Assembly: GCA_016235055.1 (NCBI GenBank)
Contig: JACRMK010000066.1
Location: 3,728 to 67,727 of the forward strand
Reading direction: 5' to 3'
Origin: Chloroflexota bacterium
GTDB taxonomy: Bacteria; Chloroflexota; Anaerolineae; JACRMK01
Length of the DNA: 64,000 bases
In this document: piece after piece, positions 1 through 64,000 of the stretch
How positions within the stretch are numbered: position 1 is the first letter of the stretch
Layout: every line of letters begins with the position of its first letter
Translations under genes and position numbers: made by a program
The notes under the pieces: model-generated
Told to the model about the DNA's origin: nothing
What the model saw: only the letters and a program-made list of their open reading frames with translations
The model's database searches: none

Positions 1-27
1 CGTGATTTCAGACATGGGTGGCGCCGG

Positions 28-831
28 CTACCGCAGGCCGAGCACCCAGAGGGCGTACAGCGTTACGGCGGGGAACGCATACATCATACTGTCGATCCGG
101 TCGAGCACGCCGCCGTGCCCGGGAATGGTGTAGCCGGCGTCCTTGACGCCGACCTGCCGCTTGATCAGGCTTTCGGCCAGATCGCCAAAGTCGCCGGCGA
201 CGACGACCAGCAGGCTCATCAGCACGACATGCCAGAGCGGGATGCCCGGCAGCCACAGCCAGCCGGTCAGCAGGCCGACCAGCACGCCCGCCACGCCGCC
301 GCCGAGCGCGCCTTCCCACGACTTCTTCGGGCTGATGCGCGGCGCCAGCCGCCGCCGGCCCCAGCGCACGCCGACCACATAGGCCGCCGAGTCGTTCATC
401 CAGGTCACGAACGCCGCCAGCGCGACCAGCGGCAGTCCGACCGGTTCGAGTTGCCGCAGCCGCAGCACCTGCGCCAGCAGCACGCCGATGTACAGCGCCC
501 CGGCCAGCGTCAATCCCCAGCCGCTCAACGCGCCGCTCAGGTCGGCCCGGCGCATCGGCAGCACCAGCGACAGCATCACCGCCAGCGGCAGGCCCCACTC
601 GACCAGATGATAGCCGGGGAACGCCGTGTCCGCCAGGATCAGCGCGATCAGCCCCGCGCCGAGCAGGCGCTGGGTCTGATGCCCGCCGTGGCGCGCCAGC
701 CCGTCATACTCGAACGCGGCGATGCCCGCCGCGCCCAGCACCAGCACGAAGAACGGGACGCCCCCGAAATATGCGGGGACGGTCACCAGCACAATGAGGA
801 TGGCGCCGCTGATATACCGCCGCAGGTCCAA
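28..831 (-). CDS. cdsA: phosphatidate cytidylyltransferase (CDP-diglyceride synthase)
   Basis: The ORF is polytopic and hydrophobic. The C-terminal signature SLIKRQVGVKDAGYTIPGHGGVLDRIDS matches the CdsA active-site motif. The N-terminus aligns with E. coli CdsA (MLKYRLIS), using a TTG start. It follows uppS in the conserved order. Confidence 0.85.
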   Translation of the reverse strand: MDLRRYISGAILIVLVTVPAYFGGVPFFVLVLGAAGIAAFEYDGLARHGGHQTQRLLGAGLIALILADTAFPGYHLVEWGLPLAVMLSLVLPMRRADLSGALSGWGLTLAGALYIGVLLAQVLRLRQLEPVGLPLVALAAFVTWMNDSAAYVVGVRWGRRRLAPRISPKKSWEGALGGGVAGVLVGLLTGWLWLPGIPLWHVVLMSLLVVVAGDFGDLAESLIKRQVGVKDAGYTIPGHGGVLDRIDSMMYAFPAVTLYALWVLGLR

Positions 832-860
832 CGCTGTCCTTTCTGTCGGGCCGGCAGCGG

Positions 861-1622
861 TCAGAGCTTGCGGTTAACAGGCTCGGCGGGCGCGCCGGCG
901 AGGATTTGTTCCTGCGTCTTGCCGAACTTGCGCACCCGCTGGTCGAACGCCTCAAGCGCGCGGATCAGTTCGGCCCGGTTGAAATCGGGCCAGTAGGTCG
1001 GGGTGCTGTAGAACTCGGCGTACGCGGCCTGCCAGATCAGGAAGTTGCTCAGCCGCATTTCGCCGGCCGTGCGGATCACCAGGTCCGGATCGGCCTGGCC
1101 GGCCGTGTACAGGTGACTGCTGATCGTCTCTTCGCTGATCTGCTCGAGCGGGATGCCCGCGGCCATGATCCGGCGCACGGCGTCGACGATCTCGGTGCGG
1201 CCGCCATAGTTGAAAGCCACGTTCAGCGTGATGCGCGTGTTGTTGCGGGTGAGCGCGATCGCCGCTTTGACCTGCTCCTGCAGGTTCGGCGCGAGGCCCT
1301 CCAGCCGCCCGATATGCCACAGCCTCACGCCGTTCTTGTGCAGGTCGTTCACCTCGCGCTTGAGCATCATTTCGAGGATGCCCAGCAAGCCCTGCACCTC
1401 GTCGGACGGCCGGCTCCAGTTTTCCGTGGAAAACGAATAGAGCGTCAGCGTCTGGATGCCGAATTCCGCGCACGCTTCCAGCACGCCGCGAATATTCTCT
1501 GTGCCCGCGCGATGGCCTTCCAGCCGGATGCGCCCGCGCTGCTGGGCCCAGCGGCCGTTGCCGTCCATGATGATCGCGACGTGATGCGGGACGCGCGAGA
1601 ATGTAGGCTGGTTGTCCGCCAT
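861..1622 (-). CDS. uppS: isoprenyl transferase / undecaprenyl-diphosphate synthase
   Basis: [13 protein letters not shown] and the C-terminal RFG motif are typical of cis-prenyltransferases. It sits between frr and cdsA in the conserved position. Confidence 0.9.
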
Positions 1623-1804
1623 CGTCTCACCTCGTCAGCCATTATGCCACTCAACAGATGAACGGTCAAACGCTTTGGCCGCTTTCCGGCGGCGACCGGG
1701 CCACAAACAAAGCAGGAGGTGGCAGACTCGCTGCCACCTCCTGCTCTCGCTTAACCCGCAAACTCAACGCCCGCACTGCTGTTCCCGGCGCACCCGCTCT
1801 CCCG

Positions 1805-1878
1805 GTTGGGATTTGGGCTTGGGAGTTGTCGTTGGGTTTTGGGATTTGGAAGTTGGGGGTTGGGGGTTGGGGTTTTCC
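1805..1878. repeat. degenerate tandem heptamer tract (CCCAAAT-type units read on the minus strand) in the frr-uppS intergenic region
   Basis: The tract TTGGGATTTGGG CTTGGG ... TTGGGGGTTGGGG is seen directly. The same unit type recurs at 21966-22066 and 48801-48832. Confidence 0.5.
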
Positions 1879-1880
1879 CC

Positions 1881-2438
1881 CTAGACTTCCATCAGTTCCT
1901 TTTCTTTGTCCTTGCCGACCTCATTGGCCTGCGCGATGAAGCGGTCGGTAATCTCCTGCAGTTGCTCGCGGCCGCGGCGGTGGTCGTCCTCGGAGATCAT
2001 CTTTTCCTTCTCCATCTCCTTCAGGTCGTCCATCGCATGGTGTCGGATGTTGCGGATGGCGATATGCGCCTCTTCGATGCGCTTGTGCACGCGCTTGACG
2101 AGGTCGCGGCGGCGCTCCTCAGTCAGCGGCGGGATCGGCAGGCGGATGATCTTGCCATCGTTGGCCGGCGTCAGCCCGAGGTCGGACTTCAAGATCGCGC
2201 GCTCGATCGCCGTCAACGTGCTGGCGTCAAACGGCCGGATCGTCAGCATGCGCGCCTCGGGCGCGGAGATGGTCGCCAGTTGGATCAGCGGCGCGGTCGC
2301 GCCGTACGCCTCGACCGCCAGCTCCTCGACCAGCGCCGGCGACGCGCGGCCGGTGCGAATCGTCGTGAGGTCGTGCTTGAGCGAGTCGATCGCCTTCTTC
2401 ATCTTGGCTTCTTCTTCGCGTACCAGGTCCTTGATCAT
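1881..2438 (-). CDS. frr: ribosome recycling factor
   Basis: Full-length similarity to RRF (…RTGRASPALVEEL…IRLPIPPLTEERRRDLVK…). A GGAGG RBS lies upstream. Confidence 0.9.
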   Translation of the reverse strand: MIKDLVREEEAKMKKAIDSLKHDLTTIRTGRASPALVEELAVEAYGATAPLIQLATISAPEARMLTIRPFDASTLTAIERAILKSDLGLTPANDGKIIRLPIPPLTEERRRDLVKRVHKRIEEAHIAIRNIRHHAMDDLKEMEKEKMISEDDHRRGREQLQEITDRFIAQANEVGKDKEKELMEV

Positions 2439-2485
2439 CGTCTCCTCCGGTCACATTCGGCCCCCCCGCAGGTCGGCCCGTGTCC

Positions 2486-3199
2486 CTAGCATACAAGGGT
2501 TCCGATTTTTTCGCCAAAAACAACCTTGTCCACGCTGCCCGGCTCCCACAGGTCCACGACGATGATCGGCATCTGGTGCTCCATGCACAGCGAGATCGCC
2601 GTGACGTCCATCACGCCGACGCGCAGGTTGAGCGCGTCCATATACGACATCTGCTCGAACCGCTGCGCGTTCGGGTTGATGCGCGGGTCCTCCGCATAGA
2701 TGGCGTCCACTTTGGTTGCCTTGATGAACACGTCGGCCTTGATCTCGTTGGCGCGCAGCGCGCCGGCCGTGTCCGTGGTGAAGTACGGGTTGCCGGTGCC
2801 CGCGCCGAAGATGACCACGCGCCCTTTCTCCAGGTGGCGGATGGCGCGGCCGCGAATGTACGGCTCGGCCACCGAGCGCATCTCGATCGCGGTCTGCACG
2901 CGCGAGGGCACGTCGAACTGGTTGAGCGCGTCCTGCAGCGCCAGCGCGTTCATCACGGTAGCCAGCATGCCGATATGGTCGGCCGGGACGCGGTCCATGC
3001 CGAGCGCGGCGCCGTCCTTGCCGCGCCAGACGTTGCCGCCGCCGATCAGGATCGCCGTCTGCACGCCGAGCGAGCAGATGTGCTTGATCGTGTTGGCGAC
3101 GCGACGCGCGCTCTCCGGATCGATGCCGAAGCCGCCCTTGCCCGCCAGCGCCTCGCCGCCCAGCTTGAGCAGGATTCGCTTGTATTTTAGTTCACGCAC
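2486..3199 (-). CDS. pyrH: UMP kinase
   Basis: [12 protein letters not shown] glycine-rich loop and an amino-acid kinase fold. It has a GTG start preceded by GAGGAG. Confidence 0.9.
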
Positions 3200-3295
3200 A
3201 CGGACTCCTCGCGCGCAAGCGCAAAAAACGGGCCACCGGCCAGATGGAGCATGGCGCCCCGCTGTACCCGTGACCCGGCAGGCCCCAGGGCCATC

Positions 3296-4150
3296 TCAGT
3301 CGCCGAGTTCAAAACGGACGAAGCGTTTGACCTGCACCGCCTCGCCCAACTGCCCGCTCGCCTGCTTGATCAGAGCCGCGATCTTGACCTTGTCGTCGCG
3401 GATGAACGGCTGGTTGAGCAGGCACGCGTCCTCGTAGAACTTTTGCAGCTTGCCATCGATGATGCGCTCGATCACGTTCGCCGGCTTCTTCTCCTCGGCC
3501 AGTTGCGCGCGGTAGATGGCGCGCTCGGACTCGATCACGCCGGCCGGCACGTCCTCCGGGCGCACATACACCGGCTTGATCGCCGCGATCTGCAGCGCGA
3601 TGTCGTGCGCCAGCGCCTTGAACGCGGCGGACTGCGCCTTCTCGCTGGTCTGCGCGCTCAGCTCGACGAGCACGGCCACGCGCCCGCCCGCATGCACGTA
3701 CACTTCCAGCGCGCTGGCGCCCTCGCCCACGTCGTAGCGGGCGATGCGCCGCACCTGGATATTCTCGCCGAGCTGGGCGATCGCGGACTTGATCTGCTCC
3801 ACGTTCGGCATGTCGGCCGCTGTCGCGTACGGCGGGTTGGCGTCAAACACCTGCCCGGCCAGATCGGCGGCCAGGGCGCGGAAAGCGTCGGTGCGCGCCA
3901 CGAAATCGGTTTCGCAGTTGACTTCGACCAGCACGCCGCGCTTGCCGTCGGCGCCGACGCGCGCTTCGATGACGCCGTCTTTGGCCTCGCGCTCCGCCTT
4001 CTTGGCGGCGCGCGCCAGGCCCTTCTCGCGCAGCAGGTCGATGGCGCGCTGCATATCGCCCTGTGTGTCCTGCAGAGCCTTCTTGCTGTCGAGGATGCCC
4101 GCGCCGGTGCGCTGGCGCAACTCCTTGACCATCTCCGTCGTAATTTCCAT
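3296..4150 (-). CDS. tsf: translation elongation factor Ts
   Basis: N-terminal UBA-like MVKELRQRTGAGILDSKKAL is the EF-Ts signature. It is adjacent to rpsB. Confidence 0.9.
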   Translation of the reverse strand: MEITTEMVKELRQRTGAGILDSKKALQDTQGDMQRAIDLLREKGLARAAKKAEREAKDGVIEARVGADGKRGVLVEVNCETDFVARTDAFRALAADLAGQVFDANPPYATAADMPNVEQIKSAIAQLGENIQVRRIARYDVGEGASALEVYVHAGGRVAVLVELSAQTSEKAQSAAFKALAHDIALQIAAIKPVYVRPEDVPAGVIESERAIYRAQLAEEKKPANVIERIIDGKLQKFYEDACLLNQPFIRDDKVKIAALIKQASGQLGEAVQVKRFVRFELGD

Positions 4151-4224
4151 CGGGGGCTACTCCTCTAATGTTTGGCACTCACCATGAGGGGCGTAGTACT
4201 CTACGCCCCTCGCTGTGATTTCGC

Positions 4225-5091
4225 TTATGACAGGTCGTCGGCTACGTCTTCGGGGTCCGGTTCGAACACGGTGCCGTAGGTGCGGCTGCCCGCCACGGCC
4301 GGTTCGCCCTCGGCCGCGGGCGTCTCGCTGGTGGCGGCCTGGGCCTCGGCGACGGCTGCGGCGGCCTCGGCCGCGGGCGTCTGGTCGCGCTCCGGCGCGA
4401 CGGCGGCGCGCATCTGCGTGCCCTCGATACAGGCATCGGCCATTTTGCCGCACAGCAACTGCACGGCGCGGATGGCGTCGTCGTTGGCCGGAATCACGTA
4501 GTCGATCGGATCGGGGTCCGAGTTGGTGTCGACCATCGCCGCGACCGGAATGCCGAGCGATTTGGCTTCCTTGACGGCGAGCACTTCGCGGCGCGTGTCA
4601 ATCACAAACAGCAGGTCGGGCAGCTTCGTCATCGTCTTGATGCCGCCCAAGCGCATGTTCAGGCGCGTCATCTCGCGCTCGATCAGCAACTGTTCCTTCT
4701 TGGTCAGGCGCTCCAGATCGCCAAGCTGCTTGCGCGTCTCCAGATTGATCAGGTGGTCAATCCGCTTGCGAATGGTGACAAAGTTGGTCAGCGTGCCGCC
4801 GAGCCAGCGCTGGCTGACGTACGGCATGGACGCACGGGTGGACTCGGTGGCCACGATATCCTGCGCCTGCTTCTTCGTGCCAACGAACAGCACGGTGCCG
4901 CCTTTGCCAATCGTGTCGCGCACGGCCTCGTAGGCCTTGTCGAGACGCGACATCGTCTGCTGCAGGTCGATAATGTGGACGCCGTTGCGCTCGGTGAAGA
5001 TGTAGGTGCGCATCTTCGGGTTCCAGCGGCCGGTCTTGTGGCCGAAGTGGACGCCCGCCTCGAGCAGCGACTTCATGGATGTAACAGGCAT
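4225..5091 (-). CDS. rpsB: 30S ribosomal protein S2
   Basis: [27 protein letters not shown] aligns with E. coli S2 ([27 protein letters not shown]). The start was trimmed from the track ORF to ATG at 5091 and is frame-consistent. Confidence 0.9.
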
Positions 5092-5280
5092 GGGTACTCC
5101 GTCTCCTTGTTTTGGTCCTCCACCCCACATGGCGCACTGTCCCGGGGTGCGGGACGAGGCGACAAGGATGCGTGGCGGTGTGAGAAATGATCTGCCGAAC
5201 GGTGATTATATAGATCAAGGGGCGAATCCCCAAATGGCGGCTAGTCGCTAGTTGCTAGTTGCTAGCAGCTAGTCGCGATT

Positions 5281-5308
5281 TTGACATCTGCCCGGTCACA
5301 GATATAAT
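5281..5308 (+). promoter_or_regulatory. sigma70-type promoter (TTGACA-N16-TATAAT) driving the tRNA
   Basis: Both hexamers are exact consensus. The -10 box ends ~20 nt upstream of the tRNA 5' end. Confidence 0.5.
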
Positions 5309-5327
5309 ACTTTTCGCATGTCCGCAT

Positions 5328-5401
5328 GCGCCCGTAGCTCAGTTGGATAGAGCGTTGGGTTGCGGACCCAAAGGCCACAGATTCGAGTTCTGTCGGGCGC
5401 A
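5328..5401 (+). tRNA. tRNA-Arg. Anticodon loop reads TTGCGGA, so the anticodon is GCG; this needs tRNAscan confirmation.
   Basis: It is 74 nt with a perfect 7-bp acceptor stem GCGCCCG/CGGGCGC, a D-arm GCTCAGTTGGATAGAGC (Arg-like), an anticodon stem TTGGG/CCCAA, and a T-arm ACAGA-TTCGAGT-TCTGT. There is no encoded CCA. Confidence 0.8.
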
Positions 5402-5603
5402 TCGCGCAGCGGCGCTACCGGTTTTCCGGTAGCGCCGTTTGCTTTCCCTCCGTTGCGACCTCGGATGCGCCGGTGCACATTCGTGTGCGTTCTCCCCCTG
5501 GATCGCCTTGCCTGCGGCTCGCCAGCCGGTGGTAGAATAACCACACTGGACGATCGCAGGTTTTCGGCGCCGCCGCACAATTACTGAAAAGGCCGGTGTC
5601 TCC

Positions 5604-6980
5604 ATGACTGAGCCACAACTCCTCTCATTCCCCAGGGACTTCGTGTGGGGCGCCGGTTCCTCGGCGTACCAGATCGAAGGCGCGGCGCGAGAGGACGGGC
5701 GCGCGCCGTCCGTCTGGGACACGTTCGCGCGCCGGCGCGGCCGCGTCCGCAACGGCGAAACGGGCGACGCTGCCTGCGACCATTATCACCGCTGGGCCGA
5801 CGACATTCAAGTAATGAAGCGGCTCGGTCTTAAGGCGTACCGTTTTTCGGTCGCCTGGCCGCGCATTTTGCCTCAGGGGCGCGGCGCCGTCAACGCGGCC
5901 GGCCTCGACTTCTACGAGCGGCTGGTCGACGGATTGCTGGCGGCCGGCATCGAGCCGCTGCTGACGCTGTACCACTGGGACCTGCCGCAGCCGCTGCAGG
6001 ACGCGGGCGGCTGGCCCAAACGCGACACGGCGCGCTACTTCGCCGACTATGCCACGGTGGTCGCCGCGCGGCTGGGTGACCGCGTGGAAACCTGGATCAC
6101 GCAGAACGAGCCGTGGGTGCACGCTCTGGTCGGCCACCTGTACGGCGAGCACGCGCCCGGCCGGCGCAACCCGTTCGCGGCGCTGGCGGCACTCCATCAC
6201 CTGCTGCTCTCGCATGGCTACGCCGTGCCGGCCATCCGCAGCGCCGTGCGCCGGCCAGTCAAGGTTGGCATCGCACTGAACCTGACCCCGGTCTATCCCG
6301 CCAGCCCCGGCGGCCGGGACCGGAAGGCCATGCGTTTCAGCGACAACTTCCTCAACCGCCTCGCGCTCGAACCGGTGCTCAAGGGGCAGTATCCCGGCGA
6401 TTTCACCGGCTCGCGCATCTGGCGCTGGCTGACGCGCGGCGTGATCCAGCCGGACGACCTGAAGACGATCGGGGTCCCGATCGATTTCCTGGGCATCAAC
6501 TACTATTACCGCACCGTCATGCGCTACGCGCCGATCGTGCAGTCTGTGCCGGTCTTTCCGAAAGAGAACGAGTACACCGAGATGTGGGAAATCTACCCGA
6601 CGGGCCTGTACGACCTGCTGATGCGCGTCCGGCGCGATTACCCGCCGGTCGATATCGTGATCACGGAAAACGGCGCGGCCGTGCCGGATCGACTCGAGCC
6701 CGACGGGCGCGTCCACGATACACGCCGTATCCGCTACCTGCGCGATCACGTCGTGCAACTCCATCGCGCCATGTCGGACGGCGTGCCGGTGCGCGGCTAC
6801 GTGGTCTGGTCGCTCATGGACAACTTCGAGTGGGCGCTCGGCTACGCCAAACGCTTTGGGCTGGTGTACGTCGATTATGCGACGCAGGCGCGCATTCTCA
6901 AGGACAGCGCGCTGTGGTATGCGCAGGTCATGTGGCAGGGTGGCGTTGATCCGCGCAGCGAGCAAGCGCCGGCCGGGTAG
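5604..6980 (+). CDS. GH1 beta-glucosidase
   Basis: FVWGAGSSAYQIEGA is present, along with TQNEPW (acid/base) and ITENGA (nucleophile), the family 1 glycoside hydrolase signatures. Confidence 0.9.
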   Translation: MTEPQLLSFPRDFVWGAGSSAYQIEGAAREDGRAPSVWDTFARRRGRVRNGETGDAACDHYHRWADDIQVMKRLGLKAYRFSVAWPRILPQGRGAVNAAGLDFYERLVDGLLAAGIEPLLTLYHWDLPQPLQDAGGWPKRDTARYFADYATVVAARLGDRVETWITQNEPWVHALVGHLYGEHAPGRRNPFAALAALHHLLLSHGYAVPAIRSAVRRPVKVGIALNLTPVYPASPGGRDRKAMRFSDNFLNRLALEPVLKGQYPGDFTGSRIWRWLTRGVIQPDDLKTIGVPIDFLGINYYYRTVMRYAPIVQSVPVFPKENEYTEMWEIYPTGLYDLLMRVRRDYPPVDIVITENGAAVPDRLEPDGRVHDTRRIRYLRDHVVQLHRAMSDGVPVRGYVVWSLMDNFEWALGYAKRFGLVYVDYATQARILKDSALWYAQVMWQGGVDPRSEQAPAG

Positions 6981-7024
6981 ATCGCGCGGGTCGCCCACGC
7001 CGGCGCGCGACACGCCAAAGCAAA

Positions 7025-7061
7025 CCTCCCGCCATACGCCGACAAGGCGTATGGCGGGAGG
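7025..7061. terminator. bidirectional hairpin terminator between the convergent GH1 and lectin genes
   Basis: A perfect 16-bp stem CCTCCCGCCATACGCC/GGCGTATGGCGGGAGG with loop GACAA. T-rich tracts flank it on both strands. Confidence 0.6.
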
Positions 7062-7109
7062 CCTGTGCATTTCAGCGGCTCATCCGGCCGCGCTTGCGCT
7101 GTGCGCCGG

Positions 7110-8249
7110 TTATTTCTTGAACCACAACTCGTGAATGATATTGTCCGCGCCGCGGTACACGACGTGCTGCGAGTGGTCGCCTTCCCAGGCAAAGGCCACC
7201 GGATCGCTGTCGGCGGCCGGCGCGCCCGCCATGCGGTTGATCGCTGCGCCATACTTCCACGATCCGCCGGTGATCCCCTTCGAGAACCACAACTCGTGCA
7301 CCTGCTTGTCCTGCCCGCGATAGACGATGTGCATTGTCTTGTCGTTTTCCCAGGAATAGCCCCACGGCATGCCGTCGGCCAGTGGCGCGCCGGTCTTGGC
7401 GCTGATCGCGCCGCCGTTCTTCCACTGCCCGCCCGATGACTTGGTAAACCAGAGCTCGTTGATCTGGTTGTCCGGCGCCCGGTAGATCACGTGCTGGGTG
7501 TGGTCGGCTTCCCAGGCGAAGCCCATCGCATCGCTGGCCGCCCCTGAGCCGCCGGCCTTGCCGTTGATCGCGCCGCCGCGCTTCCACTCGCCGCCGCGCA
7601 TGCCTTTGGTGAACCAGAGTTCGTGGATATCGTTGTCGGTGCCGCGGTAGATGATGTGCTGCGAGTGGTCATGCTCCCAAACGAAGCCCGCGACGTCGCC
7701 CGCCACCGCGGGTGACGCGATCGTGGCGTTGATGGCGCCGCCATACTTCCACTGGCCGCCGCCGTCTTTGGTGAACCACAACTCGTGCACGTTGCCCTCG
7801 ACACCGCGGTAGACGACGTGCATCGTATGGTCGTCTTCCCACGTGAAGCCAAACGGGTCGCCTGCCGCAGCCGGCGCGCCGGCCTTCTGCGATACCGCGC
7901 CGCCGTACTGCCACTTCGGGTTGTTCCCGCCGGCCTTGAACCACAACTCGTGGATTTCGTTGTCCGTCCCGCGATAGACGACGTGCTGAGTCCCGTCATG
8001 TTCCCACGCGAAACCGTGCGGGTCGCCCGCAGCCGCCGGTGCGCCGGCAATCGTGCTGAGCGCGCCGCCATAGGTCCACTTCGGGTTGCGGCCACCCTTC
8101 TTGAACCACAGCTCGTGAATCTGGTTGTCCACGCCCTTATACACGACGTGCTGTGTGTGATCAGCCTCCCATGCATAGGCGCCGGGCTGTCCAGTCGCGG
8201 CCGGGCCGCCGGCCTCATGGCTGATCGGGTTGTGTTTCCAGTTGGGCAT
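7110..8249 (-). CDS. seven-bladed beta-propeller lectin-like protein (PLL/PVL-type repeats)
   Basis: Seven ~47-aa repeats each carry H(V/I)(V/I)YRGxDNxIHELWF plus a conserved W...G segment. No signal peptide is evident. A GGAGGAG RBS is present. Confidence 0.6.
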   Translation of the reverse strand: MPNWKHNPISHEAGGPAATGQPGAYAWEADHTQHVVYKGVDNQIHELWFKKGGRNPKWTYGGALSTIAGAPAAAGDPHGFAWEHDGTQHVVYRGTDNEIHELWFKAGGNNPKWQYGGAVSQKAGAPAAAGDPFGFTWEDDHTMHVVYRGVEGNVHELWFTKDGGGQWKYGGAINATIASPAVAGDVAGFVWEHDHSQHIIYRGTDNDIHELWFTKGMRGGEWKRGGAINGKAGGSGAASDAMGFAWEADHTQHVIYRAPDNQINELWFTKSSGGQWKNGGAISAKTGAPLADGMPWGYSWENDKTMHIVYRGQDKQVHELWFSKGITGGSWKYGAAINRMAGAPAADSDPVAFAWEGDHSQHVVYRGADNIIHELWFKK

Positions 8250-8360
8250 AATGGCTCCTCCGGTAGTCTGTCACTGCGGCGGCGCTCCGCGCCGCTCACC
8301 GAATGCAATGAATCTATGTGAAAATTGGCCGGCTGTCAATGCCGGACTGCGCCCGGCGGC

Positions 8361-9233
8361 TCAGTCCGGGTAGCTCGCGTACCACTCCCGGCGCGCCTCG
8401 AAATCATCCGGATAGAGCGTGACCTTGGCGGGTGCGAACTCGAAATCGAAGCCCTCGCGGGCAATCGTGTCGCAGATCGGGCCGGCATCGAAACGATAAC
8501 CGCTGAAGCGCCCGGGCGGCTGAGCCGCCAGCCAGACATACCCCGCGCCCAGCGCGACCGGGTCCGCCCAGCGCGCCTTCTCCTCAGTCGGCAGATGGTC
8601 AAACTCATTCCATGTGATGCGGGTTGTCTTGATCGGCTTACCCGGCCCCATGGTGTTGACCGCGATCCGGTCGGGCGCCGCTTCGAGCGATAGCGCTTTC
8701 ACGAACCCTTCCTGAGCGTGCTTGCCCGTGCAGTAGGTGACCTCGTCCTTGAAGCCACGGAAGCTCGAACCGCTGGCGACCCCAATGATGTGACCGCCGC
8801 CCTGCCGTTTCATCGCCGGCCAGACGGCCCGCGCGCCGTTGAACAGCCCGCCCAGGCTGACGTGCAACTGCCGCCACCAGAGGTCGAGTGTTGTGTCCTC
8901 GAAGCGCACCAGCGGCATCAGGATGGCGCAGTGCACCAGCACGTCGAGCCGTCCCCAGCGCGTAAGCACCCGTTCGACAACCGCTTGAAACGCCGCCGGG
9001 TCGCTGACATCCAGCAGCTCGGTCGCGCCGGTGCCGCCGTCGGCCTGCAGATCGCGGCCCGTGCGAGCCAGCTCAGCCGCGTCGATATCCGTGGCGCACA
9101 CGCACGCGCCGGCCAGTCCACATGCGCGCGCGATGCCCCAGCCCAGTCCCCGGCCAGCGCCGGTCACCAGTACCACACGCTCTTTCAATACGGTATTGCC
9201 TGTATGGCTCATCATAGCCTCCGGACGCATCAT
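8361..9233 (-). CDS. SDR-family oxidoreductase with a ~100-aa C-terminal extension
   Basis: VVLVTGAGRGLGWGIA Rossmann motif and an NNAG-like/YxxxK region. The exact start among the MMRPEAMM alternatives is uncertain. Confidence 0.8.
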   Translation of the reverse strand: MMRPEAMMSHTGNTVLKERVVLVTGAGRGLGWGIARACGLAGACVCATDIDAAELARTGRDLQADGGTGATELLDVSDPAAFQAVVERVLTRWGRLDVLVHCAILMPLVRFEDTTLDLWWRQLHVSLGGLFNGARAVWPAMKRQGGGHIIGVASGSSFRGFKDEVTYCTGKHAQEGFVKALSLEAAPDRIAVNTMGPGKPIKTTRITWNEFDHLPTEEKARWADPVALGAGYVWLAAQPPGRFSGYRFDAGPICDTIAREGFDFEFAPAKVTLYPDDFEARREWYASYPD

Positions 9234-9341
9234 ACCACAATTGCAGCGGGCCGCCGATCACGCAAGGGCAAAACAGACGAGCCGCCGTCTTTAACCATGT
9301 GGGAACCGCTGCGACCTGGGCGGCGCGTCAACGCCGCTCAT

Positions 9342-9376
9342 AAAAAAAACGCCCGGCGTTTTTCGCCGGGCGTTTG
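9342..9376 (-). terminator. rho-independent terminator downstream of the GH2 gene
   Basis: On the minus strand, AAACGCCCGGCG-AAAAA-CGCCGGGCGTTT is followed by TTTTTTTAT. Confidence 0.7.
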
Positions 9377-9395
9377 AGTTCGTTCGAGCGCAACG

Positions 9396-11618
9396 CTACA
9401 ATACGCGCACACGATAGCTGTTGACCAGCACCGATTCGCCATAGCGCAGCGTAAGCTCCAGCCGGTAGCTGCCCGCCCTCGCCAGTTGGAACGTCACGTC
9501 CTGCACGTGCTGCGCCAGGCAGTCGGGCCCCAGCGCCGTGGTCATATCCGGCGCCTGCCAGGCTGTCTGCCCGGCCTCGTCCAGCACACGCGCCGCGACG
9601 GTCACGCGCTCGTACGACCAGAGCGAGTCGTTGACGGCAAAAATGGACGCCGTGATCGCCTCGCCCGCGCGGTACGCATCCTGCTTGAACTGCGCGAACG
9701 CATACTCCGGGTTGAGCGCCGTCTTCATCGCGTCGTACGAGCGCTTCGGCACGCGCCAGTAGTCCACCAGCGACCACTGCACCGCCGGGTTGCTGTCAAG
9801 GAATACGAACGCCGCGAAGCCGCCGCACGGCCGGTACTTGTGGTAGCGCAGCCAGTCCACGTAATACTGGTTGAGGTCGATCTGGTACTCCTGCGACATG
9901 GCGATCAGGTCGGGCAGGCTGCGCGCCGAGCGCCAGTCATACCAGTCGGCCATTTGGTCGGGCTGGAAGTGATAGCGTTCCTGCATGAGCTTCCAGTCAA
10001 TCTTCTGGATGTCGGCGTCCATGAACTTGACCGCCGATTCGAGGTTCGGGAACGACTGCGCGCCAAACTCGGTAGCGAACTGCAACGTGCCGGGAAAGAT
10101 CCGCGTGAGCGTCTCGAACCGGCGCTTGGGGCCGTCCCCGGTCTTGTACCAGCCGAAGTAGAAGTGCGAGTCGGTGTCGCTCATCCACGGCAGCGCCCAC
10201 TTGCCCGAGGCGCGCAGCACAAACCGGGTCGGGTCGACGCGCTCGGCGACCCGCTTCAGGCGCGTGTCGAGCACGTTGCGATCCCACGAATAGATGTACG
10301 ACGAGAAACCGGCGCGCAGCAATGCCAGTGGGTTGTAATGGCTCGTGTCGACCAGGCCGATCGGCTCGTTGTGCATGCACCAGATACCGATCGACGGGTG
10401 GTTATACAGCGTGTTGATCATCAACTGCACCTGCCGCTCAGCCTGCGGCACGATGCAGTGATCGTACGCCCACTGCAGGGGGAAGTCCTGCCAGATCAGG
10501 ATGCCGAGCTCGTCGGCAACCTCGTAGAACTCGCGCTTCTCGACGTGGCCGTGGACGCGCAGGAAATTCATGTTGGCGTCCTTCGCCAGTTGCAGGTCCT
10601 GCGCGTACCGCTCGCGCGTCATCGTCGCCATGCGCGTGTCGCCCGGCGGGTAGTTATTGCCCTTCAGGAAGAAGCGGTGCCCGTTGAGATACGGCACGAA
10701 GTCGTGCATCTCGAACGTGCGCAGCCCCCAGCGGAACTCCCACGCATCGTAGCGCGAGCGCAGCAGCTCGTCGCCGAACGTCTCGACGCGCACGGTGTAG
10801 AGATTCGGATCGAGTAGGTCGTGCGTCCACCACAGCTTCGGGTGCTCCAGCTTGAAGAAGCGCGTGACCGTGTTGTCGCCCGGCGCGCAGTTGGCGCGCC
10901 ACGCGATGCTGAACGGCTTGCCCTCGAAGTTGTGCGGCGTGAAGGTGACGCGGTAGACCGGCGCCGACGGCGCCAGCGAATTGGCAACGATGTCCGCACG
11001 CAGCTCGAGCGTGTCCGGCGGGTTCTCATCGGCCAGCCGGATCACATCGTCATTGCGCACCGGGGTCAGCCGGAAATCGCTGATATAGACCGGCCCGGTC
11101 TCCACGATCTCAACCGACTGCCAGATGCCGCCCGGGTTGGCCGCCGGGTCCAGGCAGTCCCAGTGCGAGAAGACGCCGGTGATCTGTCGCTTGGCAGACT
11201 TGTTCGACTCGTCCGCGCACTCCACCTCGATCAGCAACTCGTTGTCAGGCGTCCGCGCGTTCAGGTGTGGCGTGATGTCAAACTCACGCCCGAAGGCATA
11301 GCCCTCGTTCTCGCCAAGCCGGAAGCCGTTGAGGTACGCAACATAGAAATAGAAGACGCCGTTCAGGCGCAGCCGGTAGCGCTTGCCTTTTTCCGGCGTC
11401 AGCGTGAACCGCTTGCGGTAAACCACCTTGCCGGTGTACGTCGCCAACTGCGGATGCTGCTGCCAGTGCCCCGGCACGCTGACGGTCAGCCACTGTTCGT
11501 CGGAGTAGTAGTTGCCGCGGAACGACGGCGTCGGGATCAGTTCCCACGCGCCATCGAGACAGGTCACTGTGCTGCGCGCCGGCGCTGGCGGCCGGCGATC
11601 GAGGATGTCCACATTCAT
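9396..11618 (-). CDS. glycoside hydrolase family 2 protein (beta-galactosidase/beta-mannosidase-like)
   Basis: It has the GH2 sugar-binding N-domain and a TIM-barrel region with NFLRVHGH...WQDFPLQW and WCMHNEP (catalytic NEP). Confidence 0.75.
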   Translation of the reverse strand: MNVDILDRRPPAPARSTVTCLDGAWELIPTPSFRGNYYSDEQWLTVSVPGHWQQHPQLATYTGKVVYRKRFTLTPEKGKRYRLRLNGVFYFYVAYLNGFRLGENEGYAFGREFDITPHLNARTPDNELLIEVECADESNKSAKRQITGVFSHWDCLDPAANPGGIWQSVEIVETGPVYISDFRLTPVRNDDVIRLADENPPDTLELRADIVANSLAPSAPVYRVTFTPHNFEGKPFSIAWRANCAPGDNTVTRFFKLEHPKLWWTHDLLDPNLYTVRVETFGDELLRSRYDAWEFRWGLRTFEMHDFVPYLNGHRFFLKGNNYPPGDTRMATMTRERYAQDLQLAKDANMNFLRVHGHVEKREFYEVADELGILIWQDFPLQWAYDHCIVPQAERQVQLMINTLYNHPSIGIWCMHNEPIGLVDTSHYNPLALLRAGFSSYIYSWDRNVLDTRLKRVAERVDPTRFVLRASGKWALPWMSDTDSHFYFGWYKTGDGPKRRFETLTRIFPGTLQFATEFGAQSFPNLESAVKFMDADIQKIDWKLMQERYHFQPDQMADWYDWRSARSLPDLIAMSQEYQIDLNQYYVDWLRYHKYRPCGGFAAFVFLDSNPAVQWSLVDYWRVPKRSYDAMKTALNPEYAFAQFKQDAYRAGEAITASIFAVNDSLWSYERVTVAARVLDEAGQTAWQAPDMTTALGPDCLAQHVQDVTFQLARAGSYRLELTLRYGESVLVNSYRVRVL

Positions 11619-11649
11619 GTTGATTTAACCACGCGGTGCGTGCCCATCC

Positions 11650-13137
11650 CTATTTTGATTTGAAATACATCAGCAGTTGGCCCGACGTCGTCTCGACCCG
11701 CTCGACGGCCGCCGGCGCACCGGCGTACGCCCGTTGCAGGCCGCGATTGGCGCCGGCCGCCACGATGTCGCCGATCACGAACGGCGTGACGCCATTCAGG
11801 TGCTCCCAGCGCACCTGCAGCGCACCGCTGATGACGTACAACTGCAGTTCGACGCTGAGCGCGGCATACGGCGTCTCGCCATACACGAAGATCGCATTGT
11901 TTGGCAGGATGCGCACCTGTCGGTTGCTCAGGCCGCCCAGCCCGTTGGCCGCCAGCCACGGATCCATCTGCGCCAGCAGCTCGCTTTCGTCCCAGACTTT
12001 CGGCTGCTCGCCGCGCGTGTCGCCCCACGGCCAGCCGTACTCGCCCAGGGTCCGCTCGGCGGTGCCTGCGCCGAGGTTGGCGGCGATCAGCGCGCCCGCC
12101 GATCCGAACGCCAACACGGCCAGCAACGCAATCCGCAGCGCGCGCCCCGCGCCGCCCAGCACGCGCCCCCCCGCCCGGCGCATCCGGCCGCGCACGGTCG
12201 GCGTCGATGGCGTCGTCTGCTCGTCGATAGCGGTGGAGGGCGTGCCGGTTCCGATCGTGTGCTCTTCGGCGTGGCTGGCTGCCGCCAGCGTGGACAGGTT
12301 CACCGGGGCCGGGCGAGCGCGCTTGAGCGTTTTGTCCAGCGCCTCGGAAAACTCGGCGGCGGTCGCGTAGCGATCCTTCCGGTCGCGCGCCAGCGCATGC
12401 AGCAGCACACTCTCGAGTTCGCGCGGGATGGCCGCATTGAACTGGCGCGGCGGCGGCAGCGGATCATACACGATCTGGTGCATGACATCCACCGCCGTGC
12501 TGCCTTCGAAGGCCGGCCGGCCGGCCAACAGCTCGTACAGCACCATCGCCAGCGAGTACTCGTCCGCGCGGCCGTCCAACTCGCCGCCCTGCGCCTGCTC
12601 CGGCGACATATAGGTCGGGGTGCCGACCGTGATGCCCGTCTCCGTGTGCAGCGACGTGCTCTCCCAGCGCACCAGGCCAAAATCGGTCAGCATCGGCCGG
12701 CCGTCGTTGTTCAGCAGTATGTTGCCCGGCTTCACGTCGCGATGCACGATGCCCTGCCGGTGCGCATAGTCGAGCGCGCGGCCGATCTGCGCGACGGCCG
12801 GCACGATCTCGGCGGGTGAGAGACGCCGGTGGCGCAAGCCGCTGAAGCTGCCGCCCGTCACCATCTCCATGACGATATACAGGATGCCGAGTTCGGCGTC
12901 GTCGCCGTAGTCGTAGACCGGCACGATATTCGGGTGGCTCAACTGCGCAACGGCCAGCGCCTCCTGCTCGAAACGCTTGCGCACCGTCTGGTCCATTGCA
13001 AATGAAGTGCCCAGCACCTTGAACGCGACCGCGCGGTTCAGCGATACCTGGCGCGCGCGATAGACGGTCGCCATGCCGCCATGCCCCAGCGTGGATTCGA
13101 TTTCGTAGTTGCCGAACCGCTTGTCGATCAGTTCCAT
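11650..13137 (-). CDS. Ser/Thr protein kinase with one TM helix and an extracytoplasmic C-terminal domain
   Basis: GHGGMATVYRA...AFKVL (ATP site), HRDVKPGNILL (catalytic loop) and DFGL (activation loop) are all present. A hydrophobic segment ALRIALLAVLAFGSAGALIAANL follows. Confidence 0.85.
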   Translation of the reverse strand: MELIDKRFGNYEIESTLGHGGMATVYRARQVSLNRAVAFKVLGTSFAMDQTVRKRFEQEALAVAQLSHPNIVPVYDYGDDAELGILYIVMEMVTGGSFSGLRHRRLSPAEIVPAVAQIGRALDYAHRQGIVHRDVKPGNILLNNDGRPMLTDFGLVRWESTSLHTETGITVGTPTYMSPEQAQGGELDGRADEYSLAMVLYELLAGRPAFEGSTAVDVMHQIVYDPLPPPRQFNAAIPRELESVLLHALARDRKDRYATAAEFSEALDKTLKRARPAPVNLSTLAAASHAEEHTIGTGTPSTAIDEQTTPSTPTVRGRMRRAGGRVLGGAGRALRIALLAVLAFGSAGALIAANLGAGTAERTLGEYGWPWGDTRGEQPKVWDESELLAQMDPWLAANGLGGLSNRQVRILPNNAIFVYGETPYAALSVELQLYVISGALQVRWEHLNGVTPFVIGDIVAAGANRGLQRAYAGAPAAVERVETTSGQLLMYFKSK

Positions 13138-13173
13138 GCGCGTCTCATCAGATCGTCCGGAAGGTGCATCATC

Positions 13174-14715
13174 CTACGGCCGCGGCGTGGGCGACGGCGC
13201 CAGCGCCGGGTCGGTGGCCGTCCGGTGCTTCGGGAAAAAAATCAGCGTGCCGGGCGCCGCCTCGATATGCTCCAGCCGGACCGGGCCCGACGCGAACAGC
13301 GTGCGCAACCCGCGATTGATGCCGTCGGAGATCAGCGTGCCGTACACGTACGGCATATAGCCGTTGACGCGCTCGATCTCCACCTGCACGGCGCCGCCCA
13401 TGACGAAAACCCGTCCATCCACCCGGAGCGGCCCCAGGATGCCATCGCCGCTCAAGGTCGCCGCGTCATCGCCGGCTAACTGCAATTGCGGGTTATTCAT
13501 CAGCAGCGTCAGGCCGTTGCGCGCCATGTACTGCTCGACCGCGCCTTCCACCCGCGCGCGGTCCATCAGCACCGGCTGATCGCCGCCGATGATGCCCCAG
13601 TCGGCGCGGCTGGCGCTGATCGTCCGCTCGGCGTAGTTCGAGAGCAGCAGCACCAAGCCAGCCGTGACCGCCACAGCGACAATCGCCGCGACGAGCGCCG
13701 CCCGCCACGTCCAGCGCCACAACCGGCTGAGGACACGCCGCGCACGCGGCATCAGCCATTCGGCCGCCTGCGCCCCGGCGGTGCGTGCCGCGGCGGCCAT
13801 GCGCGCCGGATGCAGCGCGGCCAGCCAGGGCAGCCGGTGCTTCGGCGGCGGCGGGATGGCACGCGTGCCGGCCACGCTGGCCAGCGAGACGGTGTTGCCT
13901 CCCAGCGTGCGCTCCAGCGCGGCGGCGAACTCGGCGGCGCTCGCGTAGCGGCCCTCGCGGTCTTTGCTCATCGCGCGCATCAGCACCTTCTCCAGCTTGC
14001 GCGGGATGCGCGGGTTCACCCGGCGCGGCGGCTCCGGCGCCTCGTACACCTGCTGGTGCAGCAGCGCCAGCGGCGTGTCGGAACGGAACGGCGCCCGGCC
14101 GGTCAGCAGTTCGTACAGCACCATCGCCAGCGAGTAGATATCGCTGCGTTTGTCAAGGTCGCCGCCCATCACCTGCTCCGGCGACATATAGGCCGGCGTG
14201 CCGATCGTCAGCCCCGCCTCGGTGAACTGCGGGTGCGAGTCCATTTTCGCCAGCCCGAAGTCGGTCAGCATCGGGCGGTGCAACTCGGTCAGCAGGATGT
14301 TGCCCGGCTTGATGTCGCGGTGGATGATGCCGTGCGTGTGCGCATAGTCCAGCCCGTAGGCCACCTGCGCGATCAGGCGGGTCGCTTCGTCGATGCCGGG
14401 CGCCCCGCTGACCAGATCCCGCAGGCTGCCGCCCGGCACATACTCCATCACAATGTACCACAAGCCGCGCGCATCGTCGCTGCCAAAATCGTAGATCGGC
14501 ACGATGTTCGGATGGCTCAGTTGCGCGACGGCCTTGGCCTCCCGGTCGAAACGCTGCCGGAAGACCTCATCGCCCGCGCTCAGACCCGAGAGCACTTTGA
14601 TCGCGACCGAGCGATTCAGCGCGACCTGGTTGGCGCGGTACACCGCCGCCATGCCGCCCTGCGCGATCAACTGCACGATCTCGTAATTGCCGAGTTTCTC
14701 TCCGAGCAGCTCCAC
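13174..14715 (-). CDS. Ser/Thr protein kinase, paralog of the preceding gene
   Basis: AQGGMAAVYRA..AIKVL, HRDIKPGNILL and DFGLAKMD motifs. It has a GTG start. The C-terminal ~120-aa domain is alignable with the kinase at 11650-13137 (…RVNGYMPYVYGTLISDGINRGL… versus …HLNGVTPFVIGDIVAAGANRGL…). Confidence 0.85.
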   Translation of the reverse strand: MELLGEKLGNYEIVQLIAQGGMAAVYRANQVALNRSVAIKVLSGLSAGDEVFRQRFDREAKAVAQLSHPNIVPIYDFGSDDARGLWYIVMEYVPGGSLRDLVSGAPGIDEATRLIAQVAYGLDYAHTHGIIHRDIKPGNILLTELHRPMLTDFGLAKMDSHPQFTEAGLTIGTPAYMSPEQVMGGDLDKRSDIYSLAMVLYELLTGRAPFRSDTPLALLHQQVYEAPEPPRRVNPRIPRKLEKVLMRAMSKDREGRYASAAEFAAALERTLGGNTVSLASVAGTRAIPPPPKHRLPWLAALHPARMAAAARTAGAQAAEWLMPRARRVLSRLWRWTWRAALVAAIVAVAVTAGLVLLLSNYAERTISASRADWGIIGGDQPVLMDRARVEGAVEQYMARNGLTLLMNNPQLQLAGDDAATLSGDGILGPLRVDGRVFVMGGAVQVEIERVNGYMPYVYGTLISDGINRGLRTLFASGPVRLEHIEAAPGTLIFFPKHRTATDPALAPSPTPRP

Positions 14716-14725
14716 GACGCCCCGT

Positions 14726-15721
14726 TCAACCGCGAAAATATGGTATGACCTCGCGCCCGATCACCGCGACCGCTTCCAGCGGGTCGGGGCCGAGCGGCGG
14801 GCCGAAACTGAAATGGCGCGCGCCCAACGCCGCCAACCGTTCCAGGCGTTGAATCACGTCGCGGGCCGTGCCCACGACGCCGATGCGCAGCATGGCATCC
14901 GTGACCAGTTGCTTGCCCTTGCGCAGGTCATCTTCGACGACGACCGCCTGGCGAATCGGCGCGAAGTCGGCCGCCGACAGCCCAAGCTGCGCGTAGATCG
15001 TCGGGCTTAGCGCATGGCCGTAGTAGGCGACCTTCTCTTTCAGCGCGTCGAGCGCCGCAGCGCGGTCCGCGGACACCGAGCACCAGATACACGCCGCCAG
15101 GTCGACCTGTTCCACATCGCGCCCGGCGCGGTGCGCTCCGGCCGCCACCAACGGCTGCACATTGGCGTAGTGCTCCGGCGGGAACAATAGTGGCAGGCCG
15201 CCGTCAGCCGCCTCGCCAATCAGTTCGAGCATACGCGGGCTCATCGCGCCGACGTAGATCGGCACGGGCCGCGCCGGTACCCGCAGATACGCCTCGTCGG
15301 TCCAGCCGCGCACAAAACGGCCGTCGTATGCCGCGCGCTCGCCGGCAAACAGGCGGCGCAGCACCGCCAGCGATTCGCGCATCGCCGTCAGCGGCGCATC
15401 CTGGACGATGCCGACCCATCCGAGGAAGTCGGCCGCCCCCGCGCCGATGCCGAGGTTGAAGCGCCCGCCCGACAACTCGTCGAGCGTGACCGCGCCCATG
15501 GCGATCTCGCCAAGGTTGGCCGTGTACGGGTTGACGATGCCGGTGCCGATGCGGATGCGCGTCGTCGCTTGCGCGACCGCCGACAGGATGACCCACGCCG
15601 AGCGCAGGAACAGGTCGTGGCTGACCCAGAACTGGTCGAAGCCGTACTGCTCGGCCGCCTGCGCCAGCGCGACGGTGCGCTCGACCGGCAGGTCGTTGTT
15701 CAGGCGGATGCTGAACTTCAT
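14726..15721 (-). CDS. LLM-class (luciferase-like) flavin-dependent oxidoreductase, possibly F420-dependent
   Basis: MKFSIRLNND...FDQFWVSHDLFL gives a TIM-barrel LLM fold. The start was trimmed to ATG at 15721. The ATGA overlap with the RidA stop is frame-consistent. Confidence 0.75.
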   Translation of the reverse strand: MKFSIRLNNDLPVERTVALAQAAEQYGFDQFWVSHDLFLRSAWVILSAVAQATTRIRIGTGIVNPYTANLGEIAMGAVTLDELSGGRFNLGIGAGAADFLGWVGIVQDAPLTAMRESLAVLRRLFAGERAAYDGRFVRGWTDEAYLRVPARPVPIYVGAMSPRMLELIGEAADGGLPLLFPPEHYANVQPLVAAGAHRAGRDVEQVDLAACIWCSVSADRAAALDALKEKVAYYGHALSPTIYAQLGLSAADFAPIRQAVVVEDDLRKGKQLVTDAMLRIGVVGTARDVIQRLERLAALGARHFSFGPPLGPDPLEAVAVIGREVIPYFRG

Positions 15722-16113
15722 GGCTCGCCGATCAATGCGTCGGCCTCGATCTCGACGAGTGCCTCGGACGGCACCAGCGAGCGCACGACGACGAGCGTAT
15801 TGGCCGGGTGGTACTGCGCGAACCGCTCGCCGTGCGCTCGCGCCACCGGCTCCCAGTGCGCGTAGTCGGTCACATAGATGCGCGTGCGCACCACGTCGGG
15901 CAGGCGAGCGCCGGCCGCCGCCAGCGTCCGCTCGATCTTGTCGAGAATGGTGCGCGCCTGCGCGCCCGGGTCGCCAGGCGCAACCACGCGGCCGGACTCG
16001 TCGCTGGCCGTCGTGCCCGACACCCAGATCAGGTTGCCGGCGCGCACGGCACGCGCGTAGCCCGCGATCGACTCCCACGGCGTGCCGGTCGAAATGCGCT
16101 GGCGCTCGCTCAT
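15718..16113 (-). CDS. ridA: RidA/YjgF family reactive-intermediate deaminase
   Basis: It is ~130 aa with …IWVSGTTA…RIYVTDY…VEIEADALI, the typical L-PSP endoribonuclease family pattern. The start was trimmed and is frame-consistent. Confidence 0.8.
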   Translation of the reverse strand: MSERQRISTGTPWESIAGYARAVRAGNLIWVSGTTASDESGRVVAPGDPGAQARTILDKIERTLAAAGARLPDVVRTRIYVTDYAHWEPVARAHGERFAQYHPANTLVVVRSLVPSEALVEIEADALIGEP

Positions 16114-16114
16114 G

Positions 16115-17461
16115 CTAATGCGCGAAGTCCATGAAGATCGTCGCGAAATATTTGATGCCGGCGATGTAGTCGTCCACGCGCACGTTTTCGTTCGGCGCAT
16201 GCACGTTGCACCCGGCATAGCCGATGCCGGCCGGCATGACCGTCGGAATGCCGAACTTTGCGCCGAGCGCGTGCATCGGGCCGGAGCCGGCCACCATCGG
16301 GTTGACGACCGGCGCGACGTTCCAGACCTTCTTGACGGCCTCGGCGCAGACCGCCGCGAACGGCGCGTCGATCGGCGTGCGCGCCGGCCTTTCGGCGGCC
16401 AGCAGTTCGACCTTAACGTCCTTGAAGCCGCGGCCGTCGAGGTGCCGCCGCAGCAGTCTGCCGACTTCTTCCGGGTCCTGGTCGGGCACGAGACGGAAAT
16501 CGACCTTGGCAAACGCCTCTTTGGGCAGCACCGTCTTGACGCCCGCGCCGGCATAACCGCTCCAGACGCCGCAGATGGTGCAGGTCGGCTGGAACGTCAG
16601 CCGCTCTTGCAGCGCGTCGCCTTTCACGCCGAGCACGTAATCCTTGAAGCCCCACAGCTTCTTGAGCTGTTTTTCGGAGGATTTGATACGCTTCATCGCG
16701 TCGCGGTCGGCGCGCGTCGGCTTGACGACCTTGTCATAGAAGCCCTTGATCTGCACGCGCTCTTTCTGGTCCTTCAGCGTCGCCAGCGCCCAGTTCAGCC
16801 GCCATGCGGCGTTCGGGATGATCGCCGCATACGCCGAGTGAATATCGACGTTCGATGTCTGCACACTCAACTGGAAGTAGGCGATGCCTTTCACGCCGAG
16901 GCCGATCTCCGGCACTTCGTTGGCATTCTTGCCGCCGCCCTCCCACATGCACGCGTCAGCCTTGAGCAGCGCAGCGTTCGCGTCCGCGAACTGCTCGAGA
17001 TTGGGTGAGCCGATCTCCTCTTCGCCCTCGACGATGAACTTGATGTTCAATGGCATGTGGCCGCGCAGCTTCTGGATCGCCTCGATCGCGCAGATGCGCG
17101 CCACAAAGTCGCCCTTGTCGTCGGCGATGCCGCGCCCGTAGATCTTGCCGTCGTGCATTTCGGCGCGCCACGGGTCATGCTGCCAGAGGTCGAGCGGCTC
17201 GGCGGGCTGCACGTCGTAATGGTTGTACAGCGACAGCGTGCGCGGCATGTTGGCCGCCAACTCGCCGTACACGACCGGCTGGCCTTTGGTTTCGATGCGG
17301 CGCGCCTTCGCGCCGACCGACTCGATCATCGCGATGACGATCGCGCTCGTCTCTTTGACGCCGACGCCCTGCGCCGCCACCGATGGCTGGCGCACCAGCT
17401 TCTGGGCGCGGCCGATGAAGTCGTTGCGATGCTCGTCAATGTACTTGTAGATATCTTGCAT
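16115..17461 (-). CDS. M20-family metallopeptidase (dipeptidase/ArgE/DapE-like)
   Basis: HYDVQPA, GRGIADDKG and EGEEEIGS metal-ligand motifs. The start is at MQDIYKY and is frame-consistent. Confidence 0.8.
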   Translation of the reverse strand: MQDIYKYIDEHRNDFIGRAQKLVRQPSVAAQGVGVKETSAIVIAMIESVGAKARRIETKGQPVVYGELAANMPRTLSLYNHYDVQPAEPLDLWQHDPWRAEMHDGKIYGRGIADDKGDFVARICAIEAIQKLRGHMPLNIKFIVEGEEEIGSPNLEQFADANAALLKADACMWEGGGKNANEVPEIGLGVKGIAYFQLSVQTSNVDIHSAYAAIIPNAAWRLNWALATLKDQKERVQIKGFYDKVVKPTRADRDAMKRIKSSEKQLKKLWGFKDYVLGVKGDALQERLTFQPTCTICGVWSGYAGAGVKTVLPKEAFAKVDFRLVPDQDPEEVGRLLRRHLDGRGFKDVKVELLAAERPARTPIDAPFAAVCAEAVKKVWNVAPVVNPMVAGSGPMHALGAKFGIPTVMPAGIGYAGCNVHAPNENVRVDDYIAGIKYFATIFMDFAH

Positions 17462-17508
17462 GGAATGCTCCTTGGATACCGGCCATGGCCGCAGACAGTG
17501 ATTGTACA

Positions 17509-18366
17509 CTATTCCGGCACGTTCTTGATCATTTCCCAGAGATCTTTGTCCACGCGGAAGCCAAACTCGCGCAGCATGACGGCCGCGCGGCTGTCGGCCG
17601 GCTCCAACCCCATGCGCAGCGTCTCGATGCCGGTCTCGCGCATCGCGGCGGCAGCCAGCACGCGCACATCGGTATGGGTCGTGTCGTTCGTCAGGGCGAG
17701 CAGGTCGATATTCAGCCGCCGCCGGTCGTCGGGCCAACTGCACGCCAGGCACGCCACTTCGCGGCCATCCGACAGCGCGGTCCACGCGGCCCGGTTGCGC
17801 CGGGCCAGCAGAGACGGCAGTTCGCGCTCCCAGGGGGGCGCGGCGACGAAGCGGGTGCCGTGCCAGCGCCGCACCGCATCACCCGACTCGTCGCGCGCAA
17901 CGGTCAGGCCCGACGGGCTGCGCATATAGCGCCAGCCGAGTCCATCCAGCGTCGCGATGTAGCACGGCAGGCGGCGGGTGTAGCGATAGCCGTTCTTCTC
18001 GTACACATGGCGCGCCGGGGCATTATCGTCGCGCACTTCCAGTTGCAGCGCGCGCAGACCGGCGCGCGCCGCCTCGGCATCGGCCCGGCGCATCAGCGCC
18101 TGCCCCAGCCCGCGATTCTGATGACTCGGCACGACCGCCACGTCGCAGCACCAGCCGCGCCGGTCGCGCATACCGAGCAGCACCATGCCCGCCACGGCGC
18201 CCGTCTCGTCGAGCGTAATCGGCGAGCGCGCCAGGTCAACATTGTGCGCGGCGACCATGGCGGAGTACCCATCCAGCGTCTCGCCGTCATCCGGGTACAC
18301 CAGGCAGAGCGCGTCGACAACGGCCCGTAAAGTCACCTGCGCGGCGGTGGTAAACGTGAATGGCAT
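17509..18366 (-). CDS. GNAT family N-acetyltransferase (two acetyltransferase-like halves)
   Basis: QNRGLGQALM (acetyl-CoA binding R/Q-x-x-G-x-G/A) is in the N-half. A second degenerate GNAT-like half follows. Confidence 0.7.
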   Translation of the reverse strand: MPFTFTTAAQVTLRAVVDALCLVYPDDGETLDGYSAMVAAHNVDLARSPITLDETGAVAGMVLLGMRDRRGWCCDVAVVPSHQNRGLGQALMRRADAEAARAGLRALQLEVRDDNAPARHVYEKNGYRYTRRLPCYIATLDGLGWRYMRSPSGLTVARDESGDAVRRWHGTRFVAAPPWERELPSLLARRNRAAWTALSDGREVACLACSWPDDRRRLNIDLLALTNDTTHTDVRVLAAAAMRETGIETLRMGLEPADSRAAVMLREFGFRVDKDLWEMIKNVPE

Positions 18367-18757
18367 AGGCGTAGTTTAGCAGAGGCGGCCGGTTTTGGCA
18401 CGCCAGAAGGTTTCGCTGAATGTATTCTACAATAGAGGAGCGTGTTCGTCACCGGCATCCGCCGGTGGGTGTCAGCGTCTTGCATACCCACGCCCAACCA
18501 TTGCTTAGGGCGTAGGGACAGGTCTCTGACCTGTTCACGTGTGCGTGGCGTCATAACGCGCTTCACAGACCTGTCTCTACCTCGGCATGACGTGGCGCCC
18601 GTAGGGGCGCATTGCACGCGCCTGGCGATCCCGTAGCAGATCGCAGGCCCGCGCCCACTTCAACTTGACGCCCCATCCGCGCGGCATACAATGGACGCGA
18701 AGCAGCAGCCTGCCCAGGACGCCCGGCACATATCCTGTTTCGCCCGAAAGGAACCGT

Positions 18758-20209
18758 ATGCCCCCCACCCGCACCCTCATCAAGGCTTCCCACATCATCG
18801 CCTATGACGGCAAGCGCCACCGCCACCTCAAGGACGGCGTCGTCGTGATCGAAGGCGACCGCATCATCCACGTCGGCAAAACGTGGACCGGCGCCGCCGA
18901 CGTGACGATCGACGCCGCCGGCCGCGTGGTGACGCCCGGCATGATCAACACACACACGCACCTGAGCGAGTCGCCGCTCGATCGCTCGCTCGTCGAGGAC
19001 ACCGGCAAGCGCAACTTCTACAACAGCGCACTATTCGATATGCTGCCCGGCCGCAGCGGAGCCGAGGACGAGGAGATGATGCAGATCTGCCTCGACTTCT
19101 CGTTCGCCGAACTCTTGCAGACCGGCACGACGACCGTCGTCGAGATGGGGCCAAAGGACCTGTACGACTACACCGCCGACACCGCCGCGCGCTACGGCGT
19201 CCGCGTTTACGTCGGCATGGGCTACCGTTCCGGCCGCTGGTACAGCGACGACGGCAAGGCGGTCAAGTATGAGTGGAACGAAGCGCAAGGCATACGCGAC
19301 ATGGACGACGGCGTCGCGTGGCTGGAGAAGAACCACGGCACGCGCGGCGGCCTGGTCAACGCCCTGCTGGCCCCGCGCCAGGTGGACACCTGCTCGGCAG
19401 CGCTGCTCAAGCGCACGCGCGAGGCGGCCAACCGGCTGAAGGCGCCGGTCACCCTGCACACCTCGCAGTCAGTGGTCGAGTTCCAGGAGATGATCCGCCG
19501 CAACGGCTGCACGCCGATCGAGTGGCTGCGCGACATCGGCTTCCTCGGCCCGGATGTATTGCTCGGCCATGCCATTATCATCAGCGGCCATTCGTGGGCC
19601 AACTACGCCGGCGACGACCTCGGCATCATGGCGTCAACCGGCGTGTCGGTCGCGCACGCGCCCTGGGTGTTCGTGCGGCGCGGCGTGACGATGGAGTCGT
19701 TCTATAAGTACATGCAGGCCGGCATCAACATGACGCTCGGCACCGACAGCGCGCCGCAGAACATGATCGAGTCGCTGCGCTACGCCAGCATCTTCGCCAA
19801 GCTGATCGAGCGGCAGACCGAGATCATGCGCGCCTCACACGTCTTCGACGCGGCGACGCTGGGCGGCGCGCGGGCGCTCGGCCGCGACGACCTCGGGCGG
19901 ATCGCCCCCGGCGCGAAGGCCGACCTGCTGATCTGGGAGGGCGCGAGCCACTCGATGGCCCCGCTGCGCGACCCGATCCGCAACATCGTCTATAATTCAC
20001 AGGCAAGCGACATCCGCACCACGATCGTCAATGGCCGCGTCGTCATGCATGACGGCGTGGTGGTCGGCGCGCCGGACATGCGGGCGCTGGCGCAGCGCAT
20101 GCAGGCTGCCGGCGAGCGCATGTGGCCGGCGATGCAGAAGGGCGACTGGGGCCACCGCACCGTCGACCAGATGTCGCCGATGAGCTACGCTGAGTGGGAC
20201 GGCGCGTGA
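18758..20209 (+). CDS. amidohydrolase-superfamily metal-dependent hydrolase (chlorohydrolase/aminohydrolase TRZ/ATZ-like)
   Basis: INTHTHLSESP (HxH metal site), a later HTSQS motif, and a C-terminal composite β-sandwich domain. The start ATG at 18758 is preceded by GAAAGGAA. Confidence 0.8.
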   Translation: MPPTRTLIKASHIIAYDGKRHRHLKDGVVVIEGDRIIHVGKTWTGAADVTIDAAGRVVTPGMINTHTHLSESPLDRSLVEDTGKRNFYNSALFDMLPGRSGAEDEEMMQICLDFSFAELLQTGTTTVVEMGPKDLYDYTADTAARYGVRVYVGMGYRSGRWYSDDGKAVKYEWNEAQGIRDMDDGVAWLEKNHGTRGGLVNALLAPRQVDTCSAALLKRTREAANRLKAPVTLHTSQSVVEFQEMIRRNGCTPIEWLRDIGFLGPDVLLGHAIIISGHSWANYAGDDLGIMASTGVSVAHAPWVFVRRGVTMESFYKYMQAGINMTLGTDSAPQNMIESLRYASIFAKLIERQTEIMRASHVFDAATLGGARALGRDDLGRIAPGAKADLLIWEGASHSMAPLRDPIRNIVYNSQASDIRTTIVNGRVVMHDGVVVGAPDMRALAQRMQAAGERMWPAMQKGDWGHRTVDQMSPMSYAEWDGA

Positions 20210-20210
20210 C

Positions 20211-20490
20211 AAGATGACACGATGACAAGATGACAAGATGACCGGATGACAAGGCGCCTTGGTGACAGGGTGACACAAGAGATCACAGAGTCGCCAGTCC
20301 AATGGCTTGTCATCCTGAGCGCGAAGGCAAGACGCTGTGCTTTTGGGGCGGTGCGCGCGCGAAGGATCTCGAATCTGTGATCTAATGTGACTAGGTGAGC
20401 ATCAGGCTATCGCTGGCGCCCCGTTTCTTGACGGGCATCGTCACCTTGTCATCCTGTCATCCTGTCATCTTGTCTTCTTGTCATTCTCTC
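20211..20490. repeat. composite intergenic element: long imperfect inverted repeats of GATGACAA/GG units flanking one GTCATCCTGAGCGCGAAGGC…GCGCGCGAAGGATCTCGAATCTG module
   Basis: The left arm at ~20211-20285 is the reverse complement of the right arm at ~20441-20487. The core module is at 20309-20378. All of this is seen directly. Confidence 0.6.
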
Positions 20491-20514
20491 GCCTTGCTCT
20501 AACATGGAGACCCG

Positions 20515-21960
20515 ATGGCCCCCGAACGCACACTGATCAAAGCATCGCACATCATCGCCTTTGACGGCAAACAGCACCGCTATCTGAAGGACGGCGTCGT
20601 CGTCTATGAGGGCGACAGCATCATCCACGTCGGCCGGAAATTCGACGGCACGCTTGACCACCTGATCGACGCGACCGGCAAGCTCGTGACGCCCGGCCTC
20701 ATCGACACACACATTCACATGGGCGGCTCGCCGCTCGACAAATCGTTCATCGAGGACCACGGCAAGCGCAACTTCTTCAACAGCGGCCTGTTCGAGATGC
20801 TGCCGGCGCGCGGCGCGGCGCAGGACCAGGCCGCCTCCGAGTGCTGCGTCGAGTTCTCGATGATGGAACTGCTGCACACCGGCACGACGACCGCGCTGGA
20901 GATGGGCAACGTGCACGACTACACGGCGGCGCAGGCGGCGCGCTTCGGCGTGCGCGCCTACATCGGGCCGATGTACCGCTCCGGCCGCTGGTACACCGAC
21001 GACGGCAAGACCGTCAAGTACCACTGGGACGAGGCGGCGGGCACGGCGGCGTTCGAGCGCGCGGTCAAGTGGATCGAGGAGAACGACGGCACGCACGGCG
21101 GGCTGGTCAAGGGCTTCCTCTCACCGGCGCAGGTCGACACGTGCAGCGAGGCGCTGCTGAAGCGCACGCGCGAGGCGGCCACCCGCATGCGCGTGCCGGT
21201 GCAGATGCACACCTCGCAGTCGGTCAACGAGTTTCGCGAGATGGTCAACCGGCACGGCCTGTCGCCGATCGAGTGGCTGGAGAGCATCGGCTTCCTCGGC
21301 CCCGACGTCTCGCTCGGGCACGCGATCATCGTGGCGGGCGGCGCGTGGGCGCAGTTTGCCGGCGACGACATCGCGATCATGGCGCGGCACGGCGTCTCGG
21401 TGGCGCACGCGCCGTGGGTGTTCGCGCGGCGCGGCATCGCTATGGAGTCGTTCGCGCGCTACCTGAAGGCGGGCATCAACATGACGCTCGGCACGGACAC
21501 CGCGCCGCAGTCGATGATCGAGGCGATGAAGTTCGCGGCCGTGATCAGCAAGATCATGGACCGCCAGACCGAAATCGCCACCGCCGCCGATATGTTCAAC
21601 GCGGCGACGCTCGGCGGCGCGCGCGCCGTCGGCCGCGACGACCTCGGGCGCATCAGCGCCGGGGCCAAGGCCGACATCGTCATCTGGGAGGCCGAAAGCC
21701 TCTGGATGTCGCCGCTGCGCGATCCGGCCAAGAACATCGTCTACAACGCGCAGGCCGAGGACGTCAAGACGGTTATCGTCAACGGGCGCGTCGTCATGCG
21801 CGACGGCGTCATCCCGAACGCGCCGAGCATCCAGCAGATGGCGCAGCGCCTGCAGGAAGCCGGCGGGCGCATGTGGCGCAACATCCCGGCCGGCGACTGG
21901 GCCGAGCGCGAAGCCGACGAACTAACGCCGCAGAGCTTTGACTACTGGGACGCCGCCTAA
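20515..21960 (+). CDS. amidohydrolase-superfamily hydrolase, tandem paralog of 18758-20209
   Basis: It is alignable end to end with the upstream gene (MAPERTLIKASHIIAFDGK… versus MPPTRTLIKASHIIAYDGK…) and has IDTHIHMGGSP. Confidence 0.8.
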   Translation: MAPERTLIKASHIIAFDGKQHRYLKDGVVVYEGDSIIHVGRKFDGTLDHLIDATGKLVTPGLIDTHIHMGGSPLDKSFIEDHGKRNFFNSGLFEMLPARGAAQDQAASECCVEFSMMELLHTGTTTALEMGNVHDYTAAQAARFGVRAYIGPMYRSGRWYTDDGKTVKYHWDEAAGTAAFERAVKWIEENDGTHGGLVKGFLSPAQVDTCSEALLKRTREAATRMRVPVQMHTSQSVNEFREMVNRHGLSPIEWLESIGFLGPDVSLGHAIIVAGGAWAQFAGDDIAIMARHGVSVAHAPWVFARRGIAMESFARYLKAGINMTLGTDTAPQSMIEAMKFAAVISKIMDRQTEIATAADMFNAATLGGARAVGRDDLGRISAGAKADIVIWEAESLWMSPLRDPAKNIVYNAQAEDVKTVIVNGRVVMRDGVIPNAPSIQQMAQRLQEAGGRMWRNIPAGDWAEREADELTPQSFDYWDAA

Positions 21961-21965
21961 TGGAA

Positions 21966-22066
21966 CCTCCAAATCCCAAACACCAAATCCCAAACGCTTC
22001 AAGCGTCGCGCTCTGCTCGCCGGGATCGGTGTTTTTGGGGCTTGGGATTTGAGATTTGGGATTTTT
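21966..22066. repeat. long imperfect hairpin of CCAAATCCCAAAC-type units
   Basis: CCAAATCCCAAACACCAAATCCCAAAC … GGGGCTTGGGATTTGAGATTTGGGATT. The arms are reverse-complementary. Confidence 0.5.
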
Positions 22067-22068
22067 AC

Positions 22069-22896
22069 GTGATCGATCATTTCATCCGCATCAACAACCT
22101 GCGCTTTCACTATCTGGAGTGGCCGCGTGACGGTGCGCCGGTCATGCTGCTCGTGCACGGCTTCAGCGGGCACGCGCTGACCTGGGATGTGTTCGCCGAA
22201 TCGATGGCGCGTCGCTTCCGCGTGATTGCGCTCGACCAGCGCGGCCACGGCGACAGCGACTGGGCCGACGAGTACGGCACGGAGCACTCGGTCAGCGATC
22301 TGCGCGAGTTCATCGCCGCGCTCGACCTGCACCAGATCACGCTCGTCGCGCACTCGATGGGCGCGCGCAACAGCATGGTCTACCTGAACCGTGAGCCGGC
22401 GCGGGTGGCGAAGTTTGTGATCGTGGACATCGGGCCGGAGTTGAGCACGGCCGGCGGCACGCGCATCCGCGACGGCTGGCAGAACTCTCAGGACGTGTTC
22501 GATTCGCCGGAGGAGGCGTTCGCGCAGTTGCGCGCCGTCAACCAGCGCCCGCCGCTGGAGCACCACCGCACGCGCGTCTATCACAGCCTCAAGCAGTTGC
22601 CCGACGGCCAATGGACGTGGAAGTACGACAAGAAGCTGCGCACGCCCGGCGGCCAGCACGCGCCGCATGCGCTGATCACCACCGCCGACTGGTGGCGCAT
22701 GTGGCAGAACATCGCCTGCCCGACCCTGCTCGTGCGCGGCGGCCTGTCCGACCTGCTGTCGCCCGAGACGGCGCAGAAGATGACCGAAACGAACCGGCAC
22801 TGCACGCTGGTCGAAATCCCCGGCGCGGGTCATTCCGTGCCGATGGATCGCCCGGCGGAGTTTGAAGCAGCCGTGCGGGAATGGCTGCAACCATGA
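22069..22896 (+). CDS. alpha/beta-fold hydrolase
   Basis: LLVHGFSGHA and VAHSMGAR (GxSxG nucleophile elbow). The track ORF begins at TTG 22042 inside the hairpin repeat. The in-frame GTG at 22069 is preferred, but the start is uncertain. Confidence 0.7.
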   Translation: MIDHFIRINNLRFHYLEWPRDGAPVMLLVHGFSGHALTWDVFAESMARRFRVIALDQRGHGDSDWADEYGTEHSVSDLREFIAALDLHQITLVAHSMGARNSMVYLNREPARVAKFVIVDIGPELSTAGGTRIRDGWQNSQDVFDSPEEAFAQLRAVNQRPPLEHHRTRVYHSLKQLPDGQWTWKYDKKLRTPGGQHAPHALITTADWWRMWQNIACPTLLVRGGLSDLLSPETAQKMTETNRHCTLVEIPGAGHSVPMDRPAEFEAAVREWLQP

Positions 22897-23624
22897 CACC
22901 ACGTAATTCCTATCTGATATTGGCCTGTGTGATGCTGTTCATGAGCGCCTGCTCCTTCGGCGGCTTGCTGGCGCCGGAGCCGACGCCCGCACCGACGCGC
23001 CGGCCGCGGCCGACCAACACGGCGACTCCGACCGAGACGCCCACGCCGACCGAGACGCCGACAGCGGTTCCAACCGCCACCGGCACGTCGACGCCAACCA
23101 GCGTGCCGCCGACCGCGACCAATACCAGCGTGCCGAGCGCGACGTTCACACGTCGCCCGCCGACGCTGACCTTCACCGCGACCGCGCCGCCTGCCCCGAC
23201 CAATACACCCGTGCCCGAATTCCCGCTGACCCACAACTGGGTCAACGCGGGCCGCCCGTATGACGCCAACGAGTGCGCAACCTTTCCGAACGGCACGCAC
23301 ATCGGCGGGCAGGTCAAGCGCGCCGACGGCAGCGTGGTCACCGGCGCGATCCGCACCGCCGCCATGCACCTCTGGATCAAAGGCGACAACGGCGGCATCT
23401 TCGCCTACCCGGGACTGTACCGCGACTTCCCAAACTGGAACGACGGCCGCTGGGACGCCGAATTCCCAAAACGGGCGCAGGACTTCGAGTGGCACATTTT
23501 TATCAGCGCTAAGGGTAGCGACGCGAGCATCTCCAGCGATCTGAGCGCCGTCGCCTCGGCGGTCGACAAGTGCGGGCAACCCGGCACGAAGAACTACTTT
23601 GTCGTTGACTGGGTCACGCGCTAA
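22893..23624 (+). CDS. lipoprotein with a Pro/Thr-rich linker and a conserved C-terminal domain of unknown function
   Basis: Lipobox LFMSAC is followed by a PTPT-rich low-complexity stretch. The C-domain carries DANEC…NGTHI…MHLWIKGD…AYPGLYRDFP…FPKRAQDFEWH…DKCGQPGT. The start shares an ATGA overlap with the upstream stop. Confidence 0.6.
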   Translation: MTPRNSYLILACVMLFMSACSFGGLLAPEPTPAPTRRPRPTNTATPTETPTPTETPTAVPTATGTSTPTSVPPTATNTSVPSATFTRRPPTLTFTATAPPAPTNTPVPEFPLTHNWVNAGRPYDANECATFPNGTHIGGQVKRADGSVVTGAIRTAAMHLWIKGDNGGIFAYPGLYRDFPNWNDGRWDAEFPKRAQDFEWHIFISAKGSDASISSDLSAVASAVDKCGQPGTKNYFVVDWVTR

Positions 23625-23640
23625 CGAAAGGAAGCAGGCG

Positions 23641-24441
23641 ATGCATCGCTGGTTGACGGTACTGCTGTGGACGGTCATCGTGCTGGCGACGGCCTGCACG
23701 CCGGACGACCTCGCCTCGCTGCGGCCCACGGCCACGCCGCCGCGCCCGCGCCCGACCGAGATCGTGCGGGCACTGCCGACGCCGACCGTCGAGGCAACAC
23801 TCACGCTCGTGCCGCTGCCGACCGCCACGGGCACCAGCACGCCGACCGCCACCAGTACGGTGACGCAAACGCCGGCCGCCACCGCAACCGGCACCAGCAC
23901 GCCGACGCGCCGGCCCCCAACGGCAACCTTCACGCGCCGGCCGCCCACGCTGACGTTTACGCCGCGCCCGCCGACGCTCACCTCCACACCGCGTCCGCCG
24001 ACCAACACGCCCGTCCCCACGAACACGCCGGTGCCGCCGTTCCCGCTCGTCGCGCGCTGGGTCAACAGCGGCCGTCCGTTCGATGCCAACGAATGCACGT
24101 GGCTCAACGGCACGCACATCGTCGGGATGGTACGCCACAAAGACGGCACGCCGGTGACCGGGCAGGCCAAGGCCGCGATCATGCACCTCTGGATCAAAGG
24201 CGACGGCGGCGGCCCGTACGCCTATCCAGGACTCTATCGGGACTTCCCGCAATGGTCGGACGGGCAATGGGACGCCGACTTTCCGAAACGCGCGCAGGAC
24301 TTCGAGTGGCACGTCTTCATCAGCGCAAAGAATAGCGACGACCCGATCTCGTCCGATCTGGCTGGCGTTTCGTCCGGGGCGGACAAGTGCGGGCAGCCGG
24401 GCACACGCAACTATTTTGTGGCGGACTGGTATCAGAATTGA
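23641..24441 (+). CDS. lipoprotein, tandem paralog of 22893-23624
   Basis: Lipobox LATAC, a PT-rich linker, and the same C-terminal domain with conserved Cys and Trp positions. A GAAAGGAAG RBS is present. Confidence 0.6.
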   Translation: MHRWLTVLLWTVIVLATACTPDDLASLRPTATPPRPRPTEIVRALPTPTVEATLTLVPLPTATGTSTPTATSTVTQTPAATATGTSTPTRRPPTATFTRRPPTLTFTPRPPTLTSTPRPPTNTPVPTNTPVPPFPLVARWVNSGRPFDANECTWLNGTHIVGMVRHKDGTPVTGQAKAAIMHLWIKGDGGGPYAYPGLYRDFPQWSDGQWDADFPKRAQDFEWHVFISAKNSDDPISSDLAGVSSGADKCGQPGTRNYFVADWYQN

Positions 24442-24532
24442 GATTGACTGCATAATAGAGTACGAGGGCAAGCATGGCGACCAAGAGCGAAAGCTGGCCT
24501 TGCGACAAGTTGCATAACACATTGGCGAAAAA

Positions 24533-24826
24533 ATGAAGACCCTGGATGAAATCAAGAGGGATTTGCGAGAGCAACGCGGCCTACTCGCCGAGCGGTACGG
24601 GGTCGCGGTCGTCGGCATCTTCGGATCACAGGTTCGCGGTGAAGCGAGGACTGACAGTGATGTGGACCTCCTGGCGGACATCGTGCGTCCCATCAGCCTG
24701 TTCGAACTGGTTGGCGCAGAGCTGTATTTGAGCGACCTGCTGGGCATGAAGGTTGACCTGGTGCCGAAGCGGAGCCTGCGGGCAGAACTGCGAGACATCA
24801 TTATCAACGAGGCGGTGGCGCTGTGA
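24533..24826 (+). CDS. nucleotidyltransferase (MNT-type antitoxin of the HepT/MNT module)
   Basis: GSQVRGEARTDSDVDLL is the Pol-beta-type NTase motif. The stop overlaps the HepT start (GTGA). Confidence 0.75.
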   Translation: MKTLDEIKRDLREQRGLLAERYGVAVVGIFGSQVRGEARTDSDVDLLADIVRPISLFELVGAELYLSDLLGMKVDLVPKRSLRAELRDIIINEAVAL

Positions 24827-25177
24827 ACCGCAAGATTTCGCTTTACTTACGAGACATTCTCGAGAACATGCGGAATACGGAGGAGTTCGTGACCGGCATG
24901 CCCAGGGAGCGCTTCGAGCGCGACAAAAAGACGCTGTATGCCGTTCTGCGCTCGATTGAAGTTATCGGCGAGGCGACCAAGCACGTTCCTCAAGAAATCA
25001 GGGATCGCTATCCGGATATCCCTTTGGAGGGAAATGGCGGGTATGCGTGACAAGCTGATTCATGATTACATTGCCGTGGACGTGGAGACGGTGTGGTTGG
25101 TCATCGCAGATCGCATACCGGCGATCATGCCGCGCGTGGAGCAGGTTCTGATCGACGTACAACGAACAGAGAAATAG
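24823..25177 (+). pseudogene. HepT (DUF86/HEPN) toxin gene disrupted by a +1 frameshift
   Basis: The N-part (…IGEATKHVPQEIRDRYPDIP) lies in frame 1. The C-part (WREMAGMRDKLIHDYIAVDVETVWLV…) lies in another frame. An extra T in the CCTTTGG run at ~25022-25026 separates them. Confidence 0.65.
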
Positions 25178-25216
25178 GCGACGATCGCCTGCAGAGAAAC
25201 CAAGGGGAACAACAGC

Positions 25217-25633
25217 ATGGACCGCACCTATATCGAACGCGTATTCGCCGCCGTCGCGGCCAAAGACCTGGAGACGGTGATGGCCGTCTTCGCCGACGAC
25301 GCGCTGTTGTACGACCCGCACTACCCCCAGCCGGAGATGCGCGGCAAGGCCGCCATCCGGCGCGGGCTGGAATGGGGCATGGGCAGCATGCAGAAGTTCG
25401 GCTTCCCGATCCGCAACTGCTGGATCGACGGCGACAAGGCCGTGATCGAGGTCGACACGCACCACGTGCTCAAAGGCGGCATGGAGCTCAAGTTCCCGCA
25501 GATCTTCGTGATCGAGACGCGCGACGGGCTGGTGACGCGCTTGCAGTCGTACGTACCATACCCGCCGCCGGGTATTCCCGGCATGATTGGCGGCCTCACC
25601 CGCTTGCAGTGGCGGCTGACCGGGAAGATGTAG
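25217..25633 (+). CDS. SnoaL-like / NTF2-like polyketide cyclase-fold protein
   Basis: The size and pattern (…VFAAVAAKDLETVMAVFADDALLYDP…) are typical of NTF2-like ketosteroid-isomerase-fold proteins. Confidence 0.6.
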   Translation: MDRTYIERVFAAVAAKDLETVMAVFADDALLYDPHYPQPEMRGKAAIRRGLEWGMGSMQKFGFPIRNCWIDGDKAVIEVDTHHVLKGGMELKFPQIFVIETRDGLVTRLQSYVPYPPPGIPGMIGGLTRLQWRLTGKM

Positions 25634-25644
25634 CACGGAATCAA

Positions 25645-25678
25645 GACCTCACAGGTCTTGGGGGACCTGTGAGGTCTC
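25645..25678 (+). terminator. stable hairpin after the SnoaL-like gene (candidate terminator or 5'-UTR structure of the following gene)
   Basis: A 14-bp stem AGACCTCACAGGTC/GACCTGTGAGGTCT with loop TTGGGG. No T-run follows it. Confidence 0.4.
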
Positions 25679-25698
25679 CTAAACACAAGGAGACACAC

Positions 25699-26556
25699 AT
25701 GGACAAACGACGATTCGGACGCACTAACCACAAGAGTTCGATCATCATCTTCGGCGCAGCAGCGCTCGGCGAGGTGTCGCAGGCCGACGCCGACCGCGCG
25801 ATCGAGGCGGCGGTCGCGCACGGCGTCAACCACATCGACATCGCGCCGTCGTACGGCGAGGCCGAACTGCGCATGGGCCCGTGGATGAAGACACACCGCA
25901 AAGACGTGTTTCTGGGCTGCAAGACCACTGAGCGCACGAAGCAGGGCGCGTGGGACGAACTGCGCCGCTCGCTCGACCGCCTGCAGACCGACCACTTCGA
26001 TCTCTACCAGATGCACTCGCTCAAGAGCATCGCGGACGCCGACGAGGCGCTCGGCCCCGGCGGCGCGCTCGAGGCGTTCCTCGAAGCGAAGGCGCAGGGG
26101 CTGACGAAGTACCTCGGCGTCACCGGCCACGGCCTGCACATCGCCGCGACGCACCTGCACGCGCTCAGCCGCTTCGACTTCGACTCGGTGCTGTTCCCGC
26201 TGAACCCGGTGCTGTGGGCGAACGAGACGTACCGCGCCGACGCCGAGCGCCTGCTGGAGACGGCGCGCACGCGCGACCTCGGCGTAATGTGCATCAAGGC
26301 GTGGACGAAGGGGCCGTGGGGCGCGCGCGCGCGCAGCTACCACACCTGGTACGAGCCGTTCGACGACGCGCCGACGCAGCGGGATGTCATGCGCTTTGCG
26401 CTCTCGCAGAACGGCGTGACCGGCCTGTGCAGCGCGGGCGACGTGCGGCTGATTGACAACATCCTGAACGCCGCCGAGACGTTCATGCCGATGAACCTGT
26501 TCGAGCAGTCCGAGATGCTGAAGCAGTCGGCGCAGTACGAGAACCTGTTCGCATAG
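25699..26556 (+). CDS. aldo/keto reductase
   Basis: …GVNHIDIAPSYGEAE…(catalytic Y), and the AKR TIM-barrel pattern. An AAGGAG RBS is present and the start is frame-consistent. Confidence 0.85.
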   Translation: MDKRRFGRTNHKSSIIIFGAAALGEVSQADADRAIEAAVAHGVNHIDIAPSYGEAELRMGPWMKTHRKDVFLGCKTTERTKQGAWDELRRSLDRLQTDHFDLYQMHSLKSIADADEALGPGGALEAFLEAKAQGLTKYLGVTGHGLHIAATHLHALSRFDFDSVLFPLNPVLWANETYRADAERLLETARTRDLGVMCIKAWTKGPWGARARSYHTWYEPFDDAPTQRDVMRFALSQNGVTGLCSAGDVRLIDNILNAAETFMPMNLFEQSEMLKQSAQYENLFA

Positions 26557-26562
26557 GAAAGT

Positions 26563-26780
26563 TCTACCGCAGAGGACGCGGAGAACGCAGAAAAGGGGCT
26601 AGCATTGTCGTAACGCGTGCGCGCCTGAAAAGGGTTGTCATGCTGAGCGCGGAGGCAAGACCGGCGGCGTACAACCCGCCGGTGGCGCGAAGCATCTTGT
26701 ATGCCGCAATTCAGATGCTTCGCGCGTGAGGCGTGCCATAGGCCGATCGTGCGACCTTCGCGTTCAGCATGACATTTCTA
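26563..26780. repeat. palindromic copy of the GTCATCCTGAGCG-type module family (variant GTCATGCTGAGCGCGGAGGC … GCGCGAAGCATCTTG … CAGATGCTTCGCGC … inverted partial copy)
   Basis: A purine-rich half-arm CCGCAGAGGACGCGGAGAACGCAGAAAAGG precedes it. An inverted partial copy ATGTCATGCTGAACGCGAAGG lies ~120 bp downstream. Confidence 0.5.
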
Positions 26781-26818
26781 GCGAGCATGGCTCGCTCAAT
26801 CCGAATTGCGATGGCACC

Positions 26819-27121
26819 ATGAGAGACGGAACACGTTACCACGCGCAATACCCGGTTTCGGCCTACACGTTTCCACGCGAAGCGCACATTCATGCTGTGC
26901 AATTTGACGCGGAATACATCCACGTCGATTTGACCGACGGTCGCCGTATCTCTATGCCGCTTTGGTGGATACCGACACTCTTCAATGCGCCAGCCGAAGA
27001 GCGCGAGAAATACGAGATTGACCGCAGTCGAAGCATGCTCGTCTGGAATCCGGCGCATTGCAGTATCAACGACGAGTTGCGCATCATAGACTACCTCGAG
27101 CCAGCGCGCGGTACAGAATAG
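26819..27121 (+). CDS. DUF2442-like small protein
   Basis: …DGRRISMPLWWIPTLFNAPAEEREKYEI… resembles the DUF2442 pattern. The start is uncertain. The upstream part of the track ORF is the repeat element, not coding. Confidence 0.5.
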   Translation: MRDGTRYHAQYPVSAYTFPREAHIHAVQFDAEYIHVDLTDGRRISMPLWWIPTLFNAPAEEREKYEIDRSRSMLVWNPAHCSINDELRIIDYLEPARGTE

Positions 27122-27157
27122 CAGGTGGCTACACCTACCGGCCGCACGGAATATCGG

Positions 27158-27200
27158 AAAGGCCCTCCGGGTTGTCGAAACCCAGAGGGCCTTTCTTGTG
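27158..27200 (+). terminator. hairpin terminator after the DUF2442-like gene
   Basis: A 10-bp stem AAAGGCCCTC/GAGGGCCTTT is followed by CTTGTGATT. Confidence 0.5.
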
Positions 27201-27209
27201 ATTCAGAAC

Positions 27210-27286
27210 AAAACACCAAGACACAAAGGCACAAAGAAATCAGATTGGTTTTCCTTTGTGTCTCTGTGCCTCTGTGTCTCTGTGGT
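27210..27286. repeat. CACAAAG-unit palindromic hairpin (family member)
   Basis: CACCAAGACACAAAGGCACAAAGAAA … TTTGTGTCTCTGTGCCTCTGTGTCTCTGTGGTG. It lies between convergent genes. Confidence 0.55.
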
Positions 27287-27301
27287 GAGTTTCCGAGTGC
27301 C

Positions 27302-28447
27302 TTATCCCGGCAGCGGCGCGTCGTGGCCGCGCGCGGCCATGCGCTCCATGCCCGTCACCTTGCCGTCCACCACCAGCAGCGCGTAGTCGTGCAGATTCAC
27401 CGTCGGGCAGACGTGGCGCGGCACCAGGTAGAGGTTCTCGCCGATCTCCGGCAGCTTCTCGCCTTCCGGCAAGTCGATCGGCAGGTGCTCCTCGCTGGGA
27501 CCGGCCGGCCTCCACGCGCCGTGCCCGATCACCGCGCAGGTCGGCACGCCCGCGTCGGCCGAGACCGCCTTGTGCCCGCCGTCGGCCGTCACGCGCGTCG
27601 GCGTCGGCCGGCTGATGACCGCCGCCATCACGACCGCGGCCGGCTTATAGTCGAAGCCAAGCGACTGCGGCAGGACCTCCATCGTCGTTGTATCGTGGAA
27701 ACCGACCGTGCCCGGCGAGATGCGGTGCACGAACGTTGCGTCGCCGAACGGCTTGTACGAGAGCGAGACCGGGAACGCCGGTGTGCCCGCCGTGATGACT
27801 TCCGGAATTGTGATGCCCGACCGCTCCAGCCCGGCGACGAGACCCAGCAGCGCGTCGTAGTCGGCATGCGCCAGCTTTTCGCGTTCGGCCATATCCTTCT
27901 GGTTGCGGTGCCCGTCGTACCAGTGCAGGCCGCGAAACTCCAATCCGGCGTTGCGTACCGCACGGATGATCGGCTCCAGTTGGCCGCGCAGGCCGACCGC
28001 CAGGCCGCTGCGATTCATGCCCGGGTTCACGTCGATGAACACGCCGACGTGCGCGCCGCGCCACTGCGCGACCTGCGCCTCCGATTCGAGCAGCACGCTA
28101 ATGCGCGTCTGCGGATACTGCTCGGCCAGCGCGCGCACGCGCCGCGCATTGGCGCCGACGACGGCAAACGAGAGCAGCGCGTCGGGCGCACCGACCTTGC
28201 ACAGCGTCTCCAGTTCGAGCGTCGTCGCGCACTTGAACTGCTGGATGCCGAGGCCCAGGTACTGCTTCATCACCGAGCCGAGCTTGACCGTCTTGACGTG
28301 CGGGCGCCAGCGGTTGACGTCGCCGTCGCAGAACTTCAGCGTGACCTTGACGTTGTGCTCGACCAGCTTCGGGTAGATCAGCAACGCGGGCGTGGCCAAC
28401 TCGGCCTCGTTGGCGACGCGATATTCGTTGAGCGGAATGTCCGGCAT
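27302..28447 (-). CDS. type III PLP-dependent enzyme, alanine racemase N-domain family (D-serine dehydratase/D-threonine aldolase-like)
   Basis: PHVKTVK (PLP-lysine region) and the DSD1/D-TA-like overall pattern. The start is at MPDIPL with a GGAGAG RBS and is frame-consistent. Confidence 0.7.
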   Translation of the reverse strand: MPDIPLNEYRVANEAELATPALLIYPKLVEHNVKVTLKFCDGDVNRWRPHVKTVKLGSVMKQYLGLGIQQFKCATTLELETLCKVGAPDALLSFAVVGANARRVRALAEQYPQTRISVLLESEAQVAQWRGAHVGVFIDVNPGMNRSGLAVGLRGQLEPIIRAVRNAGLEFRGLHWYDGHRNQKDMAEREKLAHADYDALLGLVAGLERSGITIPEVITAGTPAFPVSLSYKPFGDATFVHRISPGTVGFHDTTTMEVLPQSLGFDYKPAAVVMAAVISRPTPTRVTADGGHKAVSADAGVPTCAVIGHGAWRPAGPSEEHLPIDLPEGEKLPEIGENLYLVPRHVCPTVNLHDYALLVVDGKVTGMERMAARGHDAPLPG

Positions 28448-28735
28448 GGAACTCTCCTGTGGTTGGATGGATGCGCCTAATATAGCGGCAAATGCGCGCG
28501 GCGGCAAGACGCTGAAGCACTCGGGGAATACCTGCCAAGTCGGACCCGTGCGTATATGGTAGGGGCCGACCTGCGTGTCGGCCCGCAGCGTGTCAGGCGG
28601 GCGCACACGCCGGTGCGCCCCTACGTGATCCTGACAGTTCTTGGGTGTACCCCAAGCGCCCATGCACGCGCCGCGCCATCCGTTTCAGGTATAATGGGCG
28701 GGATACCACGGCTGATTCCAAATAGAGGAGACTAT

Positions 28736-29641
28736 ATGCCCTTGCATCCCGATGCCGCCGCATTCATGAAGCAGCGTGAAGCGTGGGGCGTCATACCGAC
28801 CAACGAACTGACGCCCGAAGCGGCGCGCGAACAGTCCATGCGCGTGACGAAGCTGCTCGGCCCCGGCGAGCCGGTCGCGCACGTCGAAAACCGCACGATC
28901 AAGACCCACGATGCCGAGGTGGATATTCGCATCTATCGCCCGGCCGGCGATGGCCCGTTCCCGGTCGTCGTGTACTATCATGGCGGCGGGTGGGTGCTCG
29001 GCAACCTCGACGTGGTGGACTTCTACTGCCGCGCATTGACCAACGCCAGCGGCTACATCGTCGTATCGTCCAACTACCGGCACGGCCCCGAGGATCGCTT
29101 CCCGGCCGCCCCCGAGGACTGCTACGCCGCGCTGGTCTGGGTGGCGCGCAACGCCGCGTCGTTCGGCGGCGATGCATCGCGCATCGCCGTGGCGGGCGCC
29201 AGCGCGGGCGGCAACCTGGCCGCCGTCGTCTGCCAGATGGCGCGCGACCGCAACGGCCCCGCGCTCAAGTTCCAACTGCTGATCGTGCCGGTCACCAATC
29301 ACTTCTTCAGCACCGCCTCGTACCGCGACAACGCCGAGGGCTACATGCTGACGACCGCCGCGATGAAGTGGTTCTGGGAGCGCTATCTGAAGGATCCGGC
29401 CGATGGCGCGCACCCGTACGCCTCTCCGCTGCGCGCGCAGAGCCTGGCCGGGCTGCCGCCCGCGTTCGTGCAGACTGCCGAGCTCGACCCGCTGCGCGAC
29501 GAGGGCGAGCAGTACGCCGAGCGGCTCAAGCAGGCCGGCGTGCCGGTCGTGCAGAAGCGCTACATCGGCATGATCCACGGATTCCTCGGCCCCGATGCCC
29601 TGCCCGACTCCGTCGCGCAACTACGGCAGGCGCTCGGATGA
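28736..29641 (+). CDS. alpha/beta hydrolase, HSL-family esterase/lipase
   Basis: YYHGGGW (oxyanion hole HGGG) and GASAGG (GxSxG). A GAGGAG RBS is present, and TATAAT lies ~40 nt upstream. Confidence 0.8.
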   Translation: MPLHPDAAAFMKQREAWGVIPTNELTPEAAREQSMRVTKLLGPGEPVAHVENRTIKTHDAEVDIRIYRPAGDGPFPVVVYYHGGGWVLGNLDVVDFYCRALTNASGYIVVSSNYRHGPEDRFPAAPEDCYAALVWVARNAASFGGDASRIAVAGASAGGNLAAVVCQMARDRNGPALKFQLLIVPVTNHFFSTASYRDNAEGYMLTTAAMKWFWERYLKDPADGAHPYASPLRAQSLAGLPPAFVQTAELDPLRDEGEQYAERLKQAGVPVVQKRYIGMIHGFLGPDALPDSVAQLRQALG

Positions 29642-30513
29642 TCGAGCTCCTGTCACCGGACGGCTGGCGCGACTATGCGCTCCTTGACTCCGGCGAGGGC
29701 ATGCGGCTGGAGCGCTTCGGTCCGCACACCTTGGCGCGCCCCGATTCGGAAGCGATCTGGCATCGGCGCCTGCCCGAATCCGCCTGGGCGCAGGCCGACG
29801 CCACCTACCAGCACGGCGAGGAGAAGGAGCGCTGGCACACGCGCAAGAAGCTCCCGGCGCAGTGGGCGCTGCGTCACCGCGATCTCGTCTTCTACGCGCG
29901 GCTGACGCCATTCAAGCACACCGGCGTATTCCCGGAGCAGGCCGCGCTGTGGGACTGGATGCGCGCACAGATCGAGGCGGCCGCCCGCCCGATCAACGTG
30001 CTGACGCTGTTCGGCTACACCGGCCTCGCCGCGCTATCGTGCGCGGCCGCCGGCGCCAGCGTGACCTATGTGGACGCTTCGAAGTGGGCGTCGGACTGGG
30101 CGCGCGAGAACCAGACCGCCTCCGGGCTCGACGACCGGCCGGTGCGCTGGATCGTGGAAGACGCGCTGAAGTACGCGCGGCGCGAAGCGCGGCGCGGCGT
30201 GCGCTACGACGCGCTGGTGATGGACCCGCCATCGTTCGGGCGCGGCCCCAAGGGCGAGGTGTGGAAGTTCGCCGACGACTTCCCGGCGCTGCTCGAAGCG
30301 AGCGTCGCGCTGCTGTCGGACACGCCGCTGTTCGTCACGATCACCGGCTATGCGATGGACGTCTCATCGGTGACGCTGGCGAACCTGCTCAACGACGCGA
30401 TGGGCCGCAAGCGCGGCGGGCATATCTGGCCGAGCGAGTTGACGCTGGCCGAGCAGTCCGGCGGCCGCACGCTCTCGACCGCCATCGTAGCGCGCTGGAT
30501 GGCGAAGCCGTAG
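29638..30513 (+). CDS. class I SAM-dependent (rRNA) methyltransferase, RlmI/YccW-like without PUA
   Basis: LTLFGYTGLAA (motif I-like) and VMDPPSFGRG (DPPxF motif IV of m5C/m6A-type MTases). The ATGA overlap with the upstream stop is frame-consistent. Confidence 0.6.
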   Translation: MIELLSPDGWRDYALLDSGEGMRLERFGPHTLARPDSEAIWHRRLPESAWAQADATYQHGEEKERWHTRKKLPAQWALRHRDLVFYARLTPFKHTGVFPEQAALWDWMRAQIEAAARPINVLTLFGYTGLAALSCAAAGASVTYVDASKWASDWARENQTASGLDDRPVRWIVEDALKYARREARRGVRYDALVMDPPSFGRGPKGEVWKFADDFPALLEASVALLSDTPLFVTITGYAMDVSSVTLANLLNDAMGRKRGGHIWPSELTLAEQSGGRTLSTAIVARWMAKP

Positions 30514-30523
30514 AGTTCAAACA

Positions 30524-30612
30524 AACCCAACACAAAGACACGGAGACACAAAGAAAAACCTGTGTTAAGGTGCTCTTGGTGCCTTTGTGACTTTGTGTTG
30601 GGTGTTGGGTTT
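30524..30612. repeat. CACAAAG-unit palindromic hairpin (family member)
   Basis: CCCAACACAAAGACACGGAGACACAAAGAAAAACC … GGTGCCTTTGTGACTTTGTGTTGGGTGTTGGG. It lies between convergent genes. Confidence 0.55.
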
Positions 30613-30616
30613 CGAC

Positions 30617-31876
30617 TCAGGCCGTGCGCGTGTCCTGCCGGGCGAAGAAAACGTACTGCAGGCCGATGCCGAGCACGTACGCTGCGGTCATCACGGCGAT
30701 AATCGGCTCCCAGCCGTACTCAAGCTGCACGCGGCCGGACAGCGGCGACGCGACCATCATGCCGAATGTCCACATCATCTGGTTTAAACTGGACAGCGAG
30801 GCGCGCGCGTCTTCGTGCACGTGCTCCATGCTAAACGCATCGAACAACGGGCCGCTCATCTGCATCAGTCCCGGACGCAGCATGAAGGCCAGCAGGCCAA
30901 GCCATGCCCACGGCGAGAAGCCGAGCAGCACGAGCATCACGACGCTGACCGCCTGTGTCAACACTACCGTGCGGATGCGGCCAAAGCGGTTGGCCAGCAC
31001 CGGCCCGGTCACAATGGCGATGCCGCCCATCAACGACATCAGCGCGAAGATGGTGCCGACCTGCGCATCGGTCAGCGCATAGCGGGTGCGCGCAAACAGG
31101 TTGTTGAACGGGATCAGCAGGCCCGCGCCGAGGCTGATCAGCAGGTTAGGGATCAGGATCTTGACGATCAGCCGCCAGTCGGCCCGCACGCCGGAGAAGG
31201 CGCGGCGCGCCACCTGTGCGCGGCCGCTATGTCCGGGCGACATGAGCACCAGCCCGCCCAGCGAGACGAGTACGAAGCACGCCGCCACCGCCAGCGCCTC
31301 CTGATACGCCTGCGGCGAGTCGGCGTGGAAGCCGCCGAGCGACGCGGCCCACTGCGGCGCGTTCCCGCCGATGAATCCGCCGGCGAAGCCCGCGCCGATC
31401 ACGGCCGCCTGGTTCATGCTGAACAGGTGAGTGCGCTCGGCCGGCGTGCTGTTCTCCATCAGGAACGGCAGCATCGCGACGACCATGATCGCCAGGCCCG
31501 CGCCGTACAGCACCAACATCAGCGCGATCCCTTCCGGCGCAACGACGAGCGTCAGGCCGAACAACGCCGCCGCGATCAGTACGGTCGAGACGGCCAGCGC
31601 GCGCCGCAGCCCGATGCGCACCGCGATAATGCTGGCGGGCAGCGCGATGACGAAGATGACGCCTTGCAGCAGGCTGGCCATTTGCCCGACGAAATCCGCG
31701 CGGTGACCCAGGCTGACCAGGTAGAAATTAAAGACGACATCGACGATCCGCAGGCCGATGCTGGTGATGAACGCGCCCAGCAGGTAAAGTCGCGCATTGC
31801 GGCTGAACCCGGCCAGATGCATTCCGTAGTTGCGCAGGCCGCGCGACACGGCGGCGGACAGATTGCTCATGCGCAC
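30617..31876 (-). CDS. MFS transporter
   Basis: It has ~12 predicted TM segments with MFS-like G-rich loops. Confidence 0.8.
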   Translation of the reverse strand: MRMSNLSAAVSRGLRNYGMHLAGFSRNARLYLLGAFITSIGLRIVDVVFNFYLVSLGHRADFVGQMASLLQGVIFVIALPASIIAVRIGLRRALAVSTVLIAAALFGLTLVVAPEGIALMLVLYGAGLAIMVVAMLPFLMENSTPAERTHLFSMNQAAVIGAGFAGGFIGGNAPQWAASLGGFHADSPQAYQEALAVAACFVLVSLGGLVLMSPGHSGRAQVARRAFSGVRADWRLIVKILIPNLLISLGAGLLIPFNNLFARTRYALTDAQVGTIFALMSLMGGIAIVTGPVLANRFGRIRTVVLTQAVSVVMLVLLGFSPWAWLGLLAFMLRPGLMQMSGPLFDAFSMEHVHEDARASLSSLNQMMWTFGMMVASPLSGRVQLEYGWEPIIAVMTAAYVLGIGLQYVFFARQDTRTA

Positions 31877-31877
31877 A

Positions 31878-33131
31878 TCAGGCCGCCGGTTCGGCGCCGC
31901 TCTTCCAAAAGAAGCTGTAGTTGAGGGCGATGCCGGTCACGTACAGCGCGGCCATGCCGAGCACCAGCGGCGACCAGCCATAGCGCACCTGGATCAGTCC
32001 GGCGAACACCGGGCAGACCACCGAGCCGAAGGTCCAGATCATGTGGTTCAGGCTGGCGGCGGTTGTGCGCGTTTCCGGCTGCAGCACTTCCATCAGGTAG
32101 GTGTTGAAGATCGGGCCGTTCATCTGCATGAACGCCATGCGCATCAGCCAGCCGAATACGCCGAGCTCGAACCACGGCGAGAAGCCGGCCAGCAGCAGCA
32201 TCGGGACGCTCAGCGCTTCCTCGATGATGACGGCGCGGATCTTGCCGAAGCGCGCAGCGGTCAGCGGCCCGAACGCGATCGCCGTGCTGCAGACGACCGC
32301 CGTGAGCGAGAAGACCAGTCCGACCTGCGCGTCGCTGGCATTGTACTGCGAGCGGATGAAGACGCCGGCGAACGGCATCAGCAGGCCGGCGCCGATCGAC
32401 AGCACGAAGACCGGCAAGAACAGGCGCAGCAACAGGCGCCGTTCTTGGCGTATGCCTGAGAGCGGGCTCGCCATCACACGCTTCTCGCCGCCGGCCACTG
32501 TGCGCACGCGCAGCAGCGGCAGCACGCCGACCATCTGCAGCGCGATGACGGCCAGTAGCGCCGATTGATACGCCTGCGGCGCCTGCGCGCCGACGCCGAG
32601 GAACCCAGCGGCCAGCGACGGGAAGTTGCCGCCGATGAAGCCGCCCAGCATGCCCGCCGCGGCGCTGATCGCGGCGTAGATGCTGAACAGGTGCTGGCGC
32701 TCGGCCGGGCGGCTGTTGTCCATCAGGAACGGCGAACCCATCACGATCAGGATGGCGAAGGTCGCGCCATACAGGCTGCTGGACAGCAGCAAACCGGCCT
32801 GACTGGTGAACAGCACCATGCCGACGAACGAGAGCATGTTCCCGGCCATGCCGATCAGCAGCGTGTTGCGGCGGCCGATCCGGTTGCCGAGCATGCCGCC
32901 CGGCAGCGAGGCCAGCAGCACGACCAGTTGGTTCAAGCTGGCCGAGAGACCGAGGAAGTCCTGCTGGTAGCCGAGGCTGACCAGGTAGAAGTTGAACAGC
33001 AGGCTGTAGACGCTGTAGACCAGCCCGTTGAACAGGCTGGCGATGAGGAAGTAGCGCGCATTGGGGCTGAAGTTGCGCACGTGCGACAGGTAGTCGCGCG
33101 CCCCGCGCGAAATCGCAGACGCGAATTGCAT
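31878..33131 (-). CDS. MFS transporter, tandem paralog of 30617-31876
   Basis: The N-terminus is alignable with the neighbour (…SRGARDYLSHVRNFSPNARYFLIASLFNGL… versus …SRGLRNYGMHLAGFSRNARLYLLGAFITSI…). The start was trimmed from the track ORF and is frame-consistent. Confidence 0.8.
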   Translation of the reverse strand: MQFASAISRGARDYLSHVRNFSPNARYFLIASLFNGLVYSVYSLLFNFYLVSLGYQQDFLGLSASLNQLVVLLASLPGGMLGNRIGRRNTLLIGMAGNMLSFVGMVLFTSQAGLLLSSSLYGATFAILIVMGSPFLMDNSRPAERQHLFSIYAAISAAAGMLGGFIGGNFPSLAAGFLGVGAQAPQAYQSALLAVIALQMVGVLPLLRVRTVAGGEKRVMASPLSGIRQERRLLLRLFLPVFVLSIGAGLLMPFAGVFIRSQYNASDAQVGLVFSLTAVVCSTAIAFGPLTAARFGKIRAVIIEEALSVPMLLLAGFSPWFELGVFGWLMRMAFMQMNGPIFNTYLMEVLQPETRTTAASLNHMIWTFGSVVCPVFAGLIQVRYGWSPLVLGMAALYVTGIALNYSFFWKSGAEPAA

Positions 33132-33155
33132 GTGTGAAAGTGTACACAATCCGGC

Positions 33156-33530
33156 ATGAATGCACAAACGACCGTAGATAGTTTCCTCGCAGCCTTCGCG
33201 CGTATGGATCTCGACGCGATGATCGCCTGCTTTGACGCGGATGCCACCAGCTTCTTTCCGACCGCGCACCACGCCGAGCGGCTGGCCGGCCGCGACGCGA
33301 TCCGCGCCGGATTCGCGCGCGTGATCGAGCGCGCCCGCGCGCGGGGGCTTGATCACATCGACCTGCCGGTTTCCGACGTGCAGGCGCAGAGCTGGGGCGA
33401 TGCCGCGCTCGTCACGTGCCACCTGCGCGATGCGCGCCTCGGCCGCCGCAGTTTCGTCCTGCGCCGCAACGGCGACGCATGGCGCATCCTTCACCTGCAC
33501 GCATCCAACGAGAACGGAACGTCCCGATGA
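33156..33530 (+). CDS. SnoaL-like / NTF2-like (DUF4440-like) protein
   Basis: It is ~120 aa, with the …FLAAFARMDLDAMIACFDADATSF… pattern. Confidence 0.55.
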   Translation: MNAQTTVDSFLAAFARMDLDAMIACFDADATSFFPTAHHAERLAGRDAIRAGFARVIERARARGLDHIDLPVSDVQAQSWGDAALVTCHLRDARLGRRSFVLRRNGDAWRILHLHASNENGTSR

Positions 33531-34396
33531 ACTCCCCGACTGTCAACCGCACCGTCCCGCTGCTGGTCACCGCCCTGCTGGCCGTGGATGGCCTGCATTT
33601 CGTGTTCGCGCGCGCGCTCTCCGGCATCCTGCCGGCGACGACGTCTGCCATGCTCGTGACCGGCACCGCATCGGTCATCATGATCGTCTACGCCGCTTCG
33701 CAGGGCAAGCTGCGAATCCAGACGTTGCGCAAGCACCTCGGATTCTTCCTCACGATCGGCTCGCTCCCGGCGCTGAGCACCGCGCTCTCGTACACGGCCG
33801 TGTTCTATATCGATCCGGGCACCGCCTCGCTATTGCAGCAGACCGCCGTGATCTACGGCGTGCTGATCGGCGTCATCTGGCTGCGCGAAAAGCTGGCATG
33901 GCGGCAGGTGATCGGTGCGCTGGTCTGCCTCGTGGGCGTCGGCATTATCACCTTCCAGCCGGGCGACTACTTGCGCGCAGGCGCAATGCTCGTGCTCGTC
34001 AGCACGTTCCTGTATGCGCTGCACGCCGCGATCACCAAGCGCTACGGCGGCCCCATCGACTTCGTCGAGTTCTTCTTGTGGCGCGTAACAACGATGACGG
34101 CGTTCCTCTTCATCGGCGCGCTGGCGCAGGGCATCGTGCGCGGACCCGCCGAGCCGGCCGGCTGGGGGCTCGTCGTGTTCACCGGCACGCTGGACGTGGT
34201 CGTCAGCCGGTCGCTGTACTACCTGACGCTGCGGCGGATGCCGGTCTCGGTCTTCTCGCTGGTGTTGACATTGAGCCCGGTCGTGGCGATTCTTTGGTCA
34301 CTCGGGCTGTTCGGCATCCAGCCGACGCTGGTGCAGGCGGCCGGCGGCGCGGCCGTCCTGATCGGCGTCGCCATCGTCACCACCGGCCGCGCGTAG
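33527..34396 (+). CDS. EamA/DMT-family transporter
   Basis: It has ten TM segments in two EamA-like halves. The ATGA overlap with the upstream stop is frame-consistent. Confidence 0.75.
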   Translation: MNSPTVNRTVPLLVTALLAVDGLHFVFARALSGILPATTSAMLVTGTASVIMIVYAASQGKLRIQTLRKHLGFFLTIGSLPALSTALSYTAVFYIDPGTASLLQQTAVIYGVLIGVIWLREKLAWRQVIGALVCLVGVGIITFQPGDYLRAGAMLVLVSTFLYALHAAITKRYGGPIDFVEFFLWRVTTMTAFLFIGALAQGIVRGPAEPAGWGLVVFTGTLDVVVSRSLYYLTLRRMPVSVFSLVLTLSPVVAILWSLGLFGIQPTLVQAAGGAAVLIGVAIVTTGRA

Positions 34397-34528
34397 AAGC
34401 GCGCATGGTCGGGGCGCACAGGTTGGGCAAACATGTTGGGGCGCACGGCCGTGCGCCCCTATCGCCCATGTGTATGTGGGGCATCGTGTTCTGTGTGTGA
34501 TTTCGTGTTCCTTCGTGGAGAAGATCAA

Positions 34529-35122
34529 ATGACCCGCATGGCGCTGATCGTGATCGACATCCAGAAAGACTTCTGGCAGCCGCTGGCGCACGAGCCGGGA
34601 TTGACGGTATTCCCGGAGAACGTCCACGCTCTGCTCGCCACGGCGCGGCGGCACGGCCTGCTGGTCGTGCACACGCAGGCGATCTTCCAGCCCGACCGCA
34701 GCGACTGGATGCTGTTCTACCGCCCGGAGGGGCGCGGCCAGGTGCCGTGCATCGCCGGCACGCCGGGGGTCGCGTTCGAGCCGTTCGCCGCGCCGCTGCC
34801 CGGTGAGCCGGTCATCCAGAAGCAGACGTTCGACGGCTTCGCCGGCACCGGCCTCGCGGACCTGCTGGCACAGCACGGCATCCGCGCCGCGCTGATCGCC
34901 GGGCTGGAGACCTCGGTCTGCGTGCTGTTCACGGCGACCTCGGCGTACCTGCGGCGCATCGTGCCGCTGGTCGTGCGCGATGCCTGCGGCGACAGCGCCG
35001 ATCGCCACGCCGTGACCCTGCAGATGTACGACCGGCTCTCGTTCCAGACGGTGACGACCGACGACGTAGTGAACGACCTCGACGGCGTCGTGCAGCGCGC
35101 GGCCGTCTTCACAATCGAGTAG
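34529..35122 (+). CDS. isochorismatase-family cysteine hydrolase
   Basis: ALIVIDIQKDF (catalytic Asp region) and …ETSVCVLFTA (catalytic Cys). A GGAG RBS is present. Confidence 0.8.
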   Translation: MTRMALIVIDIQKDFWQPLAHEPGLTVFPENVHALLATARRHGLLVVHTQAIFQPDRSDWMLFYRPEGRGQVPCIAGTPGVAFEPFAAPLPGEPVIQKQTFDGFAGTGLADLLAQHGIRAALIAGLETSVCVLFTATSAYLRRIVPLVVRDACGDSADRHAVTLQMYDRLSFQTVTTDDVVNDLDGVVQRAAVFTIE

Positions 35123-35129
35123 AAACGAT

Positions 35130-35370
35130 CGCCATCCTGAGCGTGAAGGCAGCACCGCGACTTTCAGCCGCGTCACGCGCGCGAAGGAGCCGAGCACCAC
35201 GCGCCGGGTTGTCATCCTGAGCGCGAAAGCAGCACGACACACTTACCAACACGCCATGCGCGCGAAGGACCTAAAATCGTCGCAGTCAAGCACCACACTG
35301 AGTAGAACTGGTTTGCAGCCATGCGCAGCTACTACGTCTACATCATGACCAACCCGCCGCGCGCCATCGT
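35130..35370. repeat. two tandem partial copies of the mini-element end. The second copy includes the GIY-YIG 5' UTR and the first ~17 codons.
   Basis: Module copies start at 35130 and 35211. A stub ATGCGCAGCTACTACGTCTACATCATGACCAACCCGCCG at 35321 diverges at the next module. Confidence 0.6.
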
Positions 35371-35878
35371 GTCATCCTGAGCGCGAAGGCAACACCTTGT
35401 TTTACACATCCGCCACGCGCGCGAAGGACCTAAAATCTTCTCAGCCAAGCACCACACTGAGTAGAATTAGCTTGCAGCCATGCGCAACTACTACGTCTAC
35501 ATTATGACCAACCCGCCGCATACGACGCTGTATGTTGGTATGACGAACGACCTGAAGCGCCGGATCAGCGAGCACAAGGGCAAACTCATCAAGGGTTATA
35601 CGAACGCGTACAACGCGACCTACCTGGTTCACTACGAGATTGCCGAGGACGCTGCAACGGCGATCGCGCGCGAGAAACAGATCAAAAGGTGGCTGCGAGC
35701 AAAGAAGATCGCCCTGATCGAATCGAACAATCCGGAGTGGAAGGATTTGAGCGTCGAGTGGCTGGACGATGAAGGCTGAGCCCGTTACGGGAAGATTCGG
35801 CCATTCGCAGATTTCAGGTCCTTCGCGCGCGAGGCGTTCTTGAACGGCAGCGCGTTGCCTTCGCGCTCAGGATGACAG
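35371..35878. mobile_element. ~510-bp mini-element: ~65-75-bp terminal inverted repeats (GTCATCCTGAGCGCGAAGGC-N27-CGCGCGAAGGACCTAAAATC) flanking a GIY-YIG nuclease gene
   Basis: The left end is at 35371-35445. The right end at ~35815-35878 is its reverse complement, with a different 27-nt internal segment. Confidence 0.55.
35480..35779 (+). CDS. GIY-YIG nuclease family protein (COG2827/YhbQ-like URI domain, ~99 aa)
   Basis: YYVYIMTNPPHTTLYVGMTNDLKRRISEH is the GIY…YIG…R…E signature. Confidence 0.85.
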   Translation: MRNYYVYIMTNPPHTTLYVGMTNDLKRRISEHKGKLIKGYTNAYNATYLVHYEIAEDAATAIAREKQIKRWLRAKKIALIESNNPEWKDLSVEWLDDEG

Positions 35879-35953
35879 GTTGGTGATTCGCGCAACCTTA
35901 CAATCACCCATGTCGCATAGCCATCAATCGAAGAATACACAAGGAACACTTCC

Positions 35954-36769
35954 ATGTCCGACCTGATCTCCCTCATGCAGGGCGCGCGCGTGTTCGACCT
36001 CGAACAATCGCGCCACGCCGGTATGCCGGTCCACCCGTCGCACAAGCCGGGCTACCTTTACACGCTCTACCGCCGGCACCAGGACACCTACGCACCGGAG
36101 CGCGACGGGCCGCGCTCGTCGGCCTCCGGCATGTTGTCGATGATGGAGCACACCGGCACGCACATCGACGCGCACGCGCACCAGGCCGACTCGCTGACGT
36201 TGTGCGGCGGCATCGCCGTCACGCCGCAGGTGCAAACGCCGGCCGGCTTCACGCGCGGCGGCGTCGAGGAGATCGCGCCGATCGTCGCGCGCGGCGTCCT
36301 GCTCGACGTGGCCGCCCAGCGCGGCGTGGACGAACTGCCCGCGCGCGAAGAGGTGCATGCGAACGAGCTGCAGGCGTGCGTTGCCCGGCAGGGCGTTTCG
36401 GTCGCGCGCGGCGATGTCCTGCTGGTGCGCGTCGGCAACGCGCGGCGCTGGGGCGACGAACCGGCCTATCTCGCCAGCGCCGGCATGGCGCGCGATGCGT
36501 CGCTCTGGGCGGCGGAGCGCGGCGTCGTCGCCGTCGGCGCGGACAACATGGCGTGGGACGTGATCGGCGCACGCGACCCGGAGGTCGGCCTCCTGCCGGG
36601 GCACCTCGAACTGCTGGCCCGGCGCGGCATCTACATCATCGAGAACCTCAACCTCGACGACCTGAGCCGCGAGCGTATTTACTCTTTCGTGTGCGTCTGC
36701 CTGCCGCTCAAGTTTCGCGGCGCGACCGGCTCGCCCGTGCGGCCAGTGGCGATCGTCCAGCAGGCGTAG
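35954..36769 (+). CDS. putative cyclase-family metal-dependent hydrolase (kynurenine formamidase-like)
   Basis: HTGTHIDAHAH matches the HxGTHxDxPxH cyclase-family motif. Confidence 0.7.
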   Translation: MSDLISLMQGARVFDLEQSRHAGMPVHPSHKPGYLYTLYRRHQDTYAPERDGPRSSASGMLSMMEHTGTHIDAHAHQADSLTLCGGIAVTPQVQTPAGFTRGGVEEIAPIVARGVLLDVAAQRGVDELPAREEVHANELQACVARQGVSVARGDVLLVRVGNARRWGDEPAYLASAGMARDASLWAAERGVVAVGADNMAWDVIGARDPEVGLLPGHLELLARRGIYIIENLNLDDLSRERIYSFVCVCLPLKFRGATGSPVRPVAIVQQA

Positions 36770-36879
36770 ACCCGAATGGTTTGGCGAAAGCGCCTCGCAG
36801 AGCAAATACCCTGCTGTACACCGTTCGTGTCTCGGTGCACGCGTGCGTCTCGATCTGTGCAATCAGCGCGTTGTGCGAT

Positions 36880-36908
36880 TTGTTCCCATTTTGGGAACAC
36901 GATATAAT
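36880..36908 (+). promoter_or_regulatory. higBA promoter (TTGTTC-N17-TATAAT) with an embedded 7-bp-arm palindrome GTTCCCA-TTT-TGGGAAC (candidate HigA operator)
   Basis: TATAAT ends 6 nt before the ATG, implying a leaderless or near-leaderless transcript. Confidence 0.45.
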
Positions 36909-36914
36909 GGTGGC

Positions 36915-37208
36915 ATGCGGATTATTGCACGCAGGACATTGCGTGAATTCTGGCAACGACACTCGGCCGCCGAACAGCCATTGCGCGCCTGGTATGCGCA
37001 GGTGCGCAGCGCCGTCTGGCGCACGCCCGCGGACGTGAAAAATGACTACCGCAATGCCAGCCTGCTGGCTAATCAGCGCGTCATATTTAATATCAAGGGA
37101 AACAGCTACCGCCTGGTTACCATGCTCAATTACCAGCATGGCATCGTGTTTATTCGGTTTATTGGCACCCATGCCGATTATGACCGGATTGATGCAGGCA
37201 AGATTTGA
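36915..37208 (+). CDS. higB: type II toxin HigB (RelE/ParE superfamily, HigB_toxin family)
   Basis: …VIFNIKGNSYRLVTMLNYQHGIVFIRFIGTHADYDRID matches the HigB family consensus. The start is frame-consistent. Confidence 0.8.
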   Translation: MRIIARRTLREFWQRHSAAEQPLRAWYAQVRSAVWRTPADVKNDYRNASLLANQRVIFNIKGNSYRLVTMLNYQHGIVFIRFIGTHADYDRIDAGKI

Positions 37209-37214
37209 GGCCGT

Positions 37215-37586
37215 ATGACAGTGAAAATTCACCCGATCCGCGATGAGGCAGACTACGATGCTGCTCTGCACGCCATTGAGACGCTGTGGGACGCCGCACC
37301 CGGGACACCGCGCGGCGACGCGCTTGATGTGCTGACGACACTGGTCGCGGTATATGAAGATGAGCATCATCCGGTGCCACCGCCCGATCCGATCGAAGCG
37401 ATCCAGCACTATCTGGAAAGCCGGGGCCTGACGCGCCGCGATCTCGAGCCATATTTTGGCTCGCGCGCGCGCGTATCGGAAGTGCTGGCGCGCCGCCGGC
37501 GGCTGACGTTGCCCATGATTCGCCGGCTGAAACGGGGACTCGGCATCCCGGCCGACGTCCTGATACAGCCATACGATCTGCGCTGA
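37215..37586 (+). CDS. higA: HigA-family HTH antitoxin
   Basis: …DPIEAIQHYLESRGLTRRDLEPYFGSRARVSEVLARRRRLTLPMIRRLKRGLGIPADVL gives the XRE-type HTH. It lies 6 nt downstream of higB. Confidence 0.8.
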   Translation: MTVKIHPIRDEADYDAALHAIETLWDAAPGTPRGDALDVLTTLVAVYEDEHHPVPPPDPIEAIQHYLESRGLTRRDLEPYFGSRARVSEVLARRRRLTLPMIRRLKRGLGIPADVLIQPYDLR

Positions 37587-37646
37587 TAAGGGCGCTGACG
37601 GGGACGCGCTCGCCAATCGTGCTGCACGGCGTTAAACGGTAGACCC

Positions 37647-39257
37647 ATGGATCTCCTCACCTCCGCGCTCCGCAGTGACGACGCCGAGTTCGTTGCCAAC
37701 GAGGCATACCACCGCGCGCTGGCCGCTGAACTGCGCGACCGGCTGGCGCAGGCGCGCCGGGGCGGCGACGCCCCCGCGCATGCCCGACACCGCGAGCAGG
37801 GCAAAATGCCGGTGCGCGAGCGCATCGACCGCCTGCTCGACGACGGCGCGCCGTTCCTCGAACTCTCGCCGCTGGCCGCCGACGGCATGTACGATGGCGA
37901 CGCGCCGTGCGCCGGCATCGTCACCGGCATCGGCGTCGTCTCCGGGTGCGAGGTCGTCATTGTCGCCAACGACGCCACGGTCAAAGGCGGCACCTACTAC
38001 CCGCTGACGGTCAAGAAGCACCTGCGCGCGCAGGACGTCGCCGCGCAGAACCGCCTGCCGTGCCTCTACCTGGTCGATTCGGGCGGCGCGTTCCTGCCGA
38101 TGCAGGACGAGGTCTTCCCCGACCGCGACGACTTCGGGCGCATCTTCTTCAATCAGGCGCGGCTCTCGGCGGCAGGCATCGCGCAGATCGCGGTCGTGAT
38201 GGGCAGTTGCACGGCAGGCGGCGCGTACGTCCCGGCGATGAGCGACGAGACGATCATCGTCAAAGGCACCGGCACGATCTTCATCGGCGGGCCGCCGCTG
38301 GTGAAGGCCGCCACCGGCGTCGACGTCAGCGCCGAGGAGTTGGGCGGCGCCGACGTGCACACGCGCCTGAGCGGCGTGGCCGACCACTTCGCCGAGGACG
38401 ACGCGCACGCGCTCGAGATCGCGCGCGCCATCGTCGCCACACTCAACACGCGCAAGCCGGTCGCGCTCGACCTCGCGCCGCCGGAGGAGCCGCGCTACGA
38501 CCCGCAGGAGTTGTACGGCGTCCTGCCGCGCAACCCGAAGGCGCTCTACGACGTGCGCGAGGTGATCGCCCGGCTGGTGGACGGCTCGCGCTTCCGCGAG
38601 TTCAAGGCGCGCTACGGCACGACGCTCGTCTGCGGCTTCGCGCGCATCCACGGCTACCCGCTCGGCATCGTTGCCAACAACGGCGTGCTGTTCAGCGAGT
38701 CGTCGCTGAAAGGCGCACACTTCGTGGAACTGTGCACCACGCGCGGCATCCCCCTGCTCTTCCTGCAGAATATCACCGGCTTCATGGTCGGCAAGGAGTA
38801 CGAGGTCGGCGGCATCGCCCGCGACGGCGCGAAGATGGTGCATGCCGTCGCCAACGCCAATGTGCCGAAGCTGACGGTCGTGATCGGCGGCTCGTTCGGC
38901 GCGGGCAACTACGGCATGTGCGGCCGCGCCTACGATCCGCGCTTCCTCTGGATGTGGCCGAACAGCCGTATCAGCGTCATGGGCGGCGAGCAGGCCGCCA
39001 ACGTCCTGCTGACCGTCAAGCAGGATCAACTGGCGCGGCGCAGCCAGCCGCCGCTGCTGCCCGCCGAGGCCGACGAGTTCCGCCGGCCGACCCTCGAAAA
39101 GTACGAGCGCGAGGGCAGCCCGTACTACTCGACCGCGCGGCTCTGGGACGATGGCATCTTGGACCCACCGGAGACGCGCCGCGTGCTGGCATTGGCGCTG
39201 TCGGCCTGCCTCAACGCGCCGATCGCGCCGACGACTTACGGCGTGTTCCGGATGTAA
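37647..39257 (+). CDS. acyl-CoA carboxylase carboxyltransferase (beta) subunit, methylcrotonyl-CoA carboxylase-like
   Basis: Two crotonase-like CT domains, with …[24 protein letters not shown]… and …[10 protein letters not shown]… typical of MCC/PCC beta. Confidence 0.85.
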
Positions 39258-39320
39258 CCTTGCGATGTCGCTTTGGGGCGAAGCGCCGCTCGTGCTACAA
39301 TCGGCCCGAGAGAACATCGG

Positions 39321-39656
39321 ATGTATACGCTCACCCAACGCCAATCACTGCTGGACGAATTGGTGCGCCGGATTGTGGACGCCTATCAACCGGAGCGCAT
39401 CATCCTGTTCGGCTCCATGGCGCACGGTAACCCTGACGACGATAGCGATGTTGACATGCTGATTGTCAAGGATACCACCGAGCCGCCGTTGGAACGCCGG
39501 GTGCATGTCCGGCGGCTGGCCGCCGATGCTCACCGCCGCGTACCCTTCTCGCCGCTGGTGTTGACGCCGGACGAGTTGGCATCGCGCATCGCGGCGCGCG
39601 ACGCGTTCTACGCCGACATTCTTCGCAGCGGCATCGTCCTGTATGAGCGACGCTGA
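39321..39656 (+). CDS. nucleotidyltransferase-domain protein (MNT-like partner of the downstream HEPN)
   Basis: ILFGSMAHGNPDDDSDVDMLIV carries the GS…D.D NTase motif. Confidence 0.75.
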   Translation: MYTLTQRQSLLDELVRRIVDAYQPERIILFGSMAHGNPDDDSDVDMLIVKDTTEPPLERRVHVRRLAADAHRRVPFSPLVLTPDELASRIAARDAFYADILRSGIVLYERR

Positions 39657-40047
39657 TCCAGCCGTTCCAGGCAGTTGGTACGCTCAAGGCGACGTTGACT
39701 TCCGTGCCGCCGAGATTTTGCTGGCGGCGGGCGAAAGCTTGCCGGTCTCTGCGTTCCTAATCCAGCAAACGGCAGAGAAATACCTCAAGGGCTACTTACT
39801 GGCGCATGGCTGGAATCTGCGGCGGACTCACGATCTCGAAATCCTTGTTCAGGACGCGATCGCGCGCGACCAGGAATTCGATCGCTTTCTGATCGCCTGC
39901 CAGCGCATCACGGAATACTACATCGAATCACGATATCCGCTCGGGGTACTGACATCATTTGAGTCTGCTCAACTTGCCGCCGATTTCGCTATCGTGAACG
40001 ACCTCGCTGATCTGATCCGACGTAAAACGCCTCCCGCTGCACCCTGA
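39643..40047 (+). CDS. HEPN-domain protein
   Basis: It has the Rx4-6H motif (RRTHDLEIL) and ESRYP. It overlaps the NTase gene by 14 nt. Confidence 0.75.
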   Translation: MSDADPAVPGSWYAQGDVDFRAAEILLAAGESLPVSAFLIQQTAEKYLKGYLLAHGWNLRRTHDLEILVQDAIARDQEFDRFLIACQRITEYYIESRYPLGVLTSFESAQLAADFAIVNDLADLIRRKTPPAAP

Positions 40048-41576
40048 TGTCGCGCGCGCCGCAACCTCACATGTTCCGCAAGCTCCTGATTGCCAATCGC
40101 GGCGAGATCGCCGTCCGCATCGCGCGCGCCTGCCGCGAAATGGGCATCGCGACGGTCGCCGTCTACTCCGAGGCCGACCGCGACGCGCTCCACCTGTCGC
40201 ACGCCGACGAAGCGGTACTGATCGGTCCACCGCCCGCCGCGCAGTCATACCTCCAGATCGAGCGCATCATCGCGGCCGCGCGCGACAGTGGCTGCGACGC
40301 GGTCCACCCCGGCTACGGCTTCCTCGCCGAGCGCGCCGAGTTCGCGCAGGCCGTCGCCGACGCCGGGCTGATCTTCGTCGGGCCGCCTGCGTCCGCGATC
40401 CGCGCGATGGGCGACAAGACCAGCGCGCGCGCGCTCATGCAGGCAGCCGGCGTGCCGACCGTGCCCGGCTACCAGCGCGCCGCCCCTCGTGACGACGACC
40501 GCGACTTCGTTGAGGCCGCGGAACGGCTCGGTTACCCCGTGCTCGTCAAGGCCTCGGCCGGCGGCGGCGGCAAAGGCATGCGCACCGTCGCGGACGCCGG
40601 CGGACTGGCCGATGCGCTCGAATCGGCGCGCCGCGAGGCGCTCAACGCGTTCGGCGATGCGGCGGTCTACCTTGAGAAGCTGCTCGTCGCGCCGCACCAC
40701 GTCGAGTTTCAGGTGCTGGCCGACGCGCACGGCGGCATCGTGCACCTGCTGGAGCGCGAGTGCTCCGTGCAGCGCCGCCACCAGAAGATCATCGAGGAGA
40801 CGCCGTCGCCGCTGCTGACGCCGGAACTGCGCGCGCAGATGGGCGCGGCGGCGGTCGCGGCGGCGCGCGCCTGCGGTTACGTCAACGCCGGCACGATCGA
40901 GTTCCTGGTGGACAGCGAGCGGCGCTTCTACTTCCTCGAAATGAACACGCGCCTGCAGGTCGAACACCCGATCACCGAAGCCATCACCGGCATCGATCTG
41001 GTGCAGGCGCAGTTGCGCATCGCCTCGGGCGAGCCGCTCTGGTTCGCGCAGGACGACGTGCGCGGGCGCGGCCACGCGATCGAGTGCCGCGTCTACGCCG
41101 AAGACCCCGCGAATGGCTTCCTGCCGTCGATCGGCGACGTGCGGCTGGCCGAGGAGCCGCGCGGCCCCGGCATCCGCGTCGATGCGGGCGTCGCGACCGG
41201 CCGTGCCGTGACGCGCTTCTACGACCCGCTGATCGCCAAGGTCATCGCGCACGCCGAGACACGCGATGGCGCGCTGGCGCGCATGCAGCGCGCGCTGGCC
41301 GACTATGCGATTATCGGCGTGACGACCAACATCCGCTTCCTGCGCGCCGTGCTCGCCCATCCGGCGTTCCGGCGCGGCGAGACGACCACACAGTTCGTCG
41401 ACGAGCAGTTCGCCAACTGGACGCTGCCCGCCGCCCCCCTGCCCGACGAGGTGCTGATCGCAGCGGCCATCGCGGAGTTGCAGGCGCGGCCAGCCGCAGT
41501 GCCAGCGACCGCCGAAGGCGACGCTTACAATCCATGGCGCGTCAGTGACGGCTTCCGATTGGGGCGGGGCAGCTAA
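40047..41576 (+). CDS. acyl-CoA carboxylase biotin carboxylase subunit (BC plus BT region of the alpha subunit)
   Basis: MFRKLLIANRGEIAVRIARA… and an ATP-grasp domain. It ends in a TAA that overlaps the next ATG (TAATG). Confidence 0.85.
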   Translation: MSRAPQPHMFRKLLIANRGEIAVRIARACREMGIATVAVYSEADRDALHLSHADEAVLIGPPPAAQSYLQIERIIAAARDSGCDAVHPGYGFLAERAEFAQAVADAGLIFVGPPASAIRAMGDKTSARALMQAAGVPTVPGYQRAAPRDDDRDFVEAAERLGYPVLVKASAGGGGKGMRTVADAGGLADALESARREALNAFGDAAVYLEKLLVAPHHVEFQVLADAHGGIVHLLERECSVQRRHQKIIEETPSPLLTPELRAQMGAAAVAAARACGYVNAGTIEFLVDSERRFYFLEMNTRLQVEHPITEAITGIDLVQAQLRIASGEPLWFAQDDVRGRGHAIECRVYAEDPANGFLPSIGDVRLAEEPRGPGIRVDAGVATGRAVTRFYDPLIAKVIAHAETRDGALARMQRALADYAIIGVTTNIRFLRAVLAHPAFRRGETTTQFVDEQFANWTLPAAPLPDEVLIAAAIAELQARPAAVPATAEGDAYNPWRVSDGFRLGRGS

Positions 41577-42073
41577 TGGAATACCGCTACCAGGTCGTGG
41601 ATACCGTGCGCGTCGTGCGCGTCGAGCGCGTCGAGCGCGACGGCGACGCTTACCGTGTGTCAATCGACGGCGGCGAGGATGTCGCGGTGCGCATGGCCGA
41701 CATGGAGGGTTCCACACTCGAGCTCGACCTCTACGGATCGCGGCGGCGCGTGCACGTCGTGCGCGATGGGGGCCGGCGCTTAGCGGCCGTTGGCTCGGAC
41801 GTGTTTGAGTTCGCGCTCGCGGAGCGCAGCGGCTCGCGCCGGGCGCAGGCCGCCGGCGGCGCGGGCGACCTGACGGCGCAGATGCCGGGGCAGGTCGTCG
41901 CCGTGCATGTCGCGGAGGGCGACATGGTCACGCACGGCCAGACGCTCGTCGTGCTCGAAGCGATGAAGATGGAGATGCGGGTCGTCGCGCCGCGCGCGGG
42001 CACGGTGCAGAAGGTGCTCGTCAGCGTTGGGCAGGTCGTCGAGCGAGGGCAGGTGCTGGTGGAGCTTGATTAG
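41576..42073 (+). CDS. biotin carboxyl carrier (biotinyl/lipoyl) domain protein, the C-terminal part of the carboxylase alpha subunit as a separate ORF
   Basis: VLEAMKMEMRV carries the AMKM biotinylation motif. Confidence 0.8.
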   Translation: MEYRYQVVDTVRVVRVERVERDGDAYRVSIDGGEDVAVRMADMEGSTLELDLYGSRRRVHVVRDGGRRLAAVGSDVFEFALAERSGSRRAQAAGGAGDLTAQMPGQVVAVHVAEGDMVTHGQTLVVLEAMKMEMRVVAPRAGTVQKVLVSVGQVVERGQVLVELD

Positions 42074-42083
42074 AAGAAATGAC

Positions 42084-42130
42084 AACACCAAGACACAAAG
42101 GCACAAAGAAAACCTGTTCCTTGTGCCTTC
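42084..42130. repeat. CACAAAG-unit hairpin (family member)
   Basis: CACCAAGACACAAAGGCACAAAGAAAACCTGTTCCTTGTGCC, between convergent genes. Confidence 0.5.
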
Positions 42131-42166
42131 GCACCGGGCAGATATTTGTGTCGGATGCGGCGAGTT

Positions 42167-42412
42167 CTATACCGCAAGCGCCATCGGACGTGTCGTCATC
42201 ACATCGGTTGCAGACAACCGCCGCACCTGCTCGGGCGCGAGCGTCAAAAGCGCGCGCGTGGAGCCATCGGGATTGACAAACTCAACATCGTAGGCCCGCG
42301 TCGGGACGGTGTAGATCTCGACCACGGTGCCTATATCGCCCGCCAGCACGCCATCCGCCGGAGCGCTTATCGTAGCCACAATCACTTCAAGCAGCGCTAT
42401 TTGGTCGCTCAT
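42167..42412 (-). CDS. DUF4926-like small protein
   Basis: …GDIGTVVEIYTVPTRAYDVEFVNPDGSTRALLTLAPEQV matches the DUF4926 pattern. Confidence 0.6.
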   Translation of the reverse strand: MSDQIALLEVIVATISAPADGVLAGDIGTVVEIYTVPTRAYDVEFVNPDGSTRALLTLAPEQVRRLSATDVMTTRPMALAV

Positions 42413-42771
42413 TGCTCCCTCTCATCTGACCGCGGTGCCGGTTCAATCGTCACCAGTTCGGCGTAGCCATTATCCCCTCGAAATATCCACACGACCGTCA
42501 CCTGGCGCACGGCTCCATTGGGTCCGGCTAAGGGTCCTGTGATCGTAAACTTACGCCCAAATAGTGATGGGCTACCCGGCTCGGCGCCGCGCGTAATCAA
42601 CTGCGATCGAATGTCATCAGCGAGTTCGTGCCACCGATCTCTCGAATAGCCCATCGCACGAAAGAATGCAGCCTTGTGTCTGCCGACCGCATGCTCGGGA
42701 TTGAGAACGTAATCCCTCAATTTCCGAGAGTCAATAACTGCGTTTTCGGCGTTCGGCAGTAGTTCGGGCAC
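42409..42771 (-). CDS. DUF6883-like protein (usual upstream partner of DUF4926)
   Basis: …SRKLRDYVLNPEHAVGRHKAAFFRAMGY… Its stop overlaps the DUF4926-like start (ATGA). Confidence 0.55.
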   Translation of the reverse strand: MPELLPNAENAVIDSRKLRDYVLNPEHAVGRHKAAFFRAMGYSRDRWHELADDIRSQLITRGAEPGSPSLFGRKFTITGPLAGPNGAVRQVTVVWIFRGDNGYAELVTIEPAPRSDEREQ

Positions 42772-42812
42772 AAGGCAATTATATCATGGCGTCCGTGATG
42801 GGTTCCATGCCA

Positions 42813-43712
42813 CTAGCCGGTGCCCGCGCCCGCCCGCGCGATCACCTTTTGCGCGGCGCGCAGCATCGGCATGTCCACCATCTTCCCCTCGTACGCGAAT
42901 GCGCCGGCGCCGGCGCGCTGGTTCGCCTCGAACGCCGCGATCAGCGCCTGCGCACGCGCCACGTCCTCGGCGGTCGGCGTGAACGCATCCATGATGACGG
43001 GCACCTGCCGCGGGTGGATCGCCGACTTGCCGCCGTAGCCCATGCCCAGCACCCGGCCGCACTCGGCGCGCAGGCCGTCGGTATCCTGCAGGTCGACGTA
43101 CACGCCGTCGAGCGCCTGCAGGCCGTTAGCCGCCGCCGCCGTCACAACCGCGCTGCGCGCGTAGAACACCTCCCAGCCTTCACGCGTGCGCGTCGCGCCC
43201 AGGTCGCCCGCCAGATCCTCCGAGCCGAGCAGAATTGCGTCCACGCGCGGGTCGGCCTCCGCAATCGGCGCGACGTTCAGCACCCCGCGCGCCGTCTCGA
43301 TCATCGCGATCAGGCGGATGCCGCCGGCTGGGAAGCCGTGCAGCGCCTCCAGTTGCCCGATCCACTCGCTGACAGCCTGCACCGTCTCGGCCGACTCGAC
43401 CTTCGGCACAACGTAGCCGTCGGGCTTGCCCGCGACGGTGCTCAGGATGTCCTCGCGCGTCCAGCCGGTGTCGAACGCGTTGACGCGCACCAGTTTCTCG
43501 GTGCGCCCGAACGCCACGCTGCCGAGCGCGGAGCGGATCGTGTCGCGCGCGGCTTGCTTGCGGTTGAGCGCAGTGCCGTCCTCGATGTCCATGATAACGG
43601 AATCGGGGCCGAGCGCGGCGCCCTTGGCGATCTTGTGCGCGTCGTCGCCCGGCATAAACAGCACGCAGCGGCGCGGGCGGCGGGCGGCGGGAACGGCAGG
43701 CAGTGGGGTCAT
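42813..43712 (-). CDS. HpcH/HpaI aldolase / CitE-like (citryl-/malyl-CoA lyase family)
   Basis: CVLFMPGDD…, MIETARGV and EDL signatures of CitE-like lyases. Confidence 0.8.
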   Translation of the reverse strand: MTPLPAVPAARRPRRCVLFMPGDDAHKIAKGAALGPDSVIMDIEDGTALNRKQAARDTIRSALGSVAFGRTEKLVRVNAFDTGWTREDILSTVAGKPDGYVVPKVESAETVQAVSEWIGQLEALHGFPAGGIRLIAMIETARGVLNVAPIAEADPRVDAILLGSEDLAGDLGATRTREGWEVFYARSAVVTAAAANGLQALDGVYVDLQDTDGLRAECGRVLGMGYGGKSAIHPRQVPVIMDAFTPTAEDVARAQALIAAFEANQRAGAGAFAYEGKMVDMPMLRAAQKVIARAGAGTG

Positions 43713-44182
43713 GGCAGGTCCGTTGCGGTTGATCGGGGCTTCTTGTAGAACAGCACCATGCGCTCGACTTCGAGCACAATCGCGCCGTGCTGGTTGCGGC
43801 CGAAGTGGCGCAGGCGCACCACGCCGCAGTCGGGCCGCGAGCGCGACTCGCGCTTCTCGACGACCTCGCTGGAGACGTAGAGCGTGTCGCCGTGGAAGAC
43901 CGGGTGCGGGTAAACGACCTTCTCGTACGACAGGTTCGCGACGATCGTGCCCTCGGTCAGGTCGGGCACCGTCATGCCGACCGCCAGGCCGAGCGTGAAG
44001 ATGCCGTTCATGATGCGGCGGCCAAACGGCGTGCGCGCGGCGAAGTCCTCATTGAGGTGCAACGGCTGCGTGTTCATCGTCAGCGACGAGAACAGCACGT
44101 TGTCCATCTCGGAGACGGTGCGCCCCATCGCGTGTTGGAACGCGTCGCCGACCGTCAGTTCGTCAAAGTATTTGCCGGGCAT
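43709..44182 (-). CDS. MaoC-like (R)-specific enoyl-CoA hydratase/dehydratase (single hotdog)
   Basis: …HLNEDFAARTPFGRRIMNGIFTLGL… gives the hotdog fold. It shares an ATGA overlap with the CitE-like gene. Confidence 0.8.
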   Translation of the reverse strand: MPGKYFDELTVGDAFQHAMGRTVSEMDNVLFSSLTMNTQPLHLNEDFAARTPFGRRIMNGIFTLGLAVGMTVPDLTEGTIVANLSYEKVVYPHPVFHGDTLYVSSEVVEKRESRSRPDCGVVRLRHFGRNQHGAIVLEVERMVLFYKKPRSTATDLP

Positions 44183-44520
44183 GGTTCAGTGCGCCCTTTC
44201 AGCAAAACCGTTTGGAACACGAATACCACGAAAGAACGCGAATGACACGAAACGGCGCGCCCCTTTCGCGTGCTTCGCGGCATCTCGTGTCGCTCGTGGT
44301 CCAATGCTTCTTCCCATCGCGTGCTGGAACGCGTCGCCGACCGCCAGTTCGTCAAAGGATTTGATGGGCATGGTTCAGTGCGCCCCTTCAGCAAAACCGT
44401 TTGGAACATGATTATCACGAAAGAACATGAAGACCACGAAACGAGATCAGCCGGTGGGACTCGTTCGCGTAATCGCTTGGAACCGAAACCCGCGATAGGA
44501 CGCGAATGACACGAAGTTGT
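44140..44520. repeat. direct ~125-bp duplication of the MaoC gene start plus the adjacent CACGAAA-unit hairpin, with a further degenerate hairpin copy
   Basis: Copy 1 is at 44140-44240 and copy 2 at 44320-44440 at ~90% identity. The stub ORF 44186..44371 begins MPIKSFDELAVGDAFQHAMGR, matching the MaoC N-terminus. Confidence 0.6.
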
Positions 44521-44543
44521 ATAACATACAGATGGCAGTAGCA

Positions 44544-46238
44544 TTAGACTCCAAGAAAGGAATTGAGCTTTTCAACCAAGAGACGATCTCTGGCTTGCAA
44601 GAACCTGTCGAAGTTCTTCACATGCCATAGCTTTCTGTCCAGTGGAACACACTGCTTCTCCAACTCCGTTCGATCGTAAGTAAGTCGGTCAAGATAGGTT
44701 GCCGGCTCTTCCATACTTATATCCAGATTTGTGTCCGCACGGATGATTGTGAGGTTGCCGAATATATTAATGGTCCCAGATTGATATCCGTGCCTACTGA
44801 GGAGTGCGCGTGGAAAGAAGTGATGAACCTGCAATTTCGCATTCTGTCCAATCACACTTCCATCTAGTGGCGTGCTATTGACCCAGTCGCTTCCGTTTTG
44901 GTTGCGAAGCATCGAGATGAACAATGCCATGATGGAGCCACTACGGCTGTTAGACTTTGACCGGAAATAACTTGCCCAGTTTGCAAATTGGATCCATCGA
45001 AACACGCCTATTTCCGGGCGTTTTCGCACTCAAGTGGGCAGATTGTTTCCGGTCAAACCCTTAGTATCAAAATCATCGACACTGAGTTTGCGAAGATAAC
45101 GGCGCGTTATGTCCCACAACTGATCAACAGATGCATTGGCTTCAAGTTTTCGTAGGATCTGATCAAGCTCAGAATACACTGAGCCGCTAAAGTATGTGCG
45201 AACGCCAGCAAGAAGAAGCCACTTACGAGCAACTTCACGCTCGGCCTTTGTCCACCCGCGTTTTTGCGCTTTGATATACACGAGTGGGATCAAAGCGTTA
45301 AATGATGGAACCCATGCCCCTGAATCCCATCTTACGGTCCCAGTCACAAAATCGATGACATCCTCCAAGCCACGAACAGTCCTGTGCCACGAGGCTCTGA
45401 TATCGCTTGGGCTTGAGTCGCCAAAGAGCTTTTCAGGCTTGCTGAAATTCATTCGATTTGTATGCACAGCCGCGAGACATTGCATAAGAAATGAGCGGCT
45501 GAATTGAAAATGCGGTCGATACTTGCTAAGAACATCAGACATCTCTTTGGAGGTCAGCCCCTCAACGCGATTGGCTAACTCAGCAAGGACAAGATCGCTC
45601 TTGTTCAGTTTGCGGCCAGTCGAATTGAACCGTATGAACAACTCGGTTGCATCTCTATAGTCGTCCGATTCATATTCGATGACGCTTATCACATAGTTGA
45701 GAACGTTTTGAAGTTGTGCGAGCATCTTGCGCACGGTCTCAGCATGCCGATCCTCATAATAGTCGTCTTCTTCCAGACGGTGCAGGTGCGCCGTGACGTC
45801 GAAATCCTTCGACAACACATCTGCGACGGATACATACCAAGGATCTGAGTCGTCTAGAAACTTGTCCCAATAAAACCGGCTATCTTCACGTTCACCATCA
45901 GTCCACAAATTGAACATTAAAGGATACTCGTCGCAAGCGTCTCGCACCTGTGAAACCGCCGTAAGCCGCTGTTGTCCATCGAGCAAATAGCCATAGAATC
46001 CGTCGAGCTTGCTGGGGGTCCGCCGACGTTTCTGTCCGTGGAACGCCTTACCTTTCACCTCGGTTTTGGGTTTCCAAACTAGCATTTGGCCAATCGGCAG
46101 GCCGCGATAGAGCGAATCAAAGAGGAGTTTGACGCTCTGCTTAGGCCACACAAAATCTCGTTGAATTTCTGGCAACTGAAGACGTTCGGAATCTTTGTAG
46201 TCAAGAAGTTCACAAAGTGTTTTGGTTGTCAGTCCCAT
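44544..46238 (-). pseudogene. GmrSD-family type IV restriction endonuclease gene (DUF262 plus DUF1524-like HNH) interrupted by an in-frame TGA at 45030-45032, lying in a low-GC island
   Basis: N-part: LPEIQRDFVW and LLDGQQRL (DUF262). C-part: VHHFFPRALL…N motif region (DUF1524-like). The two track ORFs abut in the same frame. GC here is ~45-50% against ~68% elsewhere. Confidence 0.65.
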
Positions 46239-46310
46239 TGTTTCGCCCCTTGAATGTGAAATGGCACGGCATTCGAGACTATTGCCAAGCCTATCTGAGT
46301 GCCCGAAATA

Positions 46311-46565
46311 TCACTGGAGACAGTCATCACAAGCCAATCTCGATCGGCATAAAGATTCGGCAATCAGTTCTTTCTCCATGTCGTCCAGCGAGATCGTGCC
46401 AGATGCTTCGATTGTGTCTAACCATTCGCGCACGATCTCGCGGTCTTCGGCGTGCTGCATGCGCCTGCGCGCGGCCATCAGCCACGCCAGCAACCGTGCG
46501 CGGCGCTTGCAGTTATGGACGCGACAGGAGATCAATGGCTTCCTGCGCTGGCCGACGTTCATCAT
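46311..46565 (-). CDS. hypothetical small protein in the low-GC island
   Basis: It is 84 aa with no recognisable domain. The RBS spacing is poor, so coding status is doubtful. Confidence 0.2.
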   Translation of the reverse strand: MMNVGQRRKPLISCRVHNCKRRARLLAWLMAARRRMQHAEDREIVREWLDTIEASGTISLDDMEKELIAESLCRSRLACDDCLQ

Positions 46566-46956
46566 GCCCTCCCGGTAAACGGTGCGATGCCGTTGGCAAG
46601 CAGTATACGCCGTTTTGCGCCGGCGCTCAAACTATTACGCCGTTCGTGGGGCTACCAGCAGAGTGCCGGTAGCCCTCAAAATATCGAGACCCGAAGGGTT
46701 TCGCCGGCACGGCCTTATCGCGATTGGTCCCTCAGGAACCCTTCGGGTCTGCCTAAACCGAAGCGCGCGGGAAGCGCCGTTTTGTCGGCGCTGCCATTTG
46801 GTGCTATTCTATGGCTAGTGAAGGCTCGCGGTCGTGGGCAGTTGCGCCACGACCGTTTTCTGTGCCTGCCAACCCGGACGGGTCAGAGACCCGTCCCTAC
46901 GCGCTGTTCACCGTTCACTGTTCACTGTCTTCTGACGACTGGCTACTGAGGCTCCC

Positions 46957-48798
<1,842 letters not shown>

Positions 48799-48800
48799 CG

Positions 48801-48832
48801 GAAATCCCAACTCCCAATGTCCAAATCCCAAA
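48801..48832. repeat. CCAAATCCCAAAC-type unit tract (half-hairpin) after typA
   Basis: ATCCCAACTCCCAATGTCCAAATCCCAAAC. Confidence 0.4.
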
Positions 48833-48871
48833 CAGCCCTCCGGGTCAACCCCGCGAGGGCTGTTGTTCTTT
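48833..48871 (+). terminator. intrinsic terminator after typA
   Basis: Stem CAGCCCTC/GAGGGCTG with a 14-nt loop, followed by TTGTTCTTT. Confidence 0.6.
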
Positions 48872-49260
48872 AGCCTGTCATTCTGAGAATATCCATACGG
48901 CCCCACGGTATGCGATGCGGCAGAAACTTAAGCATGGCCTATGCGAGTCGTCATTCCGGCGAAAGCCGGAATCCAGGCGCGCGCATCACGGCCTGTAAGC
49001 GCGCCAGATGTCGGCGTGGATGCCGGCTAACGACATGCCGGCATGACGAATTGGAGTGTGCGATCATGCCCTCAGTGGCGATGAAGTTTCTGAGCAGCGC
49101 AAAAGCATGGCCTCCTGAATCCGGTGCACTTCGCGCGCGAAGGATCTCGAATCTGCAACGGCCATGGCATCTCCGCACCTCGCTGCGCCACAATCGAGAT
49201 GCTTCGCGCATGAAACACACCTGATTCTCTCTGTGCCTCCGTGCCTCTGTGGTTTGCGCT
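48870..49260. repeat. ~390-bp block of degenerate GTCAT(T/C)C(T/C)GAG / CGCGCGAAGGATCTCGAATCTG / GATGCTTCGCGC modules
   Basis: GTCATTCTGAGAAT…, GTCGTCATTCCGGCGAAAGCCGGAATCC, an inverted CACTCCAATTCGTCATGCC, and CTTCGCGCGCGAAGGATCTCGAATCTGCAACGG (near-identical to 20351-20378). Confidence 0.5.
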
Positions 49261-49265
49261 ATGTC

Positions 49266-49685
49266 TTACCCTCGCGCGCGCAGGATTTCCAGTATCCGGC
49301 GGTTCCGCTCCGTTTCCTTGAACCACTCGAACTCCAGCACGTACCCTTCCGGGTCCTGCGCCATAAAGCCGCGCACCTGCGAGCGGTCGCTGTCGTACTT
49401 CGGCATGAAGATCGTCACGCCGTTCGCCACGAGGTGATCGTACCAGCCGTCCGGGTCCTCGGTCACGAACGCGATGATGACCGGCTTGGTGTCCGACGCC
49501 TTCAGCGTGCCGTGCTCGCTGTCCACCAGGCCGATGTACGACTGGTCGGTCACGCGGAAGATCTTGGCAAAGCCCTGATCGACGGTCAGATCGAGTCCCA
49601 TCACGCGTGCGTAGAAATCAGCCGCACGCGCCAGGTCCTTGTAGTAGACGAAAACGATGTTGGCGGAAACGGCCTTACTCGGCAT
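49266..49685 (-). CDS. VOC-family (glyoxalase/bleomycin-resistance/dioxygenase fold) protein
   Basis: …ARVMGLDLTVDQGFAKIF…GYVLEFEW… gives the βαβββ VOC module pattern. Confidence 0.7.
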   Translation of the reverse strand: MPSKAVSANIVFVYYKDLARAADFYARVMGLDLTVDQGFAKIFRVTDQSYIGLVDSEHGTLKASDTKPVIIAFVTEDPDGWYDHLVANGVTIFMPKYDSDRSQVRGFMAQDPEGYVLEFEWFKETERNRRILEILRARG

Positions 49686-49703
49686 CGATACTCCTGTAAG
49701 TCT

Positions 49704-49776
49704 TCAACACAAAGCCACAAAGGCACAAAGAAATCTGAAATGTTCTTGGTGACTTTGTGTCTTGGTGTTGGCTTTT
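49704..49776. repeat. CACAAAG-unit palindromic hairpin (family member)
   Basis: CAACACAAAGCCACAAAGGCACAAAGAAATC … TTGGTGACTTTGTGTCTTGGTGTTGG. Confidence 0.55.
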
Positions 49777-49803
49777 GGTATATGCCCAAGGCTTGCCCTG
49801 GGA

Positions 49804-50232
49804 CTAATCGTCTGCTGCCGCGCGCCGCCGGGCCTTGATCTGGCCGCGCTCCTTCTTCGCCTGTATGCGCCGCTCGCGCGAGGCGCCGGTCGGCGCGGTT
49901 GGGCGGCGCTTCCTCGCCGGCTTCAGCGCGGCGGCCACGAGCGCGACGAAGCGCGCCGTCGCGTCCGCGCGGTTTTCCAGTTGGCTGCGTGTCGCGTGCG
50001 AGACGAGGTGCAGCACGCCGTCGCCGTCGATCCGGTTCGCCAGCTTGCGGAGCAATAGGTCGCGCTGCGTGTCGGACAGCGACGGCGAATGCGCCACGTC
50101 GAACAGCAACTCGACCTGCGTCGCCGTCTTGTTGACGTTCTGCCCGCCGGGACCGCCGCTGCGCGCAAAACGAAAGCGCAACTCGGTTGCCGGCAGGGAC
50201 AGCGCGGGTGTGATCTCCAGCAGTTCAGTCAT
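49804..50232 (-). CDS. arfB: alternative ribosome-rescue factor ArfB (peptidyl-tRNA hydrolase, GGQ motif)
   Basis: RSGGPGGQNVNKTATQVELLFDV and a basic C-terminal tail (KKERGQIKARRR). The start was trimmed and is frame-consistent. Confidence 0.8.
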   Translation of the reverse strand: MTELLEITPALSLPATELRFRFARSGGPGGQNVNKTATQVELLFDVAHSPSLSDTQRDLLLRKLANRIDGDGVLHLVSHATRSQLENRADATARFVALVAAALKPARKRRPTAPTGASRERRIQAKKERGQIKARRRAAADD

Positions 50233-50340
50233 GCTATACCATGGGCCGGCGCGCGGCCAGCCGGTGCTCGATGTCGGGTAGGTGTTGGTGAAGGTGCTCG
50301 ATGGAGCCGTCACTACTTGAGTGCGTCGAACACGCGAAGC

Positions 50341-50412
50341 GTAGCATAAGTGTTTGCATAAAGCAAACCTGCGGGGAAATACCGGGCCAGGTGATTGACC
50401 TGGGTTTTTCTT
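50341..50412 (+). promoter_or_regulatory. candidate promoter TTGACC-N17-TAAGAT for the CDF transporter gene, with two palindromes (GTTTGC-ATAAA-GCAAAC and CCAGGT-N5-ACCTGG, the latter overlapping the -35)
   Basis: Both palindromes and both hexamers are seen directly. It lies ~60 nt upstream of the ATG. Confidence 0.45.
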
Positions 50413-50470
50413 TGTGATAAGATGCCGCGTGACGCTGGCTCACTATGACCATTGCAGCCTGGAGAACCAC

Positions 50471-51613
50471 ATGTCCGACATGCCGGAGCATAGCCACTTA
50501 CACGACGAAGGCCATGCTCATCCACACGATGGCGGCCACGCCCATCCACACGACGAAGGCCATCCTCACCCGCATGAGCATAGCCATGATCACGGCCACT
50601 CGCACGGACACGGCGTGCTGGCGACTCTGCGCGAGGCGATCCCGTTTCTGCACGGCCATAGCCACGGCGAAGTGAATATCGACAATGCGCTCGAAACGAG
50701 CGCGCGCGGCATATGGGCGCTCAAAGTCTCGCTGGTTGGCCTGGGCATCACCGCGGTATTCCAAGTGGTGATCGTCATGATTAGCGGAAGCGTCGCCCTG
50801 CTGGCGGACACGATTCACAACTTCTCCGACGCACTGACCGCCGTGCCGCTCGGCATTGCGTTTGTGCTGGGGCGCCGCGCGGCAAGCCGGCGCTATACCT
50901 ACGGCTACGGACGCGCCGAGGACATCGCGGGAGTCATCATCGTTGGCATGATCTTTGCCAGCGCGGTGATCGCGGGCTACGAAACCTACCTCAAATTTGT
51001 CAGCCCGGAGCCGCTGCGTAACGTCGAATGGGTCATCGTGGCCGCGATTGTCGGGTTTATCGGCAACGAAGCGGTGGCCATCTTCCGCATCCGCGTTGGG
51101 CGCGAGATCGGATCGGCCGCACTGATTGCCGACGGTCAGCATGCACGCATTGATGGTCTGACTTCGCTGGCCGTCCTGTTCGGAGCGGTCGGCAGTCTGA
51201 TGGGCTTCCCGCTGGCTGATCCGCTTATCGGCTTGTTGATTTCGGCCACGATTCTACTGATCGTCAAGGACACGGCGGTCATCATGTGGCGCCGGCTCAT
51301 GGATGCGGTGGATCCGGCCGTTGTGAGCGCGATTGAACAGACCGCCGCCGGGGTGCCCGGCGTCCAGGATGTGCATGCCGTACGCGTGCGGTGGGTCGGG
51401 CACAAGCTGCACACTGAGTTGCATGTCGCTATCGATGAAGACCTGACCACGCGAGAGGCTCATCGGATCGTCGAGGAAGTGCGCCACGCGTTGTTCCACA
51501 GCCAGGCGCGCTTGACCGGCATCAATGTGCATGCCGATCCATGCGGGCACGGCGGAGAAGACACTCACGCCATTAACGCGCACCACGAGCAGCGCGCACT
51601 TTCCCCTATGTAG
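50471..51613 (+). CDS. cation diffusion facilitator (CDF) family divalent-metal efflux transporter with a His-rich N-terminal extension
   Basis: HSHLHDEGHAHPHDGGHAHPHDEGHPHPHEHSHDHGHSHGHG, then CDF TM signature (…ADTIHNFSDAL…) and a C-terminal cytoplasmic domain. Confidence 0.85.
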   Translation: MSDMPEHSHLHDEGHAHPHDGGHAHPHDEGHPHPHEHSHDHGHSHGHGVLATLREAIPFLHGHSHGEVNIDNALETSARGIWALKVSLVGLGITAVFQVVIVMISGSVALLADTIHNFSDALTAVPLGIAFVLGRRAASRRYTYGYGRAEDIAGVIIVGMIFASAVIAGYETYLKFVSPEPLRNVEWVIVAAIVGFIGNEAVAIFRIRVGREIGSAALIADGQHARIDGLTSLAVLFGAVGSLMGFPLADPLIGLLISATILLIVKDTAVIMWRRLMDAVDPAVVSAIEQTAAGVPGVQDVHAVRVRWVGHKLHTELHVAIDEDLTTREAHRIVEEVRHALFHSQARLTGINVHADPCGHGGEDTHAINAHHEQRALSPM

Positions 51614-51622
51614 AGCAGGCAG

Positions 51623-52135
51623 TTATCGACTGGCCTTCCCGCGCGCAGCCAGCCAGCGCTCGATGTCAGGCAGGTGCTGCTGGCGATGCTCGACGGAGTC
51701 GTTGACGATGCACTGCCAGAGCGCCTGCGGACGCCCCCAGCGCGGCACGACAAACCAGGCGCTCGCCTCGGCGTCGTTGAGATCGGCGTAACTCAGCGCG
51801 GCGACACGCGCTTCCAGGTCGGCGGCGGTCTGCGCATACTCCTGCGCGACCTCGGCGGCCGGGCGTCCGTGATTGGCTGCGTACACGACCGCGTTACGCG
51901 CGTCGAGGTCCGGCCGATCGACCACCGGATCGACATAGACACGCCCCGCGCCTGCCACATCGAGCCAAGTCACCAGCGCGCGCTCATACGCCAGCAGATG
52001 CGCGACGATGTCCTTGAGCGAGTAGTCATCGGATACGCCGGGTGCGTCCATGCCATCCTGGCCGGCGGCATCGATCAACGCTTGGAGGTGCTTGCGTGTA
52101 TCGCGCAGCAGCGACAGTAGTTGTGCTGTGTCCAT
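51623..52135 (-). CDS. DinB/YfiT-like (DinB_2 superfamily) protein
   Basis: A four-helix-bundle family pattern with …DIVAHLLAYE… and a C-terminal HRQQH metal-ligand-like motif. Confidence 0.6.
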   Translation of the reverse strand: MDTAQLLSLLRDTRKHLQALIDAAGQDGMDAPGVSDDYSLKDIVAHLLAYERALVTWLDVAGAGRVYVDPVVDRPDLDARNAVVYAANHGRPAAEVAQEYAQTAADLEARVAALSYADLNDAEASAWFVVPRWGRPQALWQCIVNDSVEHRQQHLPDIERWLAARGKASR

Positions 52136-52169
52136 ATGGTCAAGCCAGCCTGATGTCCCGCGAAGAATA

Positions 52170-52598
52170 TCAGCGCAAAGCGTCCTGAACGGCCTTCAAC
52201 AGCGGGTAGATGTGCGGCTCGTAGAATCCCGGCTCCCACGCTTCTTCATCGTAGAGGGGATACCACCCCAGCGCATCGATCGTGTGGGTCGCGCTGTTTT
52301 CAGCCTCGTGCCCCGCGACTGCCTCGCCGGACTGCGTCGTGCACAGGTAGGTTGCGTACGCTCGGTATTGGTACGCACGACTCGCATCCTCAATTTCAAA
52401 CAACAACCGCTCAACCGATACGGTCAGGCGTGTCTCCTCGTGCAACTCACGCGCGACGCAGGCTTCGCGGCTTTCGCCGGCTTCGAGCCCACCGCCCGGC
52501 AGCCACCAGTATTCGACACCTGTCCGGTGATTGGTGTGGCGGACGAGCAGCAGACGCCCGTCGCGCATCACCACGCCCTGGCATCGCGTATCTCTCAC
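52170..52598 (-). CDS. NUDIX hydrolase
   Basis: PGGGLEAGESREACVARELHEETRL is the Nudix box GX5EX7REUXEEXGU. Confidence 0.8.
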   Translation of the reverse strand: MRDTRCQGVVMRDGRLLLVRHTNHRTGVEYWWLPGGGLEAGESREACVARELHEETRLTVSVERLLFEIEDASRAYQYRAYATYLCTTQSGEAVAGHEAENSATHTIDALGWYPLYDEEAWEPGFYEPHIYPLLKAVQDALR

Positions 52599-52635
52599 CG
52601 GATCGTCCTTGTTATCGACGCTGAATTGACCACCG

Positions 52636-53826
52636 CTATATGAGTCGCTCGACCGCCCGCGTCATCGTCTCGATCTCCGCGTCGGTGTTGAACGCGTGTA
52701 CCGAGGCGCGCACAATCGCCGTCAGGCCGCGCGCCTGCATGTCGAGCATCGTGCCGCGGTCGGTCGTCGTCGTGACGTTGATGCGCGGCGTGTGCGCCGC
52801 CAGCGCGGCGCGCACCTCGTTCGGCGTCTTCCCGCGCACGCTGAACGTCACGATGCCGGACTTGACCGGCCCCGCGTCGGTAACCGTCACGCCGTCGATT
52901 TGCGCCAGCCGCGCGCGAAGCGCACCTGACACCTGCTGGATGCGCGCCCAGATGGCGTCCATGCCGAGCGACAGCGCGTAATCCACCGCCGCGCCCATGC
53001 CGAGCTTCGCGGCGACGTTGTACTCCCAGTTCTCGAAGCGGCGCGCGCCCGGCGCGATCGTAAACGTGTCCGGCGTCTCCAGCGTCGCGGCGTGCAGGTC
53101 GAGCAGCACCGGCTCCAGCCGGTCGGCCAGCTCGCGCTCGACGTACAGGAAGCCCATGCCGCGCGGCCCGCGCAGGTACTTGCGGCTGGTGGCCGAGAGC
53201 ATGTGGCAACCGATGCGCCGCACGTCGAGCGGCACCTGCCCCGCGCCCTGGCAGGCGTCGAGCAGGAACCAGACGCCGGCCGCGCGCGCCGCCGCGCCAA
53301 TCGCCTCGACCGGCTGCACCGGCCCGCCGTTCGTGCCGATCATCGGCAGCGAGACCAGCCGCACGCGCTTGTCCGCCAGCATCGCGCGCAGCGCGGCGAC
53401 CGAGACCTGCCCCTGCTCGTCGTTCGGGATGACGCGCACCTCGACGCCGAGCCGCCGCTTCATCTGGAGGTACGGGATGTAGTTGCCGGCGTACTCGTTG
53501 GCCGCCGTCAGGATCACGTCGCCCGCCCTCAGCGGCAGCGTGTAGAACGCCATGTCCCACGCGCGCGTCGCGTTCTCGACGACGGCGATCTCGGCGGGAT
53601 CGGCGTTCAGCAGGCGGCCAATCGAGCGGTAGACGCCGTCCAGCCGCTCATGCGCCTCATCGGCCGACTCGTAGCCGCCGATCTCCGACTCGCGCCGCAG
53701 GTGCGCCGCGACCGTCTCCACGACCACGCGCGGCATCAGCGACGCGCCCGCGCTATTGAAATGAATGACACTTTCCACGTTGGGCGTGTCGGCGCGTAGT
53801 TTGTTGATATCGAGCATGAACGTCAC
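52636..53826 (-). CDS. class V aminotransferase / cysteine desulfurase-like PLP enzyme
   Basis: …HMLSATSRKYLRGPRGMGFLYV gives the PLP-lysine region and fold type I pattern. Confidence 0.8.
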   Translation of the reverse strand: MTFMLDINKLRADTPNVESVIHFNSAGASLMPRVVVETVAAHLRRESEIGGYESADEAHERLDGVYRSIGRLLNADPAEIAVVENATRAWDMAFYTLPLRAGDVILTAANEYAGNYIPYLQMKRRLGVEVRVIPNDEQGQVSVAALRAMLADKRVRLVSLPMIGTNGGPVQPVEAIGAAARAAGVWFLLDACQGAGQVPLDVRRIGCHMLSATSRKYLRGPRGMGFLYVERELADRLEPVLLDLHAATLETPDTFTIAPGARRFENWEYNVAAKLGMGAAVDYALSLGMDAIWARIQQVSGALRARLAQIDGVTVTDAGPVKSGIVTFSVRGKTPNEVRAALAAHTPRINVTTTTDRGTMLDMQARGLTAIVRASVHAFNTDAEIETMTRAVERLI

Positions 53827-53950
53827 CTTTCAGGCATGTCAGGACGGCCGGTGTACACCTCGCGGGTTTTTGAAACCCGCGAGGTGTTGCTGTGCGCATA
53901 GTACCACACTCGCCGCTGTGGCGCAATCGGCGGTAAAATATACGAGTCCC

Positions 53951-55756
53951 ATGCTCAAATTTCTCTGGGCCATGCGCCCCTACTTCCGGCAGGTCGCCGG
54001 CGAACTCCTGCTCGGCTCACTGGCGGGCATCCTGATGAACACGGCGGTCGTCCTGCCCGCGATCATGCTGGGCCGAGCGATTGACACCGCGCTGGCGTAT
54101 TCGCGCGGCGAGGCCGGCGGCGACGCACTGCTGATGGCCGCGCTCGCCTTCATCGGCGGCACGCTGGCGACCGAGTTCCCGCGCATCTTCAAGCGCTGGT
54201 TCCTGATCACCGCCAACGCCCGCATCCGCGCCAACCTGCGCGCCGACCTGCTGCGCGGCGCGCTCGGCTGGCCGATGGAGCGCGTGCACCAGACGCCGAT
54301 CGGCGACACGATGGCGCGCATCATCGGCGATGTCGAGACGCTGAGCCTCGGCGTGCGCCGCTTCACCATCGAGACGTGGGACACGCTCCTGTTCTCGATC
54401 TCGTTCGTCATCGCCATGCTCTGGTTCGACGCCGGGCTGACGCTGATCGTGCTGAGCACCACGCCGCTGGCCGTCGTGCTGTCGTACGCCAGCGGCCGCT
54501 GGGTGCGCGCCCGCACGACCAGGGCGCGCCAGGCCAACGCTGCATATATCGCTGCCCTGCAGGAACGGCTGGCCGGCGTGCGCGTGCTGCGGCTGTTTGG
54601 CCGCGCCGAGGCGGCCGTCACGCATGTGGCCGGGCTGTCGCAGGCGCAGGCCGAGGCCAACCTCGCCAGCGAGCGGCTACGCCTCACGATGCAGCCGGTC
54701 TATTACTTCTTCATGGTGCTCGGCTCCGTGCTGCTCGTCTGGCAGGGTGGCGAGCGCGTGCTGGCCGGCGCCATGACTGTCGGCGGCTTCGTCGCCTACG
54801 TCGAGCTCTACCTGCGGGCCGTCAATCGCGGCCTGCGCGAACTGCCGGTCGTCGTCAACCAACTGCAGGCCAGCGTCGCGGTCTACGCGCGCCTGCAATC
54901 GATGCTGACCCGGCCGCTGGCGATGCGCGGCGAGCCACAACTCGCGTCGTTCCGCCCCGATCATGTCGTCGGGTTGGGCGCGCCGCCCCCCGCCGCGGCC
55001 GGCGTGCAGCCAGGCGGCGCGGCGCCGGTCGCCGTGCGCGACGTCACTTTCCGCTTCCCGGGCGCGCCCGTGCCCGCGCTCAACGGCCTCTCGCTCGACA
55101 TTCCGGCCGGCGCGTTCATCGCCGTCACCGGCCCGATCGGCTCCGGCAAGTCGGCGCTGGCGCGCGCCCTGCTCGGACTCTACCCGCTCGAAGCCGGCTG
55201 CATCGAGATCGGCGGCGCGCGGCGCATCGGCTACCTGCCGCAGGAGCCGTTCCTGTTCTCCGGCAGCGTGCGCGAAAACATCCTGTTCGGCGCGCCGGGC
55301 GACGACGGGCTGGAGCGCACCGTGGAACTCGCCGCGCTCGCGCCCGACGTGCGCGACTTCGCGCAGGGGCTCGACACGCCGATCGGCGAGCTCGGCGTGC
55401 GCGTCTCCGGCGGGCAGCGCCAGCGCATCGCGCTGGCCCGCGCGCTCGCCGCCTTCGCGCCGGACGCGCCCGGCCTGCTCGTGCTCGACGACCCGTTCTC
55501 GGCGGTCGACGTGACGACCGAGGCGCAGTTGATCGCGTCGCTGCGCGAGGCGTTCGGCCCCGACTCGCCGCCGGAGCGCCGCGCCACGATCGTGCTCTGC
55601 TCGCACCGCCTGGCGGCGTTCCCGCACGCCGACCGGATCATCGTGCTGGACGGCGGGCGCATCGTGGAGCAGGGCACGCACGGCGAGTTGATGCAGTCGA
55701 GCGGGCTTTACACGCGCATCTTCACCGCGCAGCAGCAAGTCGAGGCGCGCGCATGA
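53951..55756 (+). CDS. ABC transporter permease/ATP-binding protein (exporter half-transporter)
   Basis: Six-TM exporter domain, then GPIGSGKS (Walker A), LSGGQRQRIALARAL (signature) and LLVLDDPFSAVD (Walker B). The start was trimmed and is frame-consistent. Confidence 0.85.
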   Translation: MLKFLWAMRPYFRQVAGELLLGSLAGILMNTAVVLPAIMLGRAIDTALAYSRGEAGGDALLMAALAFIGGTLATEFPRIFKRWFLITANARIRANLRADLLRGALGWPMERVHQTPIGDTMARIIGDVETLSLGVRRFTIETWDTLLFSISFVIAMLWFDAGLTLIVLSTTPLAVVLSYASGRWVRARTTRARQANAAYIAALQERLAGVRVLRLFGRAEAAVTHVAGLSQAQAEANLASERLRLTMQPVYYFFMVLGSVLLVWQGGERVLAGAMTVGGFVAYVELYLRAVNRGLRELPVVVNQLQASVAVYARLQSMLTRPLAMRGEPQLASFRPDHVVGLGAPPPAAAGVQPGGAAPVAVRDVTFRFPGAPVPALNGLSLDIPAGAFIAVTGPIGSGKSALARALLGLYPLEAGCIEIGGARRIGYLPQEPFLFSGSVRENILFGAPGDDGLERTVELAALAPDVRDFAQGLDTPIGELGVRVSGGQRQRIALARALAAFAPDAPGLLVLDDPFSAVDVTTEAQLIASLREAFGPDSPPERRATIVLCSHRLAAFPHADRIIVLDGGRIVEQGTHGELMQSSGLYTRIFTAQQQVEARA

Positions 55757-57498
55757 TCGCCGATCTGCTGCGCCCGCGCCGTATACTGCTCGCCGCCACG
55801 GCGCTGTTGTTCCTGCTCGCCCAAGCGCTCGACACACTGCCGCCGCTGATCATCGGCGCGATCGTGGACGGGCCGCTCACACGCGGCGATACCGGCGCGC
55901 TCTGGTCGCTCGCCTGGCTCTACTTCGGCGCGACGGTCGGCACGCGCGCCATGAACGGTTTGGCGATCTATCTGACGGCGGTCGCCGCGCAGAGCGCGCT
56001 GCACGACCTGCGCGTGACGCTCTTCCGGCGCCTGCAGCGCCTGCCGATGCGCTACTATGACCGCACGCCGCTCGGCGACATCATCAGCCGCGGCACGGCC
56101 GACGTCGAGACGGTCGATGCGCTGTTCACCTCCGGCGTGGCCACCCTCGTGTCGAGCCTGTTCAGCCTCGTGACCATTTCCATCGCGCTCGCTTTCCTGA
56201 GCCTGCCACTCACGCTGTTGACGGCATTACTGACGCCGGTGGTTGTCGTTATTACGCAGTTCTTCCGCCTGCGCGTGCGCGAAGCGGAGAACGCTAACCG
56301 GGTGTCGCTCGGGCTGGTCAACACGCATCTGCAGGAGATCCTCGGCGGCATCGAGGTGATACGCGCTTTCGGCCGCGAGCACACGTTTATCGCGCGCTTC
56401 CGCGCCGCCCTGCACCGCAACCTGCTGGCGTACAATCGCGCGACGGCGTACAACTCGTTCTACCCGCCGCTGATGTCGATGCTGTCGTCGCTGATCGCGG
56501 CCGGGCTGCTCTGGCTCGGCGCCAGCAACGCGCTGGCCTCGCTCGGCGTCAGCATCGGCACATTGACGGCGTTCGTCCTGCTGTTCCGCCGCTTCTTCGC
56601 CGTGCTCATCGACCTGGGCGACGAATGGCAGACGGTGCAGAGCGCGCTGTCCGGCCTCCAGCGCATCCGCGAGGTGCTGTCGGAGCCGGTTGACGTGATT
56701 CTGCCCGCCGCGCCGATGCCGGCCAACGCCGTGCCGGGCGCGGTCACGCTGGATGGCGTGACGTTCGGCTATCTCGACGGCCGCCCGGTACTACACGGCC
56801 TGTCGCTCGCCGTCGGACCCGGCGAGCATGTGGCGGTGGTCGGCCGCACCGGCGCGGGCAAGACGAGCGCCCTGCACCTGCTCGCCGGGCTGTACGCGCC
56901 GTGGACGGGCACTGTGCGTGTCGCGGGCCGCGACCCCGCCGCCGTGCCGCCGGACGGGCGACGGCGGCTGGTCGGCGTTGTGCCGCAGCAGGTGCAGCTG
57001 TTCGGCGGCACCGTGCACGACAACCTGACGCTCGGCGATACGGCGGTGCCGCGCGCCGACGTGGAGCGCGCCGCGCGCATCGCCGGGGCCGACGCGTTCA
57101 TCCGCGCGCTACCGCAGGGTTACGACACGCCATTGAGCGGCGCGGGGCGCGGCGGCGGCGCGCAACTTTCGGCCGGGCAGCGGCAACTGCTGGCGCTGGC
57201 GCGCGCGCTGGTCTGGAACCCGCAGCTGCTCCTGCTCGACGAGGCGACGGCCGCGGTGGACAACGCAAGCGAGGCGGCGTTCCGCGAATCACTGCGCGCC
57301 GATCTCTCGGCCGGGCGGCGCGCCGTCGTCACCGTCGCGCACCGACTCTCGACCGCGCGCGAGGCCGACCGCGTGATCGTGATGGAAGCGGGGCGCGTCG
57401 TCGAGGAAGGCGCGCCGCGCGAGTTGATCGCGCGCGGCGGGCGCTTCGCCGCGTTGGTCGAGCTCGAGGCCGCCGGCTGGGACTGGCAGGCCACTTAA
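55753..57498 (+). CDS. ABC transporter permease/ATP-binding protein, partner half-transporter
   Basis: GRTGAGKTS (Walker A), LSAGQRQLLALARAL and LLLLDEATAAVD. ATGA overlap with the upstream gene. The long N-terminal extension of the track ORF is rejected. Confidence 0.85.
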   Translation: MIADLLRPRRILLAATALLFLLAQALDTLPPLIIGAIVDGPLTRGDTGALWSLAWLYFGATVGTRAMNGLAIYLTAVAAQSALHDLRVTLFRRLQRLPMRYYDRTPLGDIISRGTADVETVDALFTSGVATLVSSLFSLVTISIALAFLSLPLTLLTALLTPVVVVITQFFRLRVREAENANRVSLGLVNTHLQEILGGIEVIRAFGREHTFIARFRAALHRNLLAYNRATAYNSFYPPLMSMLSSLIAAGLLWLGASNALASLGVSIGTLTAFVLLFRRFFAVLIDLGDEWQTVQSALSGLQRIREVLSEPVDVILPAAPMPANAVPGAVTLDGVTFGYLDGRPVLHGLSLAVGPGEHVAVVGRTGAGKTSALHLLAGLYAPWTGTVRVAGRDPAAVPPDGRRRLVGVVPQQVQLFGGTVHDNLTLGDTAVPRADVERAARIAGADAFIRALPQGYDTPLSGAGRGGGAQLSAGQRQLLALARALVWNPQLLLLDEATAAVDNASEAAFRESLRADLSAGRRAVVTVAHRLSTAREADRVIVMEAGRVVEEGAPRELIARGGRFAALVELEAAGWDWQAT

Positions 57499-57506
57499 AA
57501 GCGTTT

Positions 57507-57574
57507 ACCGCAGAGAACGCAAAGAGCGCAGAGAAGAACCTTTCTATCTTTGCGTGCTCTGCGCTCTCTGCGGT
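57507..57574. repeat. palindromic hairpin, G/C-substituted variant of the CACAAAG-unit family
   Basis: ACCGCAGAGAACGCAAAGAGCGCAGAGAAGAA … TCTTTGCGTGCTCTGCGCTCTCTGCGGT. Confidence 0.55.
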
Positions 57575-57602
57575 TAGCTGGTTTTGGAATAAGGGGGAGT
57601 AT

Positions 57603-58532
57603 ATGCCGCGTGACACCTATTCGCAGCCGCATCTGCCGGATCCGGTGCTGGAGCCAGCCGTGGTGCTGGAACTGGCGCGCTGGTTTGAGCCGCACGTGGA
57701 GGCGGTGACCGCTGTGGACGAGACCGGCGGCGAGGCGCGCACCTACCTGATCGACGACCGGTTGGTGTTCAAGACGCAGCGGCCGCACCGCCTGCGCCCG
57801 CGCACCAGCCTGGCGAAAGAGGTCTTCTTCCTTCAACACATCGCGCAGCACGCGCCCGATCTGCCGGTGCCGCGCGCGCTTGGATACGGGCACGCCGAGG
57901 CGCACATCGAGTACAGCCTGCTGACACGCATGCCGGGCGCGGCGCTGCTGCGCACTACGCTCTCTCTCGCGCAGCGGGTGGAGGTGGCGCGTGCGCTCGG
58001 TCGCACGCTGCGGCGTGTGCACCAGTTGCCGCAGTTGCCGCTGGCCGAGAGCGGCTTGTTGCCCGTCGACCGCGATGCGGTCGACGTGCGCGCCCGCTTT
58101 CGCGAGTTGCTCGAGGAAAGCGCCGCGCGCATCGAATTGGAGGGCAAACCGTGGACGCTGCCGCTCGCACCGCGCGCCGTCGCGGGGCGGGCGCTGGCCG
58201 CGCTGCCCGAAGAGCTTGAGCGCGCAGCGCTACACTCCAACCCGTGGCACGAGCACACGTTCGTCAATCCGGACAGCGGTACGTACATCGGCCTGATCGA
58301 CTTCGGTGACGCGTACATCAGTCATCCGTCGTTCGATCTGCGCCGCTGGCGCTCGACGGAGGAGCGCGCTGCGCTGATCAGCGGCTACACGGAAACCGGA
58401 CCCGTCAGCGCGGACTTCCGGCAGGCATGGCGCGTCGCCCAGATCGCCGGCAGTCTCGCCGCGATCGCCAACGCGCCCGACCTCGCGCCCGCTGCGCTGG
58501 CGGAGTTGCCGCGCTTGCTGTCCAGCTTGTAG
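57603..58532 (+). CDS. phosphotransferase-family kinase (APH/choline kinase fold)
   Basis: LHSNPWHEHTFV (HxDxxxxN-like catalytic loop) and IDFGDAYISHPSFDL (DFG-like). An AAGGGGGAG RBS is present. Confidence 0.7.
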   Translation: MPRDTYSQPHLPDPVLEPAVVLELARWFEPHVEAVTAVDETGGEARTYLIDDRLVFKTQRPHRLRPRTSLAKEVFFLQHIAQHAPDLPVPRALGYGHAEAHIEYSLLTRMPGAALLRTTLSLAQRVEVARALGRTLRRVHQLPQLPLAESGLLPVDRDAVDVRARFRELLEESAARIELEGKPWTLPLAPRAVAGRALAALPEELERAALHSNPWHEHTFVNPDSGTYIGLIDFGDAYISHPSFDLRRWRSTEERAALISGYTETGPVSADFRQAWRVAQIAGSLAAIANAPDLAPAALAELPRLLSSL

Positions 58533-58579
58533 GGGCGACCCTCGCGGTCGCCCGATTCGGGCGCGGGCAAGCCGCGCCC

Positions 58580-59299
58580 CTACGATATGCTCGCCCTCCG
58601 CCGCATGACGATCAGCGCCCCCAACGCCGCCGCCAGCCACACGACCTGCATCGCGCGCACGCCGTCGGCGACGAGCCAACTGTCGCCGCGAAACGCTTCG
58701 ATGAAGACGCGCCCGATGCCGTAGAGCGCAACAGCGGCGAGGAACGTGGAGCCGTCTGACGCGCCCCGCATGCGCAACACGACCGCCAACGCGGCGAGCG
58801 CAACGAGCAACTCATACACCTGGCTCGGGTGGCGGTGCGAATCCCACAGCACAATTGCCCACGGCAGGTCGGTCGCCGCGCCGTAGGCGTCGCCGCTAGC
58901 CAACGCGCCGACGCTCGCCAACGCAAACGCGGCCAGCAGGCCCGGCGCGTATGCGTCGAAGAACGGCGCCAGCGGCGCCCGCTTCCAGCGCAGGTAGATG
59001 GCCGCGCCGATCAGCCCGACGATCAGCCCCTCACCGAACGCGATCGTGCTGATGCTTGTCGCAAACAGTCCGAGCGGGTTCATCTGGTACGCCGCCCAGT
59101 TCGTGACGGCGTAATAGAGCCGCCCGCCGATCACCGCGCCGAGCGCCGCGATCAACCCGGCGTTCCAGGCGTGCTCGCTCGGCTGGCCGTAACGCGGCAT
59201 GCGCCGCTCGGCCCAGCCGACCGCGATGTACCACGCAATCAGCATCAACAGCGGCCGCACCGGCAGCGCGGCCGGGCCAATCTGGATGGTGGGCAGCAT
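58580..59299 (-). CDS. lgt: prolipoprotein diacylglyceryl transferase
   Basis: N-terminal MLPTIQIGP…, the Lgt signature region G…IGGRLYY, and seven TM segments. Confidence 0.85.
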   Translation of the reverse strand: MLPTIQIGPAALPVRPLLMLIAWYIAVGWAERRMPRYGQPSEHAWNAGLIAALGAVIGGRLYYAVTNWAAYQMNPLGLFATSISTIAFGEGLIVGLIGAAIYLRWKRAPLAPFFDAYAPGLLAAFALASVGALASGDAYGAATDLPWAIVLWDSHRHPSQVYELLVALAALAVVLRMRGASDGSTFLAAVALYGIGRVFIEAFRGDSWLVADGVRAMQVVWLAAALGALIVMRRRASIS

Positions 59300-59303
59300 A
59301 GCG

Positions 59304-59852
59304 TTACTCCCGCAGCAGCGCGTCGATCTTGCTAGCCAGCAGGGCCGGGTCCATCGGCCCGCCGAAGACGACGTCGCGGATGACGCCCTGCCGGTTGATG
59401 AAATAGGTCGTCGGCAGGCCGAGCACGCGGTAGCGCTGGCTCCAGTCGCCGGTCGGGTCGAGTGCGACGGGGAACGTCAGTTGATACTGCGCCAGGAACG
59501 GCGCGATCGTGCCCGGGTCTTCCATCTGATTGACGCCGACCAGCGCCAACCCGTCACCCTTGCGGCGTTCATACACACTCTGCATCGCCGGCATTTCGGC
59601 GCGGCACGGCGCGCACCAGGTCGCCCAGAAGTTCAGCACCACCACCTGCCCGCGCAGCGCCTGCAGGTCGAACACCTCGCCGCTCAACAGCGTCGTGTGC
59701 AGGCGCGGCGCGAGGAACCCGGCGCGCGGCGACTCGCGCGGGTCGTTCCCCGCCGCCGCGCCCGCATCCGGCACGCGCGACACGGCAATCCACACGACGC
59801 CCAGCACGGCGACGACCAGAATCAACACAGGACCAATACGCTGCGATGTCAT
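59304..59852 (-). CDS. TlpA/ResA-like thiol-disulfide oxidoreductase (thioredoxin fold, membrane-anchored)
   Basis: NFWATWCAPCRAEMP carries the CxxC motif, with an N-terminal TM anchor. Confidence 0.8.
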   Translation of the reverse strand: MTSQRIGPVLILVVAVLGVVWIAVSRVPDAGAAAGNDPRESPRAGFLAPRLHTTLLSGEVFDLQALRGQVVVLNFWATWCAPCRAEMPAMQSVYERRKGDGLALVGVNQMEDPGTIAPFLAQYQLTFPVALDPTGDWSQRYRVLGLPTTYFINRQGVIRDVVFGGPMDPALLASKIDALLRE

Positions 59853-59867
59853 GAAAAACCTTCTTAT

Positions 59868-59937
59868 CCGCGAATAACGCGAATGAACGCGAATAGAAAC
59901 AGCGCGTTGTAGTCGTGAAGATTCGCGTTATTCGCGG
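59868..59937. repeat. GCGAATA-unit palindromic hairpin (family member)
   Basis: CCGCGAATAACGCGAATGAACGCGAATAG … ATTCGCGTTATTCGCGG. Confidence 0.55.
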
Positions 59938-59942
59938 ATGGT

Positions 59943-62576
59943 TCATTTCCACGTAAACGTCCGCGTCGCGCTCATCGGGCTGGCGATGCGGCCCTCGCGT
60001 GAACCATTGGGGTTCACGCGTGTCTGCTGGAGGATCGTCACGTCCCACTCGACCTGCGAGCCTTTCCACGCGGGCGACAGGCGGTACGATGGCGCTTTGA
60101 GCCAGACGTTTTCGCTGCGCGCACCGTCGCTGGAGCGCACCCGCAGGACGTAATACTGGTCATCGGCCAGCACGCCGACCGCCGTCCAGTTCATCACAAT
60201 CGCCTCGGTGCTCGTCAGCACCGCACTGTTGGCGGGGTACAACAGCACGGGCGCGGCAAACGGCAGTCCCGCCGTCGGCGTCGCGGTTGGCAGCGGCGTC
60301 TGCGTGATGGTCGGTGTCGGCGTCGGCCCGGGGATGATCAACTGCTGGCCGACGCGCAATAGCGTGTCGCTCATGCCGTTGGCGCGCATGATCTCGTCGA
60401 CCGGGATGCCGTACTTGACGGCGATCGCGCTCAACACGTCGCCCGGCTTGACGACGTAGATGATCGGCGTCGGCCCCGGCGTCGGGCTCGGCAGGCGCGG
60501 GTCAAGCGTCGGCGGTAATGTGGCGGTCGGCGTCGGCGTCGGCAGCGGGATCGTCAAGACCTGCCCGACGCGCACGAAGCGCGGATCGGTGATGCCGTTC
60601 GCCTGCATGATCGCCTCAGCCGTCGTGCCGAACTTGAGGGCAATCGCGCCGAGCGTATCGTTCGGCTGGACGGTGTACTGTGTCGTCGCGGGGCGGGCGG
60701 TCGCGGTGGCGGTCGCGGTCGGCGCCGGCGTGCTGGTCGCGGTCGGTGTGGGCGGCGCGGGCGCGTCGGTGGCGGTCGCCGGCGGCGCGCTCGTGACGGC
60801 CACGGTCGCCGTGGGCGTCGGATCGGAACCGCAGGCCGCGAGCATGGCGATCAGCACCAGCAGCGCGGCGGGCAGCGCGCCGCGCCGCGCCTTGCGCCAC
60901 CAACCGAAGCCGATCCACGCCAGCATGCCCAGCAGGCTCACAACCGTCGTTCCTTTCGCCACGGCGCGCACCAACGTGTGCTCAAAGCGCAGTTCGACCG
61001 TGTGATCGCCGGGCGGCGCCGCCAGCGTGTTCAGCGCCTGCGGCCCGGCCGGCCAGAGCGCCGCCGGCTGCCCATCGACATACGCGCGCCATCCGGGAAA
61101 ATAATACACCCGAAACTGAATCACAGCCTCACCGGCAGCGCGCACGCGCAGGCGGTGCACCTCGCCGCCATAGTACAGCGGCTCGATCTGCGCGTCGCCG
61201 CTGACGACGACCGCGCGCGTCAACGGCGCGCCCGACTGGTACTCCTCGACCAGCGGCGAGCGCTGCGGCTGCTCGCTCGCCCACGTCATGTAGCCGGTGC
61301 GGTCGCGGTAGCTGACCAGTTCGAAATCCACCGAGGCGCGCGCGCTTTCACCGTCGAGCGAGCGCGCCGTGTACTGCGGCAGGGTATACGCCGCGCTCGC
61401 CAGCGCGATCACGATCATCAGCAGTGCGGCGTGCATGCCGTCGCGGCCGTCCGCCGCCATGAAGCCGTCCAGCGCCGCACCGGCCAGCCAGGCCAGCGTG
61501 ATCGCGCTCAGCGCCAGCAGCCGCCACGGGAACTGCACCAGCGACGCGATCGGCACGGCGAACCAGAAGCCAGCCGAGACCGGCGACATCGCGATGACTA
61601 CGAGCGCGCTCGCCGCCAGGAAGAAGCCAGTGCGCGCTCGCTGCCGGCCCGGCAGCACCAGCGCGACAATCGCCGCGCACACCGGCAGCAGGCCGAGTTG
61701 GAACGCCATGTCGTCGGCCAGCCCCTCGCCGCTATAGCCGTAGCCCCAGAACGGCGAGAAAAACTGGTTGAGGTAGACGAAGTGCTTCTGGTAGTTGTAC
61801 GCTACGCTCGTCCACTGCTCGACGACGATATAGCGCTGTTCCAGCAGCATCGGCAGCCAGAAGATCGCCGAGAGGCCGAGCGTCAGCACGGCCGCCGCCG
61901 CGCCGTGCCCGATCAGCGACAGCCAGCGAACGCCACCGGCCCGCAGGCGCACGACGAGCGCGAACACGATATACGAGGCCAGCAGCATCGCGAAGATGAA
62001 CGCCGCCCCGTGATGCGTCAGGATCAGCCCGGCGGTCACGAGCGCTGCGAGGATGGCGTTTCGGCGGCCCGGCGCTTCCACGAGCGCCTCCCAGCGCCAG
62101 AGCGCGAGCGGGAAGAAGACGAACGTCAGGTACTCGGCCGCCGCGGAGCGCACATACAGATCGAGCAGGTGATACGGCGCGTATGTGTAGACGAGCGCAG
62201 CAAACGCCGCGCCCCATCCGCCGAAGTGCCGTCGCGCCCAGCCATACATCGCCAGCGTCGCGCCGAGCGTCGCCACGAGGTCCACCAGCTTCATCGCGGT
62301 TGTGAGGCTCGCGCCGAGCAGATGAAACGCCTCGCCGAGAAAGTAGGTCAGCGGCGCGTAGAAGATCCAGAGTGGGTAGCCGTAGCCAAATGCGAAGTGC
62401 GGTCCCCACGCCGGCCACCAGTGCCCGTCGCGGATCACCGCATCGAACGCCTGCAGGAAGAAGAGCGAGTGCGGCGCATCGTGCGCGCGCATGAAATAGC
62501 CGGGCGTCGCCAGCGGCAGCCACGCGAACGCCGCCAGCGCCAGCATCAGCACGACCGGCGCGTCAGGCTTGCGCAT
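59943..62576 (-). CDS. large polytopic membrane protein (GT-C-like/PMT-YfhO-like N-terminal region) with two LysM domains and PT-rich linkers in the extracytoplasmic C-terminal part
   Basis: About 12 TM segments. LysM: YTVQPNDTLGAIALKFGTTAEAIMQANGI… and YVVKPGDVLSAIAVKYGIPVDEIMRANGM… The family assignment of the membrane domain is inferred only. Confidence 0.6.
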   Translation of the reverse strand: MRKPDAPVVLMLALAAFAWLPLATPGYFMRAHDAPHSLFFLQAFDAVIRDGHWWPAWGPHFAFGYGYPLWIFYAPLTYFLGEAFHLLGASLTTAMKLVDLVATLGATLAMYGWARRHFGGWGAAFAALVYTYAPYHLLDLYVRSAAAEYLTFVFFPLALWRWEALVEAPGRRNAILAALVTAGLILTHHGAAFIFAMLLASYIVFALVVRLRAGGVRWLSLIGHGAAAAVLTLGLSAIFWLPMLLEQRYIVVEQWTSVAYNYQKHFVYLNQFFSPFWGYGYSGEGLADDMAFQLGLLPVCAAIVALVLPGRQRARTGFFLAASALVVIAMSPVSAGFWFAVPIASLVQFPWRLLALSAITLAWLAGAALDGFMAADGRDGMHAALLMIVIALASAAYTLPQYTARSLDGESARASVDFELVSYRDRTGYMTWASEQPQRSPLVEEYQSGAPLTRAVVVSGDAQIEPLYYGGEVHRLRVRAAGEAVIQFRVYYFPGWRAYVDGQPAALWPAGPQALNTLAAPPGDHTVELRFEHTLVRAVAKGTTVVSLLGMLAWIGFGWWRKARRGALPAALLVLIAMLAACGSDPTPTATVAVTSAPPATATDAPAPPTPTATSTPAPTATATATARPATTQYTVQPNDTLGAIALKFGTTAEAIMQANGITDPRFVRVGQVLTIPLPTPTPTATLPPTLDPRLPSPTPGPTPIIYVVKPGDVLSAIAVKYGIPVDEIMRANGMSDTLLRVGQQLIIPGPTPTPTITQTPLPTATPTAGLPFAAPVLLYPANSAVLTSTEAIVMNWTAVGVLADDQYYVLRVRSSDGARSENVWLKAPSYRLSPAWKGSQVEWDVTILQQTRVNPNGSREGRIASPMSATRTFTWK

Positions 62577-64000
62577 GCGAACGCCCCTTGAGCGCGACCG
62601 CCGCGCGCCACAACGCCCACGCGCCCATACCCGTCAGGCTGATGACCGACAGCCACGCGCCGAGCGTGCGGGCCAGTGTGTCCTCAAAGCGCAGCAGCAG
62701 GAAATGCTCGCCGGCCGGCACCGGCACATTGATCAGCCCGAGCTTGCCGCGCGGCTCGACCGGCAGGCGGCGCACCGGCGCGCCACCGGGCGCGTCGAGC
62801 AGGTAGGCGTGCCAGCCGGGGTACATGAAGCGCGTGAACGGCACCACGGAGTCTTTGTCGGCGCGGAACCAGAGCAGGTCGCTGACCGAGTCGTGCGCGC
62901 GCGAGTCCACCACGACCTCGGGCGGCAGCGCGCCGTAGTCCACCTGCGTCGTCGGCGCGTCGTTCGTCAGGTAGACGTCGCCCAGCGGACCCCACGTCGG
63001 GATCGTCTCCACCCACGCCGTCGAGCCGGTCAGTTCGCCGGCGTTGCGCTGGAACGTCATCAGCCCCGCGAACGAGACCGGCCCTTCCTCCGGGTCCACG
63101 ATCTCGGCAGTGACGTACGGGTAACTGCTCAGCAGCACCAGCGCAGCCAGCGCCAGCACGGGCAGGCCGGGCACGCGGCTGCGGTCGAACGCCAGCGCCG
63201 CGCCGGCCAGCGGCGCCATCGTCAGCGCGGCCAGCGCGAGGAAACGCCATGGGAACTGCGCCCACGCCACCAGCGGCAGCCGGTCCCAGACCGTCACCGA
63301 CAGCGGCAGGGTCATCAGCACCAGTACAACCGTCGATACTTGGAAGAAGATCAGCGCCGGGCGCCACGGCGTACCCTTTCGCACGACGACGATCAGCGAA
63401 ACGAGCGCCAGCACGGTCGCCGCCGCACCAAGCTGGAACGACATCGTGTCGTCCGGGCCCGGCACGCTCAGCCCGAAGCCCCAGCGCGGCGAGAATAGCT
63501 GAAAGAAGTACACGAAATGGTTGTGGAAATCGTAGTAGTTCAGCCGCTCGCGCGTGCCGGTCGTGTACTGGTCGACCCGCACGAAGTTCAGTTCGAGCAG
63601 CGACGGCAGCATGAAGATCGCGCTGGTCGCGATGCCGAGCACGAGCGCCAGCAGCGGCGCGACGCTGCGGTGGATCAGGTGCGCGCCGAGCGGGATCAGC
63701 GAATAGCGCGTCAGTCGGTTCAGCGGCTGGTCGCGGTGCATGCGCGCCAGCGCCAGTACCGCCATGTACGGCGCGAGCAGCAGCGAGAACAGCAGCGCGA
63801 CGCCGCTGTGCGCCAGCATCAGGCCGCCGTACGCCAGCGCCGCCCCGAAGACCGCCGCGCCGCGCGGCCGCTCGATCGCCTCGGCGAACGCCCACAGGCA
63901 GAGCGGCAGGAAGACCAGCGCGACCGTCTCGGCCAGCGCAGCCCGCACGTACACGTCGACCAAGTGATACGGCGCGTACACGTAGACGAGCCCGGCGACG
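62563..64000 (-). CDS. paralogous large polytopic membrane protein, 5' end beyond the window
   Basis: It is alignable with 59943-62576 (…YAPYHLVDVYVRAALAE… versus …YAPYHLLDLYVRSAAAE…, and C-terminal …GEHFLLLRFEDTLART… versus …GDHTVELRFEHTLVRA…). The reading frame stays open to nt 64000. Confidence 0.55.
   Translation of the reverse strand, partial: VAGLVYVYAPYHLVDVYVRAALAETVALVFLPLCLWAFAEAIERPRGAAVFGAALAYGGLMLAHSGVALLFSLLLAPYMAVLALARMHRDQPLNRLTRYSLIPLGAHLIHRSVAPLLALVLGIATSAIFMLPSLLELNFVRVDQYTTGTRERLNYYDFHNHFVYFFQLFSPRWGFGLSVPGPDDTMSFQLGAAATVLALVSLIVVVRKGTPWRPALIFFQVSTVVLVLMTLPLSVTVWDRLPLVAWAQFPWRFLALAALTMAPLAGAALAFDRSRVPGLPVLALAALVLLSSYPYVTAEIVDPEEGPVSFAGLMTFQRNAGELTGSTAWVETIPTWGPLGDVYLTNDAPTTQVDYGALPPEVVVDSRAHDSVSDLLWFRADKDSVVPFTRFMYPGWHAYLLDAPGGAPVRRLPVEPRGKLGLINVPVPAGEHFLLLRFEDTLARTLGAWLSVISLTGMGAWALWRAAVALKGRSHAQA

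Follow-up and report, generated by a model that had tools for sequence, protein, structure and literature searches.

Site-specific nucleases (Ssn) are single-domain GIY-YIG proteins of ~94 amino acids (CDD cd10448) that cut single-stranded DNA (ssDNA) only, with the cut falling a few nucleotides away from a directional hairpin repeat, on its 5' side (Chenal et al. 2025, PMC11893778). Copies of this repeat, named NTS in Neisseria (CGTCATTCCCGCGMAVGCGGGAATCYRG) and more generally SRM, lie on either side of the ssn gene and at up to hundreds of dispersed sites, and the IS-like character of the NTS-ssnA-NTS layout was remarked on by the same authors (PMC11893778). Neisseria SsnA does not bind RNA, and in vitro it cleaves irrespective of the identity of the loop, accepts complementary or noncomplementary extensions in place of the loop, and still works on a hairpin made of two separate oligonucleotides (PMC11893778). 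Apart from Chenal et al., a literature search brought up no follow-up study and no paper on cd10448/COG2827 or the motif sequence. Here, we describe a dispersed repeat module in a 64-kb stretch of DNA from a Chloroflexota metagenome-assembled genome (MAG), hereafter the window. The module is real but largely explained: We class it as an extended variant of this recently described system and not a new kind of element. We placed it in the Ssn/SRM system because inverted copies of it bracket a GIY-YIG gene at 35480-35779, a gene that an earlier sequence-only reading of the window, which had pointed out the repeat, overlooked.

The features of the window to which we refer are the following, in order of position:

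20207-20253, - strand: inverted tandem array of ~6 copies of the head 8-mer
20309-20385, + strand: solo module (box A 20309-20328, core 20329-20355, box B 20356-20368)
20447-20484, + strand: tandem array of the module head alone, with ~5 copies of the 8-mer TGTCATCC
26637-26713, + strand: left half of a gene-less tail-to-tail doublet, ATGCT...AGCAT subclass
26700-26773, - strand: right half of the doublet 26637-26773, ATGCT...AGCAT subclass
35131-35194, + strand: module 1, upstream of ssn; its head is degenerate (GCCAT), and it has no tail
35211-35284, + strand: module 2, which opens duplicated unit 1 (module, leader, and truncated ssn 5' end)
35321-35359, + strand: duplicated ssn 5' end fragment (ATG and 12 codons, MRSYYVYIMTNPP), interrupted by the next unit
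35371-35441, + strand: module 3, left inverted flank of ssn
35438-35467, + strand: TTCTCA-18 nt-TAGAAT, a promoter-like site (by consensus match only) in the leader that separates module 3 from ssn
35480-35779, + strand: ssn gene, encoding a 99-amino acid single-domain GIY-YIG nuclease (by homology), the only copy in the window
35803-35876, - strand: module 4, right inverted flank of ssn
48949-48976, + strand: canonical short SRM hairpin CGTCATTCCGGCGAAAGCCGGAATCCAG, matching the published SRM pattern
49016-49048, - strand: canonical SRM hairpin CGTCATGCCGGCATGTCGTTAGCCGGCATCCAC, matching the published SRM pattern
49078-49157, + strand: variant-head module (GAAGTTTCTGAGCAGCGCAAAAGC ... CGCGCGAAGGATCTCGAATCTG), of which 49096-49157 was found by the 24-copy profile
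49187-49240, - strand: 5'-truncated module (core, then GCGCGAAGCATCTCGATTGTG), tail to tail with the copy at 49078-49157

The module is built from two conserved boxes around a variable core. Box A (GTCATCCTGAGCGCGAAGGC) matched the 64-kb window seven times at ≤3 mismatches (20309+, 26637+, 26773-, 35131+, 35211+, 35371+, and 35876-), compared to 0.01 matches expected from shuffles, and box B (CGCGCGAAGGAYC, CGCGCGAAGGAyC) followed box A at a constant offset of 47-48 nt in every copy. These data bear out the dispersed bipartite family that the sequence-only reading had proposed. The significance lies only in box A and box B together; box B alone, searched at ≤2 mismatches, was not enriched in the window (16 found versus 17 expected). 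A profile built from 24 copies of the module (see below) returned the same seven full copies from the window, two partial ones that are 5'-truncated or carry a variant head (49096-49157 on the + strand and 49240-49187 on the - strand), and no others. At a size of ~65-80 nt, the seven full and two partial copies are spread over four intergenic regions, and every copy in the window is intergenic. The small open reading frames called across the repeat are artefacts of it, as the sequence-only reading had rightly supposed. The genes around the copies encode amidohydrolases, an aldo/keto reductase, an isochorismatase-family protein, a cyclase, BipA, and a glyoxalase, and the scan of flanking genes turned up ordinary functions, metabolic or housekeeping. 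Every solo copy sits downstream of a + strand gene and shares its orientation.

Beyond box B, the module ends in a tail, GAAGGATCTCGAATCTG, that is identical at 20361 and 49139 and occurs as a variant at 35824(-), in agreement with a downstream box previously reported as near-identical at 20365 and 49140; in the solo module at 20309, the tail CTCGAATCTGTGATCTA extends to about 20385. Two pairs of modules, 26637(+)/26773(-) and ~49078(+)/49240(-), enclose no gene and have the same tail-to-tail geometry as the flanks of ssn. The variant head of the 49078 module was also found in two contigs from elsewhere (L123 and L125). The solo module is itself enclosed by head-only repeats, where the array at 20207-20253 and the segment 20440-20496 form a 57-nt inverted repeat around it, and such head-only arrays occur across phyla. 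The region 48870-49260 had been described as a degenerate block of the same repeat. Partial modules are indeed present there, but the block consists of several different elements, with two canonical SRM hairpins among them. When we searched the window with the published SRM pattern, HGTCWYN(0-2)YYVSBRHN(0-5)WNVSBRGN(0-2)RNCYNB, only these two hairpins, 48949-48976(+) and 49048-49016(-), fitted it, the first of them being nearly the Neisseria NTS, and the bipartite modules of the window were never matched.

The gene between the inverted modules 35371(+) and 35876(-) encodes a protein with a PF01541 GIY-YIG domain (E 7.5e-17, residues 3-76), and no other domain was found in it. Three tandem copies at 35130-35445 plus an inverted copy had been noted at this locus. 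The copies are there, but they do not form a simple array, as the repeated units include the 5' end of ssn: Copies 2 and 3 of 35131-35441 carry the leader and the first 13 codons of the neighbouring gene. A contig from a related genome (L132) carries an ssn ortholog that is 85% identical, likewise located between an isochorismatase-family gene and a cyclase gene; there, the ssn gene (284-583) lies between a module(+) at 209 and a module(-) at 680, the same architecture as in the window. The number of modules differs between the two, with three upstream modules in the window versus one in L132, which has an extra downstream module at 728. A wider ssn-cyclase synteny across 65%-identical homologs was considered and rejected; the adjacency there is coincidental, the two cyclases being only 25% identical.

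To what family does the bracketed protein belong? A tblastn search of the window protein against a 7.3-Gb plasmid collection, which included two Neisseria gonorrhoeae chromosomes labelled as plasmids, matched an N. gonorrhoeae locus with an E value of 1e-19. Because seven exact NTS repeats surround the matching open reading frame, it is the gonococcal ssnA ortholog. In a direct BLASTP comparison, the window protein was 48% identical to this ortholog over 91 residues (E 9e-30), the reference being the gonococcal protein picked by its NTS context and not NMV_0044 itself, and the GIY, YIG, Arg, His, Glu, and Asn positions of the two proteins aligned. The protein lies within the limit for Ssn homology (E < 1e-10) used in PMC11893778 and, at 99 amino acids, within the single-domain size class of ~94-100 amino acids. 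Its gene is flanked on both sides by the hairpin repeat in the window and in L132, the repeat is dispersed between genes (nine copies at four loci in 64 kb), and it is directional, with a conserved 5' flank whose TGTCAT head is invariant. The module does not match the published SRM pattern. Among solved structures, only distant matches to UPF0213, a sister family, were found (PDB 1zg2, E 0.0066). By homology, then, the 35480-35779 protein is a member of the Ssn family of site-specific ssDNA nucleases.

The module shares with the SRM/NTS repeats its head, TGTCAT, and its tail, ATC(T), and what lies between can be drawn as a hairpin. DNA folding gave a common base in six of the seven window copies, composed of ATCCT/AGGAT, a 2x2 G-A/G-A internal loop, and GCGCG/CGCGC. 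In the 20309 module, the predicted outer part of this base pairs 20312-20316 with 20363-20367, followed by the GA/GA mismatch (20317-18 and 20361-62) and by an inner part that pairs 20319-20323 with 20356-20360. Read from its 5' end, the folded strand would present the flank TGTC, stem 1 (ATCCT/AGGAT), the tandem G-A/G-A mismatch, stem 2 (GCGCG/CGCGC), above it an optional GGC/GCC and a ~22-nt apical free sequence, and finally the 3' tail C-T-n-n-AAyCTG. In an alignment of 24 copies (7 window modules, 3 from L132, 13 from metagenome contigs, and 1 from a Dehalococcoidia MAG), 91% of the cells were paired, compared to 23-54% when the partner was slid by one to three columns; the 17 copies that come from elsewhere owe part of their box conservation to the search pattern. 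At two pairs whose positions had been left free in the pattern used for the collection search, the bases covaried: Pair 10-64 was CG in 15 copies and GC in 9, with none unpaired, and pair 15-59 was GC in 21 and AU (A-T) in 2, changes that may amount to only one or two events separating two subfamilies. The support for the structure lies in this covariation, since whole-module folding energies were no better than those of shuffles (z about 0 for most copies, in DNA of 65% GC). The conserved hairpin also includes several G-T(U) pairs.

These results change how the boxes are to be viewed. The sequence-only reading took them as partial direct repeats of each other, and they do share GCGCGAAGG; given the folding and the covariation, they are nevertheless more aptly seen as the paired arms of a single hairpin, with box A as the 5' arm, box B as the 3' arm, and the variable core as the tip. 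The boxes resemble direct repeats because stem 2 is self-complementary. A short form without the split, GTCATCCTGAGCGCGAAGGAyC, occurs in Acidobacteria, often as inverted doublets (L055, L090, L099, and L100, among the matches listed), and the module probably descended from such a form by duplication of the loop and 3' arm around an insert, a probable second source of the resemblance between the boxes. These Acidobacteria loci and one bipartite locus from Dehalococcoidia (L021) were the informative ones among the matches listed when we scanned a genome collection with the box A 19-mer, most of the listed matches being coincidental coding sequence. As a side observation, the 19-mer also occurs by coincidence inside real genes encoding VILSAKD or VMLSAED, in Streptomyces, Myxococcota, and others among the matches listed.

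The core between the boxes had been described as a variable segment of ~27 nt between conserved flanks, and that description holds: Its mean pairwise identity was 0.32, compared to 0.86-0.91 for the boxes, while its length stays at 27-28 nt. Partial conservation is seen at a few positions, namely, GCA at the start and CGCC before box B. Folding of the core on its own was weak or inconsistent (mean z -0.85), with strong folds at 26637, where the core forms a perfect 8-bp hairpin, and in L127 and L124, and none at 35211. The cores had no matches in the window beyond the level of shuffled cores and none in 50,697 phage records. A spacer-bearing, CRISPR-like array was rejected as a candidate, as no match to the cores came from the phage records or, beyond chance, from the window, and there are only two boxes per unit. 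When the window was compared to L132, the two pairs of cores at orthologous positions turned out to be the two most similar pairs of the whole set, with identities of 0.77 (module 1 at 35131 and L132 209-272) and 0.69 (module 4 and L132 680-618) against a median of 0.37, and the 0.77 pair sits within a collinear alignment that is 82% identical overall. Because the positional orthologs are the most similar pairs, the cores are inherited and drift at an ordinary rate, with no de novo generation or hypermutation. Simple drift does not explain the strict core length of 27-28 nt. Within the window, the duplicated units 35195-35360 and 35355-35520 were 93% identical outside the core (115/124 positions, covering head, box B, leader, and gene 5' end), whereas their cores were only 52% identical (14/27; Fisher p 2e-6 versus the rest), a contrast that would follow from recombination or template switching within the identical boxes.

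The association of such repeats with ssn extends well beyond the window. We collected eight loci from six further homologs with 62-71% identity (L133, L134, L136-L140, and L147) and a Planktothrix plasmid (L142), so that the sources comprised Chloroflexota MAGs, a Thermodesulfobacteriota MAG, metagenome contigs, and the plasmid. All these ssn homologs were flanked by repeats of one motif class, TGTCATyCTGAG...GAAGrATCT, which occurs in short forms with a loop of 8-11 nt and in extended forms with an insert of 30-75 nt, often side by side; at one orthologous site, L137 carries the short form and L138 the extended one. The published SRM pattern had no match on L133, L134, and L136-L140, i.e., on seven of the eight other ssn-homolog loci considered (L132-L134 and L136-L140), with L142 and L147 checked for the motif only. 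The bipartite module is, accordingly, one lineage of a broad Ssn-associated repeat class that escapes the published pattern.

Taken together, we consider it likely that the module is an extended SRM, i.e., a directional ssDNA hairpin that serves as the binding and cleavage signal of the nuclease encoded at 35480-35779. Judging by homology, the protein would bind the folded top strand via the TGTC flank, the stem base, and the tail, and it would nick the ssDNA a few nucleotides 5' of the head, on one strand only. Its substrates would be ssDNA arising from replication, repair, transformation, or conjugation. Since the nuclease would read only the flanks and the stem base, the tip of the core would be free to drift, and it could be exchanged by recombination between identical boxes; the unconstrained core fits the enzymology of Neisseria SsnA, for which loop identity is dispensable. 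The gene-less doublets would relate to the cassette as REPINs do to RAYT genes. Cleavage of the module by the resident Ssn, the cut position, the biological role, and the route of dispersal are what we infer from sequence, and the resident Ssn could act on the two canonical SRMs of the window instead. Further ssn paralogs may exist outside the 64 kb.

How the copies spread is the subject of a second reading, which is compatible with the extended SRM and adds a dispersal mechanism to it. According to this reading, the ssn cassette is an IS-like mobile element with the modules as its ends and the GIY-YIG protein as an ssDNA cut-and-paste or copy enzyme, and the gene-less doublets spread as well, in the manner of MITEs or REPINs. 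The bracketing of ssn by inverted modules and the shared tail-to-tail geometry of the gene-less doublets are what such an element would show, as are the variation in module content between the window and L132, the presence of copies in unrelated flanks on 11 metagenome contigs, and the partial duplication of the cassette (module, leader, and 5' end of ssn), and the Neisseria layout was itself called IS-like by Chenal et al. (PMC11893778). However, inspection revealed no target-site duplication or conserved insertion site at any copy. Nor was a clean empty site found: The sole comparison, for the 26637 doublet, was with the closest relative of the upstream aldo/keto reductase (L144), which lacks a 540-nt block with a DUF2442 gene and is not alignable downstream. 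Moreover, the near-randomness of the cores among paralogous copies indicates that most of these are old and did not transpose recently. Of the marks of a MITE or IS, the inverted ends are present, while there are no duplications and no transposase domain in the bracketed gene, and we know of no GIY-YIG transposase demonstrated in bacteria. The sequence-only reading had named membership in a known IS end as a trivial explanation of the motif; the module does form the inverted flank of an IS-like cassette, but this cassette belongs to no catalogued IS family. We regard mobility of this kind as a tentative idea, possible but not probable.

A bolder version is that ssn and the extended hairpins constitute a self-propagating ssDNA mobile system driven by the GIY-YIG protein, a transposon class without a catalogued bacterial counterpart. 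Here, the identical boxes would be sites of both cleavage and recombination, the cores would be exchanged as cassettes, and the tandem arrays of the head would be scars of repeated cutting. The footprints of such a system would be the 52% versus 93% contrast in the duplicated units, the head-only arrays across phyla, and the polymorphism of short and extended forms at one site. We consider this version doubtful.

Readings in which the module is an RNA element, a REP element moved by a RAYT, or a spacer-like or diversified cassette are unlikely. The modules might act mainly as RNA, in the form of stabilizing hairpins in 3' untranslated regions, small RNAs, or terminators, with the adjacency of a nuclease gene being incidental; the co-orientation of all solo copies with an upstream + strand gene and the several G-T(U) pairs of the conserved hairpin would suit such a role. 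Yet, no Rfam family matched, even at permissive thresholds (in Rfam 15, only a tRNA reached the gathering threshold, and module regions gave nothing meaningful at E <= 10), terminator-like T runs are absent, both orientations are represented among doublets and gene flanks, ssn homologs across phyla are accompanied by the same motif class, and Neisseria SsnA does not bind RNA (PMC11893778), which together make the RNA reading very improbable.

Even less credit can be given to a REP/BIME-type element moved by a RAYT (HUH Y1) transposase encoded elsewhere in the genome: The dispersed, intergenic, imperfect palindrome, often in inverted doublets, recalls such elements, but the bracketed gene is a GIY-YIG gene and not a Y1 transposase gene, the head is TGTCAT as in NTS/SRM and not of the GTAG-type REP kind, and in other phyla the motif class goes together with ssn homologs, in line with the earlier statement that the module is no ordinary REP element. 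Equally remote is a core that is an acquired or actively diversified cassette (spacer-, DGR-, or attC-like), storing foreign sequence or hypermutated, as the sequence-only reading had implied, for while the near-random core at fixed spacing between conserved boxes and the discrepancy in the duplicated units invite it, that discrepancy would be explained by recombination at identical boxes, the positional orthologs retain 69-77% core identity as the top two pairs, matches beyond chance are absent from the window and matches of any kind from the phage records, and no cas, reverse-transcriptase, or integrase gene occurs among the scanned flanking genes.

Read as an extended SRM, the module brings the one-year-old Ssn/SRM system to Chloroflexota. 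It also exposes a repeat class, TGTCATyCTGAG...GAAGrATCT, that the published pattern misses, and published censuses are probably underestimates. The extended form is a natural counterpart of the loop tolerance seen in vitro, which bears on the design of programmable ssDNA cutters, and it explains a source of spurious small open reading frames (of the "VILSAKDL" type) in high-GC metagenome-assembled genomes.

Among known systems, integron attC sites likewise involve recognition of folded ssDNA and combine conserved, paired basal boxes with a highly variable center, but the module comes with no integrase, cassette array, R/L box consensus, or extrahelical-base signature. The REP/REPIN-RAYT systems are similar in their dispersed intergenic hairpins, often in inverted doublets, in a presumed ssDNA substrate, and in a single-copy enzyme gene bracketed by the same repeats; they differ in that the enzyme here is of the GIY-YIG and not the HUH Y1 fold, the head sequence is another, and there is no sign of transposition here. 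The Correia elements and dRS3 clusters of Neisseria are also abundant intergenic inverted-repeat elements. Correia elements are about 100-150 bp long, with TA duplications and without an associated nuclease gene, whereas the module here is tied to ssn, and dRS3 is the palindromic core of NTS. It is the Ssn NTS/SRM system that the module resembles most closely. The module differs from it in its Chloroflexota MAG host, in a hairpin of ~60 nt versus ~28 nt, in a stem of two tiers separated by a tandem G-A/G-A mismatch, in a variable tip with a fixed length of 22 nt, and in not being matched by the published search pattern, and the activity of its nuclease is predicted by homology. What the two have in common is a small GIY-YIG protein with a single domain (48% identity to the Neisseria ssnA ortholog), a gene flanked by hairpin repeats that are also dispersed between genes, and a directional repeat with a 5' GTCAT head, an A-T closing pair, a 3' ATC tail, and a loop free of sequence constraint.

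The ssn gene, which encodes a 99-aa single-domain GIY-YIG nuclease, is preceded by a 160-bp duplication (window 35195-35520) in which each unit carries one copy of the two-box hairpin module, a leader and ssn codons 1-13. Between the two units, the hairpin core is only 52% identical, compared to 93% elsewhere (p 2e-6), and this local divergence suggests that the cores were exchanged via recombination at the conserved boxes.

Full repeats were furthermore observed to be adjoined by tandem arrays that consist of the module head (TGTCAT) alone, both in the window and at loci with ssn homologs (L136, L137, L139 and L142, the last on a Planktothrix plasmid):

Head-only tandem arrays
window 20207-20253, head-only array
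window 20447-20484, head-only array
L136 137-230, head-only array
L137 2368-2440 (-), head-only array
L139 1768-1810, head-only array
L142 700-760, head-only array, first of two
L142 1335-1400, head-only array, second of two

The two arrays in the window form an inverted pair, one on each side of the solo module (20309-20385, +), and their unit is the 8-mer TGTCATCC in ~5-6 copies; in other phyla, the unit spans 21-24 nt and comprises the head plus its upstream flank. Such arrays, of which we know no published description, may have been left as scars where the head was repeatedly cut and repaired. In the solo module, the tail CTGTGATCT (window 20370-20389) is complementary to the sequence just 5′ of the head (20274-20293); the two could form a further stem outside the hairpin, or the upstream sequence could be what is left of the tail of an inverted partner that has since been lost.

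A minimal head-plus-hairpin, GTCATTCTGAGAATATCC, with an ATTC/GAAT stem and a 3-nt loop, lies at window 48877-48894 and adjoins both canonical Ssn-related motifs (SRMs), such that the intergenic block 48870-49260 holds at least three SRM types. A canonical SRM, CCGTCATTCCGGCGAACGCCGGAATCCAG, also occurs in the relative L144 (4723-4750), where it is 96% identical to window 48949-48976 while residing at a nonhomologous locus; both SRM types thus coexist in the lineage. Compared to L144 (3359-3464), the closest available relative, the window contains ~540 extra bases (26617-27157) between an aldo/keto reductase gene and a D-serine-dehydratase-like gene, a block that holds a DUF2442 ORF (26819-27121; PF10387, E 1.9e-9) as well as the doublet of modules. 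A bidirectional terminator hairpin (window 27160-27195) is common to both. A tRNA gene at window 5328-5401 (Rfam RF00005, 70.6 bits) has no relation to the hairpin repeats.

Restriction or defence genes adjoin several ssn homologs (L142, plasmid NZ_LR882964.1; L139/L140; L136), with settings that include a position between MmeI and DISARM drmA, adjoining type I HsdM and Fic, and a nearby N6/N4 methyltransferase. These neighbourhoods could be a hint that some Ssn proteins take part in defence.

In short-form relatives, the hairpin tip reads GCGAAGC (L133 1870; L147 1493). Hirao and colleagues reportedly found d(GCGAAGC) to be an exceptionally stable DNA mini-hairpin, and its presence at the tip would be consistent with a structure formed at the DNA rather than the RNA level.

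Follow-up and report, generated by a model that had tools for sequence, protein, structure and literature searches.

Several classes of short intergenic repeats come close to the elements described here. REP elements are 20-40 bp long, tagged with GTAG or CGTC and associated with RAYT; roles in termination and mRNA stabilisation have been proposed for them, and they turn over between relatives (PMC3733652, PMC3116915). Among heptamer repeats, the TAACTGA units of Beggiatoaceae and cyanobacteria are nearly all direct repeats, with one inverted repeat reported (PMC4679880). The GGGAATC repeats of Xanthomonas include 70-75 pairs that converge on opposite strands and are capable of forming stem-loops (Rehm et al. 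2015, PMC4692102). In these heptamers the type of repeat is kept between species and its length varies, and the G-rich heptamers of Nostoc are of the form GGGGA(T/C)T (PMC4692102). Work on clade-specific 3' stem-loops is ongoing (PMC13613805).

The stretch of DNA analysed here, which is 64 kb long with about 66% G+C (the window), holds about 17 arrays of short tandem units and 4-5 copies of a CACAAAG type. Like REP and BIME sequences, the elements are high-copy, intergenic, imperfect palindromes that often lie just 3' of genes. In contrast to REPs, they are 60-130 bp long, above the REP size range, with arms of about 25 nt made of three tandem units, and their ends read (A/G)CCAC...GTGG(T/C) without a GTAG or CGTC head. 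No RAYT gene was seen among the open reading frames scanned in the 64-kb window. With the STRR and TAACTGA heptamers (PMC4679880), the elements share intergenic tandem units of about 7 nt, several families per genome and some arrays that end before start codons. A CTGAATA array that abuts a start codon in a related contig (L012) and a (CTCTGTG)4 array on an Anabaena cylindrica plasmid add to this likeness. Unlike STRRs, most of the arrays are short, with about three units, and are paired as the inverted arms of hairpins close to stop codons; their carriers are Chloroflexota, Acidobacteriota and probably Bacteroidota. Their periods of 7-10 nt and intergenic arrays are those of heptamer SSRs, and they include convergent stem-loop pairs as in Xanthomonas. 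The G-run type of Xanthomonas and Nostoc, however, fits only the GGGATTT/AAATCCC loci of the window (1805, 21966 and 48801; loci are named by their first position), the only ones with G3 runs. The 27210, CACAAAG, CGCAGAG and CGCGAAT types have no G3 runs, and several unrelated-looking unit families share one architecture here, unlike in Xanthomonas and Nostoc.

Two further classes invite comparison. Bidirectional intrinsic terminators, to the extent that PMC13613805 presents them from Ju et al. 2019, resemble the elements in being A-rich 5' and U-rich 3' of the hairpin, in having the same layout on either strand and in lying past stop codons. Measured against that account, the stems in the window are long, A/U-rich and interrupted by periodic mismatches, the U-run is usually missing, and some copies lie in a riboswitch leader. 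Palindromic MITEs (Correia, ERIC and RUP-type) are likewise dispersed in copies of about 100 bp that form long hairpins near gene ends. In contrast, no conserved loop, clear target-site duplication or parent IS was found for the elements analysed here; their outer flanks and loops are locus-specific and the middle layer is conserved. The flanks are palindromic and of variable length, often with TA at both ends and with no consistent duplication.

The elements may be regarded as belonging to a class of short-tandem-repeat palindromes that is widespread between genes and resembles REP elements and cyanobacterial STRR heptamers. The reading preferred here, to which a probability of about one half is given, is that these REP/STRR-like palindromes evolve in concert and would serve as hairpins of the 3'-end or terminator type. 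If it holds, one modular hairpin design marks a large fraction of gene ends in several poorly studied phyla, and the design could aid the annotation of transcript ends in MAGs. About a quarter of the genes in the window carry such an element.

Hairpins at gene ends in the window

A preliminary description of this DNA had listed ten loci as long hairpins built from tandem units. The loci were folded as RNA on both strands and compared with 200 dinucleotide shuffles per test (Table 1). At the clear hairpin loci, namely 27210, 30524, 42084 (short and asymmetric), 49704, 57507, 59868, 21966 and 44205-44305, z was about -3.0 to -8.3 on both strands, and 0-2 of the 200 shuffles folded as well. The same loci rank among the best inverted repeats of the window, with an arm complementarity of 82-87% in the repeat finder. 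Non-random hairpins that fold far better than shuffled sequence are therefore present at 7-8 of the ten loci, and the listing needs amending for the rest: only one array each is present at 1805 and 48801, and the 44190-44520 locus is a composite. In composition, the 1805 array is of the G-quadruplex type.

Table 1. Arrays, hairpins and an adjoining terminator-like site in the window; z values are against dinucleotide shuffles, one for each strand.
Position	Feature	Strand	Folding or basis	Context
1805-1878	Single G-rich array (TTGGGA, TTGGGGG)		z +1.06, -0.70; no hairpin	C/A-rich on sense strand of frr (ribosome recycling factor), gene end 1881
5240-5276	GCTAGTC x5 array	+		Directly upstream of promoter-like TTGACA...TATAAT and tRNA-Arg
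20207-20496	Nested palindrome			Arrays 20207-20253 paired with 20440-20496
21966-22066	Hairpin, AAATCCC and GGGATTT arms, 48-nt centre		Folding, inverted-repeat finder	Centre carries its own GC stem and T-run (22018-22040)
26565-26592	Single CGCAGAG-like arm	+		9 nt past aldo/keto reductase stop
27158-27200	Canonical GC-rich stem GGCCCTC...GAGGGCC, then TTTCTTGT		Read from sequence	
27210-27288	Main hairpin		dG -33.9 (+), -37.5 (-); z -4.9, -6.6	14 nt beyond stop of D-Ser-dehydratase-like gene (- strand, 27302-28447; Pfam)
30524-30612	CACAAAG-type hairpin		z -6.1, -6.8; inverted-repeat finder	Occupies 103-nt gap between convergent methyltransferase-like (+) and MFS transporter (-) genes
34480-34522	T-rich TTCGTGT-type array	+		Directly upstream of + strand start codon
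42084-42135	Asymmetric CACAAAG-type hairpin		z -3.0, -4.75	Three units left, ~1.5 right; - strand gives 19-pair stem, then tail UUGGUGUUGU
44205-44305	Hairpin, CACGAAA/CGCGAAT units		z -2.65, -4.0	Upstream of MaoC-like gene start (44182, - strand)
44395-44520	Duplicated left arm and further CGCGAAT/CACGAA array		z -0.4, -1.5; no stable hairpin	Duplicated left arm included in ~125-bp direct duplication (44130-44255 and 44322-44447)
46904-46928	CTGTTCA array	+		29 nt upstream of BipA start codon
48801-48875	Single AAATCCC arm (48801-48832), then canonical terminator hairpin and T-run	+		Arm begins 3 nt past BipA/TypA stop codon
49229-49255	Single CTCTGTG arm			CACAGAG on sense strand of glyoxalase gene ending 49266
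49704-49776	CACAAAG-type hairpin		RNA folding	Between ArfB-like gene (stop 49804) and glyoxalase gene (start 49685), both - strand
57507-57574	Hairpin, 9-nt unit CGCAGAGAA		z -7.9, -8.3	ABC transporter stop 9 nt before; next start codon 29 nt after
59866-59939	Hairpin, CGCGAATAA units		z -7.7, -7.0; inverted-repeat finder	Between LysM/membrane protein gene (stop 59943) and AhpC/TSA gene (start 59852)

The plan of the 27210 type is three CAC-N-AAG-N units, AAA, a loop and the complement. At 27210 itself, the 5' arm reads ACACCAAG-ACACAAAG-GCACAAAG-AAA, the loop is about 15 nt, and the 3' arm reads CCTTTGTG-TCTCTGTG-CCTCTGTG-TCTCTGTG. The adjoining site at 27158-27200 is a separate one that resembles a conventional terminator. 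In the contig search, the only relatives of the protein encoded by the D-Ser-dehydratase-like gene were from Bacteroidota, at 30-36% identity. The 57507 hairpin recurs letter for letter in a Logan assembly made independently and is thus no assembly artefact. The adjacent ABC transporter is a 100% match to a 'MAG: Chloroflexi bacterium' protein, whose relatives are Chloroflexota; the host is accordingly a Chloroflexota MAG, and a Burkholderia-like host, suggested by base composition, was rejected.

The elements had been placed at the ends of many genes, and this is borne out in the window: an array starts 0-28 nt past the stop codon at 13 gene 3' ends, a count that is the authors' own reading of an approximate self-trained gene map. 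In co-directional pairs of genes, the hairpin takes up the space from the stop codon to the next ribosome-binding site. Conventional terminators with a GC stem and a T-run are present separately, for example at 27158-27200, 48833-48875 and 9340-9380, and two of them directly abut arrays. The neighbouring genes are of the ordinary housekeeping kind, among them frr, bipA, an arfB-like gene, amidohydrolases and transporters.

Six sites were added to the ten listed loci with Tandem Repeats Finder and by reading through every spacer: 5240, 20207, 26565, 34480, 46904 and 49229. In the nested palindrome at 20207, the outer arms are (TGACAAGA)x6 and (TCTTGTCA-type)x5, and a TGA stop codon falls within the first TGACAAGA unit. 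Its interior holds an inverted repeat (20274-20293 and 20370-20389), and its centre is a copy of another repeat (20309-20329). In the relative L012, the unit of the CTGTTCA array (GTGAACA/TTCACTG) recurs in a nested hairpin, where it makes up the outer arms. Non-coding DNA, which makes up 11.4% of the window, holds 15 arrays of period 7, 8 or 10 that are AT-rich and have 3-10 copies; coding DNA likewise holds 15, but these are GC-rich with about two copies each. The array at 22034-22064 is counted as non-coding because the true gene start lies downstream.

A dispersed family with a shared unit skeleton

An identical 27-nt arm, ACACCAAGACACAAAGGCACAAAGAAA, is common to 27210 and 42084, with close variants at 49704 and 30524. 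The same order of unit variants is kept in this arm, indicating dispersed copies instead of independent inventions. An exact 18-mer of the 27210 type, CACAAAGRCACAAAGAAA, occurs in at least 120 metagenome stretches, on contigs with a GC of 0.30-0.69 among the matches listed; some of the low-GC matches are probably due to chance. The core has a partner within 200 nt downstream in 86 of 128 elements among the matches listed. In a position logo of the matches listed, the searched core is preceded by a third unit, C-A-C-N-A-A-G, beyond which the signal decays, so that the typical element has three units per arm.

The carriers are taxonomically diverse. L012, a relative with 66% protein identity and 56% G+C, bears elements like those of the window: one hairpin of CACAAAG/CGCGAAG units and one of CGCAGAG units, arrays that abut start codons, and a nested pair whose outer arms are GTGAACA and whose inner arms are CGCGAAGA. 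Carrier contigs of a second group (L043-like) are placed in Acidobacteriota, as the oxidoreductase beside the element shares 87% identity with a protein of a Terriglobia MAG and many matches are to Pyrinomonadaceae. Another contig (L093) is inferred to be Bacteroidota-like from protein similarity, its hybrid two-component regulator being 64% identical to a Phocaeicola coprocola protein. About one-third of 29 matches in viral contigs look like real hairpins. Among the BLAST matches to plasmids, only that of A. cylindrica was informative, where the array follows the stop codon of a P-type ATPase gene. The (GCACAAAG/GTACAAAG)x12 array of a Burkholderia plasmid and the (ACACAAAA)n array beside parA in Erwinia, found in the same search, were set aside as one-armed tandem arrays of another kind.

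Rfam covariance models assigned the elements of the window and seven related contigs to no family at gathering or relaxed thresholds. The only match to overlap a hairpin of the window (30523-30605) was to a miRNA precursor, at chance level and far below the gathering score. The other matches in the window were tRNA and unrelated sub-threshold ones, and the seven related contigs gave two riboswitches and similar sub-threshold matches. In the papers covered by an exact-string search, none of the unit sequences was found.

The unit families CACAAAG, CGCAGAG, CGCAAAG, CGCGAAG, CGCGAATTA, CGCGGATTA and CGCAGATTA occur as inverted pairs in the carrier contigs and are all built on a C-R-C-N-R-A-K skeleton with a spacer of one or two bases. 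In the window, the units given with this bipartite CRC-N-RAK skeleton are CACAAAG, CGCAGAG, CGCGAAT, CACGAAA and CCCAAAT. Less similar units, GTGAACA, CAGAAGC, GATTGCG and TGATTAA, are found in the same contigs. The unexpected point is that the three-unit CRC-N-RAK design is common to distant phyla. This raises the question of why the same unit positions are fixed across them, for which a shared recognition factor or copying mechanism and horizontal spread are possible answers. The units were also considered as stop-codon traps and as sites like the DnaA box, and both ideas were dropped: no stop codon occurs in a CACAAAG unit, and the ends, TTAACCACA, do not fit the TTATCCACA consensus.

Pairing was assessed in a column-by-column alignment of 28 hairpins from four unit families. 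Standard pairs fill 90.4% of the cells, changes are seen on both sides in 14 of 25 pairs, and there is covariation in the closing base pairs. Covariation from arm to arm is measurable: its score is 0.222 compared to 0.117 in shuffles, none of 500 of which reach 0.222, and it lies above every slid control. Within the units, C1, C3, A6 and G7 are invariant across families and three phyla. The N4 columns, in contrast, are unpaired in 12, 11 and 15 of the 28 sequences (43-54%). The unit sequence and the stem are thus both conserved, with one position per unit free to mismatch, and the conserved skeleton indicates that sequence is constrained as well as structure. The CGCAGAG hairpin of L012 (13956-14020) does align column for column with the CACAAAG type. 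The same had been claimed of 57507, described as a base-for-base, G/C-substituted version of the consensus of 27210, 42084 and 49704, but its period is 9 nt and that of the CACAAAG type is 8 nt, so the two are not equivalent base for base.

The CACAAAG family is strongly polar, with the purine- and A-rich arm almost always 5' and the T-rich arm 3'. Among the matches listed, 66 cases have at least three T-units downstream and 6 have them upstream, and pairing by Tandem Repeats Finder gives a polarity of 51 to 1. All nine hairpins of the window have the purine arm first in the authors' reading. The other unit families are less biased, with 15 A-first, 6 T-first and 4 neutral. Because the purine arm is 5' and the T-rich arm is 3', RNA from either strand has a U-rich 3' arm, an arrangement like that of a bidirectional terminator.

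The position relative to genes was examined in 62 metagenome contigs, where context calls from longest ORFs were unreliable and were therefore replaced by gene calls from self-trained codon models. Spacers with a hairpin were co-directional in 28 cases, convergent in 2 and divergent in 5, against a baseline of 198, 50 and 52. Divergent spacers (5/35) are thus close to their 17% baseline, and convergent spacers are not enriched. Within the co-directional spacers, 24 of the 28 hairpins lie within 60 nt of the upstream stop codon and 15 of the 28 within 60 nt of the downstream start codon, and where the spacer is long, the hairpin remains near the stop codon in 7 cases versus 2 (authors' tallies). 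These distances indicate that the preference is for gene 3' ends and not for convergent spacers; of the two positions anticipated in the preliminary description, only the former is favored in the metagenome contigs.

Proposed concerted change, and turnover at single slots

The differences between families are not distributed as single pairs. The A-to-G differences that separate CACAAAG from CGCAGAG hit all units, and both arms together. At 27210, one whole arm has shifted to CTCTGTG and the other, CACAAAG, is unchanged, leaving three uncompensated A.C mismatches on the + strand, which are G.U pairs on the - strand. The earlier observation that the two arms match within each locus therefore stands only in part. 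In the contigs L033, L079 and L132, near-identical copies differ in the number of units between arms, and a pair at 99% identity has one uncompensated base difference. Changes that affect whole units and whole arms are compatible both with concerted evolution by slippage and template switching and with selection on RNA pairing. Since the pattern is what concerted evolution produces, it cannot be read as independent compensatory substitutions. Under the preferred reading, the elements would be a clear example of concerted change that mimics RNA covariation and would call for caution in covariation-based RNA discovery.

Turnover can be followed at one acidobacterial slot, in L043, where an oxidoreductase stop codon is followed by the palindrome, a promoter (TTGACA..TATACT), a c-di-AMP riboswitch and a permease. 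A 99% relative retains the element. In a relative at 87% protein identity, the slot holds another palindrome with (TGATTAA)3 arms, followed by the same conserved promoter. In an 86% relative the slot holds a further, entirely different repeat, and the spacer is missing in an 80% relative. In the lineage of the window, the 57507 hairpin is absent in an 86% relative, with an IS element nearby. Conservation in relatives had been proposed as a check on the elements; at the L043 slot, the 87% relative has kept a palindrome, but one of another sequence.

Possible roles and competing explanations

In the preferred reading of the elements as 3'-end hairpins that evolve in concert, each arm consists of about three 7-9-nt units. 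The concerted evolution would take place in the DNA: slippage of units would make each arm uniform, and switching of strand or template, or some other copying process, would move changes between the arms. Slippage and transfer from arm to arm are proposed to account both for variation that looks compensatory and for the rapid replacement of elements at slots. Once the upstream gene is transcribed, the arms would fold into a long, interrupted, A/U-rich helix that serves as the hairpin of the transcript 3' end. The U-rich 3' arm would reinforce termination in either direction, and the helix would block 3' exonucleases. The effect would be modest, not absolute, and independent of orientation.

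Evidence on termination points both ways. The elements lie just past the stop codon and upstream of the next promoter. On the - strand, 42084 is the top terminator-like site in a simple scan, which also flags part of 59921-59939; overall, terminator-like counts in the promoter and terminator scan equal those of shuffles, that is, chance level. The stems of the window are A/U-rich with loops of 12-20 nt, and the U-run is absent after most of the full-length hairpins in the alignment. The acidobacterial copies are layered. Outermost is a palindromic flank that differs from locus to locus; then come four CACAAAG units, a stem (GGCCGC or GCCGGC) whose AT-rich loop varies, and TTTCTTTGTG with the complement of the units. 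Judged by its sequence, the centre would be a textbook terminator core. In contig L060, a TPP riboswitch with its own terminator is followed by nested CGCAGAG and CACAAAG palindromes that end 10 nt before the thiS start codon, with thiG downstream. Read-through transcripts must cross these palindromes, which are therefore not strong terminators there. A role as terminator or stabiliser is nevertheless plausible.

Some of the same observations would also be expected if the elements were by-products or selfish DNA with no host function, formed either by slippage beside terminator hairpins together with template switching or by the insertion of MITE-like elements that home in on terminator hairpins. 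Nested, onion-like palindromes occur in the window (20207-20496), L012 (7800-7963), L060 and L153, and together with the locus-specific palindromic flanks of the acidobacterial copies they seem to point to growth or insertion at hairpins at the DNA level. The swapping of the element at one slot between relatives, the variation in unit number among near-identical copies, the position of arrays beside canonical terminators and the tolerance of copies within a riboswitch leader are all in keeping with such an origin. Evidence for insertion itself is uneven: no linked transposase and no clear target duplication were seen, and signs of target-site duplication or of ungapped outward extension of the palindromes were suggestive but inconsistent. 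However, neutral slippage predicts neither the four unit positions that are invariant in three phyla nor the strong polarity of the CACAAAG family, and the covarying closing pairs and the tight spacing to stop codons also speak against an absence of function. This explanation is considered unlikely, though it ranks first among the rivals.

It was originally proposed that structure and not sequence is selected, such that pairing is maintained by classical compensatory substitutions in an RNA of otherwise free sequence, acting as a bidirectional terminator or stabiliser. The stable folds on both strands, the covariation above shuffled and slid controls and the persistence of a hairpin at a slot despite replacement of its sequence agree with this view. 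Nevertheless, it is improbable as it stands, given that the unit skeleton is conserved across phyla, the 27-nt arm is shared, N4 is so often unpaired, the A.C positions at 27210 are uncompensated, the changes are unit-wide instead of single pairs, and arrays at 1805, 48801 and 49229 have a single arm. Moreover, the two strands fold alike: sense and antisense folding energies did not differ in 38 co-directional contexts (p=0.80), giving no folding advantage to the sense strand, and the comparison of G.U with A.C and of sense with antisense energy gave no signal of strand-specific RNA selection.

The units might instead be tandem candidate sites for an abundant single-strand-binding protein, such as a cold-shock protein, that would tune read-through or translation by opening or closing the hairpin. 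Fixed unit positions next to a free N4 and N8 suggest sequence-specific recognition, and single T-rich arms lie just before start codons. Bs-CspB prefers the heptamer GTCTTTG/T (PMC1904285), which is contained in the T-arm unit GTCTTTGT, and the period of 7-9 nt matches the footprint of one CSP per heptamer (PMC4679880). This evidence is one of resemblance, however, and the match to the heptamer is restricted to the T-arm of the CACAAAG family; the CTCTGCG, ATTCGCG, ATTTGGG and TTCACTG families do not match it, and no CSP gene was found linked to the elements. The proposal is accordingly rated as quite improbable. The same low standing is given to its broadest form, in which cross-phylum CRC-N-RAK palindromes would be read by a conserved single-strand-binding factor and so constitute protein-tunable terminators or antiterminators, hundreds per genome. 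Cold-shock proteins would be the best lead for this factor because the T-arm unit contains the CspB heptamer. The elements that such a reading spans are those of Chloroflexota, Acidobacteriota, Bacteroidota-like contigs and cyanobacterial arrays.

Least credible of all is a role in DNA, as cruciform or hairpin sites for recombination or integration or as sites for nucleoid proteins, since its support consists of two anecdotes (a GmrSD island with a direct duplication of about 125 bp that abuts the 44205 hairpin, and the IS element in the equivalent slot of the 86%-identity relative), a period of 8 bp is out of step with the helical repeat, and the placement by stop codons points to transcripts. 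A separate palindrome family, of the GTAGGGGCGCAC type, is also present in the window.

Repeat families in the spacers

A second dispersed repeat of about 70 nt, GTCATCCTGAGCGCGAAGGCA...GCGCGCGAAGGA(T/C)CT, occurs in six copies in the window, against a chance expectation of 0.01. Four of the six flank an ORF of 99 amino acids with a GIY-YIG nuclease domain (35480-35779). The nested palindrome at 20207-20496 has another copy at its centre, and the unit of its right arm, TGTCATCC, resembles the first bases of that copy. The palindrome lies in the 305-nt spacer between two amidohydrolase genes, 18758-20209 and 20515-21960, which are tandem paralogues.

Some spacers contain GC-rich palindromes of the GTAGGGGCGCAC type. 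They resemble GTAG-headed REPs and make up a family distinct from the tandem-unit hairpins, the gene-end inverted repeats with arms of 7-9-nt units. Because the window holds 20 matches to this pattern vs 11 expected, only the intergenic palindromic matches are convincing. A further repeat type, GTCATTCCGGCGAAAGCCGGAATCCAGG, is common to the window (48940-48975) and to a relative at 86% identity (L010, 2375-2410). In the same relative, the slot of the window hairpin at 57507 is occupied by a GTCATTCCGGCGAAAGCCGGAATCCAGG repeat.

Coordinates of repeat copies, protein domains and tRNA
Feature	Position	Strand	Location
Second dispersed repeat	20309-20329		window
Second dispersed repeat	26637-26657		window
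Second dispersed repeat	35131-35151		window
Second dispersed repeat	35211-35231		window
Second dispersed repeat	35371-35391		window
Second dispersed repeat	35856-35876	-	window
GTAGGGGCGCAC-type palindrome	18601-18612		window spacer
GTAGGGGCGCAC-type palindrome	28559-28624		window spacer
GTAGGGGCGCAC-type palindrome	34408-34462		window spacer
GTAGGGGCGCAC-type palindrome	58529-58583		window spacer
GmrSD_C, weak match	44544-45029	-	window
GmrSD_N	45030-46238	-	window
tRNA-Arg, anticodon GCG	5327-5403		window

Palindromes beside riboswitches in related contigs

In the related contig L060 (1071-1365), a TPP riboswitch is followed by its own terminator, nested CGCAGAG and CACAAAG palindromes, thiS and thiG, with the palindromes ending 10 nt 5' of the thiS start codon. 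This order indicates that tandem-unit palindromes are tolerated in a riboswitch-controlled leader. In acidobacterial contigs, a gene for an amino-acid permease has a c-di-AMP riboswitch of the ydaO type on its upstream side (riboswitch at 6351-6491 of L043, minus strand, and in the equivalent regions of L139 and L143). The riboswitch and promoter are kept among these relatives, and the palindrome just 5' of the riboswitch differs between them by replacement.

G-run and tRNA-adjacent arrays

The G-run arrays at 1805-1878, directly 3' of frr, and at 22034-22064 consist of the units TTGGGA, TTGGGGG and TTTGGGA. Their composition would allow G-quadruplexes to form, and in this they resemble the heptamers of Xanthomonas and Nostoc (PMC4692102). 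In the region 5240-5403, a promoter-like site close to the TTGACA/TATAAT consensus stands before the tRNA-Arg gene, and an array of five GCTAGTC units lies immediately 5' of that site.

GmrSD island, toxin-antitoxin-like genes and a repeat protein

A low-GC island (about 50%) at 44320-46300 encodes a split GmrSD-type restriction endonuclease. The island's insertion point adjoins the MaoC-like gene at that gene's 5' end, and a direct duplication of about 125 bp (44130-44255 and 44322-44447) takes in both the start of the gene and the left arm of the hairpin. Small toxin-antitoxin-like genes are found at 24500-25177 and 42146-42771. The former holds a HepT-like ribonuclease fragment (24998-25177), which may be disrupted, since the region around it has no clean long ORF. 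In the latter, the gene for a toxin-antitoxin-like DUF6883 protein (42409-42771, minus strand) has its 3' side towards the hairpin at 42084. The minus-strand gene at 7110-8249 contains two blocks of 165-bp tandem repeats (7397-8130; 2.4 and 2.0 copies, with matches of about 75%), which suggests that its putative product is a protein of repeats of about 55 residues.

Follow-up and report, generated by a model that had tools for sequence, protein, structure and literature searches.

Short palindromic repeats are among the commonest unexplained features of bacterial genomes, and the REP/RAYT pair is, to our knowledge, the only case in which such repeats have an assigned enzyme. REP hairpins carry an unpaired tag at one end (GTAG or CGTC), lie as inverted copies on both sides of the gene for the enzyme, an HUH/Y1 (IS200/IS605-like) tyrosine transposase, and also occur as doublets and clusters. 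The enzyme gene is typically inherited vertically and under selection, and published accounts describe RAYT genes as typically single-copy (PMC5581495; bioRxiv 10.1101/2022.05.22.493013).

The second system for comparison is the dRS3 repeat of Neisseria (ATTCCCN8GGGAAT), for which about 200 copies have been counted in N. gonorrhoeae and as many as 700 in N. meningitidis (PMC9778887). The repeat is the integration site of Nf phages, which use their own IS110/Piv-type transposase for this, and the NIMEs have been described as Neisseria-specific and ascribed to a recombinase of unknown identity or to a phage transposase (PMC1797815). Recombination of antigen genes and rearrangement of the chromosome have been linked to dRS3/NIME arrays, with no recombinase firmly identified (PMC1797815, PMC9778887). 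On the enzyme side, stand-alone prokaryotic GIY-YIG proteins have no assigned substrate, and the 2006 classification by Dunin-Horkawicz does not mention palindromes. Our literature searches found no work linking the GIY-YIG family to repeats, and no published link between dRS3/NIME and a GIY-YIG gene.

Here we analyse a GIY-YIG gene in a 64-kb stretch of Chloroflexota DNA, hereafter the window. In our reading, with a probability of roughly 0.6, positions 35131-35876 are one copy of a widespread small hairpin-gene-hairpin unit of which we found no description. The unit consists of a GIY-YIG nuclease gene, free-standing, Slx1-like and about 100 codons long, with hairpin modules at both sides.

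Results

The GIY-YIG gene

The gene (Table 1) encodes a protein that matches the Pfam GIY-YIG profile (PF01541, E=7.5e-17) with 61.9 bits against a cutoff of 22.6, which places it in the GIY-YIG superfamily. An alignment of 25 diverse members shows no variation at Y7, Y18, R27/R28, E65 and N84 and hardly any at H32 (at least 90% conserved), and the catalytic constellation Tyr (GIY), Tyr (YIG), Arg, His, Glu, Asn is present in that order. The predicted fold is beta-beta-alpha-beta-alpha-alpha. The structure model (pLDDT 83) had 1zg2 as its top Foldseek match (E=1.9e-4, TM about 0.56-0.59), and the nearest folds were, in order, UPF0213 (1zg2, 1ywl), the structure-specific nuclease Slx1 and the N-domain of UvrC. 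The protein shares with UPF0213 (BH0048, EF2693), or the 'Slx1-like' group, a minimal GIY-YIG domain free of accessory domains, but is only weakly similar to these two proteins in sequence (phmmer E=0.0066 and 0.11) and has a C-terminal helix conserved within its own subfamily, KKIALIExxNPxWxDL. The GIY-YIG core and one helix account for all 99 residues, leaving no further DNA-binding domain. No NCBIfam equivalog was found for the protein, and the Pfam search returned no Y1_Tnp match.

The window holds one copy of the gene, and an orthologous locus (L009) holds it at the same position. Judged by the dN/dS of 0.089 between the two (dS about 0.84), the window gene is intact and kept by purifying selection. 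Because an ortholog at this distance keeps the same position, the gene is not recently mobile at this locus, and the unit has, on comparative grounds, probably been inherited vertically in this window. The sigma-70-like promoter match upstream of the gene lies in an insert of ~35 nt that is absent from the ortholog, and no T-run terminators were found.

Table 1. Features of the locus and of the gene-less modules, in window coordinates (., no single strand).
Feature	Position	Strand	Remarks
Solo module	20309..20377	+	no GIY-YIG gene; basal stem perfect (ATCCT/AGGAT)
Gene-less doublet	26637..26773	.	two inverted modules, ATGCT/AGCAT stems
Module A, oldest left-end hairpin module	35131..35195	+	degenerate head GCCAT; nhmmer E=1.6e-15
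Module B, second direct left-end copy	35211..35278	+	GTCATCCTGAGCGCGAAAGC...CGCGCGAAGGACCTAAAATC
Truncated element head	35279..35370	+	copy of 5' UTR including promoter-like insert, ATG 35321, 13 clean + 4 diverged codons
Module C, functional left end	35371..35438	+	inverted-repeat match, module searches, folding
Sigma-70-like promoter match TTCTCA-18-TAGAAT	35438..35467	+	inside ~35-nt insert
GIY-YIG nuclease gene	35480..35779	+	99 aa; PF01541; alignment residues; dN/dS 0.089
Module D, right end, inverted copy	35808..35876	-	orthologous to right module of L009
GTCAT hairpin cluster	48950..49234	.	other stems at 48950-48972 (+) and 49020-49047 (-)
Degenerate module pair in cluster	49096..49155 and 49190..49234	+ and -	module searches

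Modules and the gene stub

A preliminary description of this DNA had placed the gene between inverted ends, with two more direct copies of the left end upstream, and both observations hold. The inverted arms (35364-35438 and 35809-35883) are 75 nt long and 80% complementary, modules of ~68 nt bracket the gene, and modules A and B are the additional left ends. The loop of module A aligns with the single left module of the ortholog, to which module A is orthologous. For module C, the predicted stem pairs ATCCT-GA-GCGCG with CGCGC-GA-AGGAC around a variable loop of ~35 nt. The 20-mer head of the module occurs seven times in the window at up to three mismatches, versus 0.01 expected from shuffles, and the second box five times, versus 0.00 expected. 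TRF detected no tandem array in the region.

The partial self-duplication repeats 35402-35519 as 35243-35360, with 89% identity over 118 nt and an offset of 159. From its ATG, the duplicated stub codes for MRSYYVYIMTNPP, which is identical to the gene product except for one residue, followed by four diverged codons (RAIV). It then runs straight into GTCATCC and stops exactly at the GTCAT of module C, which bears out the abrupt switch back into the repeat noted earlier. The copied 5' UTR is likewise as described, but of the ~17 codons first assigned to the stub, a nominal figure, only 13 are clean.

The same account saw in this arrangement a mobile unit that had re-inserted beside itself. Homologs do gain and lose the unit as a block (below), but at the window locus the gene has the same position in the ortholog at dS about 0.84. 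Re-insertion next to itself is plausible, with a comparable tandem deleted copy in S. meliloti, but a search of about 120 loci by a motif from the N-terminal peptide recovered a 5' gene stub in the window only. The upstream self-duplication may instead derive from a tandem copy that a deletion has shortened. Module A, and module B with the gene stub, are most readily taken as two truncated heads, the remnants of tandem copies cut back by deletion or aborted repair synthesis.

We found no clean empty site for the window locus. Orthologs of the cyclase with 75-80% identity lie in rearranged surroundings, with different genes upstream (methyltransferase or MFS), or at a contig end. The adjacency of gene and cyclase in a Caldilineales relative was dismissed as coincidence, the two cyclases being only 25% identical. 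Identical proteins were never seen in more than one genomic context, and recent transposition of the gene is thus undocumented.

Gene-less modules in the window

Modules that lack the GIY-YIG gene occur at three further sites of the window (Table 1), which the preliminary description had missed. The doublet has the same bounds as the element with the gene missing, and folds at -49.1 kcal/mol (z=-6.9). In the cluster, differently stemmed GTCAT hairpins span 48950-49047, and the one at 48950 (GTCATTCCGGCGAAAGCCGGAAT) resembles dRS3 in design only. Stems covary between the ATCCT/AGGA and the ATGCT/AGCAT modules of the window. The minimum-energy folds of the window modules show the predicted basal stem, and single modules are no more stable than GC-rich shuffles (z between -1.4 and +0.4), so that the hairpin is supported by covariation and not by energy. 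A metagenome scan with the head 20-mer of the window yielded 20 loci, about half of them chance matches in coding sequence (VILSAKA), and none of the 20 had a GIY-YIG gene near the 20-mer.

Hairpins around homologs in other phyla

We compared 80 loci of homologs from more than 15 phyla. TGTCAY was present within 150 nt upstream of the gene in 52 of 77 loci (68%) and RTGACA downstream in 57 of 79 (72%), each against 5% of background windows, an enrichment of about 14-fold in a motif test free of any hairpin definition. Strictly defined hairpins stood upstream on the plus strand at 45 of 78 loci and downstream on the minus strand at 61 of 80, where a background of 0.094 per kb predicts fewer than one locus. 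Proteobacterial homologs are framed likewise. The gene and its inverted ends, proposed as a unit from the one locus, do form a real unit, and homologs from over 15 phyla are arranged alike.

The homologs are distributed patchily, with 50-68% identity across phyla, and their hosts include Chloroflexota, Cyanobacteriota, Bacteroidota, clostridial lineages, Planctomycetota, Acidobacteriota, Patescibacteria and Pseudomonadota. The gene usually occurs once or twice per replicon (one copy each in the N. gonorrhoeae and Aeromonas records, two places in Sinorhizobium). A phage origin was rejected, as only 10 weak loci were found in viral contigs, mostly at contig ends; a defence system was rejected as well, since the PADLOC matches, to the GIY motif only, were marginal. 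In metagenomes, assemblies break at the hairpins, which also give rise to spurious ORFs such as those with C-terminal '...SLRSG' tails.

Regarding structure, 216 of 349 GTCAYNNNGA sites were followed within 100 nt by their own GA and complementary 5-mer, compared with a mean of 7.3 and a maximum of 14 in a control that swapped stem types. At least seven stem types covary, and flanks that the search did not impose are conserved: 82% have T at -1, and in 96% the stem is followed by C. Covariation across these sites establishes that the predicted hairpin is conserved as a structure; its stems covary, it contains a tandem GA/GA mismatch, and its unpaired flanks are invariant. The tags (T|GTC-A...) point outward relative to the gene, and this orientation is conserved. 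The left and right hairpins of a gene often differ in their stems, so that any sequence-specific recognition would need to depend on tag and shape. Hairpin-only derivatives take the form of solo modules, inverted doublets and arrays of alternating orientation (+/- 68, -/+ 57, +/+ 20, -/- 18). In Rfam 15, no relevant family was found in the window (gathering threshold) or the region (E up to 10), nor in 22 related loci (gathering, E up to 5 or E up to 1).

Presence and absence of the unit in relatives

The variation between relatives that the preliminary description had suggested looking for concerns the whole block. In A. lipoferum 4B the order is sufB-[doublet-GIY-doublet]-sufC, and in four relatives only a short hairpin-free spacer stands at this place; the boundaries in Azospirillum are blurred by about 25 nt, and no other hairpin lies in the 100 kb around the 4B insertion. 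Shinella carries an insertion between sufB and sufC relative to S. meliloti, whose limits coincide to within a few nt with GTCAT and ATGAC. The empty sufB-sufC sites of Azospirillum and Sinorhizobium are free of hairpins, which means that gene and hairpins arrived together. These comparisons show that intergenic DNA gains or loses the unit as one block. No target-site duplication was visible at the Shinella and Azospirillum junctions.

In a 4.9-Mb Aeromonas record, the sole copy of the 30-nt hairpin that we searched for adjoins the gene. Degraded copies exist as well: one is pseudogenised (L030), and in S. meliloti a full unit stands in tandem with a copy that an internal deletion has reduced to a hairpin, the last 24 codons and a second hairpin; this copy was spotted by eye and not by the N-terminal peptide screen.

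The Neisseria homolog

Neisseria species share one conserved homolog of 94 aa at ftsY-pilC, embedded in dRS3/NIME arrays. In the Neisseria loci examined, dRS3 is preceded by GTC and followed by C, and the identical hairpin flanks homologs in Aeromonas and Photobacterium; loci of all three genera fit the dRS3/NIME definition, a 20-bp inverted repeat on either side of RS spacers in arrays. The window modules share the tagged-hairpin design, the alternating arrays being a further likeness, but fall outside that definition, having ATCCT/ATGCT stems and long variable loops of ~35 nt.

Discussion

By analogy, the arrangement is most likely a REP/RAYT-like partnership built on a GIY-YIG nuclease. As in REP/RAYT, hairpins with an unpaired tag at one end (here TGTC) flank the enzyme gene as inverted copies and are also dispersed as doublets and clusters, and the gene, usually in one or two copies per replicon, appears to be vertically inherited and under selection, so that the parallel drawn in the preliminary description is sound as an analogy of design, not as homology. 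That account had also taken a single gene copy as evidence against a mobile unit; this is a poor refutation of mobility, because RAYT genes are typically single-copy (PMC5581495; bioRxiv 10.1101/2022.05.22.493013). The differences are that a hydrolytic nuclease of ~100 aa takes the place of the HUH/Y1 transposase, that the host range is much wider, and that some genomes appear to carry the hairpins only beside the gene.

Two other classes of element were compared as well. Free-standing homing endonucleases (Seg, I-TevI class) are likewise selfish nuclease genes, present or absent between collinear genomes, as are the sufB-sufC homologs, and their spread, too, would depend on break repair. Unlike them, the unit is flanked by structured repeats and not by a conserved host-gene target, its protein lacks a sequence-specific DNA-binding domain in addition to the nuclease, and the family is rare in viral contigs (the 10 loci mentioned above). 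MITEs and TIR transposons share the terminal inverted repeats and the internally deleted, gene-less derivatives (26637-26773; S. meliloti), but the unit has neither a DDE transposase nor a visible target-site duplication, and its ends are the hairpins themselves, often unlike in stem sequence.

How such a unit might spread can be outlined. The nuclease would recognise the tagged hairpin, as a cruciform or as single-stranded DNA, and nick or cut beside the tag. As the enzyme is not of the HUH/Y1 type, the covalent cut-and-rejoin chemistry of RAYT and IS200/IS605 would be unavailable to it. GIY-YIG enzymes only hydrolyse DNA and form no covalent intermediate, so that copying would be left to host recombination or repair. 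Another hairpin-bounded copy could then serve as the template in a homing-like process guided by the short homology of the hairpins, which would spread the gene-carrying unit and, in trans, its gene-less derivatives, with mosaic arrays piling up beside existing hairpins.

In its broadest form, which we advance tentatively and at slightly less than even odds, the GIY-YIG family would be the missing enzyme of pan-bacterial GTC-tagged hairpin repeats. These would include dRS3/NIME of Neisseria and the unassigned small dispersed repeats that flank homologs in rhizobia, cyanobacteria, Chloroflexota and many uncultured phyla. The result would be a second, HUH-independent version of the REP/RAYT lifestyle: the nuclease, hydrolytic and structure-specific, would cut at tagged hairpins and leave it to host repair to copy the cassettes between them.

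The alternative that survives best, although we regard it as unlikely, is that other machinery (an IS110/Piv-type recombinase, replication slippage or recombination) spreads the hairpins and that the GIY-YIG gene is a selfish passenger, either a homing endonuclease targeting the arrays or merely tolerated. Many hairpins are indeed far from any GIY-YIG gene (the three window sites and the 20 metagenome stretches), the Nf phages use dRS3 with a transposase of their own (PMC1797815), and GIY-YIG enzymes are classical homing endonucleases, to which the protein has weak matches (TIGR01453 and PHROG homing endonucleases). A passenger landing at random in an array, however, would not be expected to have conserved outward tags, and the protein consists of the nuclease core with no other DNA-binding domain. 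The empty sufB-sufC sites also lack hairpins, the 100 kb in A. lipoferum yielded no hairpin away from the unit, and in the Aeromonas record the 30-nt hairpin searched for lies only beside the gene.

Nearly as well placed, and likewise improbable, is a host-serving structure-specific nuclease that processes repeat hairpins or cruciforms, protecting replication or promoting recombination; such a gene would be fixed and no longer mobile, and the repeats would be substrates or regulators instead of ends. Strong purifying selection with stable synteny, the single conserved locus across Neisseria species, the Slx1-like fold and the proposal that NIME arrays promote recombination of neighbouring genes (PMC1797815) all fit this. 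Block presence or absence between close relatives, even in the suf operon, is nevertheless typical of selfish insertion, and the patchy distribution among phyla at 50-68% identity and the pseudogenised and internally deleted copies point the same way.

That the hairpins act as RNA, giving the GIY-YIG mRNA a cis-regulatory 5' leader and, at its 3' end, a stabiliser or terminator, seems very unlikely, even though the hairpin closest upstream usually lies in sense orientation 3-30 nt ahead of the start codon and the one downstream adjoins or overlaps the stop codon. A 2017 survey by Weinberg reportedly proposed a cis-regulatory role for a 'COG2827 RNA motif' found upstream of such genes; the main text of that survey (PMC5737381) gives no confirmation of it. 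The downstream copy lies on the opposite strand and would yield RNA with UC/UC in place of the conserved GA/GA, and in the window the promoter-like site is between the hairpin and the ATG. The missing T-run terminators and Rfam matches also argue against RNA function, as do the same hairpins in gene-less sites, in both orientations and in long alternating arrays. Finally, a coincidence of generic intergenic repeats beside an unrelated small gene, the alternative named in the preliminary description, is effectively refuted: the module is a dispersed repeat in this genome, but the ~14-fold enrichment, the strict hairpins at 45 and 61 loci with fewer than one expected, the lineage-specific stems in more than 15 phyla and the gain of gene and hairpins as a block speak against it.

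Taken together, the comparative evidence points to a second enzyme-repeat partnership, with a nuclease of a different superfamily and a far wider host range than REP/RAYT. The association of hairpin and gene appears to be new, as judged from Rfam and the literature searched. The unit measures about 480 bp, which is unusually little for a candidate autonomous mobile element. The partnership offers a concrete candidate for the origin and dynamics of the Neisseria dRS3/NIME arrays, and, if true, it would assign a substrate to a large annotation family, the 'GIY-YIG nuclease family protein' entries, which comprise 8,767 clusters at 50% identity.

Anatomy of the GIY-YIG locus

The GIY-YIG gene is the only one that tblastn finds in the whole 64 kb, and the G+C content at its locus (0.52–0.61) is below the ~0.70 of its neighbours. 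Annotation assigns its protein product to a Chloroflexi MAG. As the preliminary description had stated, the gene is bracketed by inverted ends, which a repeat finder recovered as 75-nt arms with 80% complementarity, and two more direct copies of the left arm (modules A and B) lie upstream. The second copy was also said to carry the 5′ UTR and gene start before an abrupt return to the repeat, and this corresponds to a direct repeat of 118 nt with 89% identity: module B is followed 3′ by the 5′ UTR copy, an ATG at 35321, MRSYYVYIMTNPP and four diverged codons, which run into the GTCATCC of module C. The truncated heads in this stack (A, B plus stub, C) each stop exactly at the next GTCAT. The head 20-mer matched seven times in the window against 0.01 expected, and the second box five times against 0 expected.

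Features of the window (profile, found with a profile built from known module copies)
Feature	Position	Strand	Remark
tRNA gene	5328-5401		only Rfam match in the window at gathering score
Tag stutter (GATGACAA)n	20207-20277		left of solo module
Solo module	20309-20377		profile; no GIY-YIG gene
Tag stutter (TTGTCATC)n	20440-20487		right of solo module
Inverted doublet	26637-26704 / 26706-26773	+ / -	profile; gene-less
Isochorismatase-family gene	end 35122		upstream neighbour
Module A	35131-35195
Module B	35211-35278
Direct repeat	35243-35360 / 35402-35519
Inverted arms	35364-35438 / 35809-35883
Module C	35371-35438
GIY-YIG gene	35480-35779	+	99 aa; Pfam GIY-YIG E=7.5e-17
Module D	35808-35876	-
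Cyclase-family gene	start 35954		downstream neighbour
HigB and probable HigA-type genes	36915-37586
Short hairpins	48950-48972 and 49020-49047		other stems; both begin GTCAT
Degenerate module pair	49096-49155 / 49190-49234	+ / -	profile

The suggestion that the unit had recently re-inserted beside itself was not established. An 85%-identical protein (locus L009) holds the same isochorismatase-cyclase position with a single left module, an inverted module on the right, a further module downstream and no upstream stubs; modules A and D, including their loops, are orthologous to the left and right modules of L009. The two genes differ with dS=0.84 and dN/dS=0.089, indicating that the gene has long held its position under selection. 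The loops of modules B and C differ from each other and from that of A, and the stack is therefore not fully accounted for by a simple tandem duplication of recent date. A 35-nt promoter-like insert (TTCTCA-18-TAGAAT) is common to the B and C copies and absent from L009.

The stutters around the solo module, 8-nt tandem repeats of the tag (the unpaired T|GTC at the hairpin head), are in inverted orientation and occupy an intergenic spacer; "tag plus half-stem" stutters of a comparable kind are present in Planktothrix (L122, period 23 nt) and at homolog loci L012, L063, L013 and L070. Such stutters might have been left by rounds of cutting and repair at the tag. Directly downstream of the cyclase gene, a low-GC patch holds the gene of a HigB toxin (PF09907, E=3e-31), followed by an ORF without a Pfam match that probably encodes a HigA-type antitoxin.

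Hairpin structure and covariation

Two boxes covary in the window: GTCATCCT modules have GAAGGA(C/T), and GTCATGCT modules have GAAGCAT. The module fits a basal stem, 5′-ATCCT-GA-GCGCG / CGCGC-GA-AGGAT-3′, with a tandem GA/GA mismatch and a variable loop of ~35 nt, and the predicted stem was recovered in minimum-energy DNA folds. The doublet fold reached -49 kcal/mol (z=-6.9). Single modules did not exceed shuffled versions of their GC-rich sequence in stability (z -1.4 to +0.4), and the evidence for the hairpin is therefore comparative, across genomes, rather than energetic.

In a covariation test that did not presuppose pairing and sought a partner within 100 nt, 216 of the 349 GTCAYNNNGA sites had their own complementary partner, versus an average of 7.3 when stems were swapped between instances, and the stem table was diagonal for ATTCT, ATCCT, ATGCT, ATTCC, ATCCC, ACCCT and ATTTC. 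The 352 unique hairpins (median length 25 nt) alternate in orientation when adjacent and are conserved at positions that were not imposed (T before GTC, 82%; C after the stem, 96%). The window modules, which no Rfam family matches, are a long-loop version of this general tagged-hairpin design.

Association of hairpins and gene across phyla

Homologs were scanned with one genome per species, giving >590 loci. The best 80, with 48–68% protein identity to the window's protein, come from Chloroflexota, Cyanobacteriota, Bacteroidota, clostridial lineages, Planctomycetota, Acidobacteriota, Verrucomicrobiota, Nitrospinota, Patescibacteria, several candidate phyla and Pseudomonadota, and nearly all of their flanks visibly carry "tgtcat..." upstream and "...atgaca" downstream. 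Within 150 nt, the hexamers alone (TGTCAY up, RTGACA down) were present in 52/77 upstream and 57/79 downstream flanks, against 5% of background windows. Under a strict hairpin definition, hairpins within 200 nt were found upstream (+) in 45/78 and downstream (-) in 61/80 (background, 0.094 per kb). The nearest hairpin, for which a background is not applicable, was + in 41 and - in 12 cases upstream, and - in 46 and + in 16 downstream. Upstream hairpins mostly end 3–30 nt ahead of the start codon, and downstream ones frequently overlap the stop codon. A Caldilineales gene (66% identical) has flanking modules with ATGCT stems, and its number of downstream doublets varies between samples. This broad comparative evidence supports the reading of a nuclease gene with hairpin ends, apparently akin to the REP/RAYT partnership.

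C-terminal tails ...SLRSG and ...SLRSE, common in predicted proteins (P0004, P0029 and P0072 of alignment A1; many database matches), are the reading frame running on into the inverted hairpin. Many homologs lie on ~1 kb contigs, which suggests that the hairpin repeats break assemblies. Decayed copies include that at L030 (10001-10270), with an in-frame stop, and that of N. gonorrhoeae 2022NG-0032 (L121, 1489-1503), which lacks the MQPA start of other Neisseria. The Planktothrix plasmid unit (L122) has an MmeI-type restriction-modification gene on one side and DISARM drmA on the other, and another unit (L039) adjoins a 30-repeat CRISPR-like array (RF01347, below gathering threshold).

Gain, loss and copy number of the unit

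Comparison of homologous loci showed that the unit is gained or lost as a block. In Azospirillum lipoferum 4B the sufB-sufC spacer holds the gene, flanked on either side by an inverted doublet, and the surrounding 100 kb has no other such hairpin. The sufB/sufC coding flanks are 90–97% identical in A. ramasamyi, A. oryzae, strain B510 and A. brasilense, where the spacer of ~35–130 nt has no hairpin. In Shinella sp. PSBB067 the sufB-sufC spacer is occupied by another member of the family, framed by single hairpins; alignment to the S. meliloti spacer places the insertion start ~7 nt past the sufB stop, and GTCAT and ATGAC bound the insertion to within a few nt.

Besides the Azospirillum lipoferum and Shinella units, this spacer hosts other independent small insertions (L126, L132, H48, H54 for the whole set): in Sphingomonas parapaucimobilis the insert is a DUF559 (Vsr-like) gene, in Paracoccus a heavy-metal-binding-domain gene. 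The spacer may be a hot spot for insertion, or simply permissive.

S. meliloti CP090106.1 (L124, 4660-4818) carries an internally deleted unit, consisting of a hairpin, ~15 nt, the last 24 codons and an inverted hairpin, in tandem immediately upstream of an intact unit. This provides a route by which gene-less doublets can arise and comes closest to the truncated heads of the window.

The family comprises 8,767 cluster representatives at E<=1e-10 and is rare in viral contigs. The N. gonorrhoeae (~2.2 Mb) and Aeromonas (4.9 Mb) records have one gene copy each, Sinorhizobium has the gene in two places, and identical proteins always had one genomic context across samples. In the Aeromonas caviae record, the searched 30-nt hairpin matches at a single place, 60 nt upstream of the gene. 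This pattern of copy number and context is closer to that of RAYT genes than of insertion sequences.

Relation to dRS3 and NIME

The Neisseria homolog (94 aa, MQPAVYILASQRNG...) is kept in N. meningitidis, N. gonorrhoeae, N. polysaccharea, N. dentiae, N. musculi and Bergeriella. In N. meningitidis it has a single locus, with an SRP54-family gene (presumably ftsY) on one side and a PilY1-domain gene (presumably pilC) on the other. Strain Z2491 has six dRS3 repeats within ~600 nt each side, the first downstream one 3 nt from the stop codon. Since GTC precedes all of them, dRS3 (ATTCCCN8GGGAAT) is itself a tagged hairpin of this design.

The identical hairpin GTCATTCCCGCGCAGGCGGGAAT flanks the Aeromonas and Photobacterium homologs, and in Photobacterium sp. 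GJ3 (L128, 5450-7618) seven inverted doublets of it, with a period of ~320–360 nt, form a NIME-like array beside the homolog. Arrays of this type had been described as Neisseria-specific. Bentley et al. did not observe them outside Neisseria and suggested that a dRS3-specific recombinase, yet to be identified, acts on them, naming a phage transposase as candidate (PMC1797815); a 2022 survey still did not name the enzyme (PMC9778887).

The protein and a possible mechanism

In the alignment, Y7, Y18, R27/R28, E65 and N84 are invariant and H32 nearly so. The AlphaFold model (pLDDT 83) matched best UPF0213 BH0048, then several Slx1 structures, including branched-DNA complexes, and then the UvrC N-domain. 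Slx1 is a structure-specific nuclease, and GIY-YIG enzymes hydrolyse DNA without a covalent intermediate. Dunin-Horkawicz et al. grouped stand-alone prokaryotic GIY-YIG domains with Slx1 and did not mention repeats; in open-access papers and bioRxiv we did not find the gene-repeat association, and an earlier description elsewhere is possible.

For cleavage and copying, we infer that the nuclease would recognise the tagged hairpin, as single-stranded DNA or a cruciform, and cut near the tag, and that host recombination would then copy hairpin-bounded cassettes, with the hairpins as short homology. Such cutting and copying would explain the mosaic alternating arrays, the insertions landing beside existing hairpins, the internally deleted S. 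meliloti copy and the A / B-plus-stub / C stack of the window.
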